Below are positions 1-64,000 of a stretch of 64,000 nucleotides of DNA, piece by piece. Source of the stretch: Paragordius varius (taxonomy: Eukaryota; Animalia; Nematomorpha). Made by a program: the position numbers and the translations under genes. Positions within the stretch are counted from its first letter, which is position 1. Every line of letters begins with the position of its first letter. A model generated the notes under the pieces. The model had not been told where the DNA came from. It did not search any database and saw only the letters and a list, made by a program, of their open reading frames with translations. The DNA lies in NCBI GenBank assembly GCA_964247055.1, contig OZ176057.1:4464001-4528000 (forward strand). The letters are read 5' to 3'.

Positions 1-1669
1 CTGATACAAATTTTTTGGTTAATTTGTTAAGAGATAGTTTGTGTCTAAGGAAGAAATTAACACTTTGCACATCATATTGATTTCAGTCTCTCCAAATTGG
101 GATCTTTGAGACCCTGACCATGTTTGAAATCACTTATGGAACAAATTGAAACTATTGCAAAAGTTTGCACTTGTGTAACATTGATGCGAAATATATAAAA
201 ATTTATTTAGAAAATCTTAAAATTACTTATTTTATGGATAAAACTTAAATAAAAAATGAAAAAACATTTATCTGTTATATCAATGTTTTATGTGATTTAT
301 ATAAAAATTAGCTTTAATTGCCTTAGAATCAAATATACACGATATTTTGCTAAAAAATTGTAAAAAAATGGCGTCCAAGTAGTTTGATATGAATTTTTAA
401 AAACTAAATTTAGAGCTAAAAATTAAATTGAAATGGTTTTTTCAGTAGTTTTTTTAAATCAGCTTAAAACATATCGAGTTAAATCCAATTATATCACATA
501 GTTAATAAACTTATGCTTGAATCTATTATAGATATAATCAGTTAATCAGGATACTATTTCCGACTTGTATGATTCCCTCAAATAGATTATATTGGAATTG
601 ATAAACCGTTATTAAATTTGTTTATAATTAAGGCGTATCAAAATATTTAGCGTTTTGACTTGCAGGATAATGTTTTTTTTAAACAAAAGTTATTACTTTT
701 GTAATCTGATATATGTATATATATATATATATTATATGATAATAAATTATTATAATAAAATTTTTAAATATATTTAAAAAAACATTATATAAAGTTTCAT
801 AAAAAAGTGATTAATTTATAAAATTACTCATAATATAAAAATATTTTTAAATATTGGCACAAATTATTTTAATTTATTGAATAGTTTTTCTGTTGTAAAT
901 AAAGGATCTTAATTTATTAAAATTATAAATTAGGGTATATTCTAAATCTATCCTGAGCCAATGTAAATATATTTAATCAATATATAAAGTTAAGTTTATA
1001 TTCTATTGCACATTATGAAAATAAAATGATTTTAAATTATAGCCATATATAGAAAATGTTGGAAATTTTTTCTATAATATCAATTTTTCCTGTTTTTATA
1101 AGATGTCACGAATGTCATATTGAGCTAGGTCTAATATCTGGAGAAATTTGTTGCGTTTGATTTATTATTGCGCATATTCAAATAAAAAATGAAACAAAGT
1201 ATACTTCAGTATTGATGATAAGTCGATATATAATTTTATGTCTGATTTTTAGCAATGTAAATTAAATAGTGTTAATTGGTAAAATCCGATGGCCGAAACG
1301 ACTAGCTCTTAGGTTGGATAGTTTCTTATACTTATTTCCCGGTTTTCATAATTTAAAAAAAAATGATATCTGTAAATTGAATATGCACCAGAAATTAAAA
1401 CGATTTAACCAAAAAACAAATTACATAAAATATTTATTTTGGTAAAAATATCGCGCTTTAATGAATTTAATTCTGAATAATAAAAAATTATAGAAATGAT
1501 CCCTGCTCCACTTAAATACAATTATTTTTTGGTGCGAAATCTATATTTAACGGTAAAAAATAATTTACCAAAGCTTTTTACTAGACAACTATTAATTGTC
1601 AGCCTGTCCCAATGACAATGTAGTAGAACAACATTCATTATTGTATATATTTTTAAATTTATATTTTAG

Positions 1670-1686
1670 TTGTGCCAGGTATAAAG

Positions 1687-1734
<48 letters not shown>

Positions 1735-2198
1735 TAAATATTATTAATATATGCTAAAAATATACAAATTGTCACTTAACTTTTTTGTAGATAGCGAATC
1801 TGAAATTAGCAATGGTTTTACATATATTATATATTTTCTAAATTTTATATTAAATTTATCATGTCTTATATTTATCAAAATGTATACTTTGATTTAGAAG
1901 ACTTTGAAAATGATATAGGCGAAAGCGGTAATATAATTTTATGTTTTTTCACATTTCAAATCGAAATATTTTTCAATAAAATCTTAAATTATTTAAAGTC
2001 AAACGCTTTTTAAAATATTTTTGAAGGTATGGCATATAGGCAACAAAAGTATTCTAACCCTAAATATCAGAAATTAGACACATTTTAAATTAATACCGTT
2101 ACAAATCAAAAATAAATATGCGTTCCTACCTGTAAACTTATCTAAAATTACCGAAAATAGAGCCCTATGACTCAAAAACAATGGACGATAAATCATAA
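1670..2198 (+). CDS. Candidate 3' end of micro-exon gene A (exons 1670-1678, 1791-1814, 1898-1927, optional 2040-2048, terminal 2161-2198)
   Basis: ttttag|TTGTGCCAG|gtataa (9 nt), tttgtag|ATAGCGAATCTGAAATTAGCAATG|gtttta (24 nt) and atttag|AAGACTTTGAAAATGATATAGGCGAAAGCG|gtaata (30 nt) are all phase 1 and multiples of 3. Then aatag|AGCCCTATGAC...TCATAA. Spliced: VVPDSESEISNEDFENDIGES(GNK)[E/K]PYDSKTMDDKS*. Upstream exons not found in the window. Confidence 0.55.
1691..1729. repeat. (TA)n microsatellite (others near 44298-44326, 58737-58754, 63688-63709)
   Basis: Pure AT dinucleotide run. Confidence 0.95.
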
Positions 2199-4882
2199 CT
2201 ACAATAGACATAAAATTAAGAAAATACCCTACCATTTTGTGTTCATAATCATTTTATATGAAAAAAAAATAGATTGAACGGGGTCCAACCAAATAAAAAT
2301 TTTAATCGACACCAATTAAACACAGTTTCGGATAACTCCTATAGATCAGGGTTGTCCAACGAGCCACCCTCATAAATATATTGTGCGGCTCACGAAAATT
2401 TAAGTTTATAATTACAAAATTCCACAATATAAGCTCAGACATTTTTATTTTTATCAATGTAGATGCATCTGAAGAGTTTTTTGATGCTGAATCAGATGTG
2501 GAAAGTTACTTTGATGGTAATTATTATTTTTTAAATGGATGGATTTTTTATATTAAATTTAATAATTGTTTTTTTAACCGAAAGAAAGGGCTTTGAATTT
2601 AAGGGATATTTATTGTTAAATTACACAAAGTCCACTAAAAAAATAACTTGATGAAATATATTTAATCTGATAGGAAAATGTGTTAGGATAATCTTTGTGA
2701 TTTTGGTTTTGGCCTAACAAGTGATACAAGAAAATTGATTACACTTTTGTGATAAGTGCTTCATATTAGATTATGGCAAAATTTGTGAAGAGCTTTTTTA
2801 ATTAATTTTTGGTAAAGATAAATGTTTTATTCCTTATATTTTAATATATGCTTAATTTTAACATAAAAAAATGTTGTTAAAAATTTAATTTTTACAAAAT
2901 TTTGTTGAAGCGTTATACTATTTATAGGCGTGATATAGAAACGGTATATAAACGCCTTAACATATCATAAAAACACTTTTATATAGTTTTGTGATGCTGA
3001 ACAATTCTACATCTCAGAATTATAATTTAAAGGTTCTGCCTTCAAATTTTGGTTGAATTTTGTGAAAAAACACAATTTGTATTTAACATATATTTGAAGA
3101 TAAACAATATATTAAGTAAAACTCTGAGGTGATCCAGATGTTCGGCATCATTACATTGAAAAAGTGTTATTCTAAGATCTAAAAGACTATTTATACTATC
3201 ATACTAAAATAATATGAATATACATTCAACAAAATTTTATTAAATGTTGAATTTTAGTTAAGAGTATGTATTTTTTAAAAAATATTTTGTAGTTGTCAAA
3301 ATTTAGCATATATCATAAATTTTATCGCGCAATTCCGGCATTTTTGCATTTATTTTATAAAACGAAAAATTTGGGACTTCGGAGCCCACATGCGCGCTAA
3401 TTTTAATTTTCTGATATAAAGCACTCACAAAAAAATGCATAACTTTTTTAAATCACTCGTAAGGGTCAAATCCAAAGGCATAATCATGATACTTTAGAAT
3501 ATATATTTTTATAAGGTTACTAATTATACCGCTGATTTTCGACGCAGTGGTTTATCTATAAAATTAGTCAATTTATTGGAATAATATTAAAGATGGTTAA
3601 ATAATGTTTAAAATCTAGACTTAGTTAATGTCATAAAAAAATTTATATTAACTTAAAAAATATTTTATGCTGGAAAAATGTTTCCTTTGCTTGATAAAAT
3701 GTATTGCGTTTGGTTGAAAAAATATTTGTTTAAAAAATGTTGTATTTGCGTGAAAAAATGTTGTTATTGACTGAAAAATGGTATAACAAATAGTGTGTAT
3801 TAGGGAAGAAATATTTTTTTATATTTTGGATAGAACAAACACTCTTTCCGAACACTAAAGGGGGTGCGGTCAAAACTTATTTGAACAGCGAACTGTTTTT
3901 CAAGAATCGTAATATTAAAAATGTTAAATTTTGATATTTAGTAAGGAAACAGATGTGTTTTTAATGAAACTATGTAAAAAATTGGAGCGTCTAAAATCCA
4001 ATAATCTCATTTTTTACTTAAAATCCAGGAAAAAAGGTTATAAATTTGGGATAATACCATTTTCACTGAAAATGATACTATAAGTGGTTCATAGAAATGT
4101 ATAATACCTCTTGCCATCAGAGATAGATAAGGGAAAATACTTAGATGTTAATATAAATAAATAACCTCATTTAGGAATAATTATTTTGGTGATTATTAAA
4201 AGGTATATATTTTATTCTCAGAGGGCCAATTATGAAACTAGGGTTGTCCCCCTAAACTGATATTTTACGGAATTTTTACCATTTTACTAGACACATAAAT
4301 AATATTCTATATCAAATAACTTTTAACCTTAATTAAGTAGATTCAAAGACCTTTATAGTATACAGGATTTATTGTATCTTTATATGCATTATTTATATGT
4401 TAAATTTTTTTGGATAATAGCCGATACAGGTAAAAATAGTATTTTATTGATTTGGTTATAAAAATTATTTGATATATTTTTCCCAAAATAAATTTGTAAA
4501 ATATAAATAAAAAAATATTCAAGTTATAACTGGATAAAAAATGTTTTTAGAGCCATATATGAAGTCGGATTAAGGTTTTTTTGACAATCCAGTCTATTCT
4601 AGATTCTTAACCAAGAGTTTATTTATTTTTAACTTCTTGTAACGAATTTATTTTTTAAAGGGGATCATTAAACTTCTAAAATCAGAATCAGTTCGGTAGG
4701 AGGTTTTCCTAATATAGATATATTTAGAATAAATTATACGATTCCTAGTCCAATTTATTAAAATATTTTCTTAAAATATTTTTATTAAAAAATGGCCATT
4801 CTATTATAGATTTTGGCCAAAAAAGTTAAAGGTTTTATATTATCCTTAAACCAGATCTTTGACTTTTGATTAAGTATTTCGA

Positions 4883-5185
4883 TGCTTAAAAGGACAAAAA
4901 TTTAAATTATACGGACAAAACGTAAAACCATAAAGACAAATACTTTTTTTCAAAAGACAACTATAATTTTTTACACCTTAATTTTGTTATATAAAATATT
5001 TTACCACTGTAATAATTAAATTGATTGTATTACCAGTATACATCTCTATTTCATACTTTGCTTTTAATAATGATTTATAATTGCAAATTAAAAATTAAAA
5101 GTTTTGTTGTCATTTCGAAAAAATATTTGCCTTTATATTTTTACGTTGTTTTGTCCGTATAATATCAATTATTACTGTATTTCGG
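4883..5185. mobile_element. Palindromic MITE-like element (second copy ~56183-56488)
   Basis: Inverted ends TACGGACAAAACGTAA ... TTACG(TTG)TTTTGTCCGTA; homologous interior at 56.2-56.5 kb. Boundaries approximate. Confidence 0.6.
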
Positions 5186-5563
5186 AAGTTGTTTTAGAAA
5201 TAACAAAGGTAACAAATGTTAATTGATTTAAGTAATCCGATCTAGCTAGATTTTAACCGGTTAAAAAAAATATTTAAAAAATGGTTTTTTTGTGAAATTT
5301 TCGTTTGAGAAACCGTGTTTAGGCAATGGAAAATGCTAATTCTTAGATTTATGTTGTAATATAAATAATAACATTTTTAGAAATTTTATGTATAATGATT
5401 TTTATGGTCTATTTTTGTTTTAACATCTTTTTTCAGTTACTCAATCCTCACATATCTCGACGATAATAACTAATGACAAAAGCGAATTTTTAAAGTTTAT
5501 AGGGTGTCAAAACTCAAATTAAGGTTATACTAAATAGATCTGTATTTAAATTTGCTTTACAAC

Positions 5564-6283
5564 TAGGGTTGTGCTGACCAAGTCATGACCCGGTTAATTG
5601 ACCGGGTCATGATCAAATCAGTGACTATTTATTTTTTGATCATGGTCATTTAAAACAGCTGTTTTTTGAAAAATTGCTGGTAAATTTTTTTTGGGAGAGA
5701 TAGTAAGATTTTATTGTTTTTTCTATTTTTAAATAAATAAAAATTAATTATTTAAATGCTTATTTAACAAAGTGATAAAAATGTTAAACATGCATACTTA
5801 TAACATTAGCATTAAGCATATCCAGTTATTTCGAAAAACAGAACAATCAAGCAGTTTGCAAAAAATGAAATTATTCCATACATGTAAACCGATAAAATGA
5901 ATAAGCATTTCATAATAGAATATTACAATCATGAAAGAAAGTGTAAAACAAACTTGGTAAAATTTATTTGAAACATCCAGTATTAAAAATGTATTTGAAG
6001 ATTCAGAAAGCCACAAACAGGCAAAATATATTTGAAAACAAAATTCTTGATTAAATTTTTTAGAAAATATTTGTAAATAATAAATATCAAAAAAATGTAT
6101 AACATCAATTTTTAAGAAAAAACATGGCATTAGTTAAACGCAAGTGTCGTTCGAACATTATTTTCACAATCCAATATCGCATGATATTTACATTTGTAAA
6201 AAGTGGTCATGGCCGAGTCATGACCATGGTCTGACTGGGTCTGACCGGACTTTTTTAAATAAGCAGTCAAATGCACAACCCTA
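5564..6283. mobile_element. hAT-type MITE, 720 bp
   Basis: Perfect 11-bp TIR TAGGGTTGTGC/GCACAACCCTA; perfect 8-bp TSD TTTACAAC (5556-5563 and 6284-6291); subterminal GGTCA/TGACC motifs. Confidence 0.92.
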
Positions 6284-7459
6284 TTTACAACTAACTTGTT
6301 TTTGATAAGTTATTTAAAAAATAATTAATATATTAAAAAAGTTAAAGATTACAGGCATTTTTAAATTGATAGCTGAACCATTTATTTTTTCAGGTTTGAA
6401 TTTAAGAAAATTATCCACTATTAGAGTTCCCATGGTGATTATGGTTTTTCTTACGAGTGATAAAAATATTTTTGTAATAACTGCTACATACCGAAAAATC
6501 GCAAAATTTGATATTATGCTTAATAAAATTTTTTGGTTTATATGTCAATGCTTCATTCCAAAAATCACCATTAATTAGCAAAAAAAATTTATAAAATTTA
6601 ATTTTTCGATATGAGCGTCCAAAAAATTTTGGTCACCTCCAAAATGGGCTAGATTTTTGCAAAAAAAACTGAGATTTTGCGATAATTTTTTTTAATATGT
6701 GCTACATTATGACATCAAAAATTATGTTTGTAAAAATGCATATTTTTTTTTATTTTATTTTTAGCAAAATTTTGTGGAAGCGTACTTAATGATTTTTAAG
6801 CACGATCGAAACCGTATAAAAATATTTTAATATTTAAAAACAATTTTTATAAATTTATGATGCTGACTATTTCTATTACCTTAAAATTATAATTTAAAAA
6901 ATCGTTTGCTTTCAAATTGGGGAATTTTGTAAAAATTAACATTAATATTACATCGACCCATCTGACCCAACTTCAAAAATGAAAAATTCTTATTAATTTT
7001 ATATCAAAATTAATATTTATACCAATTTTTATAAATATCTATTGTTATCGATTTATTTTCAAAGTTTATTCTCTCTTTTATCACTTATCCTATACTTTAA
7101 ATGTTGTTATAACATACCTATTCACATTTTGTTTTGGACGTAGGACTTACCGTTGGCCTTTTCCAATAATTTGCCTATTAATATTCTCTTGAAATATATA
7201 GATTGTATTCTTGGATAAGTATTGTAGACTATTTTATTTTAATTTTCACTATGACATAAAAAACCCTTGATTTATATTGTTATACATAAATTTTGCTATA
7301 AATATTTTTATTGCAAAATATAATTTACGTTTTTACCTATAGACTAGGTTTTTTTAACATCTATCAATTTGTCATAATTAGTTCGACCCTACAATTTTAT
7401 TATTTTTATTTGTTTGTTTAAAGCTGTCAAATGAGTATTGATATGTATAGTAATAACCG

Positions 7460-10300
7460 GTCAGGCTTGCCAGCCGCGGTTTTCGTGTTGTGGCCAATAA
7501 TACAAAGAGAATGCATAGAAAAAGGGGATGCTTGTTTTTTGCTAGTTTAAATGTTGGTTCATTGAAAATTAAGTTAAATGTTATTGTGAAATTAATGAAA
7601 GTTAAACATATAGATATTTTGGCATTACAAGAGACTCGTTACCGCGGAAACGGAGTAAGGACTTTGGAAGAGAATTATTGATTATATTACTCAGGTGAAA
7701 GTGACGGACGAAATGGAGTGGCAGTTATCATTAATCCCAAATTGCCCAATCAGGTTAAAGAGGTTAGATGCTATAACAGCTGAATCATGAATTTAGATAT
7801 TTTGGTAGGTAACGAGGTCATAACGGTATTTAGTATATATGCCCCGCAAATAGGTTTACCAAAACAAGAAAAGGAGGAATTTTACGATACTCTTGATGAA
7901 AAATTAGTCGCTCTCCCTCAGCTCAGAGTCAGGTTTTTATGTGGGGATTTTAATGGTCATCTTGGTTCAAATAGGGAATCTTTTGAAATATGGCACGGGG
8001 GACATTCTTACAGAGAAAGAAACGAGGAAGGAATTGATTTGCTTAGATTTGCATAATCTCACAATTTGGCAATAGCGAACACGTTTTTCGAAAAAAGAGA
8101 GAGTCATCTAGTAACTTACAAAAGCGGCATAAACAAATCTCAAATAGATTTTATACTTGTCCCAAGAGACTTATTGAAGCTTGTATTAGACTGTAAGGTC
8201 GTGCCAAACATAGAGGTTAGCGCAACATAATTTACTTATTTGTAAATTTTTTGTCAATGAAAAGTCTAAACAAATTGTTCCTTTCTCAAAGAGATTAAAA
8301 AGTATAAAGTAGGAGAAATTTTCTGAAAAAAAGCAGGCTTTTATAAAAAAATACGGTTATCCGAGGATGGTGGGTTAAATGGTGAGTGGGATAAGTAAGT
8401 CAGTTAATCAAAAAGGCAGGAACTCTAGTTTGTGGAAAAGGCGGAAAATCTCAAGTATACAGAGAGGCTTGACTCGATGAACGAATTATATTGATGTCAC
8501 GAGAAGAAGGTAAGACTTTTGACAAATGGAGACATACAAGGAATGATGATGATAGAAGTATAAAAGTTTAAATAATGAATTGAAAAAATTAGTCGGCCAG
8601 GTTAAGAAAGAAAGGATGAATCTATTTTATGATGAGATAAATAGTAAGCAAGGTATAAACAAAGTGTATAAAGTTGCGCAGCAAAGGAATAAACGCAGAA
8701 TGGATTTGTCAGGTTATGCGACTGCAATAAAAGGAAAAGATGGAAACTTGCTGTGCGAAAATGTAGAAATATTAAAATATGGAAAGAGTACTTTGTGAGT
8801 TTAGATGAAGGGGTAGGCGAGATTTTTTTGCCAAATAAAGTTGAAGCTACTGATAGACCAATAGAAGCAATTACACAAAAGGAAGTAGAATCCAATTTGT
8901 TAGAAATGCCAGACAACAAGGCTGTAGGATCGGACGACATAAATAGAAATTGTTGGAAAGTGCTAGGAAACGCTGGATTAAATTTTTTGGAGCGTGTATT
9001 TAATAAAGTTGTTTCAACTTAAATCCCGGTTGAATGGAAGGAAAGTTTAACTGTGCCTTTATTTAAAGGAAAAGGTGATAAAAATGAATGTAGTAACTAT
9101 AGAGGGATAAAACTAATGTCGCACACTATGAAATTGTTTGAAAAAATAATTGAAAAGCGAATCAGGAAAATGATATTTATAGAAGGAAATCCTATACATG
9201 CGGTTAGGAGGTTGATTGAAAAACACATTGAAAAAAAGAAAGAGTTACACGGGGTTTTAATTGACATAGAGAAGGCGTTTGACAGGATTCCTGGAGAAAC
9301 TATTTGGTGGAATCTCCGTCGTAAAAAAGTTGCCAGAAAGTTATATTAAGTTGTTAAAAATAATATACGAATCACACACCTCCAGGATTAAAACCCCACA
9401 AGGTTTATCAGAGCCCTTTTCAATAAAGCATGGAGTCTACCAAGGCTCATCACTCAGCCCCTTATTGTTTATAATTTGTATGGACGAGGTAGCCAAGGTT
9501 GTTAATGTGAGTTCAGATGACATAATCATCTTGTCTGATTCATTAATTGAGTTAAAGCGAACGGTAAACAGATGGGTTGTTATGATGGATCAATACGGTC
9601 TGAAAGAAAACAAAGCAAAAACCGAATTTATTTCTTTTGGGGGTCCACAACATGAAATTGTAATTGATGATAATTGGGTTCTGAAGTGTAAAGAAAGTTG
9701 CAAATATTTGGGAGTTATGTTAAGTGCAGATGGTTCGTTGATTGATGATATTAATTTAAGAATAAAGAGCAGCTGGGTAAATTGGAAGAAAATTTCGAGC
9801 GTGTTATGCGATCGAAATATTGATGTTAGAGTGAAAGGTAAGATTTACAGTTCTATTATCCAGCCCTCAATGATGTATAATTCACAGACGTAGGGTGTCA
9901 AAAAATCCGAAGAAAGACATTTTAACGTGACTGAAATGAAAATGCTCAGAATGATGTGTGGGGTAACAAGAAAGGACAGAATTGAGAATTGATTTATTCG
10001 TGGGAGCACAGATATTAAACAATAGTGGAAAGGATGACAAAAAATAGGCTACTTTGGTTCGGGCACATTGAAAGGAGAGATTCTAATTATATTACAAAAA
10101 TGACAGATAGTCATATAGTTGAGGAAAAACGAGGACGTGGGCGGCCTAAAACAAAATGGATAGATACAGTAAAAAGAGAGCTAGCAGAATACGAGCTTAA
10201 TGCAGAGGACGCCATAGATAGAGTTTTATGGCGAGACAGGGTTGTATAACATGACCGCTCTCACGAGTGAAAACATGTAATGTAATAATAAAATAATAAT
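7460..10300 (+). mobile_element. Degenerate RTE-clade non-LTR retrotransposon (APE endonuclease + RT pseudogene)
   Basis: ORF fragments 7490-10249 carry FASLNVGS, ILALQETR, SIYAPQ, LCGDFNGHLG, PLFKGKGD..CSNYRGIKLMSH, DIEKAFD, QGSSLSPLLF, KYLG, RGRGRPK..W. Many stops, frameshifts and deletions; (TAA)-rich tail near 10278-10300. No clear TSD, so ends are approximate. Confidence 0.93.
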
Positions 10301-10648
10301 TTCATATATATTTGACGAACTGATCTTTTTTATCCAAATCATGGGGTAATCGAAATGTTTAGCATCATCGAATTTAAAAAATGCTTTTATAATGTCATAA
10401 AGCGTTTTTGTACCGCTTTCGCATGCTTCAAAACATGAAGTATGCTTAAGAAATCAACTTAAAAAAAAGATGTATTTTTCAACAATTTTTTTATGTTCAT
10501 GTACGACAAAAAATTTAATCGCAAATTTTTGGGTTTTATTGCATTTTTAAAAAAACTAGTCCGTTTCGGAGGTGACCGAAAGGGAACATATTTTTACAAT
10601 TAAATTAAATATTGTTTTGCCCAATAAATGAAATATATGATATATATC

Positions 10649-11271
10649 CCAATTGCACTTCAAGAGGGTCCTTGAACACTTCAGGTTGGTCTTAGAACAA
10701 GTTTGAACATTCAAATTGATTCTTAACGGTTTCAAGTTGGTCATTTGACTTTTTTGTTCTGTTTTTAACTTCCATTAATCGAATTGTACATCATTCATAT
10801 ATTTTATCGTTTTTAGCATATTTTCTATTATTTTACATGGATTTTAAATCATCATCACTTATTTATCATTCAGAAACCGTATATCTTAATTAATTTCTTA
10901 AATTTATTTTGGATATATTTAAAATTTTAACACATAATTAAAAAATATATAAGTTTTCTGGGTTATTATTCATTGAAAACATTTAAAAGTTAATAATTTC
11001 GTTAAATTAGAAAAAAAATTATTTTAAATCAAAAACGTGGTTTTTAAATAAAAATGTTTATTATTAAATGAATATATATATAATTAATAAAGAAGTTAGG
11101 TTAATAAATAATATGATAAAAAAATTAATGCAATGGTAAAAATTTAATAAAGACCACCTTGAAGTGTTTAAAGACCAACTTCAAGTGTTCAAAAAACAAC
11201 AGTGTTTAAGGACCAGCTTAAAGTGTTCAAGAACAAATTTGAAGTCAAGGATACTCTTGAATTACAAATTA
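10649..11271. mobile_element. 21-bp-array MITE family, copy 1
   Basis: Degenerate TIR CCATTTGCACTTCAAGAGTGTCC with subterminal 21-bp tandem units (TCCTTGAACACTTCAAGTTGG-like) in inverted orientation at both ends. Confidence 0.8.
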
Positions 11272-11776
11272 TATAATAATAATAATTTTGGAATGACTCT
11301 TTTAGGTAAAAATATATTTAGCATGATGTGGGCAATTGCATTTCTTATATAGGGTTACCACCAAAGTATAATTGATAGTTTTACACACTGTCAAACATTT
11401 TAAACATCGTAATTAACATCTATCAGAATATATATTTAATCAGGATATTCCTCCAAGATTTTAGACTTTCGGAATCCACATAATGTTTCGTATATATCAA
11501 AATTTAATTTTATAGCGGGAATTTTGTTTTGACTTGAAGCAATTACGACTAGAGTGTAAATTTTTTATTCTAAAGGCCCGACACCTAAAAACCATGAGAA
11601 GACTGATATATTTATCCATCAAAATATATATAAATATTTTTATGTGTCACTGTTTATATAAATACATTTATGTTAATATATGATAAAGTTATCTAAAATT
11701 TGCCAAAAAATGAATTGAAATGATATAGTTAATGTTAACACATTAACTATATCAAACAGTGTTTGCAACATTGTAG

Positions 11777-11791
11777 GAATTTTTGCACATG
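11777..11791 (+). CDS. Gene B micro-exon, 15 nt (GIFAH)
   Basis: cattgtag|GAATTTTTGCACATG|gttgat; weaker splice sites than the others. Confidence 0.5.
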
Positions 11792-14700
11792 GTTGATATA
11801 AAAGATGTCATATTATCTATTTATTCATTCATTTTCATTTTGAATTATAAGAATTCATGAATTTTACACAAATTCTTATAAATTTTTTACTCATAAATTA
11901 TTAGCGTTCAACTATGAGACCCATTTGCAATAGTTTAAAACATGACTGGCTTTAAGCTATAAAAAAAATTATTGATTACCCATTATATTTCTAACTTTTT
12001 GTCTCTTTAACCTATATTGTTTATAATTTTAGAGGTGGGTTTTGAAACAGGTTAGCAATTACACAACAAATTATTTTTAGTGTGTTGAAAATTTTTAAAT
12101 TTAAATTAAATATATAGAAATCAATAATTCAAATTTGCTATTATATAGGGGCTGTCGGAGAAGGTAGTATTGATATATAAAACTTACGATTACCAAAATT
12201 TTAGGATAAAACATACATGTGGGACAAAATATAATGCAAAAATAAGAACTATTATTGGTATCTGTATTGAAATGGTTAAAAGCGTAGACATGTTTGATAT
12301 CAGCTAAGATTTTACATTTTTACTAGTTACATTGAAATTATTACTAACATGATATTAAATTGCAAACAAGTGCTACTGTATTTTCTACACAAAATGCAAT
12401 TTAAATTAGATAGCGAATTTTGTTTTAAATTTAGCTGTTGATTCCATAATTATTACTTCTTAATACATAATAATAAATATAATTATAAATAATTGTCGCA
12501 AAAATTATTTATTTAACCCATAAAATGATTATTACAAATTTATGTATACCATATTTTAGTCAAAAGCAACGCTCTTTCGACCAAACGCAACATTGTTAGT
12601 TCCGTTTGGATCAAAATGTTGAGTTTGCTTGAAAAATATTGCCTTTGCCTAGAAATTTGTTGCGTTAAAAAAATGTTGCGTTTACTTGAAAAAATGTTGC
12701 TTTTAATTGTAAAATGGTATATTAGGGCCATACGTAGTGCATGTAATTACCTGAATAAAAATATACGGGTCTAGTGGTTTTTAAAAATATAACAATATTT
12801 CTTCAATATTTCCGCAATTTTAATATTATATTAATCGTATTTAGCGGCTGCTGGTATGTGATATACATTTTGCTTTTCAGAAATAACCATATATCTCAAT
12901 TTTTAATTACCTAACGATACAGTAAAATTAGCTTACAAAGGCTAAAAATTATATAAATTCTAACCTCTTTTCGTGTTTATTTTAAAATGGAAACTGAATC
13001 CAAAGATTTATTAGAAAATTCCCGGTGATATTAATACAATATTCAACAGCTAAAATACCTTTGGGACTAAATAACTTAACCTAAATAAAATTTTTAAAAT
13101 ATATTTATTTATTATGTCCTAAAAAAATATAATAAAAGACCCAAAATCTAATTTATGTGTCTCCTATTATAATTAAAGGTTTCCTTTAAAACTAATACTC
13201 CTCATTTGACTCATATATGATATAAAGAATTTTAATAATAAATAATCTTTTTTCTAGAAGTGGGAACTGAAACAGGTCATACACTATGCTAAATTTAACC
13301 CAATTTAAAAAATAAGTGTTTATGATTCTCTATAACTGGGTCTCCAAAGAGGTGACCACCCACTTAAAAAATGACCATATGAAAAAAAATTCCAAAAATT
13401 TTTAACACTTCATTGAATTTTTTTATAGTTGTAAAGGTGTAAAATAATTATTTTTTAATTATGATGCCTATATTTTGAACATTTCATTCAACCTTAAAAT
13501 CAGTCGATTCCCTGAAATATATCATTTAACTTGAGCAAAGCTCTTGACGAATACAACAGAAGTAGAAATTAATGTTTTATTAAGAGAAAAGTTAAAATCG
13601 CATAAAAATAAATGGGAAGAAGATTGTAATGATAAATGAGACCTTGTCTCATTTTGCCTATAAGGAACCCAAGAATATATTAATTGAAAAAGAAAACACT
13701 TAATCGCCCCACATAAATGCATACTTAAAAAATAAGGACTAAATTATTACGATTGCTTCATTTAAGGTAGCTGAAATTTAAACCCCAAACAATAAACCAT
13801 TCATGATGAAGAACTTTGGAAAAAAGTTATTAACGGCTTTAAAATCTCGTTCAATAATTTCGAGAACATAAATATCATAACAACTATTAACTCAGTTTAT
13901 CCAGAAATACAGTTAGGAAAAAGCGTGTATTTTTAATTTTTTCAATTTTTATTTTACATTAGTAAGGCAAGTTGTAAATTTTATATTGAAAATTTAATAT
14001 ATAAATATTTTCACGTGCTTTATGCCAGTTAAAAAATTTAGGCATTTAGAAACCCGTCGTATTTTGTTTGAAATATTATTTTGATACAATATTGAAATTA
14101 AATTATAAAGTGGTATGGACAAGTGACAATGCATTCATACATTATTATAAAATATTTTTCAAATTCTATAAACTGTATTTTCTAATTAATTTTCCAATTT
14201 TTTAATTTTCGCTAGGAATTGTCGGCGGAGAAGGTACGTTAAATTAGATTCACGAATATGGACTAATTTTACTGACATGCTTTTTGAAAAAAATAGATAT
14301 CATATACCCAATAATCGATTAATTATACCTTATATAATCTTCAGTGGCTGCGGGTATGTGATACATTATATATTTTTTTTCTAAAAAAATTTTTATTTTC
14401 AAACATGTATGTCTTTCAACGGTGATATTGATCATATATTACACTGGATAACAAATTTTTCTGCCACTCGAGTTTTTTGCATTTTCTGATATTTAGTATC
14501 ATTCTAACAGTAAATCTGAAATAAAAATTATAACCCGATGGAAGAATTTTGTATAATTTGATTTTTTTGATTATGCGCCTTCTTTATCAAAAGTTTACTA
14601 AAAAATGTTTTACTTTGAAAAAATACAAGTAATGCCCATTTGTAATTAATCATTCGAAAGAGTAATAAAAACTCTATAAAATGCATACTAATATGTATTA

Positions 14701-17700
14701 CATCGACAGTTATTATTGGACACAAAGAGCGACAAACGCGCGAAGCGAGAGCACTTTTTTTCATTATTATATTTTAAAAACTAATGGATGAAAATAGCTT
14801 AAACTATGTTTAGATGGTGATGAATGTCCAAAAAAGATAAAAGCTGAAAGTTTTTTTGATTAAAACATTTTTTTATTCCTTTTATGTCACTAAAAACAGC
14901 GATTTTTAAGTTTTTTGTTTTTTAAAAATTACCATCTCATCAATATTATTTTATTTTCTTTACGAGGCTGATAATTTCGAAATTTTAAAGATAAAAACAA
15001 AGTTTATATTTGATCTTTTATAGCCATAATAAATTTACAGTTATAACTTTGCATTTTAGTATCCACTAGGTAAAATAATTATGATAATAATAATTTTTAT
15101 TAAAAAAGCAAACCAAAAGCTTTTTCAAACAATTTTTTTAAATTAAATACTAATAAAACCCTATTAATTATATTAAAATAATTTATATGATTTTCAAATT
15201 AGTTTATCTGTGAAAATTCTTGACTTATTTAAAGAATAAAATTTTCGACCATTTAAATCCAAATAACTTTTACATCCGATTGATTTAAATGACTTACTAC
15301 CATTTAAAAGATGCAGTTTTTTGAGCTCTTTCGAATGATATAAAATACATGGCTTCATATCTAAAACTTTTAATTCTCGAAATTTCGAGTTTAATGTTAA
15401 ATCGGGGCAAAAATTATTGATAAACTCTAATATAAAAAAATACTTGCATGCTAGACCAATTTTCTTTTCAGATATACTAATTATGTACTTTAATAAAATA
15501 AATTTTAAATTTACAGGAATGGCAGGTAAAAGTTAAAATTTGTTGTCTAGTGTTTTAATACTTTTTCAAAGATATATAAGAAATTTGTTCTAAGATACAT
15601 ATGCACAATATTATTTATTACCTGAAAATGTTTTGGCGGCATTTCTACACATGACCTGAAAAAAAAACCAGATGATAAAATTTAAATATCCAGTTATAAT
15701 GTTTAATAAATTTAACCGAAAAAAATCAAATACAAAACGCAGATTAGTTATCATAAAAGATTAAAACGGGAGTTTACAGTTTAACCAGAAATAGTGCGAT
15801 TGCTAATGGTACCGAAAGATAATATAGCTAATTCCATTTTAACTAAATATGTAAATTTTGAAGTTATATTAAACCAAACCTAGAAATTAAACCATTTATT
15901 AATCGTGGCAACAAAACGACTTTTCTACCAATCTCCTAAATATTTAAGGTCCAAAATCGTAGCATATAAAAAAACTTCCTGATGAAATATATATATATAT
16001 ATATTCTGATAAGAAAATCTAAATTATCATCGTGCTTTTGGTTTTGGCCTTTAGGGGAGAGTGATTAAGACTTTTGACGTAAGTTCGGCACATCAAAAAA
16101 TGGCAAAACTTGGGCACATTTAAACAAAAAATTTTTGATGAAAGCTTGATGCTTCATTCAAAAATATCACTAAAAAATAACATCAATAACATATAAAAAG
16201 TAAAACAATGTGCTTTTTAAAAATATAGTTATAAGTGAGTTCCGAGACTCCCAAAATTTTTCTTTTTTATGAAATGGGCTAATTCTCTAAAACGCAAAAA
16301 TATCCGAGATTGCCCGTTAAAAATCTAAATATGCTAATTTTTGATATCCACAACATTTTATAAAAAATGCATACTTTTTCAAAATTATATTTTTAACAAA
16401 ATTTATCCTAAACGGTATAAAACTTGAATATATTTAAATATTTTATCTGTATAATTCAGTATGCTGAACACCTCTATCACGTTAGAATTTTGATTAAATT
16501 ATTTGTTCGTCTTCAAATATATGTTAATGAATTTTGTCTTTTTAAAAAAAATCCAAATTTTTTTTTAAAATTTTGAAGCGATACAAACGTTCAGCTTCAT
16601 CGATTTATTTAAAAAATGTTTTTATTATATTTTAAAGTTTTGTATACAGTTTACATCCTACCTAAAATAGTATGAAGTACGCTTTAATGAAATTTCACTA
16701 AAAATTAAATTTTTAATAAAGTATGCATTTTGGGTTTTGGTACCAACAATTTAAATATCAAGTTTTAAAATATTGTTAATATTTATATGGAGTATAAAAC
16801 CATTATTCATTAAAAAAATCTATTTAGATTTTTGTCAATATCTGATTAACTTTCTTGTAAGGACCAAAACGATTCCCTGATATTCATAATATATTATCCT
16901 ATCAGAATTATACAATTTATCAGGATATTTTTTTGTAAACTCTGTATAATTGTATAACAAAACTGTTTCGAAAAATATAATTTATATTTTTGGGAGTTTT
17001 TTATATTTTTTATATCTTATCTATAAATATTTACAAGAAAAAATAGTAAGCTTTATTAGAAAAAATAATTATAAAATAACATACCGATAAATAAATTGGA
17101 TAATGATTTAAATACACCAGATAAAACTAATTTTTTTGTTAAAAATCAAGGATTTGGTTATACAAATCATACGAGTTAGGTTTTAATTTGATGTGAATTT
17201 CTTATGTGTAAAGCTATATTTATTTATATTTTAGAAGTTGGGACTGAAGCAGGTTTTTCATTGTGTTTAATTTAATCAAATAAAAACTTTAAAAACATTT
17301 GGCATTCTTTATTTAAGTATAACAAATTTTTTTACCAATAAAATGGTAAAATAAATATTAAAAAACATTTTAAGTTGTATATCTAATTTTTTTTCCCTAG
17401 CTGCCGTTGAAGGTACTCAAATATAATATAATTTCATCCTCTTTATTGTTATACGATTGCACCATAGTTATTTTGTTTAGTCGGTAATAGATATAAAATG
17501 GTGCAATTTGGGTTGAGTTTTTATTCGACCGTAATAACCGAACTGACTGCTTATGAATGGCCGTTTTCTATTCATAAATACCATAAATGGTTTCATATAG
17601 AGAGAACTAAACAGTAATTATAAAATCTTAAAAATATCTCATTTTTTAAATTAATTCCAATGACATTTAATTTCTCAATGGGATAAAAATTTCTGTCTGT

Positions 17701-20700
17701 TATTTGATAAATGCATTTTCAATCATAATTATGATGAATTCACCATTTCTCATAAAAATATTATAAATTATAATATAATAAAAATTTACAATAATCATTA
17801 AAAAATCTAAAACATTAAATAATTTTATACTGTTAGAGAGATTTAAAATTTACAAATTTAAGACTAATTAAACATCCTATATTATGTGTTAATAAACATT
17901 TGTCATGATTAAAGTTCTCATCTAGAAATTTGAATTTTAATATAAAAGGGTTTACAAGACAGTTTCCCCCACCTTTGTTATGTCATCCCTACTAATATTA
18001 GTGCTTCTTAAAAAAAGTCTAAAAAACGGCTTTCAAAAATCGGATTTGACTCAATTCCTAAAATAAATATTGTATTAATTTTAATTCTTGCATTAAATTT
18101 ATAATATATGGAACTTATTTAATTTAATATTTGGTTTTTATCGTGAAAACATCAAATGTTGATTTATATGTTACAAATATTAAAATTCTATTGTAGAATA
18201 AAATAGTCAAAAATGTACTATTTCACGTCCTCCTTTTAAAATATTTTAGTAATCACTTTACCACTGAATTCTGTAATAATCCAAGGCAAAAAAACTAACC
18301 TTGCATTATAAAAATAAAATATCCCAAGATTTAGTGCTACAATCCATAAATTTTGGGGCATCTTATTAAGGTAATAAGCCGTATTTAAAAATATTCTTTC
18401 TTTAACCTTCTAGGAGGTTTTACATAAAAATCTTAAAAATCATTATCTCAAACTTTTTTGCCGCCATTTTTTCCGATAAATTTTTTTACTAATGCAACAG
18501 CCAAATAAATATACATGATTAAAAAACGTTAATTATTTTTAAAAAGCTTTCAGGGTACATTTTACCAGCAAACACATGGTATATTTTAATTTTAATAACA
18601 GCTGTTTCTATCTGTTTTGAACCTGATCTAATTTTAGACTCTAGAAGTCACAAAACTGTAAAAATTTAATCTTTATCTAATACATGAGAACAATGTTTGA
18701 AATTCAAAAAACTATAGTTTTCAAGAGCTTATATATAACTACCCCAAAAGGTAAACTGAGATTAAAAAGGTGGAAAAGTAATGAAGTGTTAAATATATAT
18801 TAAAATCTAAATCAAATAAAAAAAACTAATTAAAAAAATTAGCAATTTATCTTTAGCATATTATATTTTATTCTTTGGTCGATAGGGGCAGGTATTTTAT
18901 ATTTATATCATTAAATTTTAAAAATTTGCCATCAATAATATTTATTTTTATTTTACAGTTGTTGCAGGTATTTTATATTCTGTAAAAATTTTAAGATTAA
19001 TCAAGATTTTATATAGAAATTTAAAATATTTATAATATATTGAATGATATATGGTTATCAAAAATGCTTATCAACCTACTCAATATACTATAAGATTTGC
19101 ACTTCAAGAGTGTCCTTGAACACTTCAAGTTGGTCCTTACATATAAGTTGGTCCTTGAACACTTCAGGTTGATCCTTGAACACTTCAAGTTGGTTATTAA
19201 ACATTTCAAGTTGTCCTTGAACATTTCAAGTAGGTCCTTGAATACTTCAATTTGGTTCTTAAACATTTCAAGTTGATCCTTAAAATTTTAAATTTTGATT
19301 TAAACATAATTTTTGCATGTATTTTTTTATTATTTTTTTAACGTAATTTCCTTCTTTTTATTCATTTTAAAAAACCACATTTTTGTTTAAATCTATTATT
19401 TTTTTCAATTTAACGAAATTTATAACTTTTTAATGTTTTTAATGAAGATTTGTTAGCCCATAAAACTTATATATTTTTTAATAAAGTGTTAAAATCTAAT
19501 AAATGTCCGAAATATTAAGAAATTAATAAACATATAGGGTTTCTCCATGATTAAAGTTGATATTGATTTAAAATTAATGTTGAATTGAAAATAGGTCAAA
19601 ACGATAAAATAGATGAATGATTTACGATTTGATTGATAAAGGTTTAAAACACAAAAGTCAAAGGACTAGCTTGAAGTGTTCAAGGACAATTGAAATAAAG
19701 GACCAACTTGTGTTCAAACACTCTTGAAGTGCAAATGGTTATCTTATTATACCTCTTTTGAAAGTTTTGGTGCCTAAAACAGTTAAATAAGTCAAAAAAA
19801 AATTCTAAAATTGTATTCATAAAATGGAAAACTATCAAAACCTCAGATTTTATAAATTGTTTTTTAATTAGATTAATATTAGAGTATTAATTTAAATCCT
19901 ACTTAATATTATGTTTTTTATAGAGGCTGGTGGTATGTTATAGTTATATTTAGAATAGTAGAGTGTGCCAAGTTTTGACGAAAAATTTTGATTTTACTTT
20001 TTTAGATTTAAGTATAATCTATTAGGTCCTTGTGCGTTTGTTATAGTATAACACTTTCGATTTTTGTTTGAGTTATAATATAATTGTAGAATATGGGTTT
20101 GGAGCCCTGTTTAAAATATTATATATTATATTTATAATATATTTATCTGTATAAAACCAATTTAATTAATTAATTATAATTAATTTAATTTTTATCTATT
20201 TTGTATTATAACGCATCGCTGTAATACTATTTTGCCCAAACCATATATTTAAGTGTTTTAATATTTTTCCTAAATTTTATGATTCAAAATTTGCCATCGT
20301 AAAAAATATTGAAATATATATTAAATAGCAAATTATAAATGGTAAAATCATGAAACAACTAGTTTCGTTTCCTGAAATATAAATTATTTTTAAGCCGAAT
20401 GAATTTCCAGTATGCATTTTATTGTCTATTAAGTATTTTTTTGCCAATTAAATATAAGAAATGGTTTATCAAATGTGAAAAATACTGCTCCACAAAATTA
20501 ATTCGTGCATCACATATGAAAGAGGTTTGACGTGAGAATTAACATAGGCTTAATTTGATGGATATTTTGTATGCTAAATTTTTAGAATATTATAGCAATG
20601 TTAACCTTTGAATTTATTGTTGATACGTATTTAGATGCGGAATTATTTGGGTTTTTATGTTTAATATATTAATAAATACTAAAAAGTTAATTTATGTTAA

Positions 20701-23700
20701 TTTCTCTGTTTAAATTTAATAATTAATATTTACCTGTATTATGCAAAATAGGTATTTTTATTTTATATAGTTGTTAATACTAATTAGTGAGTATTTATGT
20801 AGAGATTTTTTTGTTTTTTTAGGTTTTTCATTGTTAGTTAATAATAATTTTTTTAATATTTCTGATATTTTAATAAATATAGATAAAAGTTGCTTTTAAT
20901 AAATTTCCTAAAATTTTAAATTTTTTTGTTATTTTTAATTAACATTGTTAATTGTAATTAATTATCGAATATTATGGACATTTTTTAAATACAGGTAAAA
21001 ATTACGTTTTTAATAAATTTAGTAAAGTTTTTAATTTTTTTTGTTATTATTTAACACTGTTTATTGTTATTACGTATAACATATTTGGACGTTTTAAAAT
21101 ACAGGTGAAAATTGCGGTTTTTTAAAAAAATCAATTTTTCGTTCAACCTTACTAATTGCTATTGTTGTTGTTGTTGAGCTTGTAGTCGGTTATCGACCAT
21201 TAGCGATTTTGTAGGAAAACCTCCTCCATTCGGTTCTGTCGTGAGCTTTTTGAGATAGTTTTTGCAGTGACAATTTGGAAAGTGATAATTCGTCTACCCA
21301 GCGAATACGTCTGCGTCCTCTTCCTCTCTTACCATTTACCTTTCCTAACATAATATCCTTTTCCAAAGAATTGCCCCGAATAATGTGTCCAAAGTAACCG
21401 AATTTTTGTTTTATTATTTTACCCCGAAGCGTTGTTTGTGCATTAATTTTATTTACAATATCGATATTCTTTATTTTGTCCTTCCATGTTATATCAAGTA
21501 TCTTTCTCCAGCAAAACATTTCAAACGCTTTTATTCTTTTTTCGTCTTCACTTTTGATAGTCCAGCTTTCACACCCGTATAACATGATAGGAAAGATTAA
21601 TGCATTTACTAGTCGGATTTTTGTTTTAAGGGTTATGTCATGAGATTTCCATAACTTGTAGTGTGAGGATAGAGCGCATTTGGCTATAGCTATGCGTCTT
21701 CTTATTTCTTGGGAACTGGAGCTTAAGTTGTTGATAATGCTTCCAAGGTATGTGTATTCGTTGACTACTTGAATTGTTTCGCCATTAATCCGAAGCGAGT
21801 CATAGGAATGAGGGGAGTTGATATGTAAAATTTTAGTTTTGTTGAGGTTTAAAGTAACATTGTATTTTTTGCACACATTTATAAAAGTTCGGAGACTGTT
21901 TTCGAGGTTTGTTTGTGAATTTGCTAAGATAACCGTGTCGTCTGCGTAGTTTAGAGTCGTCAGAGTGTGACCCCCTACTTTTATTCCTGGCAGATTTAGA
22001 TCCCTCATGATACATTCCAAATATATGTTGAACAACATGGGGGATAAAATGCAGCCTTGACGCAGACCTATGTTCATTGGGCTCCAAGAGGTTGGGCCAT
22101 GCGAGGTGTTAAGTGATAGGTAGGAGTTGGAGTATATGGATTTAATTAGTTTGATTAAGTGATCGGAAACTCCTATTTGTTTAAGGGCCTTCCAGAGAAT
22201 GTCATGTTGAACGGTATCAAAGGCTTTAGAAAATCCACGAAACATAGGTGTAGCTCATTTTGGAATTCACAGTTTTTTTCCATTATCCATCTAAGTTTGA
22301 GATCATGTCTCGGCATCCTCTTTTTTCTCTAAAGCCTGCCTGTGTCATTGATATTTCCGGTTTGACATATGTTTGTAGACGGTTTTGTATTATTTTTAAG
22401 AAAACTTTTGAGGTTTGATTGATCAATGCTATTGTACGGTAATTTTCACATAGTTTAGAATCGCCCTTTTTGAATATAGGGACCACTAGTGATTTGTTCC
22501 AGTCCGTCGGGAATGTCGCCTCATTGAAAATTTTTTGAAATAACGAAAGAATTAATTTTATGGGAATGTGCCTTTGTAACTCGGTAGGGATATCATTGAA
22601 TCCTTCTGCTTTGCCGGTTGATGAATGCTTCAGGGCCCATTCAATTTCTTCTTTTAGTATAGGAGGGTCATAAGTTTGTTCAGAGTTCATGGCAGTTATA
22701 TTTGATGTATTCTTTCCAGAGTTTAATTACTCCTTTTTTATCGGTTAGAAGTTTTCCGTTTGAATGAGACATAGGACATTTGTATATTTGTTTTTTGCGC
22801 GGTTGAATGTCTTTAATATAAGAGAAATAGTTGTGATTAAATTTAGCAGCTTGCTCGAGGTTAGCGCAGATTGTATTATAATGAGATTCTTTGTCAAATC
22901 TTATGCTTTTTTGTAGTTCATTATTAATATTTTTGTACTCAAGGGGAGTGCCCTTGGATTTTGCTACTCTTCTCTGTTCAATTAGGTCGATGCTTTGTTG
23001 TGATATGGTGAATTTTTTGTTTTTTGTAGTGGCAGGCGGTATATATTCTTTAGCTGTTTCGATGGTAATTTTGTGAATAGTAGACCAAAGATCATCTGTG
23101 TTCAATGTTTCGTATTTTAGGGATTCAAATTTATTGTTAAGGATTGGAGTAAAATCGGCAGGTATAAGTTTGTAGTTCAATTTAGTTTTGGAAAAGTTTT
23201 TTTGCGGCTGAGGAAGTTGTAGCTTTATTTTGATCTTGGCCATTAATAGGTTATGATCTGAGTTGCAGTCTGCACTCGAGTAGCACCGGATGTTTTGAAA
23301 TGAGCTTTTGTATTTTTGCATTCCCAATATGTAATCTATTTGATTCCTGTGTTTACGACACGGTGAGGTCCAGGTGTAGAGCCGTCTCTTAGGTTGTTTG
23401 AAAAACGAGTTCGCTATAAAGAGATTGTTTTGTTGGCAAAAATCAATTAGCCTTTCACCACGGGGGTTTTTCACTTTACCAAGGCCTTTTCCACCTGTGA
23501 ACTTGTCTGTTTTATCGTTAGCTAAGATAGCGTTAAAATCGCCGATGATGTATGTTATGTCTTTCTTGGATGTTTCACAAAGAGCCATTTGTAATTCATT
23601 ATAGAACTTTTCACATTCGTCTTCGGGTGAAACACTCGTAGGGGCATAGATTTGATATATTGTTATAGCCTGGGGTCTGGTGTTGATTCGTAGGGATATA

Positions 23701-26700
23701 ATACGATCGGAGATAGGTCTATATATATCAGTATGTTTGGCAAGATTATTCGATATTAAGAAACCGCATCCATTTCGTTTGAGTTCCCCGCCAGAGTTAT
23801 AAAACGAGTAATTGTCGTATATTTTGTGTGAGTTATGTTGCATATGAGTCTCCGACAGCCCTAACACATGGATGTTTAAACGTTTCATTTCGCGAATTAT
23901 TATATCCAATTTGTTATCTGAAGTACCACAGGTATTCCAGGTGGCCATATTTATTTCTAAGTTACGGGAGCTTATTTTAGAATTATGGCTTTCCATGTAG
24001 GAATTTAGTTTAGTGGTGGTGTATTGAGATAAAGGAATAAATAGAAAGAATCAGTATGATATGTCCACTGATGTTTAAGAATGGTTTTTAGGGAATGAAA
24101 TTGTCGATGAAAATTTTGGAGTTGTATGTTCTGTAGAAATAATTCATTATTATAATTCTGAGTGATATAATTTCCGGATAATAAAAGTGATATTAAATTG
24201 ATGAAGATAATGAGATAAATTCCGTTTATCACCGAATGTGAACAAGAGTTCCTATAAAATCAAAAGGTACGCGCATCTCGGGAGTGAACATACCAAGTTC
24301 TTCTCCGCGCCTGTAGCCGATCATAAAAAAGTGAATTGCTATTAATTACTATATATTTTTGATACATTGATATATAAAGGTAAAATTACTATGGTCTTCG
24401 GTTTTTTTTAAATTTTTAGGAAAATTATTTTTTGTTTTACATTGGTATCTATGTATATATATATTAAATATAGTCATATCTCTGCAAGGTAAAAATGCAT
24501 GTTGCGGTTTTATGTTTGACATTTTATTTAACAAAATCCAACTATGTATATTAAACAACCTCCTTATGTAACCAATATGAGAATTTAAAGATTGCAAAAA
24601 GATTAAGATATATTTATTTAAATTATAATTGCGTATCTTACTGTATAATTATACAAAAATATTCATATAATGTTTGACCTTTTTGTGTTGCTCTATTATG
24701 AGTAAAATTAATATTATTGTTATTGATATTATAACAGGTAAATTGTGTTGATTCTAATATTAATATACGATGCGGTGTGCGTTCATGGTGATCATAACTA
24801 ATAAGGAATTATCATAAAATACCAAAAAATCACTAGTAGGAAGATCCTAAAAATTACAATCCCCATCATTTTCTGGGATGATTTATCAGCTAAATAGATA
24901 GAAACGCAATTAATTACAGTATTAAAAAGCTATACCTGGATTCTAGTATTTTCATCAAATATTGAGAGCTAAAACATTTAAAGTTTGAAAGGGCACTAAA
25001 TTAGATTAAGCTCCTCTTTTATCATTTCCACTAAAGTTGCAAAAAATATTTTCTTTATGTAAAAATTCAAAAAATGAAATTTATATGTTCAATCAGCATT
25101 TTCGTTTTACCAGCCTAATCTAAAAAAGAAAAACTATTCCTTTACCATAGGTTTAGTTTTTGGTTGTTGCATTCAAAGCTTTTGGAAAAAATTCTTATTT
25201 TCATTTTCTTTTTTCATTGATGAAAGCACATAGCTTTTTCATATTTTAATTTAGCTAGAAAGAAATGCAGATTAGACTTATTAAAAACATTTTTAATTTT
25301 TTTTTCATTAAGAAAATATTTTTTTATTGAAATGATAAAAGTGGTTAATTTTATTTAGTGCCCTTTCAAACTTTGGATGTTTTAGCCCCCAATATGATAA
25401 AAAATACTTATCTAAGTATAGCTTTTTAATACTTTAATTAAATTTCTATCTATTTAGCTGATAAATCATCATAGAAAATGATGGTGATTGTAATTTTTAG
25501 GTTCGTTTCCTAGTGACTTTTTGGCATTTTATGATAATTCCTTATTCTAAGTTAAGATCACCATGAACGCACACCGCATCGTATATTAATATTAGAATCA
25601 ACACAATTTACCTGTTATAATATCAATAACAATAATATTAATTTCTCTTATAATAGAGCTGTCAAACATTATAATATGATTATTTTTGTATAATTATACA
25701 TTTGTAATATACGCAATTATAATTTAAATAAATATACCTTGATCCTATTTTGCAATCTTTAAATTTTCATATTGGTGATATAAGGCGGCCGTTAAATTTA
25801 CCTAGTTGGATTTTGTATAAAATGTCAAACACAAAACCGCAACATGCATTTTTACCTGTATGCAGAGATATGTTAATTATATTTAATATATTTATATATT
25901 TATATATATATATAGTTTACAATGTATAACAAAACAATAATTTTCTTAAAAATTTTTAAAACCGCAGATCATAGTAATTTTACCTGTATATATCAATGTA
26001 TCAAAAATATATAGTAATTAGTAACGATTGGCAAGGTTGAACAGAAAAATTAAAAATTTATAAACACCGCAAATTTTACCTGTTTTTATTGAAATGTCCA
26101 AAATTATTAAGTAATTACAATTAACAATGTAAATTAGAGTAATTAAATATTACAAAATTTAAAAACCGCAATTTTTACCCGTGTATAAAAATGTCCAAAA
26201 TATGTAATAAGTAATTACAATAAACAATGTTAAATAAAAATAACAAAAAAAATTAAAAATTTTACAATATTTATTTGTGTATTTATTTATAATAACTAAA
26301 TAAATTATAAAAATACCAATGAGCATATTATGGGTATATATATCATGTTGAAATATTAAATATTAAATTTAATTAGGAATAATTAACATAAATAATCTTA
26401 ATACCTTTTTTACTTTTTATTAATATATTAAACATAAAAACCCACAAAATACCGCATCTAAATACGTATCAACAATAAATTCAAATGCTAACATAAATTT
26501 CTATAATATTTTCAAAATTTAACATTACAAAATATCCATGAAATTAAGCCTAACGTCAATCCTCTTTCATATGTGTACTACAAATAATTTTGTTTTAATA
26601 AATATTTATTTTACTATCATGTATTTTAACATTAAAAAAAATTATTTTCAACCAACTCTCTGAAAAATATTTTTTAACCCTTAAAATCGACCCTTTGATC

Positions 26701-28063
26701 CAGAATATAATGTACTATATAATTATGTAAGTTTGACATTTTATAAAATATTATATTTCAAAACCAAAAGTTATCTTAGATTAGAATTAATTGTTATATT
26801 AAAAATTATAATTTTTTAATATTTTATATAATATTTATCATAGGGTTGTCCAACGCAAAAATATTTGCGGGGTGCTTTAGTTTTTTTAATTATTCGAGTC
26901 CAATTTTGGATTTCTAAATTTTAATTTTTGATTTATTTTTTAAAAAAAAATTAGAGCGCTTTTGCCAACATTAAAAATATTTCCCTATAACATATTCAAA
27001 CACTTGGTACACTTTATAATATATATATTTGCATTAAAAATTAATATTTTTTTAAATATTTGTAGCCGGAGCAGTTGTAGAAGGTTAATATTTAGCTATT
27101 TAAATCAATTATATAAAATATTTTTATTTTTATATTTATTAATAGAGGTCATCCTAGGTAAAATTTTTAGTGTATATTTTTAAATATTATCAAGTCATAA
27201 GAATATTTGGTTTTATCATTAATTATTATGGCAAAGTCTCCAATTCTTTTTATTTTATAAATGCAATATACTTTCATAATAAATCTTTCTATTTAAAAAA
27301 TTTAAATATTGTACATATATTAATACACAATTATCAACATTTTCAAAAAGTGATTATTGTTTTAGTGGAAAAAGTTACCTGGCTAAGGCTAACTCCTGTA
27401 TAAATTGTGCAGTCGTTTAAATCGTTAACTTATTAAATCGCTAATTTTTAAAAATATAATGTAATATCAAGTGATAATTTGGTTGGTGAATTTATTAAAT
27501 TAAAATTTTATATTTTGTTTCTTAAAATTTTAAAGTTATAGTAAAATTTTCACTATAAATCACCAAGAAATGCATAAACAACCACTAAAATAATTTATAA
27601 TTTGTTTTAACACTACATTAGTTCTCTGCACTTGATATGAAGAGTTGCATTTGAAATATTTTAGCAAATTTTTCTTAAATTCATTCAATTTGAAAATATT
27701 AAAGACAGTTTGACTAATTTTTAAGCATATGGATGGAATAATTGTTTTGTTTAATAATCTATATTTCTAAAATATAAAAAAAGGTTGGTAAAATTTACGG
27801 TTTTTTGACGCATTTACATACTAGCCATGTGGTTAATTTTTAGGTTAATAGACTAAAAACGTTGCATTAAAAAGAAAAACACACCGATCAAAATATAACT
27901 ACCACTCTTTAATTTTAATCGCTAAAGTGATTAAATATATTTTTGTACTTGAATGTTATATATATATTTTTTCACTTTTAGCTATTTTGTCCGGTAAAAT
28001 TTTTTTTTACCAATTATTTAAATTAAAAAATTTTTATCAATTATTTTATTATAGCACTCGCTA
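11777..28063 (+). CDS. Candidate micro-exon gene B (19 symmetric micro-exons, 222 coding nt), Gly/Ala/Val/Glu-rich repetitive peptide
   Basis: GC-rich islets flanked by AG/GT, each a multiple of 3 nt and phase 1. Spliced product has no stop: GIFAHEVGFETGAVGEAAAEVGTETGIVGGEVAAGMAEVGTEAAAVEVGGAVVAEAGAGAVVEEVILAILSALA. First and last exons unresolved. Confidence 0.75.
12033..12050 (+). CDS. Gene B micro-exon, 18 nt (EVGFET)
   Basis: aattttag|AGGTGGGTTTTGAAACAG|gttagc; homologous to 13258 and 17235 exons. Confidence 0.8.
12149..12163 (+). CDS. Gene B micro-exon, 15 nt (GAVGE)
   Basis: ttatatag|GGGCTGTCGGAGAAG|gtagta; homologous to 14216 exon. Confidence 0.8.
12845..12853 (+). CDS. Gene B micro-exon, 9 nt (AAA)
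   Basis: gtatttag|CGGCTGCTG|gtatgt; homologous to 14345 and 19924 exons. Confidence 0.8.
13258..13275 (+). CDS. Gene B micro-exon, 18 nt (EVGTET)
   Basis: ttttctag|AAGTGGGAACTGAAACAG|gtcata. Confidence 0.8.
14216..14233 (+). CDS. Gene B micro-exon, 18 nt (GIVGGE)
   Basis: ttcgctag|GAATTGTCGGCGGAGAAG|gtacgt. Confidence 0.8.
14345..14353 (+). CDS. Gene B micro-exon, 9 nt (VAA)
   Basis: atcttcag|TGGCTGCGG|gtatgt. Confidence 0.8.
15517..15525 (+). CDS. Gene B micro-exon, 9 nt (GMA)
   Basis: atttacag|GAATGGCAG|gtaaaa. Confidence 0.75.
15978..16924. mobile_element. Representative of an abundant AT-rich non-autonomous DNA element family (CCTGAT...ATCAGG ends)
   Basis: Imperfect ~30-bp inverted ends. 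Shared internal motifs (GATGCTGAACA..TCTA..TCAGAATT and inverted TGAGGTGATAGAAATGTTCAGCATC; AACGCAAAAATGCCGAGA) recur in partial copies near 2.6-3.5, 6.4-7.0, 10.3-10.6, 29.8-31.7, 48.5-50.2 and 52.6-53.25 kb. Confidence 0.6.
17235..17252 (+). CDS. Gene B micro-exon, 18 nt (EVGTEA)
   Basis: tattttag|AAGTTGGGACTGAAGCAG|gttttt. Confidence 0.8.
17401..17412 (+). CDS. Gene B micro-exon, 12 nt (AAVE)
   Basis: ttccctag|CTGCCGTTGAAG|gtactc. Confidence 0.8.
17481..17483 (+). CDS. Gene B candidate 3-nt exon (V)
   Basis: ttattttgtttag|TCG|gtaata. Confidence 0.4.
18414..18416 (+). CDS. Gene B candidate 3-nt exon (G)
   Basis: ttctttctttaaccttctag|GAG|gtttta. Confidence 0.35.
18886..18891 (+). CDS. Gene B candidate 6-nt exon (GA)
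   Basis: ttctttggtcgatag|GGGCAG|gtattt; 67-nt intron to the next exon. Confidence 0.5.
18959..18967 (+). CDS. Gene B micro-exon, 9 nt (VVA)
   Basis: attttacag|TTGTTGCAG|gtattt; resembles the 1670 exon (VVP). Confidence 0.78.
19093..19739. mobile_element. 21-bp-array MITE family, copy 2 (inside a gene B intron)
   Basis: ATTTGCACTTCAAGAGTGTCC ... CACTCTTGAAGTGCAAATGG; about 8 tandem 21-bp units in the left arm. Confidence 0.85.
19924..19932 (+). CDS. Gene B micro-exon, 9 nt (EAG)
   Basis: ttttatag|AGGCTGGTG|gtatgt. Confidence 0.78.
20492..26593. mobile_element. Fold-back element with ~1.3-kb inverted arms and ~300-bp spacer, left arm interrupted by a LINE
   Basis: 20492-21163 plus 24344-25028 match the reverse complement of 25329-26593 (an ~80-bp perfect stretch around GAACGCACACCGCATCGTATATTAATATTAGAATCAACACAAT). 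Internal ~105-bp subrepeats. No TSD seen; outer ends approximate. Confidence 0.85.
21164..24333 (-). mobile_element. RTE (BovB-like) LINE, near full length, frameshifted
   Basis: APE ORF 22680-23996 (MATWN, LGLSETH, IYAPT, IIGDFNA, NQIDYI, SDHNLL) and RT ORFs 22283-22690 and 21190-22245 (SKAFD, RQGCILSP, LNYADD, YLGS). (CAA)n tail; 10-bp TSD AATTGCTATT at 21154-21163 and 24334-24343. Confidence 0.96.
27066..27083 (+). CDS. Gene B micro-exon, 18 nt (AGAVVE)
   Basis: atttgtag|CCGGAGCAGTTGTAGAAG|gttaat. Confidence 0.78.
27146..27157 (+). CDS. Gene B micro-exon, 12 nt (EVIL)
   Basis: attaatag|AGGTCATCCTAG|gtaaaa. Confidence 0.72.
   Translation, partial: RSS
27982..27993 (+). CDS. Gene B micro-exon, 12 nt (AILS)
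   Basis: cacttttag|CTATTTTGTCCG|gtaaaa. Confidence 0.7.
28055..28063 (+). CDS. Gene B micro-exon, 9 nt (ALA), or start of a terminal exon ending at TGA 28093-28095
   Basis: ttattatag|CACTCGCTA|gtaagc; read-through gives ALASKLLPLLYNY*. Confidence 0.65.
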
Positions 28064-28595
28064 GTAAGCTTCTACCGCTTTTATATAACTATTGAGATTG
28101 GGTCGCCGGTTAACTTAACATATTAAATTTTTCATAGCATTTAAAAAGCAAATTATTAATTTATTTAATATATAAAATTTAATTTTAGCCTATTATATAA
28201 AACGCACTAGGTTTCTGACCGGCTGGTATTCTCCGACACCCAATCTTTTAAAGATTTTCCAACATAAACTATTAATATTAAAATATAATCTAGTGATATA
28301 AGTAATTATTAACTCTTTTTTTTGTATATCGCAATGAAAAATTTAATTATATTTAATATGTTTTCTAGCATGAAGCAATACATTTGTATAAAATGGTGCT
28401 TGGGAAATACCATGGCTTAGTTAAATAAAAAATAATGTAATTTTATTGTATATTTTTAAAATATATTACATACGCCTTATACATTCAATGATTAATCTTT
28501 CTAATCGGGTTAAATATAAAATTAACTGTTTTGTTTTCATGTTTTGTGTTATAATGAGTAAAAAATGTTGCTATCTTAACATTAATTTAATAATA

Positions 28596-29760
28596 TCAGG
28601 TCCCTTGAAAAGAGGATTATTATAATTATTTCAGGCTGTGCCAAAAATAATTAAAAAATTTATTAAGCCGTTATTAATTTGTTGATTAAACACCATTTCC
28701 GACCTTAGTTTTAATATAAAAAACCTATATTCTCTCAAAGTTATTTCTATCCGACCTCTTAACAATATAATCTATCAAACGTAGCATAACATTGGTTTAG
28801 AATTATATATTTTTGAGCACGAATGGGATAGATTACTCAGACTGTTATCCTGCGCGAGTGTGGTCTTTATTGAGTAAAAGAGATAATTGTTATAAAGTTC
28901 GGCGGATACCAACATTCAAAGGGATTGTCTTTCAGTTTTATTGTGAGACGAATCAGATGGTAAAAATACTTTGACATGTAATCTGGTCTTTTCCGGTGTG
29001 ATGTTTCGATTTGGTTTAAAATTTAATTTGTATGAATAGCGTTGTATTTTAACAATTTTACAGAGCCTCAAAAGTTTTATTAATGCACAATACCGCTTTG
29101 TTTTTACCAGACACAGAGCATGTCATGATTTAAGCCTAATGTATGTGAACAGAAATGGCAAGTATGATCTCATCCGCACTAGATGTCTCGTAAATAGGAT
29201 TTTACAAGTAACTTCCGATTTTCAATTCGATCTTTATTAAAAGTGTATGGGATCTATTTAACGTTTATTATTTCTCATTGCTTGTATATGTCTACTGATT
29301 GTTTTTTACGAGTCATCATCAAACTCTAGAATTATATTGACTTAACAGTTTTGGGTTGGCAAAATGCCCATTCTATTTCGCATATACTGCTATTAACCTT
29401 TTGAAACGATGTTTTTTATGTTTAATTGACGAAGTATGCTCATTATATGTTTCTACCAACAAGCGATGACTTTCAACAGTCTAGTTTGACTAAACATGCC
29501 TTAAACTTTCCTTTCAAGCACAATCGACCTGACTGCTTTTGACAGATTCAACTTGTATAGGTTTGACGTTTATGTCTAATGAAAAATGACGTCAGTGTTA
29601 TATATGTCGGCTCTACTAGTGATATAACTACACGTAATAATCTTTAATAACGAATATTTATTGTAATATCAAAGACATTTTATTAAACTAGAAGCCATAA
29701 CCTAAAATTGGTTTGCAGTTTTTATTAGCATATCACATGTTCCGAAAAAGACTTGGCAAG
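28596..29760 (-). mobile_element. Highly decayed mariner transposon
   Basis: Frame-hopping translation gives ESHRLLVETYNEH, ISRHIQAM, PYTFNKDRIENRK-VTCKILFTRH, MLCVW*KQSGIVH and RKRPDY, collinear with Mos1-type transposase. TA|TCAGG TIR-like end at 28594-28600; other end approximate. Confidence 0.75.
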
Positions 29761-31299
29761 TTCATAAATATGGTTCCCATATAAGTGTTTTAATTTTTTT
29801 GAATACGCTTAAAAGGCTAGAGAATATATTATCCTGATGAATATTAAATTCTTATGGATAAATTTATAAGAATTATTTGGTGTGGTTTTTGTCCTTGTGC
29901 TATAAGAAAGTTATTACCTTTTTTAGTTAATTTTTTGGAAAGCTATTTATAAATATGTATAAAATATATGATAAATATATATAAAAATTATCATAATGTT
30001 TTTTATTAATTTTAAAGGGGATTTTGAAGTCTAAAATTGAAACGGTCTAAAATAGGCAAGTTATTTTAAAACCCAATTTTGCCGATATTGCGAGATAAAA
30101 ATTTTAAAATGCTAAATTTGCACATTATTTTTTTCGAATTGCATATTTGTTTAAATTAATTTATGCAAAATTTTGGTGAAACTAGTTTTACGGTAATAAG
30201 CATGGTGCTAAGGGTGATAACTTTAAGATATTAAAAAAGTCCTTCTATAAAATTCGTGCTAAACATTTCCATAAGTTTATAAATATTGACTTTATATAAA
30301 TGATTTGTTTGAATCCTTAAAAATAAACGAAATTTGGCAACAAACAAAATACATCCAAAACTCGGGGGCTATAAATAATATCTTGATGAAATATATATTA
30401 TGATAGAATTACGGTTTTAATGATGATTGCCTTGCGAGTGATTTAAAAGGTTATTTAAAATTTTGTGTAATACGCACATTTTGTTAATTTTTTTCAACAA
30501 AAAATATCAGTATATAATATATATCATTGAGTACATATACAAAAGAATATTTTAATTTTAATTTTTAGATGTGGGCTCCCAAAGTCCCAAGTTTTTTACC
30601 TATCTAAAATAGGCAATTTATTTAAATTAAACGCAAAAATGCCGAGATTTTAAATTTACGCTAATTGACATTTAAAAAAGTTATTTGCGAAAAAATGGAA
30701 AGTTTCTTGAAATTAAAAGGCATGATTAGGAAAATCGATTTAAGATGTTATTTTTAATTAATTTAATAAGGTTGAACATTTGCATCAGAAATTCAATTTA
30801 AAGCTTCGTTTGATTTAGTTTTTGGTATAAAATACAGTTTATATTTATCAATTATCAGATCAACGAATATTATAAAAATTCTGAGGCGATAGAAATGTTC
30901 ATCATGGAATTATCTAAAAAGTGTTTTTATAGTGCCTTAAAGAGTTTTTATCGCTGTTCCATCTTGACTCATATGGTATGAAAAACGATATGCTAAAAAT
31001 TTTTAACAAATTATGCATTTTTTCAATAAATTTTTTTGATGTCATAATATATCATATTTTAAAAAAATTGTCACACTTTTGCGTTTATTTTAAGAGACTA
31101 GTCCATTTGGAAGGTAACTTTCTTTAGTCAACAGCAGTGGGCAAAACATAAAGCACCGTGATATACATTCTCCTATCAGAATATATTCATTAGTATATAT
31201 TTTGTGGACAGTGAGCTCTTTTTGAGGTAATAGAAATAATGTTCATCATCATCAATTTGTATAAAAAATTGTTTTGTACCCTTTCAACCATGTTTGACA

Positions 31300-31555
31300 T
31301 AGAGGCGTAGCTTGCATTTCTGGCGTCCGGTGCATGTGTACGTATTGACGCCCCCTTTTCATTGCATGCGACCTTTGCATATTAAAAAACATTCAAATTC
31401 AAACGGTGATCAATAACACCCATTAATGGATGATTTCTTATGTAATATTTAAAATAATAACTAAAATGCCTATATTTAGGAAATAAAATTTGAATTTTTT
31501 AAAATCCGGCGCCCTCTCAGCTATGGCGCTCGCCCCCTCTCTAGATACGCCTGTG
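31300..31555. mobile_element. hAT-type MITE, 256 bp, nested in the CCTGAT family
   Basis: Imperfect 13-bp TIR TAGAGGCGTAGCT/AGATACGCCTGTG; perfect 8-bp TSD GTTTGACA (31292-31299, 31556-31563). Confidence 0.88.
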
Positions 31556-33404
31556 GTTTGACAACTTTAAAAGCTAAATGTCCAATTTTTAGGAAAAACT
31601 TTTTGAAGTCTAAACTTGGTATATTTTTATCGCCTATAACACTGGCATTTTTGCGTTAAATTTGATACTTCGTAACTTTTTGGGGATTTTAATATCCCAG
31701 AGGGATTTGAAATTTGAATATCTTAATTATCCTTTTAGGGGCATTATACAAACATTAAATAAATGTGAAATTGTAAAAAAACCGCAATTTAATTTTTTCT
31801 ATAAATTTTTTATTTGCAATGAAACAGGCAAATAAATGTATATTATGGTTTGAAATGCAAATTAACTTTATTTTCTGGCATTATTTCAATAGCTATTGGT
31901 TTCAATTATTGCCCATTTTAGACTTTAGAATCAAATTGTAAAAAATATAATCTTTTTTTCAATAAGATCAATGTTAGATATCTTTAGTCGAAAAATTTGG
32001 ACCTTTTGAGCACCACCACTCAAAATTTTAAATTTAGACTGATTTCAGTGTTCTAAAACCAAATATAAAAAAATTGATCCTCCCAATCAGAGTTTTAAAT
32101 TACAGGTTTTCAACTTTTCAAAAACAAGAGAAACTTGACAGAAAATATAACTTTATAATAAATAGTTATTATCAAATTAATATCATTTAAAGTGATTTTA
32201 CCTCTATCTTTTGAATATAAATATAATTTAAATCTCAGCGAAAAGAAAAAGTAGGATATAAACGATAATTAATATTTAGTGTTTTTAAAGCTAATTTTAA
32301 ACACGTATGAATTTATATATTTTGTGGATTAACCTACGGCTTTCAGTTTTTTGTTAGTTTTGGTTATTCTTATCATTAGGGTTTTTCTTTTCGGTTGTTT
32401 CTTACAAAATAAACCTGTTTATTATACCTAATGGATATTATTTTTTTTCAAAAGTATTGGATGCGATATATTTTGAATTTCAGGATGTTGGGCAGCTTCT
32501 TTTATTACCTAAATGATGGATATCTTACCATACTATTATGAAACACAAAGGGACCACTTGTACTCTATATAAACTTTTAATCCGATATAATGGTCGAATT
32601 TGTCTAACTCTATTCTGTGAATTGGTTAATTTATGTAATTTCCCTGGATTTTTTTGAAGTTCACGATATATTCTCTGCAGGTCTCTCCTATCGGGCTCTT
32701 ACACCACCTATTGTATACCTTTGCCATATCTGGCACAATTATAGGAGCGCGGGATGTTATTTTGATGAGCTTGTCCAAGCCGCTTGGATCTATCACAACA
32801 TACATTAGCCCTATTTTTATATATATGATTTTTAATAATACGGCTTATAGCTTTAAATTTAATTCTATATTCTTAAAGTTTCGTATCCTCTTTTTGATAC
32901 ATAGAATTTTAATTAATATATTCAATAAATTGATATTTATTTATTGTATATTGTCTATTTCTATGAGTAACAGAATCGCCATAAGAATTATTTCTTGCAA
33001 AAAAGATAACAACCTTTAGCAGCTATTTTGTATAAAAAGTCGACGGTATTTTAAGGTAAAGTTTTATAATATGGACCATCAATAACATTTTCTGCAGTGT
33101 CTTCGTTAATAAAAAAAATCTTTTGTGATATCGTATACTGGGGATGGTATATTAAAATCATTTTTGCATTTTCATTCTAAAATTATAATAAAAAACCTGG
33201 CTCTGGAATACCAATTGTATCGACTTTCTCCTTTAAATATTTAAATATATGTACACAAGGAATAATTGTTTTTTTAAATTAAATACAAAATTAAATTTTA
33301 AAAAAATCTTGTTGGCGGCCTCAATTTTTCTGTTTTGGCCTTTCCATGCCATTATATCACACAAAATGCAAAAAATGGGGTGGTGAAAAACCTTGTTAAG
33401 CAGT

Positions 33405-36400
33405 TGATAACTGGAAACGACAAAGTAAAGTCAATGGTAAATTTATTGTATATACTATTGTATAATGATCTATATATATATAGATAATTAGGTCTAATGT
33501 ATTCACATATATCAAGGTGAGATGTTTGCTTATACAATTAACTCAAGATAAAAATAATAGTCACACGTGGTGGTTAAGTTATAATAATATAATAAGAGTA
33601 AACAGATAAGTTAATAGGTTAATATAATAATATATAACGAATGTTGTTTGTGCGGTTAATCTAATCGTGTAATAAAAGATTCATTCAAATTAGCCTGTCA
33701 GTTACCACTCTAATATCACTACCTCCTCCCAACGAAAGTGGGCAGGTTTCTGACGACTTCTTGTCGGGTACCGTCGTTCTTGTGTTTTAGCGGGGGAGTC
33801 GATTGTCGCAGATTCCTGGGTATTATCATTATTTGGGCTTTTGGCTGTCGGAGTAATTGGTTCGATTTCGTTCTTTGAATTGATCGTGTTTGGTTGCGTT
33901 TCAGCGATTGCTCCATCATCCGTGCCAGTGGTTACCTCCTCCTCATTAGTGTTGCTGGCAGTCGTCGGCTGTGGTTGTGGTTGTTGTACTATTTAGTCAG
34001 CGTGTTTCCTCACAACTTTGTCTCGGTCCTTGTCCCACACCTTGTATGGAAGTAACCCTGTACGGTCCGTAATCTCTCCGGCGCGCCACCTTGGATTTAA
34101 TTCATTTTTAATCATTACCTGGTCATTAATGGCAAACTGCCGTCGGGGGGCCGGTGCATCTAGCTATCTCGCCCTACTATTTAACCAGGTTAAGGGGGTA
34201 TGGGGAGTACGCTTGAACATTAACTGGGCCGGGGTTTCTTTCGTTGTTGAGTGTATCGAATTTCTATTCGCCCATAGGCTAGTGTTAAACGCTTCGTGGG
34301 TTGATATCGCATTATTTTTTATTCTTTTGTATTTATTTTTATTGTACCTACTAACCTTTCTACCATCCCATTACTCTTAGGATAGTAGGGGGTAACCTTA
34401 ATATGTTTCACCCCTAACGTACTTAAGGTTGACGTGAAGTACTCATTACTGAAATACGAAGCGTTATCGCTAACGATCTCTCTTGCAAAACCAAACCTTG
34501 CAAACGTTCCTTCTACTTTGTGGATTATATTCGCTGCGGTTACCTTTTTCAAAATAAATCCTTCTGCCCATTTCTAGGCACTATCAATTATCAACAACCA
34601 ACATAAACCGTCTACCAGTCCGGCTATATCAATATGCAAACGCTCCCACACAGCAACATTATGATCCCACTGATACGTGGAATTCCGAGTAACATTCGGC
34701 CTACTACGTTGGCACATTCGCATTGACTACTGGCTTTTACCAGGTCATTTTCTAATTCTGGCTAATAACACGTAAATCTGGCCATCATGGTCTCTACGTT
34801 GTTATGACCGCTGTGTAGGTATCTCACCACCTCTTTCTGGAGGGGCTTCGGAATTACAATCCGATCATTTAAACTTAATAAGCCATATTGATATGCCAAC
34901 TCGTCTTTACGGTTTACAAACTTTTCTAATTCTGGAGAACTCCAGTCATGGTTGTTTAACGTAATTACTTTTTGTAAAACTGGATCTAATGCGGTTTCTT
35001 TTCGAATTTCATCTCTGCTTAACCGCACGTTATGGCAATCTCAGATATCTGGTAACCGCATAATCTTCATCATAGGCAACGATCTCGTCAATCGACCATC
35101 TCGATAAATAATCAGCTCTATTTTGAGCCCCTTTTTGATGACTTATTTCAAAGTCGTATTCATTTATCATATTAATCCACCAGTTTAGCATTGTGTATCT
35201 CTTTTAAATTTCGATCTCTATTTATTAACTTTACTAAAGGTAAATGGTCAGTTAATATTATAAATTTTCCACCGTATATGAAACTATGAAACTTTCATAA
35301 CGCAAATAATATTGCTTTTAATTCCTTCTCTATAGTGGAATAGTTCTTTTCAGCGTTGCTACACTTTTGTGAGGCATACGCTATCGTATCCTTTCACTAT
35401 TAACGTCATGACTCAAAATACAATGAATCCTAAATCTGACGCATCAGTTTCTATTATCAATTTCCTATTCGGATTATATGGTGTTAAAAACACTTTTTCG
35501 TTTAACAAATTCTTAGCTGCTAACCAGCTTTTCTCATGTTTCTCGGTCCAACACCATCTCGTATTTTACTAGTTAATTCATGTAAGGGACCGACTATCAT
35601 TTGTAATTTTGGTATAAAGCGTTCATCAAACGTCAAAAAACCTAAGAAACTCAGTAAAGACTTTTTATCTACCGGTCTTCTTAGTTCCGGAATTGCTTTG
35701 ATTTTGCTTTCACATGGGCTTATACCCTTTTTCGATATTTCAAACCGTAAATAGTTTACTGATTCTGCACCTATCATTATTTTATCTTGTCTTAATTTAA
35801 ATCCGGTCTTATCGAGACGACTTAATCGTTATTTAAATTGTTAATGTGCTCATTTTCCGTCATACCAGTCACTAGGACGTCATCTAAATATACGCAAGTT
35901 CCCGGACTTTCAGCCAGCGCTTGTTCCATCACTCTTTGGAAGATGATAGGTGCCGTGGCCAGTCCAAACGGCATGCGTTTGTATTTGAAAAAACCTTTAT
36001 GTGTTGATATTGTTAACAATTCTTGACACTCCTCTGCCACTGGCATTTGGAGGTAAGCATCTTTTAGATCACCTATTTTCGACACCAACTCATCAAACGT
36101 GGGGATTATATGAGAGTCTTCTTGCAACCACTTATTAATCGTTACCCGAAAATCACTACATATTCTTAATTCGCCATTCGGTTTAAGTACATTAACCGTA
36201 GGCGTGGCCCATGTCACAGGTGTAATGTTAGGATCAACCGGTTCTAAGATGCCCAACTCTTCTAGCGTCAGCTCTTTCTCCACCTTTTCTCTTAATGGAA
36301 AAGGCACCCTGCGACATGGCCATACTTTCGGGATTGCATTCGCTGCAATGTGAATTTTTACAGGGTCTTTATAACACCCTAACTTATTTTCAAATAGGTT

Positions 36401-37395
36401 TATAAAATTTTTACAAATCTCATTCAATTTAAGAGAATTAACTTTAACCTGTGGCATCTCAATCTGGAATTTCGCCATCCAGTCCAGTCCACAGATCAGC
36501 GGAGCCATCCCCATCGTTTTGCTTAGGACACATATGTCCCCGACCATCTGTTTACCATTTACCTAGACCTTGACACTTGCTGTCCCCATCATTGGCACTG
36601 TAATGTTATTGTACGATTTGACTGGGGGTGTCGGACTCAGCTTGGGTTTACCGATTTGCTCCCACGTTGCAAAGTTTATTAATCCGAACCAGTATCGTAG
36701 ATAAAGTCTTTTTTTAACCCGTTTATTACTAGTGTTATCAGTAAGGGAGTTAGTGCATTACGACCTACGTTGACTTCCTTCAATAATTGCCTATTGAAGT
36801 TTGGTCTTTGTCTCTTAGCCACACACATTCTCGCAAAATGGTTAAGCTTTCTGCATTTGTTGCAGGATCTTCTCCAGGCTGGACACTTGTTGGGTGGGTG
36901 TGTGAAACCGCAATGTTTGCATGTAATAGATGATTTTTTTATTGTTTGTCGGTATATTATGTTGTAACCGATTGATATTATTGCTGTTGCTAAGTCGACG
37001 ATAGCTATTATTGTTGTATTTTTGAGCTGTGACATTCATTGGTTCGTCTGCCATACTCGTTTTGGCCACCACTGATAACTGGAAACGACAAAGTAAAGTC
37101 AATGGTATTATTGTATAACGTATTGTATAATGATCTATCTATCTATCTATTTATATATATATTTAAGATAATTAGGTCTAATATATTCACATATATCAAG
37201 GTGAGATGATTGCTTTTATAAAATTAACTCAAGGTATAATAATAATAGTGACACGTGGTGGTGAGGTTATAATAATAGTACACAGATAAGTTAATAGGTT
37301 AATATAATAATATATAACGAATGTTGTTTGTGCGGTTAATCTAATCGCGTAATAAAAGATACATTCAAATTATCCAGTCAATTACCACTCTAACA
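33405..37395 (-). mobile_element. Ty3/gypsy LTR retrotransposon, ~4.0 kb, internally deleted and degenerate
   Basis: LTRs at 33405-33715 and 37073-37395 (minus strand TGTTAGAG...GTTATCA); 5-bp TSD GCAGT; PBS-like TGGTGGC 1 nt after the 5' LTR; PPT GGGAGGAGG. Coding remnants: Gag CCHC knuckle (CNKCRKLNHFARMC), protease (YDTGSD), RT (YLDD), RNase H (ETDAS), integrase (IVSDN...YPKSNGMVER). Confidence 0.96.
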
Positions 37396-37552
37396 GCAGT
37401 GTAATTTAATTTTAAGTAAAATAACTTTAAAAACAGTAACAAAACAATATAGATTTGGCAGACATATGATTTAATTATTAAAAAATAAAATAAATAAAAC
37501 ATGTGAGCATGATCTTGATATTGGTGAAAATGGAAACGAACTACTATATATA

Positions 37553-38033
37553 CCATTTACACTTCAAGAGTGTCCTTTAAAATTTTAAATTTATCCTTGA
37601 ACACTTTAAGTTGGTCCTTAAAATTTTTATATTTTAATTTAACCATAATTATTACATGTATTATTTTATTTTATTATTTTTTAACCTAATATTCTTTATT
37701 TATTATATATTTATTCATTTAAAATAATTTATATTATATTTTTCCTTTTTAACAATATTATTAAATGTTTTCAATGAAAAATAGTAATAATATCCCATGG
37801 AAACTTATATATTTTTTAATTAGGTTAAAATCGTGCTATACGATTTCTTAATGATTAAAAGTTGATATTGATCTAAAATTTATGTTAAGTAATAGAAAAT
37901 AGGTTACAAACGATAAAATAGATGAATCATTTACGATTTGATTGATAAAAGTTGCAAATAAAAAAAGTCAAGACCAACTTAGAGTGTTCAAGGACCAACT
38001 TAAAGTGTAAGGACACTCTTGAAGTGCAAACGG
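37553..38033. mobile_element. 21-bp-array MITE family, copy 3
   Basis: TA|CCATTTACACTTCAAGAGTGTCC ... GGACACTCTTGAAGTGCAAACGG|TA. Flanks rejoin into a sequence present uninterrupted (inverted) at ~41985-42110. Confidence 0.9.
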
Positions 38034-38233
38034 TATATACCAGTAAAAAGCAATTATAGGATTAATTGAAAAAATATCTGGAAAAAAAATGCATATAATT
38101 AAGTGGGTGTAAAACAATAAAGAATTGATTATTTGTGTTATTATGCTATAAAACATAAGTCCAGATTCAAGATAGATTGTATTTATCAGCTCTGTTAAGT
38201 AAAGCATATTCTTTTTAATTTTAATTGCATATA

Positions 38234-41200
38234 CAGTGGCGCACCGAGGGGGGCCAGGGGGTGCATCATGCCCCGGGCTCCGTTATTTAGGGGCGCCTAA
38301 ATAATTATTTAATTAAATTTATATTATGCAAAAATAATAAACAACTTTCAAGTAAGATTTTTCAGCAATTAATAATCCCTATAATAATTTAAATAATATA
38401 TAAATGAGATCAAGGCAAACATTATGCAAAAACAACTTTCATGTAGATATTCTCTTCAACATGTGCAAATTTATTTTTCGCTTAAAAAACGTTTCTTTAT
38501 CACGCACATATTGTAACTCTTTTTAACTTTTCTCTCTGTTCATATAATTAATAATTTCTTTATTTTAATCATATTTTTTAAAACCCAATATTTAAAATCC
38601 CGAAGATCATTCAATCTTTTACAAGGTAGGTTTTAATTATTATTATAGCCTTGTTTTTTAATACTTTCATTTTTATCAGATATCCTAAACTCTGCTAAAA
38701 GAGGAAACCAAAAATCTAGGAAGAGAATAAAACAAATAAGATGCGAATGATGAATCTTATTTAACGAAAATATCTGACCGTAACATTGAAAAAAGTGTAT
38801 GCCACACAAACATAACGGTCCCCCCTAACAATAATAATTTTACACCTGAAACCCTAGTTGTTGATCCATAAATAGGGATAAGAGAACTACAAATATACCA
38901 TTAGTAATTCCAACCGCTATATATATTGAGTATGTCGCCTTTATAAAATATACTGACAATAATCTTCCCGTAATATTTAATCCACTTCGCACAATGATTA
39001 TTCGTGGATCTCAAAGATTTAAAAGTAAATGAAATCTCTTGAAACAAAAAATGATCGTTCAATTTTCCGAATCTTGGCTTTTTCGACGTGTCGGTAAAAA
39101 TGAAGCATTTGAAGTTGAGAGGTCTTTGATTTTATATACACCAAAGAAAATATCTGCGTATTGTTTTTATTGTCTACTTTTTGTCGATCTAATTCTTTAC
39201 CATCATCTTTTATAACTAGGCATTGTTTTAATAAATGGAGTAAAAAAGATAAATTAACTCATCATGAAAATAGCCTCAATCATCGGAAAGGATTTTTTAC
39301 TTGGAAAGAGGCAGAAAGAAGATTGATAAATAAAACAGGATTTCATTCTGCTCTAGAATCTCACATACAATTGGAAAAGGATCGATGGCGAAATATTTTA
39401 CAACGAATATTGGCCTGCATAAAATTTCTAATCACCCAAATTCTCCCTTTTCGAGGGCATGTTGAAAGTTTAATGTATCTGGCTTCTTAAAATTTTGTAA
39501 TTCCCGACCCCATTTAAGATAGCGAGTTCTTAACAACCCCAACAATTCGAAGCTTAGAAAATTTGTTGATAATATTTATCAGGATTATTTCGGTTTTAAG
39601 AGATTGACAAAAATAAATCTACTTTTATAAATTTCTATAACATCTTATGATTCTTAGTAAATTTATACAAGATATTATAATGATCGGTGGTTCTTTTTCA
39701 AAGGAAAGAATGATATTATAAAAATTCCCCAGAAATGTACTTAACTAAACTCGTATGGCTTCTTATTTTTTTTTGAAAATTAGCTCCAAAACCACTCCAT
39801 TTTTGTATGGCGTCTTAGTTTTAAACCGTTGGACCCCTACCCATAGACCTATATGGAAAAAGCGCTGAGTTAAATTCTTTGCCTTTATAGGGCAAATATT
39901 TGGAATCATTTTTGATACTATTGTCTCATGGGTTTTAAAAAAAATAGCTCAACACTGAATTATCGTTATATGATGGCGTATATTTAGGGCATAAAGGCCC
40001 CAAATTAACGGCTAATAAAAAAACGCCTGATTTTTTTTAACTAGTTACGGATAATATTTCAAGCTTTTTATGAGCTCAAATGGCTTCATAATTCTGTAAA
40101 TTATCTCCAAAACAAAGGAATATCAATATAGTGACGCAGTTTTTAGTCGGTAGCTCCGGCCGGTATAAAAAAGCGCTGGTTAAAATTTTTGCCCTCATAT
40201 TGGGATTATCTGGAATTATCATGGAATCCATTGTTCCTATTAGACTCATAGTTTTTCTGCAATTTGGCTCAAAAGGCATGCTGTATCGAGATGGTGACGC
40301 AGTTTTACGCGGGTAGCCTCTAACCATGGACGAAACAAAAAACGCTCGATTAAATTTTTTGCCTTAATTCGGGTGATACCTGGAATAAAAGAATCCATTT
40401 TGAGTTTTTTTCGGTTATTAAACATAGATGCAATGATTGAAAATCTAAATATGAATAATATTCACTTATCTTGTTATAGATCTCAATGCTATGATAGTGT
40501 AGATGTAATGTAGGGTGACATTTTAGGCTTTCTAAGAACTCTGGATGAGTCATGGCAAAACAGGATGTTATTGTTGTGACTTGTTTCGGATTTTTCACGT
40601 TCAACTATTAGATGGGACCTATTAAAAATAAAATAAAAAAACTGTTAGGCATGATCGTCTGAAACCCGATGTAGTGCTAAAATTCAAGCAGTTAATGCCA
40701 TTATTGAGGGAATAGATGATTTGATAAAGCTTTTAGACGATTTAAAAATACTTCAAATACTAGTGAAAAAAGAGTGAGGCATCCGTTTTTTTACTGGCAT
40801 TACTTAGAAGAGTTGATAGGGTCCAACATAGATTGCAGGATCCTAAAATTAATTTTAATGAAGCATTTAAGGACCTTGAATCCTTTATATTGAATTATCA
40901 GATATTCGGAATCAACTTTGCGATGAAGGCCATAAAAAAGCTAAAATTTTATGTGAAAACTAGGATGTTTCTATATCTATATCAACCCGTGTTATAAAGC
41001 CAAAAAATTCCCTGGAGAATCAGATGAAATGATTCTTTCTGCAGAAAGTGAAATTCGGGTTATGGAACACGTAATTTATATATATTTTTTAAATCATTTT
41101 TGTACGCCATTATCATAAGATCAATTCAATCTATGCAACAAATCAATGTGTATTATTTTTATATATATAACTTCCATATTATAGAATTGATTTGAATATT

Positions 41201-41410
41201 TACATGTATGTATTTGAGTGAATAAATGTAGTTTATAATATTTAATAGATTTATAATTTATATGACTCTGCTGTCTTATCTGTGGTGTTTAGGTTGAAAC
41301 GTATGTATTTTTTTTTACTAAATTGTTTTATGGCTTTCAAAAAGAGGAAGGGGAGGAAGCGCTATAAGAGTTTTATGCCCCGGGCGCTACAAATGATCGG
41401 TACGCCACTG
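38234..41410 (+). mobile_element. Degenerate hAT transposon (ZMYM1-like/DUF4371-type transposase)
   Basis: TIR CAGTGGCGCACCGA vs CAGTGGCGTACCGA (13/14). Transposase remnants: YCFYCLLF, HENSLNH, RWRNILQRILACIKFL..QILPFRGH (ORF 39161-39490), SQCYDS, FSRSTIRWDLLK, SETRCSAKIQAV, LLRRVDRVQHRLQDP. No TSD match. Confidence 0.88.
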
Positions 41411-41429
41411 CTCTATTATTAATTTTTTA

Positions 41430-41985
41430 AAGGGGTGGTTGATAATGTGTAACATTTCGGTTTTAAATAGTTGGTGACCTGCGTTGCAGCCTAGTTCTGC
41501 TAGGCCAGAATTAGGTTTGTTGTGCTTGATATACTGCTGTTGTTTTTTAATATAATATTGATGTATCTGCTTGTCTCGCCTACGTAAACTTCATACCAAA
41601 AGCAAGTAGCCCTATATATCCCGGATAATTTTTTTCGAGGAATAGGATCTTTAATTTTGTAAAATTTATTTGTTTTTTAAAAGGAGTGTATACTGACCGA
41701 ATATTAAATTTATTTTTGCAATTTTGGGGTAATATTTTGAATGTAAAGTAAAATGACTGTCGCCCTAAATGTATTATCATTTTTTCTGTTATTTTATATT
41801 TATCTTAAAGATCTTTTTACCATTAAGTTCAAATGAATTTTTAAGTGTATTGATTTTTGGCTTGAGTGAGGTTAAAATATATTGTAAGCTCGTTTTATTA
41901 ATGTGTTAATTACTGAATGTTTTTGGGGTGGATAGTGATATGAGTTTGCGTTTAGGTAGAGATTGGTAGGTGTGGGTTTTCTGAT
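41430..41985 (-). mobile_element. Penelope-like element 3' fragment (RT C-terminus + GIY-YIG endonuclease)
   Basis: Minus-strand translation RKPTPTNLYLNANSYHYPPQKHSVINTLIKRAYNI followed by KDPIPRKKLSGIYRATCFWYEVYVGETSR. Confidence 0.82.
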
Positions 41986-44294
41986 CCACTTAATTATATG
42001 CACTAGTTTTTTCCAGAATTTTTATTTAATTAATCCTATAATTACTTTTTACTGATGTATATAGTAATTGATTTCATTTTCACCACTGAGATCAAGATCA
42101 TGCTAACATGATTGAAATAAAAGTTCTAATAATAAATATTTCATTTGTTAATAATTAAAAATTCCTACGTCTACCAAATTCATATTGTTTAATTATTAAT
42201 GGAATTACTAAATTTGAACATTTTTAAAACAGTAGTACATTTAAAAAACTGACCTCTGGTATACAAAACTACCCAAATATGTCAGCTAGGACAAAAAAGT
42301 GAAAAGTTCATAAAGTGTTAACCATTCCCGATTTTAGACATGTCCAATATAGAATTTCGGAGCGCATACATATTTAAGTTTCATGCGTTTATTTTACCAA
42401 TTAATTTTGGCAATGGACAAATTTTGCCATTTATGGAGCAGTTACCATAAAAGTAGAACCAAAAGGCACCATGAGAATCTACTACTATCAAAATAAAAAT
42501 ATTTCATTAAGATATTTTTAGCGCACACTGTATTTGTAAATGATCCCAATTAATAAATAAATGCAAATGTTTGAAATGGTTATGAATATTTATTTAGGTG
42601 AACCATGCGATTAAAAGGCTACAGAATGCATATTATATCCAAATTTACTTTAGAAGATGTATAAATTCAAATTTTACAAATACCCATAAATAATGTTAAA
42701 ATAAATTTTACAGCAAATTTTATGGTATTTTAAGCCAAGTGGAAACAGTAAAAAAAGCGTTAATTGTAAACACTTTTTTATTTAATATGATGTTGCTGAA
42801 GCTTTTAGTTTACTTAGAATTTCGCTTAGAAGAATTGTAAATAGAATATCAAAATATTAAGATATCGGTCTAATTTCCAATTATACTTTAAATTTAGGTT
42901 AAAAATTGGTCAAGGTAAAATTAAATGATCATATCGCCGCTTATTTTACTTTTGGTTTTTAAATTACTAAGAATAAAAATAATATATATTATGGTTTTAA
43001 AATCTAAATAATCAACTCTATTAGGCTTTCAAATTATCTTTTCAAATTTTTTAATAAATTTGAAACTAGCTGTTGCATCCATTGAAATATCGCCATTTCA
43101 AAGGCACGAAGATAAACTATATAAAATATATGTTTCAATTAAACCCAGAAATCAGTTAATAACAAAACAACTTTCAAAACACTATACATTTACATGGACA
43201 AAGCTACCCCAAATCGTCTAATTTTAACACTTCATGACGTTTTTAATTTTATCTGCGATAACATATTGAGGTGGTTTAATATCTCATATCTTAAAACTTT
43301 TAAAAAGTTATGTTATATTTATAATTAAAAATTATCATCGTGTATAGATAAAAACGCTTATGATTTTTAAGGTTTTTGACTTTTAGAATCTAAATGTGAA
43401 ACCGGGACAACTGTACATTTGTATATATCAATATCAAGTTTTTGCTAGTAAAAGGCAAATGAAAGCTTACTAAAATTAATTTACATTATTTCATAATATA
43501 CATTTATTAGCCTATTGTATTAGCTATTAAAAATAAAAAAATGGCGGCGAAAAATCTTGAGATCGGATTTTCAATTTCACATTATTTAAAAATTTTTTTG
43601 GTATTATGCGTTAAAAACATAAATAAAGCATATTTTTGAATTCTGGCTAAGATTTTAAATACGGTAAATTGTCGAATAAGTCGCTCTGGGATATAAAACT
43701 TACCCCAAAGGATGAATTAATGCAGTTTAATATAAATATTGATAAATTTTTAGCTTTTGCTACAAATTTAATTTAAAATATAAGGTTATAATTTGTGTTT
43801 AATGATATGGAGATCCCAAATATATTTGTATTGGAAAAAAACTCAAAGGCCCCATAAATAAGAATTGTAATGAATTTATTTATATTTATCTAGATTCACC
43901 CAATTTACACTGTATATATAACGTATCCATGTTAATAAAAAATAATATTCAGGATATTATGATATTAAAATTACAAAAAAATACTTCCATGGTTTATATA
44001 AATCTGTTCAAATCGATATTAAAAACATCCTGATAATATCTGAAATATATCATCCATAATGACCTTAGTTTTGAGGCTTATAACAATTTTGGTAACTGGT
44101 CCATAAAATGACAAAATTTTCCAACATTTATTGATAATTTTTTGGTTAAATGCTCAATAAAAAATATTAATAATATAACTATATTAAAAAAAAGTATTTT
44201 ATAGAATTTAATTTTTAATGTGGCCTCCGAAAGTCTAAAGTTTTTGGGCATGTATAAAATGGGTAAATATATTGAAGACAATTACGATATTGCG

Positions 44295-44330
<36 letters not shown>

Positions 44331-47300
44331 TTTTGACATCAAAAAATATTTATTTCAAAGAAATGAAATTTTTGTTTAAATTTTACTTATGGCAAATTTT
44401 AGTGAAGCGAAATTTAATTATTTTTAAGGATGGTGGACGAAAAAAGTATTTTAAAACCTTTTTATTTTGATATTTCTTAACAATTCTATTACCTTGGATT
44501 TTTTTAATAACTGTAATTTGTCAAGAAGCAAGTCGTTATATGAAAACTTCTCTATGAAAAAAAAGTATTTAGAAAATCTTCAAGTTGATCTTTTTACTAT
44601 GCTTATAAGCTAAAACAATTCGCCAAAACTCTGCTATATTAGTTAACACTTCCTGACATTTTCATTTTTGTACGCGGTGAAATTATGGAGTTTTTGACCC
44701 AGGAGATTAAAAATCAAACTTTGGTTAAAAGGTTCTATGAAATTTCTTATCCAACCCTTTTCTCCTGTATTAGATAGAACAACCTTAGTTTTATAATTTT
44801 TTAACTTTTTTACCAATTTTAGACAACACGATTTTAAAATAAAAATATATCAAAAATTTCGTAAATGCAACTTAAGAGCTTTACAAAGTAATTTTTTAAA
44901 TTCGCAACCATATATACAACTATTTGGTTTTGTAATCACACAATCTAAATCAAAATAAAAAATTGAAGCTAGAAAGTTTGAGATGAGGATTTTAAAACAA
45001 TTTTTTTAAAATATTGGACATGCGCTTTAAAGCTAATGAAAGCATAATATTTAATTTGGCACTAAGCTAAAAATATTTTAATCTATTTATATAATGGATT
45101 TGGGGTATAAAACTTCCCCAAAAAGTCATAAAATGTTAAAATAAATAAATGTTTAAAAAAAATTTTTAAGTGCCAAAAGTTAGCTTATATATAAAGTTTT
45201 ATCAAGCAACGGCATGTAATGATTAGTTCAAGAAAAATTGCCCATTTTGGACAAGTTAAAAATTGGAAATAAATATTTTGTTTAGCTTTTAACACTACGA
45301 TTAATTGGGGTATCTAAATATCCCAGAAAAAATATAAGATGAACTTAAAAATTATTGAAGGAAACGGTCCCGGTTTTAACTCATGGTTTCCAAATAAAAA
45401 TCATATAAATAAGCCGAAACTGAGTATATAGGTTTGGAAAAAAAGTTCTATGAAAAATTACTTTGCCGCTATTTTTCAACATTTTTCAAAATAGCGTGTT
45501 TTTTAAATTAAAAATTTACATTTAAAATACATTAGATAGACACTTTTCGTTTTATGATTTATAAATTTATGCACAGATGTCATGTAGACAAGGGCTTTTC
45601 TTAAAATAAGTAATTTCAAGCATTTTTGAATGAATTTTTTTATATTTCGTTGTATATGTAAACAGACCGTATCTAAAAATACCAATTTGAATCGAAGGGC
45701 TGAAATAATTGTGTTTTATCCAAATTTAAGACAAATCGAAAGCACATGATATCCTTATACACTTATGTATATAAAAATACATATATCACCAGGATACTAA
45801 TTTATAGACATTGTGTAACCTAGTTAGTCGTAATTAACATTTCGATTCAATTGGGGTATCTAAATAACCCAGACAATATTAAAATTCATATTTTTAAAAA
45901 ACTACTGAAAGAAACGGTCCTAATTTAAATTTATGCTTCTATCCTAATACAAATTATACATATATAAACCAAAATATCTAAATAAAATTAGTTTTAAAAA
46001 AGAAGTTTCGTTTCAAATTACTTTAGACGCCATTTTTATTTTACAACCTTTTTGTAAAATATCGTTTTTATTTGATTCTAGGGCTAAAATTAAGTTTACT
46101 TTTTTATTAAAACAACATTTAATATTAATATAAACAGAAAAAGTGGTATATTTTGTATTAATTATATATATTAAACTTATAAAAATATGTCATAATGGCT
46201 TAATTTTTAGCTTTGTGTTTTACCTCTGAAGTATTATCAAGTAATTTTGAATTAATTTTTTAGTATATTTCGGTTGTTTAGTGTTATATAATGTAAACCT
46301 TTGACATGGTTTCAATTTATTCATTATTTTTTGAAATATTTTTGAACAAACCTGGGGTGTCTAATTATCCCAATTTGAATCGAAGGATTGAAATGAACGT
46401 GTTGTATCCAAGTGTTAATAGCAATTTGTTGGTATTGCCAATTTTTAGAATCCATTTTATAATTATATAACATATGTGCCACTTTTCTGATTTGATATGT
46501 ATGATGCATGATTTTATGACGCTATGATATTCAAAAGGCAGGTATTGTAAATTAAAACTTTATAATTTTTAATGGCAAACTATTTAAATTATGAATTTAA
46601 GCCAAACTAATAAATACTTGACACAATTGCTTTTATTTGCAAATTCTTCTATCAAACTGTTTTTATACTAAAATATCTCAATCGGGATATAACATGCAAA
46701 ACCTCGAACGTCAAATTTGGTAATCATATGCAAATTTTAGCTTATAAAGATATTTTTTATGGATTTTTACTTTGAGGCAAAATTAATTAAAAATTTCAAC
46801 ACGTGATAAAATGCTTTTTTTATTTAATGTGCTTCGAAAGTTTTTAATCCCTGTAAATAAAGGAAAACGGCGTGAAATTTTATTACATCGTGCTCAAATC
46901 GGGTAATAAGTATTCTCTTGAAAATTATTTTGAAAATTGTATCTGGATTATCATGGTGCGCTTAGTTTTGGAACTTACCGGTGTTATAAATATTTAATTT
47001 TTGTGGTAATTGTTTCATATGAAAACCCCAATTTTGCACATTATGCTAAAAAATATTTAGTGAAAAATAAGTGCTTTATTTTAAAAACTAATAATATAAA
47101 CCAAATTAATGCTTTTAAATGATTTTTAACACGTCTTTGGGGTAGTTTTATATCCCGGAGCTCAATTAGTAAATAATTTACTGTTTTGAAAGTTATCTTA
47201 GTTAAAATTTAATTGTGTAATATTGTTCTCATGTATTAGATAAAAAGCTTAATTTTTTTTACAGTTTTGTAACTTCTGTAGAGACTAAAGTTTCAAAACA

Positions 47301-47982
47301 CAATTGAAACGAACACCTAATATTAAATTCAAATTATATCAAGTTTAAACTGGTAAAATACAGACTCTTCTTGAAATATACGTCGTAAACATTAATTTTC
47401 CTATTGCATAAGCGCTTTAAAAATATTTGAGATGAGGATTTTGCATTATTATATTTGTTTTAAAAAAAATTGTAAATGTGCCTAAAAGGCTAAAGAAATC
47501 ACGTTATACTTAAATACTTTTTAAGATATTCAAATATTAAATTGCTCTAATATATAAAATTACCCCAAATCGTAATAGAGTGTTAAATTTTAACGAGAGT
47601 GTCAAAATGGACCTTATGATAAGGTTTGCTCAAATTAAACTTAAACCGATATAGCACGAAGTTTTTCATCTATGATAAATCATGATCAAAAAAATTTCCC
47701 AAAAAATTATTTTTGATTAAGCGGGTTTTTAGTATTTTAAGATAGTAAAAACGGTATAAAAACACCTTAAGATATTATAAAAATATTTTTTTTATATAAT
47801 TCAATGGTGCTGAACATTTTTGTTACATGAGTTTGTTAAATGTACAAATTTAGGATGATAATTTGTTAATAAGACATTTTACATAAAAATTAAAATTTTA
47901 AAGTAATGAATCTCATAATCAACTGAGGTAATAGATATGTAAAACATTACATAATTATTATATAAAGTTTTTTTATAATATA

Positions 47983-48452
47983 CCATTTGCATTTTAAGAA
48001 TGTCTTTAAACACTTCAATTCGGTCCTTGAACATTTCAAGTTGGTCTTTTAACTTTTTTGTTTTGTTTTTAACTTTTATCAATCAAATCGTATATCATTC
48101 ATCTATTTTATCTTTTTTAACCTATTTTCTAGTATTAAGCATAATTTTTAATCAATGAGAAACCGTATATCTTTATTAATTTCTGAAAATTATGACTTGT
48201 ATTAAAAAAATATATAAGTTTTCTGGCTATTATTAACAATTTTTTATTAAAAACATGTAAAAGTTAATATTGATAAATTGGAAAATAATTAGTTTGAAAC
48301 AAAAAAGTGGTTTTTGAATAAGAATTTTTATTTTTAAATAAATAAATATATAAAAAAATAAAAATATACGTGCAAAAATTATAGTTAAATCAAAATCTGA
48401 AAATTTTAAGGACCAACTTGAAGGTTCATGGACACTCTTGAAGGGAAAATGG
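47983..48452. mobile_element. 21-bp-array MITE family, copy 4
   Basis: TA|CCATTTGCATTTTAAGAATGTC ... GGACACTCTTGAAGGGAAAATGG|TA; interior in the same orientation as copy 1, opposite to copies 2, 3 and 5. Confidence 0.88.
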
Positions 48453-49537
48453 TATATCTTAAAACATTTTATTCCGCCATCCTATAATACCATAAAAATC
48501 GCTTTACCGAAATTTTGCTATATTTAAATTTTTAAACAAACTACCCAAATTTCAGAAAATACGTTGTCAAAATTTGACACATATTTAACATTTTTGCTTT
48601 AGTTTAAGAAAGGTTGGCCATTTCAGGTCCACAAATTTAAGATTTTAGAAGTTCACGTCTAAATTCTTTTATAAAAATATTGCTTTACATCTTATATATA
48701 ATTAATAATCATTTTGGTGTTATTTTTGAAAAAAGCATTTGGCTTTAATTTTAATAAATATGCACAAATTTTGCCATTTTGATAGGAAGTGGTCACCACA
48801 AAAATATTGATAGCTTTCTTGCATCACCAGTAAGGCCCCAAAATCAAAAGAAAAACTCTGATCTTTTATCTATCGGAATATTTATTTTCAGGCTATTTTA
48901 TGCGGACGCCTATAAATACCGTCAAATTTATATTATTACACTGCGTCCAAAATTGGGGGGTTATATAAAAACTCATAAAATATCTCTTTTCTGATAGAAA
49001 AATATATCAGGATTATCATGGTGCTTTTAATTTTTGGCCATTACGAGTGTATAAAAAAAGTTATTTACACTTTTGTGGTATGCGCAGCATATGAGAAAAT
49101 CGAAAAATTTACGCACATTTTTTGGATAAAGTTTTTTTGTGATAAATGGTTCATTCTAAAAAATATCACTAAAATATATCATAAACTACGTATAATGCCG
49201 TTAATGCGCGATAAAAAAGTTAAATATATGCTAAATTCTAATCTCAACTAAAAATAGTTTTAATTTTAATAAAATTTAATTTTTAGTACAATTTTGTAGA
49301 AGCTTACCTTATTAGGAATGATGGAAAGTACCTTTTATATATTATTTATAAAAACACTATTTCTATATAATTGAATCATGTGGATTTCTATTGTTTCAGA
49401 ATTTAAATTTAAAGATTTGTTTATATCAAAATTATACAATTCTAGCAAAAAGGCAATAAATTTGATATAAATTTGAAGAACGAATATTTTAATCAAATTC
49501 TGAGGTGATAGAAATGTTCAGCATCATTGAATATATA

Positions 49538-50138
49538 CCATTTGCACTTCAAGAGTGTCCTTGAACACTTCAAGTTGGTCCTTAAAATTTATAAATTTTG
49601 ATTTAACCATAATTTTTGCATTTATTTTTTTATTTTATTATTTATTAACCTAATTTTCTTTATTTATTATATATTTATTCATTTAAAAATATTTTTTTTT
49701 TTGAAAAACCACTTTTTTGTTTCAAACTATATTTTTTCAATTGAACAAAATTATTGACTTTTAAATGTTTTTAATGAAAAATTTAATTAATAACCCAGAA
49801 AACTTATATATTTTTTCATTTCGTGTTATATCTTATAAATATCTAAATTTATTTTAAGAAATTAATAAAGATATACGGTTTTCAAAGATTAAAAGTTGAT
49901 ATCGATTTAAAATTTATGTTAAATAATAGAAAATAGGTTAAAAACAATAAAATAGACGAATTATTTTCGATTTGATTGATAAAAGTTAATAACAAAACAA
50001 AAAAGTCAAAGGACCAACTTGAATTGTTCAAGGACCGACTTGAATTGTTCAAGGACCAACTTGAATTGTTCAAGGACCAACTTGAACTGTTCAAGGACCA
50101 ACTTGAACTGTTCAAGGACACTCTTGAAGTGCAAATGA
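49538..50138. mobile_element. 21-bp-array MITE family, copy 5 (nested in a CCTGAT-family element)
   Basis: TA-flanked TIRs; five near-perfect 21-bp units GGACCAACTTGAA(T/C)TGTTCAA at 50011-50115. Confidence 0.92.
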
Positions 50139-51342
50139 TATATATATAAAAAAGGTTTTCATGATATCGAAAAGCGATTTTATACCGTTTCCATATTTTT
50201 TGAAATGAAGTATTCACGAAATTTTATTCAAAAAAATGTGCGCATGATTTTGATGATATGGAGGACCTATTACAAAAATCTTTTATCGATTAGAAAAAGT
50301 GCCATATTTAATAATTTACCTTTGTAACCTTATCAAAAAATTGATTAACATAATGTGCGCTGTTTTCACGATTTTTCGTTTCGAGCAATTATTGAAGGTA
50401 ATTTGGCTTTTTTAAACTTAATTAGCTTTCCTCTTTTTTTCCTAATTTACATGATGGATTAGTTTGATGCTCCAGACAATTTTGTAAATAAATTATAGTT
50501 TTGAAAGTTTTTTAAGGTAAAATTTAATTTTCAAACATTATTCTCACGTATTAGATAAAAAAGCTTATATTTTTAACAGTTTGTGACTTAAAATTCGGAC
50601 AGCTCCAAAATGCGATTGAAACGGACAGCTGAAATTAAATCAAAATATATCAAGTTCTTGCTGGTAAAATGTAGCCTGAAAGCTTTTTAACCTTAATTAT
50701 TTACGTTTAACCATAATATACATTTATTTGCCGTAAGCGATTAAAAAAATAGAAAAAAATGACGGCAAAAAAAGAGACGAGGATTTTTTTCCAATTTTTT
50801 TAAAAAAATATTTTTTGTATTATGCGCCTACAGGCTAAAATAAGTATATAATTCGGCTTAATACTTTAGATACTTTTTAAAATATTCAAATTATAAATTT
50901 TGGGATAGAAAACTACCCCAAGAGGTAATGGAGTGTTAAAACAGTCGGAGCAGTACAAAATCAAAGTTGGTTCAACAAAAACATAATTTAGAAATATTTT
51001 TCTTAAGGATATTCTTCTACATCATAATACATTTGTGTTCCCAGAATACAAATCCATTTTATTAAGAGCAAATACTTTTAAAATTAGATATATCCGAACA
51101 GTCAAATTTTATAAATAATATACCTGCTTAAGTTTCATTAACGAATTTACAATAAATAATAAAAAAGTAAAATTAATAAAATTATCACCGAAACTTTTTG
51201 CTACAAAATGTTTGTAGTTTTTAAAATCTTCCAATAAAGATTATACTTAATGGATAAAGTTAGTATTAAATGTTTTTCTCGAACATTACAATGCATTGGA
51301 TATCGGGGGAGGGATATAAAAACTTTTCTAAATATATATAAA

Positions 51343-52586
51343 CACTGTGTGCAAAAAGAGGGTCATTTTGATTTAACGAAAAATTTTTTTTTCATGAGAT
51401 AGCTTATGACCAGCGTATTCATTTGCCGCAAAAAATTTTATCTGTTGACAACCTATTTTGAAATATTGAGAGAAAATCGAAATCGGGATAAAAGTGAAAA
51501 TTAAGGATAATTAAGCATAATTCAAAATATAATGATAAAATTTGAAATATTATGGTTTATTATCATTTTAGGAGATATTTTCAATATATAAATAGCCTAA
51601 AATCATATAGTTAGGGTTTCTATAAAATTTCAGATCAAAAGATGGCGTTTTTCTTTTATCACACTTAAAAGACAAAAAAATTAATGAAACTATAATTACC
51701 TAAACTCACTATTAAAATCTTAACATTCATATTTTATTCAGTAAAATAAACTTCACTATCAAAATAAAACCAAAAATATTGTTTTTTCTTTTTGCATTTT
51801 TTTGTCAGTTGGTTTATGAGTGTATAAAAAATTTATACTGTTTATTTTGGAATCTCACATGATTAGGAATTATTAAGTATATAATATATGCAAAATAGGA
51901 TTTAAAAGTAGTGGATCAACCAAAAAATCCTTACAATTTCCTGTTACAAGTCTGTTTTATGACAAATTAATATATGTATTGGGATTTGTACGGATTGTTG
52001 GTTGATATTCCACTAATTTTTAATCCTATTTTGCATAAATTATATACTTAATAATTCCTAATCATGTGAGAATCCAAAATAAAACAGTATAAATTTTTTA
52101 TACACTCATAAACCAACTGACAAAAAAATGCAAAAAGAAAAAACAATATTTTTGGTTTTGTTTTGATATTGAAGTTTATTTTACTGAATAAAATATGAAT
52201 GTTTAGATTTTAATAGTGAGTTTAGGTAGTAAATTATTTAAAAAAATTATTTAAATATATTCATAAAATTTATTTTGTCTTTTAAGTGTGATAAAAGAAA
52301 AACGCCATCTTTTGACCTGAAATTTTATAGAAACCTAATATGATTTTAGGCTATTTATACATTGAAAATATCTCCTAAAATGATAATAAACCATAATATT
52401 TCAAATTTTATCAATATATTTTGAATTATCCTTAATTTTCACTTTTTTCCCGATTTCGATTTTCTCTCAATATTTCAAAAACTAGGTTGTCAACAAATAA
52501 AAATTTTTGCGGCAAATGAATACGCTGGTCATAAGCAATCTCATGAAAAAAAATTTTTTTCGTTAAAAATTTTTTTGCACACAGTG
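51343..52586. mobile_element. Near-complete palindrome (fold-back/MITE), ~600-bp arms, ~40-bp spacer
   Basis: Ends CACTGTGTGCAAAAA / TTTTTGCACACAGTG|TA. Arms align over their full length; a deleted, diverged copy lies at ~55020-56075. Confidence 0.9.
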
Positions 52587-53732
52587 TATATATATTTTAA
52601 GATAGGAACATATATATCAGGATTATTATAGTGCTTTTGGTTTTTGAGAAAATGCATATTTAAAAATTCAATTTATATCAATTTTGTTAAAGCGTACTTC
52701 TTATTATTTTACGGTATGGTGAAAATAAACGCTTTAAGACAATATAAAAACATTTAATTATACATACTCAGAATTTTGATTTAAATATTCAATCCGTCTT
52801 AATAATCATGTTAAATATAAATTGATTTATAAAACTCACAGCAAACAAAGCATCATTGAATCTAGATAAAGTGTTTTTATAATTTCTTAAAACATTTTAT
52901 ACCCTTATCACTATGCTTAAAAATTACCATAAAACTGGCTTCACCAAAATTTTGCTAAAGATTATATTTTTTAACAATCCATTTGTTTTTATCTTGCATC
53001 GGCATTTTTGCGTTTATTTTATACGAACTAGCCCATTTCAGAAAGGCGAAATTGGGAGTTTTGCATTACACATCTAAAAATTAAAATTTTTATAAAAAAA
53101 GTTTTATATAACAAAATGTGCACAATTCCCATTTTCCGATATGGAGCAATTACTCCATAATAGTGTAAATAACATCCATAAAACTCGTAAGGCCCAAAAT
53201 CAAAAGCACCATAAAATACATTTACTTACAGAAGATATATTTGCATCAGGTTTGTGTCGAAACTGTTATTGCATTGATAAAAAATGAAAGCTTTTTTATG
53301 CAATTTGGCATTTTAAAAAAGTTATTGCACTAAAAGGATCGAGAATGCCTATTTTTAAATTTTGCCTAATATCTAAAATTCTTTTCAAAAAATTTGAATT
53401 TAAAACCCACGAGTACCAAATTAACTCATCGTATAATGAAATGTTATTAATTAAATAGATATACGTTAAAAATATGTAGTGGTTAATAAACTTTATTTAT
53501 TATCATGTTCTAACAAGAAAATTATGGTGAATATACATTTATTTTCATTTACCATAACACTTCGAAACATCAATTGATTATTATCGATTTTAATTGTCTT
53601 TTCAAAATGGTATCACTTTATATTTGAGTTAACCCCATCCATTAAATCTCATTTTGAAAATTTAATTAACACTACTATTTACATTGAAATACTCCAATTT
53701 TATAGATAATCAATGACGAACTATAACAACCC

Positions 53733-54431
53733 ATGATGTTGGTCCAAGAAATAAATAATGAACATGCTAAAAACGCCCTACGTATGCTAAATGTAAAATC
53801 GTGTCGCATCCATCTACAAAGGGATCAACGGATTGCAAAATTGTTGGCTATTCAACAAAAATTTTTACGATTACCACATCTGCATGTGTTCGATGATAAT
53901 AGCTCACTTCCCATTCCTCTAACATACGATTTTGATTACGATAAGAATCATGATTTTTATGATGATTTATCAACACCACTCAATGTTGGAAACGAAGTGG
54001 GTGATAATGGTAAGCTTTGTTGTTGCATCAACCAAAAACTAAAACCCTTTTGCCGACTAGGATGTGTTTGCAAAAGCTTGCAAAATGGATGGAATGAACG
54101 GAAACCACATTGTCGAAGGGAACAATGTATGTTTGGATGCCTTTGTAGCCGAGACAAACTCATAAAAAGCATACAACACGATGACAAATTTGACACGATA
54201 ATCCCATCTAAACGGCCTCGAGTTACTACGCAATTTTTTAATCCATCGCCCAAAGCTCCCCCAATCTCGAAAAAAGCGGCCCGAAAAATTTGCTCAAAAA
54301 ACGACACAATATATCGAAATGATAATACTAATAATTTTAATTTTGCTGCTAAACATTTAAACTCCCCTATAAACAATAATAATACAACAACAAAGGGTTT
54401 AACGCCATACTTTTCCTTACAATGTCATTAG
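53733..54431 (+). CDS. 232-aa protein with MGA-type conserved Cys motif (MGA_dom-like)
   Basis: Uninterrupted, relatively GC-rich ORF containing KPFCRLGCVCKSL...PHCRREQCMFGCLC, matching the CRLGCxC...HC..xxCMFGCxC motif known from MAX gene-associated protein. No T-box or bHLH seen. Confidence 0.8.
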   Translation: MMLVQEINNEHAKNALRMLNVKSCRIHLQRDQRIAKLLAIQQKFLRLPHLHVFDDNSSLPIPLTYDFDYDKNHDFYDDLSTPLNVGNEVGDNGKLCCCINQKLKPFCRLGCVCKSLQNGWNERKPHCRREQCMFGCLCSRDKLIKSIQHDDKFDTIIPSKRPRVTTQFFNPSPKAPPISKKAARKICSKNDTIYRNDNTNNFNFAAKHLNSPINNNNTTTKGLTPYFSLQCH

Positions 54432-54504
54432 AAAACACCAAACAAACATAATTACATTTTGTATTTATTATAATATTATATAGAATAATAAATTTTTATA
54501 AATA

Positions 54505-54740
54505 TCAACTATTGATGATGATGGATATCCCTTACTTTGGATACAAACACTGGGGCACTTGAGACAGCTTGGACTGTGGCATTCTGTTGTTAGATACCTG
54601 TGCAAGTTCAAACATTGATTCTGCTTTTATTTTTTAATCTGATCTATGTATTGTAGCTTGGCCCTTGTTTTCACCCCCTTCAATTAGGCCCAACAGCATA
54701 TTTTTAATCATTTGGTTCTTTCATTGTTCTTAAAGAGTTA
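54505..54740 (-). pseudogene. Possible decayed LINE 3' end
   Basis: Frame-shifted NMLLGLIEG / VKTRAKLQYIDQIKK resembles the RTE C-terminus; ends in a CATCATCAT run. Confidence 0.3.
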
Positions 54741-57700
54741 TTACAACCAAAATTAAAAATCAATACTTCTAAATACTTGATTTTTTTCAAAAGATATTTG
54801 GTCCTTATTGTAATTTTTAAATGGCTTATTTTTCAAAATTTTAAATAAACTTATATAGCAATAATAGAAATATAAATATTGTTAGAGGCATTAATGGTAT
54901 ATCTATTAGCCAATAAATCGTGTTAAAAATGATGTAAGCCTTTATATATAAAATGAATTTTTTGATAATTTGCTCCAAAGCGGAAGTTGCGTATAATTTT
55001 TTATAAAACATCCATTATAACTGTGAAAAAAGAGGCTAATTTTTTTAACAAAAATTTTTTTATATCAGATAGCATATAACTAGCGAATTCGATTGCCGCA
55101 CAAATATTTTTTGACGACCTAGTTTTTTAAATGAGAGATAATCGAAATAAATCCCAGTAAAAATATTATGTGTTATAACAAATCTACTGAAAGATGTACG
55201 GATTATTGGTTGATATTCCAGTATTTTTAAATCTTATTTTTTATACTTTATGGTTCCCGCTCATGTAAAATTCAAAAACACTAAATTTATTATACACTCA
55301 TAAAACCAGATGATAAAAAAAATAAAAAACGGTGTATTTCTAGTTTTATGTTGATTTATTTTTAGTGTATAAAATATGAATGTTAGGATTTTAAAAGTTA
55401 GTTTGTTTAGTAATATGAAATTATTTTAATAAAGATTTATCAAAAATTATATTAAGAAAAAAACAAGATTTTTTGATCTGAGTTTTTCAAAAACCCTAAC
55501 AGTTAGGGTTTTTGATGCAAGTTTATCCTAAATACAAAAATGTAATGCAATAAAAATTCCAAAATAGAAAAGAAAATAGAATACAGTAACAGAAACAACT
55601 TGTGCCAAAATTTTAAAACAATTTTAATGTAGGAAAATTTTTCTACTTTCAAATTGGATAAAAAATAAAAAATACCAAAATTAAAATAAAGAAAATAAAT
55701 TAATATTATATAAGGGTAAATTTGTTTTTATGTGTATTTTAAAAATTATCAATAAAAAAAATAATTTAAGTATCAATATGGTCATAGGGCAATTTTAAAG
55801 AGCTCTTGGGGCCGCATGCGGCCCGCGGGCCGCGGTTTGAGTATCACTGCCCTAACTACTTGATTTACTATTTATAAATTTTATTATCTGATAAAATGAT
55901 AAATCTTAATATAGAAAGTTTATCATTTTTTAATTATGCTTAAGTTTTAACTTTTTGCCCAGTTTCGATTTCTCGATTATAAAAAAACTAGATCGTCAAC
56001 GAACAAAAATTTTTGCGGGAAATGAAATCGTTAGTTAAAGCTTTCTCATGAAAAAAAATTTTTTTGCACACAGTGTAATATATATTAGATATTTGTAAAT
56101 ATATTATTCCGCTTTGGTGCAAATTATTAAACAATTTATTTTTTATATGTGCAAAATAACTTTGTTACCATATTAGGTACCGCATAAAGATACAGTAAAA
56201 ACTAAAATTATACAGACAAAACGTAAAAATATAAAGACAAATATTTTTTTCAAAAGACAGCCAACAATACTTTTAGAATCTAATTTTTCTATATAACTTA
56301 TATAATTATTGTAAAATAAATAATTTATTTTTCTACCAATATACGTATCAATTTCCCACTTGTGCGATTATAAACAATAATTTATTCAAATAAATCAATA
56401 TTTTGAAAGTATGGTTGACTTTAAAAAAATATTTTCCCATATATTATTACGTTTTGTCCGTATGTAATTTTTACTGTAAGTTTTTATGCCGAATTGGACC
56501 TTCTAAATAAATGTAAAATCTTTATAGTTACATTTTTATTTAGGATTATTCTTATTAATTACAAATAATATTTGACGGGTTTACATCTATTGTTTTTCAT
56601 TTCATTTGATCAGATGTGCGATGAAAATGCGATTTTGGAGTTAGGCTAATTGCATACAAATTAAAATCACTTTTTCCCAGATCGCACTAAACATTTCGAT
56701 ATTCATTATCCTAAAGCATTTAGCTAACGAATGATATATGGATAAAAAACATTTATTTTTGGTTCTTATTCTTAAAAACGCACCAAAAATTTATAGTAAT
56801 GAAAAGTTAAATTTGGATTAAACAAAAAAATTAATTTTTAGCTTTATAACTATTGCATTTTTCTTATATAGTATCCCATTTCTACATATATTTTGACATA
56901 TTTATTTATGGAAAAATTAATAAATTAAAATTATAAAACACGTAAAAATAAAAAGATAAATATTTTTTTTCCAAGGTTCAACAATATTTTTTAAACCATG
57001 ATTTTTTAACTATAACTCATGGTTTAATTCTCAAAATCAAACAGTAAATTAATAACGCGCATATAAATTTTAAAATCGTAATTAGATAGTCTATGTATGA
57101 AATATCGAGATTTAAAAAATGATTTTATTTAAAAATAATTGCCTTTTAGTTTTTACCTCTTGTCTGTATAAATTTAATTTTTTTTGCAACTGTCCTATCA
57201 GGCTGTGGAGTATCGACCGGTCAGAATTCTGCGCTTCGCTAATGAATGCACTAATGCTGATATTGTACAAAATAATAAATCCAATCAAATTGCTTTTATT
57301 AGTGTTAATTTTTATATAAAGCAGTGTATAATGTTGGCTTCGACAAAAGTTACCGGAAAACCTGTAGGCCTATACAAATATAAAATAGGAAAATGCATTC
57401 TTAATGAATTTGGTTTTTTATAAAGCCAAAAATTATAGTCAAGAATTTAATGCACAAAGACCGAATAAGCCAGCAAACGGAAAATTGCATTTGTCTATTT
57501 TTAGGATTTTCACATATAACAAAATTTTTTAAATAAATTTCATGTCAATTTTTATATTTAAATCATTATGAATAATCATGGTGGAACAAAAAATGAATTA
57601 TTCGCTATCCATTATCATTAAATAAATAATTTACTCTTTTTTAGCAATTTTAGAAATAATTTATCGATTTAATTAGAGAATAATTTCAGAAAGAAATAAT

Positions 57701-58536
57701 TAGCCGAGCTAAAATATAATCCCAATTTTAGAGTTTCAAGAAACAATGTTAATAAATATGGTGTCTTAACAGTATTTTTTTATAAAAAATTTTTAGTCTA
57801 TTAAACATTTGACAAAATCACATATGATTAAAACATGATTGAATTGAAATCTAAGCTTGCCCATTTACGTATTATAAAAACATCTCCTGAAAACCTGAAT
57901 CAACCGAAGAAAATTCTACACATAGGAAACAATATATCATGATTTATATTTGATACAATAATAAAATATACATATGATATATTATGACAGCTTTTCCAGA
58001 AAATCCCAAAATTTTTGGAAGTTTAGCAATTCAAGATTCAGATACATACATTTAACCCAATAGAGAAGTTAATTTGGTTATAAATTTATAAAAAAAAAAG
58101 GTTATTTGATAAGTTTTCCCATGATTGAGCAATTTAATATTATGCGCATATATTGGCATATTAGAGTTTATGTCATCGGATTTCAGGGAAAAAAACGTAC
58201 CTCTAACTTAATTTAAGCGGTTTCACCGGTAAAATTTTTGTAAAACTTCCTAAAATACTGCCTCAAGAAAAATCTATCATGTTCCATATATAGATGAAAA
58301 CTTGAATGATATACCCTTTATATTTATAATGGTTCAGTTTAAATGCAGACAAATATGTTAAAGGTGTATATATTTAATTAAACTTGATAGCAATCATATA
58401 AAACACAAGTATACACTTACATGTATGTATAATATGTAAGTGTGATTGAATAAATTGTACCAAAACATAAAATTATATTATTTAAGCTATGGAGAAAAAA
58501 ATCAATCAATCAATAAGAAAAAATTAGATATTGTGT

Positions 58537-58670
58537 TTAAGCAGTTTTAGGAGCGCCTGCTGCTTGAGTCGATGATGTTCCTGAAGCCAAATTCTGTGAA
58601 GCCTGGAATTGCGTAACAAAATCGCTCACGATAGTTTTGAGTTTGGCATCTAAGTCATCGCTAATCTTTC
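58537..58670 (-). CDS. ATP5F1A: Mitochondrial ATP synthase F1 subunit alpha, terminal exon
   Basis: aatatag|GA AAG ATT...; GKISDDLDAKLKTIVSDFVTQFQASQNLASGTSSTQAAGAPKTA* with TAA at 58539-58537. Confidence 0.92.
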
Positions 58671-59130
58671 CTATATTTTTTTGTAATTTACATAAAAAAT
58701 GTTTTAATAATAGTTTTTTTGAACGTGATAAAAATTATATATATATATATATATAATAATAAACAATATATACGTAGAAAGGTATCATATTACTTACAAC
58801 ACAATTATGTCGTAATTATAATAAATTTTAAAAACATTTGATAAACCAAAAAATATCTCAATGTGGTATAGTTACAATACAAAATGTATATTTGACATTT
58901 GTGAGAATGATAATTATATATAAACAGGAATGACTTTATTTAAAAGCAATTTTATAGATTTACATTTTTAATTCGATCAAGAACTCAACCCCCTTTAGGA
59001 GACAAAATTAAATGCACAAAAATATTTTACAAAACTAAAAATATGTAAGTGAAAAATAATTAATGACTTATTAATTGCAAACATGCAAATTAAATAGTTT
59101 AAACAAAATCTACAGAAAAATACCCCATGA

Positions 59131-59390
59131 CAGGGGTGTCCAAAACAAATGACTTCGCAGGCGCATTGGAATATATATTCTATATGGACTTTCAAAAATA
59201 TTTTATTAGATTTCAAACACAAGAGAATAAAATGCAAACATAATATAACATCTTTTTCTTGTTCGATAACAATTGCACGAATTAGAAAATTTGTTAAAGA
59301 AGTATCCAATTTTGATATGATTTTTAAAGCATATTTTTGCAAACTTATGGATTAACAAATGTTTCGTAGGCCATATATTAGCCACCCCTG
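59131..59390. mobile_element. hAT-like MITE in ATP synthase intron
   Basis: Ends CAGGGGTGTCC / GCCACCCCTG; no TSD match. Confidence 0.55.
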
Positions 59391-59525
59391 TGAAATTATC
59401 TACCATCATATTCAGAAACAAGGAATATTGATAATCACATGCAAACATATTATCAACTAAACACACATTCACCATTGTATTTCACTAAAAAAAGACAATA
59501 AAATTACGGAAAACCATATACATAC

Positions 59526-59684
59526 CTTCCTCCTTAATGCGTTTAAGTAAATCCGAATATTGGCTCTTTATGTGCGCACTAAATTCCTTTTCAAATTGCG
59601 TAATTTTATTTGGTTCCAACTTATCGAGGTATCCTTTAACACCCGTATATATAATAGCTACTTGTTCTTCAATAGCCATAGGTA
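59526..59684 (-). CDS. ATP5F1A: ATP synthase subunit alpha, penultimate exon
   Basis: tcttttag|TA CCT ATG...GAA G|gtatg; (V)[52 protein letters not shown]. Confidence 0.96.
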
Positions 59685-60583
59685 CTAAAAGATAAGAAAA
59701 AACCCATTTTTAATAAATTAAATAAAATTTAGGAATATGAGCACTGAAAAATGATAATTTGCAACTTTATTAACAATTCTATTTTGCTTAATTTCCAATT
59801 AATTTGACAATTGGAATGATATTTTAATACAATTTAAATATATCTCTCATTGATGTAGTTAGTTGTAAATTTAAACAAAAGTTGTTAAATTAAAAACAGG
59901 TATATTAATATTCTGTATTAGCTTATTAAAAAACGTAAAAATGCTTAATTTCAACAAAATTGTAAATTATCTGAATATTAGGATATATAAATGCATAATT
60001 TTTAAGCAAAGAGAATGATAAAATCTTTATTTTTTGTAGTATAAAAAGGGGTATATTTTGCGTAAAAGAAAACCCAAAATGCCCATTTTAAGCAAAATAT
60101 TCGAAAATTATACATTAGTATAGCATATGAAACAATATAAAATATTCCGCCTAAGAGTGCGCATTATTATTGGCTAGTAATTGTAATAAAAAGTGAAAAA
60201 AATAACTGTAAAGCCAATAATACTGCCCTTTGCTATATATGTATTGATAAAAAAAGGCTTGTACAGTTTATAGGAGCTGTGTTTATTTTAAAGGGTATTC
60301 CCATAAACAGACGCGTAATTAATTATGTGCTAACATAACAGGAAAATAATTGAACAACGAGAAAATGCATTATTTTTAAACCCGATTGAGCAAAGTTAAT
60401 TCCGATTGACTAAGTAGCAGCATATAATGTAATAATTAATAAAAATACTATATAGAGTAAATAGCTAACATTTCTAAGGATAAAAAAGTCGAAACACTGT
60501 ATAAAAGGCGTATACTTAGTATTAATTTAATACAACATAAAAATGCCGTAATTTTTACACCAAAAAACGTGTAAATTATAAAC

Positions 60584-60764
60584 CAAGGATGTCCAACACG
60601 CTTTATTTGGTATGCAAAAGTGCTTTAAAAAAATTAAAAAAAGTTAAAAATTGGATTTCAATTAAAAATTTACCATTATTTGAAAAATATATCATCCAAG
60701 ATTGAGCTCAAATAAAAAACCAATAATAAAGCAGCCGTGAAGATATTTGTGTTGGACACCCCTG
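60584..60764. mobile_element. hAT-like MITE (related copy ~63180-63441; single ends at 2347 and ~26840)
   Basis: CAAGGATGTCCAACAC ... GTGTTGGACACCCCTG; 8-bp flanks TTATAAAC/TTAGGAAC (6/8 match). Confidence 0.7.
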
Positions 60765-60869
60765 TTAGGAACATACATTTAGCAAGAGACTCATCAAAAA
60801 TTTCTTTCTAAGGGAAGCGAAAAAAACGCTTTTAAATAAAACATGGCGGCAAAAATAGCGCGCGCCTTA

Positions 60870-61064
<195 letters not shown>

Positions 61065-63852
61065 TTAAAATAAATTATAGACATATGTTTGTTATGTAAG
61101 GGGGAAGGGAGGGAAAGAAGGCAATTTTGAATCAAAAAATGATAGAAATAAAGTTAAATACTAAAATGGGTTTTTATAAAAATTTAATTTAAAATATACC
61201 AAATTTCATGCTAAACAAGCAATATTTTTCCAATCAAACGCAACATTTTTCAAGCAAAAACAATTTTTTAAATTAAAAAATATTTTTTTATTTTATGACA
61301 TTATGCCTTAGTATGTCCTTAATCATAAGTTAATATAATTAAATTTTAGCGTTAAATTATGTTAATGGTAAACTAATTTCAAACATTTTATTTTGCCCAT
61401 AAATTGCAATTATTTAAAATTTTTTTTTGGTTAACAACTTAAGTTTCAAATATAATCAATTTATACAATTACTTCAAGAATTTCCTTGAATACTCAAGTT
61501 TCCTTCAATAATTTAATTTTGATTTTAATTAATGAAGCAATAAAATACTCATCTATTTTATCACTTTAAACCTATTCTCATTATATTCTTTCGAATAAAT
61601 ACCATCTATTTTTATAAGCGTATATCCTTATTTTCTATATAAAATTTATTCATAAAAATATCTACATTTTGTAGGTTATTAATTGTAATATTTATTAAAA
61701 CATTATTTAAGTTTATAATATTTGTTAAATTAAAGAAAATTAGTTCAAAACAAATAACGCTGTTTTTACTATGAAAATATTTTAATGAAAAAATACTAAT
61801 TTAAGAAATTTAAATAATAGATAATTACATACAAAAAAACGGTTGTATGTAAACTGCAAAAAATTTACGGACCAATTAAAGCGAACGAACTTTAAACTTT
61901 CAGAAACACTCTGTAGCGCAAATGGTATAGATGATTAGGTGAAACTAAAGTTGTAAAAGGAAAAAAAATAATTTATATAAAAATGCAATTTATGAGCAAT
62001 ATATAATGTTAAACAAACAATCAATTAACCATCAAATATTGATGATAAAACAATAAAAATCATAATTAAACACTAAAATTATATTAACTTAAATACAATT
62101 GTTATATTTTTAATTTTAAAACGTTAGTTGTTTTTGCTTGAAAAAATGTTGCGTTTGCTTGAAAATTCTTGTTTCTGCATATATAGTTATGGGGTATAAA
62201 ATGGGAAAATTATAATGAATTAAAAAAAACTATCAAAATAAATAATGAGTCATATTTATTTATTAACCAAAAAAGTAAAAAAGTTTAATTTTAAACGCTT
62301 TAAAGAGAAAATATATATATTTAAACTCTAGGAATATGTTGAAAAACGTATAAAGATAAGTAAAAGTTAAAAATATGACAAATCTCGATATAATATTTCG
62401 AGTGCCCCAAAATAAATTAAAAGATAAAAAAAGAAATTAATTTTAAAAGTGTTTTTAATAAGAACTCATAAAATTTATATGATGGTATGGTTAATATAAA
62501 ATTGTAAATATTATAATTAAAAAAAATCATTTTTTAAATAGAGAACAAAAAAAAGTAATGCTTACACACAAGCTATCTTTAATTGAAAAATATATATATA
62601 TGTAACTTATTTAACCGTTTAAAGTAGAAAATATTATAAAAATATATAAAAAAATAAATATTTTTCAAAAAGGCCAATCATACTTTAGACATCCTTTTCA
62701 TTTAATTTTTCCGTAAAAAACTTATAAGATTATAATTTTTAAATAAGTTAGCTATATTATCTTTATAAGGTAACAATGTATGGCTGTCTTTTACAAATAA
62801 AATATTTGTCTTTAAATTTTCAATTTTATATTAAACAAATTTGAAATGTAGTAATTTAAACCATATACACTTCAAATTCACCCTAAAATGAAATGTTTAA
62901 AATAAAAAATTAATATTTTTTAATACTTTTAGGAAATGAATTTTTGTGTAAAATTTAAATAATACCGAAATAAACTATGCCATAAAGATATATAAGATAT
63001 TAATGATGAGTTATATTAGCCCTAAAATGCATAATTTATTTTAAAAGTTAATTGAATTGTAAATGGTACATATTATTTCCATTTTTTATCAAAAAAATCC
63101 AAAAATTGTAAAATAGTTAATTTGTTTTTATTGTCAAATTGTTTTTAAAATAATATTGAGGCAATCGATAATTTTAAAAAAGTGGTATCCAACACGTGAT
63201 CCTGCGATTTTATTTGCGACGCGCAAAAATTTTAAAATTCATAACTTGAAAAATTACTTACAAAATACTATTGATCGAAATTAATCTATCCAATAGGCAG
63301 AAATTAGAAAAAATACTATACTGTTGTGTTTACACTTTACAGACTTATGTTTGAAATCTAATAAATTATTATATTTCCCCGCCAGATTTTTTTGAAAATC
63401 TAAAATGCGGCTTGCAAAGCCATTTGTGTTGGACACCCCCCGTCTGGTTTAAAATAAAGGGGAAAAGTTGCTTTAATTTTAAATTTATACAACCACCGCC
63501 GAACCTAATAGAATATGATGTTGTGTTAATTTAAAAAAAAAATTCAAAAAAATTATTTTATAAAAATGTTAAATGTGAAAAATTTGGTTGATTATATTTA
63601 AACTTATTTTTTTTATCTAAAGTTCTAAGCAAAATAATTAAGACGCAATTGTTTAAAGTTCTTAAACTTTCAAACCTAAATTTTATACATATATATATAT
63701 ATATATATAACTATTTACAAAATTATAGCTTTCAAAAAAATAAAAAATGTTTTTTCTAAAAACCAAAAAAAAAACAAAATGAACCTTCAATATTATAGAA
63801 TAGGTGAAAAAAATATAAAATCTCTATATCTTCAAATATTTTATTAAATAAT

Positions 63853-64000
63853 GATTTCAACAATCAAAATATATTGCCCCATAACATTAAAAGTTTCCAA
63901 CAATCAAACATATATTTTCAACAATCCAATAATTTTTTCAACAATCAAAATATATTGCCCAATAGCATTTTAATTTCCAACAATCAAACATACATTTTCA
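63853..64000. repeat. Tandem ~20-bp CAACAATCAAA-type repeats in an ~80-bp higher-order unit, running off the window
   Basis: Repeated TTCAACAATCAAAATATATTGCCC / TTCCAACAATCAAACATA; loosely related 20-bp motifs at ~3690-3780, 12580-12715, 61230 and 62135. Confidence 0.75.

Follow-up and report, generated by a model that had tools for sequence, protein, structure and literature searches.

Genes made of exons of 6-18 nt escape gene finders, and the micro-exon design has, to our knowledge, been found up to now in genes for secreted fluke and aphid proteins. In the Schistosoma micro-exon genes (MEGs), the coding sequence lies mostly in short exons whose length is a multiple of three (3-81 bp, many of them 15 bp), the introns are long, and skipping any one exon leaves the reading frame intact (10.1101/2023.06.21.545858). 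The bicycle genes of aphids also contain many micro-exons, nearly all of which begin at codon position 2, meaning that the introns are in phase 1 (PMC9168663).

Here we describe a series of probable coding micro-exons on the plus strand of the window (the whole stretch of 64,000 nucleotides that was analysed), together with a group of same-phase exons upstream that would encode FFAT-type motifs. Through such motifs, cytosolic proteins attach to VAP proteins resident in the ER. The FFAT motif is defined as an EFFDAxE core with an acidic flank, and two FFAT-type motifs have been reported for PTPIP51 (PMC8306308).

Results

The core series comprises 16 GC-rich islets on the plus strand, present at the positions where the original prediction had placed them. 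Every islet is flanked by YAG and GT and measures 6-18 nt, apart from a longer last exon (41 nt); the length of every internal exon is divisible by three. The exons have a GC content of 55.7%, compared with 23.6% in the surrounding DNA.

12033-12050, plus strand: micro-exon A1, EVGFET, 18 nt; aligned with A2 and A3
12149-12163, plus strand: micro-exon B1, GAVGE, 15 nt; 98-nt intron after A1
12845-12853, plus strand: micro-exon C1, AAA, 9 nt; tatttag / CGGCTGCTG / gtatgtgata
13258-13275, plus strand: micro-exon A2, EVGTET, 18 nt
14216-14233, plus strand: micro-exon B2, GIVGGE, 18 nt
14345-14353, plus strand: micro-exon C2, VAA, 9 nt; 111-nt intron after B2
15517-15525, plus strand: micro-exon GMA, 9 nt; tttacag / GAATGGCAG / gtaaaag
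17235-17252, plus strand: micro-exon A3, EVGTEA, 18 nt
17401-17412, plus strand: micro-exon AAVE, 12 nt; acceptor ttttttccctag, donor GTACTC, 148-nt intron after A3
18886-18891, plus strand: micro-exon GA, 6 nt; gatag / GGGCAG / gtatttta, 67-nt intron to the next exon
18959-18967, plus strand: micro-exon VVA, 9 nt; ttattttacag / TTGTTGCAG / gtatttta
19924-19932, plus strand: micro-exon C3, EAG, 9 nt; ttttttatag / AGGCTGGTG / gtatgtta
27066-27083, plus strand: micro-exon AGAVVE, 18 nt; contains TAG in phase 0
27146-27157, plus strand: micro-exon EVIL, 12 nt, where the hydrophobic end begins; 62-nt intron upstream, donor GTAAAA
27982-27993, plus strand: micro-exon AILS, 12 nt; acceptor ttttttcacttttag, donor GTAAAA
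28055-28095, plus strand: probable last coding exon, ALASKLLPLLYNY; TGA at 28093-28095

The exon that starts at 28055 could alternatively end as a 9-nt exon (28055-28063) with a GTAAGC donor. Introns of the core series range from 62 to 7133 nt, and in six pairs of neighbouring exons the intron between them is short, at 62-148 nt. When the five upstream exons described below are included, the acceptors are TAG in 18 cases and CAG in three, and the donors are GTA (16), GTT (4) and GTC (1).

The original prediction had seen no comparable series on the minus strand and had proposed counting such islets on each strand and in shuffled sequence. We scanned the non-transposon parts of the window blindly for YAG-(6-18 nt, GC>=0.44)-GT[AT], allowing any length. 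Candidates divisible by three numbered 17 on the plus strand and two on the minus strand, against 3.6±2.0 in 500 block shuffles (maximum 12). The original observation is confirmed, and these strand and shuffle controls exclude a series produced by pure chance.

The prediction had counted about 19-20 exons; 16 are supported and the remainder fell away. Its first exon, GIFAH (11777-11791, plus strand), has a GC content of 0.33, a weak donor (GTTGAT), no ATG and no paralogous copy. For the two 3-nt exons, V at 17481-17483 and G at 18414-18416 (plus strand), a relaxed scan found YAG-NNG-GT sites to be abundant elsewhere on both strands, and support for the islet at 28097-28108 was not above chance. 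We also rejected two candidate exons at 10048-10056 and 10560-10571, which look repeat-derived because similar sequence, judged by eye, occurs elsewhere in the window. A possible MITE at the stop codon was discarded as well, its 16-mer being found just once in the window.

Phase 1 is the only frame without stops across all 21 exons (16 core plus five upstream; 327 nt), and the peptide that the islets give in this phase is the one originally reported. When the letters are shuffled within exons, any given frame stays free of stops in about 3% of cases with the core exons alone, falling to about 0.1% once the upstream cluster is included. Read in phase 1, 43 of 50 codons begin with G, and A or T makes up 70% of third positions, the pattern expected of coding DNA in a genome of 24% GC. 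Phase 2 contains many stops and was set aside. Phase 0 is open from 12033 up to the TAG inside 27066-27083; read in this way, 86% of third codon positions are G. Very probably the micro-exon series is coding DNA that undergoes splicing and has a symmetric phase-1 architecture.

That much of the proposed unannotated micro-exon gene stands. A complete gene does not: the claimed exons contain no in-frame ATG, and a search within 1-12033 for a signal-like phase-1 first exon yielded none. The suggested secretion of the product likewise finds no support.

Part of the series is repetitive. A three-exon cassette, EVGxET / GxVG(G)E / xAA, is present in two complete copies and further partial ones. When A1, A2 and A3 are aligned, 12 of 18 exon columns and the splice sites are invariant, whereas the flanks agree at about 25%, the chance level. 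C1, C2 and C3 have a common GTATGT donor and intron start, GTATGTGATA. These alignments demonstrate that the cassette copies are related and that their exons are conserved. Splice sites, divisibility by three and the open frame are intact in all 16 core exons despite the divergence of the introns, which implies purifying selection since the duplications.

Five further phase-1 exons, which would encode an acidic tract, lie upstream on the same strand at 1670-4429.

1670-1678, plus strand: micro-exon xVP, 9 nt; tttatattttag / TTGTGCCAG / gtataaag, the weakest member of the cluster
1791-1814, plus strand: exon DSESEISN, 24 nt; ttttttgtag acceptor, GT donor, phase 1 alone open with its neighbours
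1898-1927, plus strand: exon EDFENDIGES, 30 nt; good pyrimidine tract, GTAATA donor
2463-2516, plus strand: exon DASEEFFDAESDVESYFD, 54 nt; FFAT core EFFDAES and the start of SYFDADT
4421-4429, plus strand: micro-exon ADT, 9 nt; aaatttttttggataatag / CCGATACAG / gtaaaaat, completes the second FFAT-like motif

The exon at 1898-1927 has a TAG in phase 0, which fixes phase 1 for the upstream cluster. The last exon, 4421-4429, could alternatively be the end of a first exon that begins with the ATG at 4384. Both FFAT-type motifs have acidic flanks, ESDASE before EFFDAES and AESDVE before SYFDADT. With the pattern [EDST][FY][FY]D[AC]x[EDST], 0.27% of composition-preserving shuffles had one match or more, and none of 200,000 had two or more (p below 5e-6). 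The presence of two FFAT-type motifs implies a cytosolic protein, and we infer from the upstream exons a predicted cytosolic VAP-binding protein. A gap of 7.6 kb that contains transposon fragments separates the upstream cluster from the core series; no in-frame stop was found between the acidic exons and the micro-exon series (phase 1, same strand).

At the other end of the series the encoded peptide becomes hydrophobic. A 19-residue Kyte-Doolittle window gives 1.75-1.86 over the last 33 residues (VILAILSALASKLLPLLY, then NY and the stop), a stretch whose 3′ exon boundary is ambiguous. The tail holds Lys and Pro and is preceded by two Glu, which makes it a marginal transmembrane segment. Tail-anchored membrane proteins lack a signal peptide and have one hydrophobic transmembrane segment, no more than about 30 residues from the C-terminus. 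The C-terminal segment here, which closes the reading frame, may insert into the membrane as a predicted tail anchor.

The introns are heavily invaded by transposons, and the largest, of 7.1 kb, houses two elements.

20598-26494: large foldback element with inverted repeats, located in the 7.1-kb intron
21190-23996, minus strand: non-LTR retrotransposon with endonuclease and reverse transcriptase ORFs, within one foldback arm

The inverted arms of the foldback pair 20598-20702 with 26390-26494, 20910-20985 with 26187-26262, and 24334-25022 with 25332-26029, and are 81-95% complementary. The retrotransposon matches the Pfam families Exo_endo_phos (4e-11) and RVT_1 (1e-25). Rfam and tRNA scans returned nothing.

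DNA runs of the same organism and of four related organisms contain the locus. The 77-aa micro-exon product had no match at E<=0.1 in a database of 5.8 billion protein sequences, and no homologous protein was found for the MGA-domain ORF. Three ORFs of the window were searched for contigs encoding them, with none on record, and a 42-mer across a spliced junction was absent from metagenome contigs. Sampled 31-mers, among them some from the presumed 3′ exon, did not occur in the RNA runs of the species, which are few and small; for micro-exons such a test is nearly blind.

Discussion

Our preferred explanation, which we hold tentatively, is that the micro-exon series constitutes the 3′ portion of a larger gene rather than a gene by itself, made of spliced phase-1 exons for an acidic FFAT region, a micro-exon linker and a hydrophobic tail anchor. 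The earlier exons would include the acidic ones at 1670-4429, and probably more lie upstream of the window. The product of such a gene would begin with an acidic tract bearing two FFAT-type motifs (EFFDAES and SYFDADT) and continue with a linker about 55 residues long, in which Glu, Gly, Ala, Val and Thr are abundant. It would end at the C-terminus in some 20 hydrophobic residues divided among four micro-exons, the predicted tail anchor. Repeated duplication of the three-exon cassette would have built the linker, and skipping of exons divisible by three would alter its length. In this model the exons would be spliced as drawn, both clusters, which share phase and strand, would belong to one transcript, and the predicted protein would bind VAP. 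A more specific version, which we consider very unlikely, is a membrane-contact-site tether whose spacer and anchor are encoded wholly in frame-neutral exons of 6-18 nt, so that skipping could set its length or remove the anchor.

The same islets could instead form an independent small gene of the MEG or bicycle type, with an unrecognised signal-peptide first exon and a secreted or surface-anchored acidic Gly/Ala-rich peptide diversified by exon skipping. Symmetric phase-1 micro-exons are indeed typical of both MEGs (10.1101/2023.06.21.545858) and bicycle genes (PMC9168663), and a possible phase-1 first exon runs from the ATG at 4384 to 4429 (MHYLYVKFFWIIADT). However, there is no convincing signal-peptide exon between 4.4 and 12 kb, the product has neither cysteine nor MEG or bicycle motifs, and no homologue was found. 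Moreover, the same-phase upstream FFAT exons are a simpler source of the missing 5′ end, and we judge an independent gene to be rather unlikely. Quite unlikely, too, is a decaying or dead gene, its micro-exons left unexpressed in introns swollen by transposons and foldbacks, or a chance series. The invaded introns, the uncertain start and end of the gene and the failure to find homologues would all fit a remnant, as would the lack of signal in the RNA runs, few and small as these are. Nevertheless, intact splice sites, lengths divisible by three and an open frame in every one of the 16 core exons are not what decay would leave, and chance fails on the strand and shuffle controls.

A gene read in phase 0 seems to us highly improbable. 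It would start with a signal-like exon at 1215-1256 (MISRYIILCLIFSN), continue with LCQ, IANLKLAM and so on, and yield a secreted amphipathic peptide of about 103 aa, rich in Lys, Leu, Gln and Trp (RWVLKQGLSEKRLLKWELKQ...), that ends at the TAG in 27066-27083. Its attraction is that the model would be complete from start to stop, with a phase-0 ATG exon that has a hydrophobic core at 1215-1256 and a frame open from 12033 to that TAG. The price is high: G would stand at 86% of third positions in a genome of 24% GC; the stop inside the well-formed 30-nt exon 1898-1927 would oblige the gene to use a poor internal acceptor; three further well-formed exons divisible by three would be left beyond the stop as 3′ UTR exons; and the two phase-1 FFAT-type motifs would need to be accidental (p below 1e-5). 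For these reasons the phase-0 reading (RWVLKQ...) was rejected as the main model.

If the larger FFAT-bearing gene is confirmed, it would be a case of the micro-exon design supplying the disordered linker and the membrane anchor of a protein that is probably cytosolic. This would suggest that the design is a general feature of this genome and not specifically a means of varying antigens or effectors. We know of no FFAT-bearing VAP partner whose linker and anchor are encoded in exons of 6-18 nt. Were the tether reading true, the design, beyond its use in secreted proteins of parasites and in effectors, would also serve everyday cell biology, and exon skipping could set the gap that the tether spans. 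Without such a gene model, an annotation would show this stretch as empty DNA filled with transposons; the locus offers a concrete primer and junction k-mer target for micro-exon splicing in this species.

Like the Schistosoma MEGs, the locus has symmetric micro-exons divisible by three, mostly of 6-18 nt, among introns of 62-7133 nt. Unlike them, it has yielded no signal peptide and no detectable sequence similarity, its product is without the Phe/Leu/Pro/Cys motifs described for MEGs (10.1101/2023.06.21.545858), and its same-phase upstream exons carry cytosolic FFAT motifs. With the bicycle and megacycle genes of aphids it shares a large number of micro-exons, here all of phase 1-1; aphid bicycle proteins, however, are secreted and have paired CYC motifs, whereas neither peptide here contains cysteine and no signal exon was found. 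The predicted product also resembles the membrane-anchored VAP partners ACBD5, ACBD4 and PTPIP51 in motif and layout: it combines an acidic tract and an EFFDAxE-type core with a long low-complexity stretch and then a hydrophobic segment at the protein end and, as in PTPIP51, there are two FFAT-type motifs.

Splice-bounded exons and tests against chance

The window has a GC content of about 25% and carries transposon debris throughout. A run of short GC-rich islets lies on the + strand from 12.0 to 28.1 kb, each with a pyrimidine/AT-rich tract and YAG before it and GT after it. Sixteen islets are well formed and make up the core set; five further exons lie upstream.

Exons of the core set and of the upstream cluster
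12033-12050, 12149-12163, 12845-12853, 13258-13275, 14216-14233, 14345-14353, 15517-15525, 17235-17252 (+): well-formed islets 1-8, YAG/GT borders
17401-17412, 18886-18891, 18959-18967, 19924-19932, 27066-27083, 27146-27157, 27982-27993, 28055 onward (+): well-formed islets 9-16, YAG/GT borders
1670-1678, 1791-1814, 1898-1927, 2463-2516, 4421-4429 (+): five upstream exons, splice sites as good as those of the core

Across the 16 core and 5 upstream exons, the acceptors are TAG (18) or CAG (3), the donors GTA (16), GTT (4) or GTC (1), and G is the final base in 20 of 21. The core exons have a GC content of 55.7%, against 23.6% in the DNA around them. Short introns of 62-148 nt separate six adjacent pairs of core exons, and the remaining introns span 0.4-7.1 kb.

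We scanned the non-transposon parts of the finding for YAG-(6-18 nt, GC>=0.44)-GT[AT], a pattern blind to length and frame. Candidates with a length divisible by three numbered 17 on the + strand versus 2 on the - strand, and 3.6±2.0 (maximum 12) in 500 block shuffles; the 12 other + strand candidates were mostly alternative donors within those same islets. The original prediction of an unannotated micro-exon gene had named this count as a refutation test, which would have gone against it had the minus strand or shuffled sequence yielded as many such motifs; because the blind scan gives a + strand excess, the test does not refute the prediction. We are fairly confident that the micro-exons are real coding sequence, and consider it improbable that the series is a relic or a product of chance. 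Four elements of that prediction are unsupported: 11777-11791 (which is low in GC, lacks an ATG and has a weak donor), 28097-28108, and two 3-nt exons, for which a relaxed scan found similar YAG-NNG-GT sites in many places on both strands.

Sampled 31-mers were absent from the species' RNA runs. This result is hardly informative on exons of less than 31 nt, but it argues mildly against expression of a long 3' exon at 28055 in the samples concerned. No relative of the predicted 77-residue product was found in the protein database, the predicted spliced-exon 42-mer was not found in metagenome contigs, and a search for flanking or orthologous DNA using ORFs of the window returned nothing.

Reading frame and cassette duplication

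Intron phase 1 is the sole frame that is stop-free across all exons. When bases were shuffled within exons, a given frame was open in ~3% of the core-set trials and in ~0.1% when the upstream cluster was included. Phase-1 codons have G first in 43 of 50 and A/T third in 70%, the pattern for a Gly/Ala/Val/Glu-rich protein in a very AT-rich genome. The exons could instead be read in phase 0 (RWVLKQGLSEK... from 12033), which is stop-free up to a TAG within exon 27066-27083. However, its third positions are 86% G and three more well-formed exons of length divisible by three lie beyond its stop, and we therefore rank it low. Given that the exons code, phase 1 is very probably their frame.

The exons make up a cassette of three, EVGxET / GxVG(G)E / xAA, present in two complete copies and a partial third, plus lone extra copies of member exons. 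An alignment of the three exons of the EVGxET type, extended by 60 nt on either side, is invariant at the splice dinucleotides and at 12 of 18 exon columns, whereas the flanks were ~25% invariant, the chance level at such composition. The exons of the xAA type share a common intron start, GTATGTGATA. The duplications are thus old enough for the introns to have been randomised, while the exons retained their sequence, their length and their splice sites. This retention of exons after duplication is the best available evidence of function.

Upstream FFAT-type exons and the predicted product

The upstream cluster is likewise open in phase 1 only, phase 0 being stopped inside the 30-nt exon, and reads VP-DSESEISN-EDFENDIGES-DASEEFFDAESDVESYFD-ADT. 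Its last two exons (2463-2516 and 4421-4429, +) hold EFFDAES and SYFDADT, each with an acidic flank ahead. The conventional FFAT motif, EFFDAxE with an acidic tract upstream, binds the MSP domain of ER-resident VAP proteins on the cytosolic side (PMC8306308). Shuffling the 41 residues gave at least one relaxed FFAT match in 0.27% of trials and two in 0/200,000. The two tandem FFAT-type motifs, as read from the predicted peptide, imply a cytosolic protein.

As a gene, the original prediction lacks a start codon. The acidic exons have no stop behind them, the micro-exon series has no start ahead of it, and both are in phase 1; a single gene is therefore the simplest model, and we think it slightly favoured that the two clusters belong together. 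They would be joined across a 7.6-kb transposon-bearing intron, with additional 5' exons probably outside the window. An independent secreted gene resembling the Schistosoma micro-exon genes (MEGs) seems unlikely; no convincing signal-peptide exon was found upstream of the micro-exon series. A short exon-like segment at 1215-1256 (+), running from an ATG (MISRYIILCLIFSN) to a GTAAAT donor, resembles a signal peptide; it is in phase 0, which does not fit the phase-1 exons downstream, and AT-rich sequence may have produced it by chance. At the other end, a possible 33-nt micro-intron (GTAAGC...TTGAG) lies at 28064-28096 (+), with a 9-nt exon before it and the 12-nt islet 28097-28108 after it; its use would carry the frame on beyond the assumed stop.

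The 77 predicted residues include A 18, E 12, V 12, G 12, one Lys and no Cys, and give a low-complexity stretch of ~55 residues downstream of the FFAT tract. They end in VILAILSALASKLLPLLYNY-stop, with a 19-residue hydrophobicity window of 1.75-1.86 that would be marginally compatible with a tail anchor. Such a protein would face the cytosol, held in one membrane by its tail, and its FFAT motifs would reach VAP on the ER, the micro-exon-encoded stretch serving as a flexible spacer. Skipping would shorten this spacer in frame, because all exons are multiples of three with phase 1-1. We hold the full FFAT-plus-tail-anchor model tentatively, at a little under even chances. That the predicted product looks intracellular is the distinctive point of the finding.

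Repeats and other features of the window

The 7.1-kb intron holds a foldback element of ~5.9 kb (20598-26494), its nested inverted arms 81-95% complementary, with a non-LTR retrotransposon (21190-23996, -; EN and RT ORFs) inserted in one arm; both lie wholly within this one intron. A repeated element, which contains a 21-nt tandem repeat (CACTTCAAGTTGGTCCTTGAA), occurs at several sites in both orientations, at 19100-19288 and 50009-50119 and as similar sequence around 10650-10700 and around 19660-19740; one copy falls within an intron of the predicted gene. The - strand at 32600-37300 retains parts of an LTR-type retroelement: a reverse transcriptase (Pfam RVT_1, 5e-15), plus ORFs resembling an integrase and a zinc knuckle. 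Short motifs that are almost identical, at 33561-33617 and 37249-37297, point to its two terminal repeats. A 232-aa ORF at 53733-54431 (+) has a Cys-rich match to Pfam MGA_dom (PF16059, 1.2e-09) and no homologue at E<=0.001 in a large protein database; it may be a host gene exon or a domesticated element.

Comparison with known systems

Among the features tested, membership of the schistosome MEGs or the aphid bicycle genes fails on signal peptide, family motifs, cysteine and homology, all of which are lacking. The series would work like a micro-exon gene and is placed in neither family: it has the micro-exon architecture in common with schistosome MEGs, and matches in both architecture and phase the aphid bicycle genes, in which nearly all internal exons begin at codon position 2 (PMC9168663).
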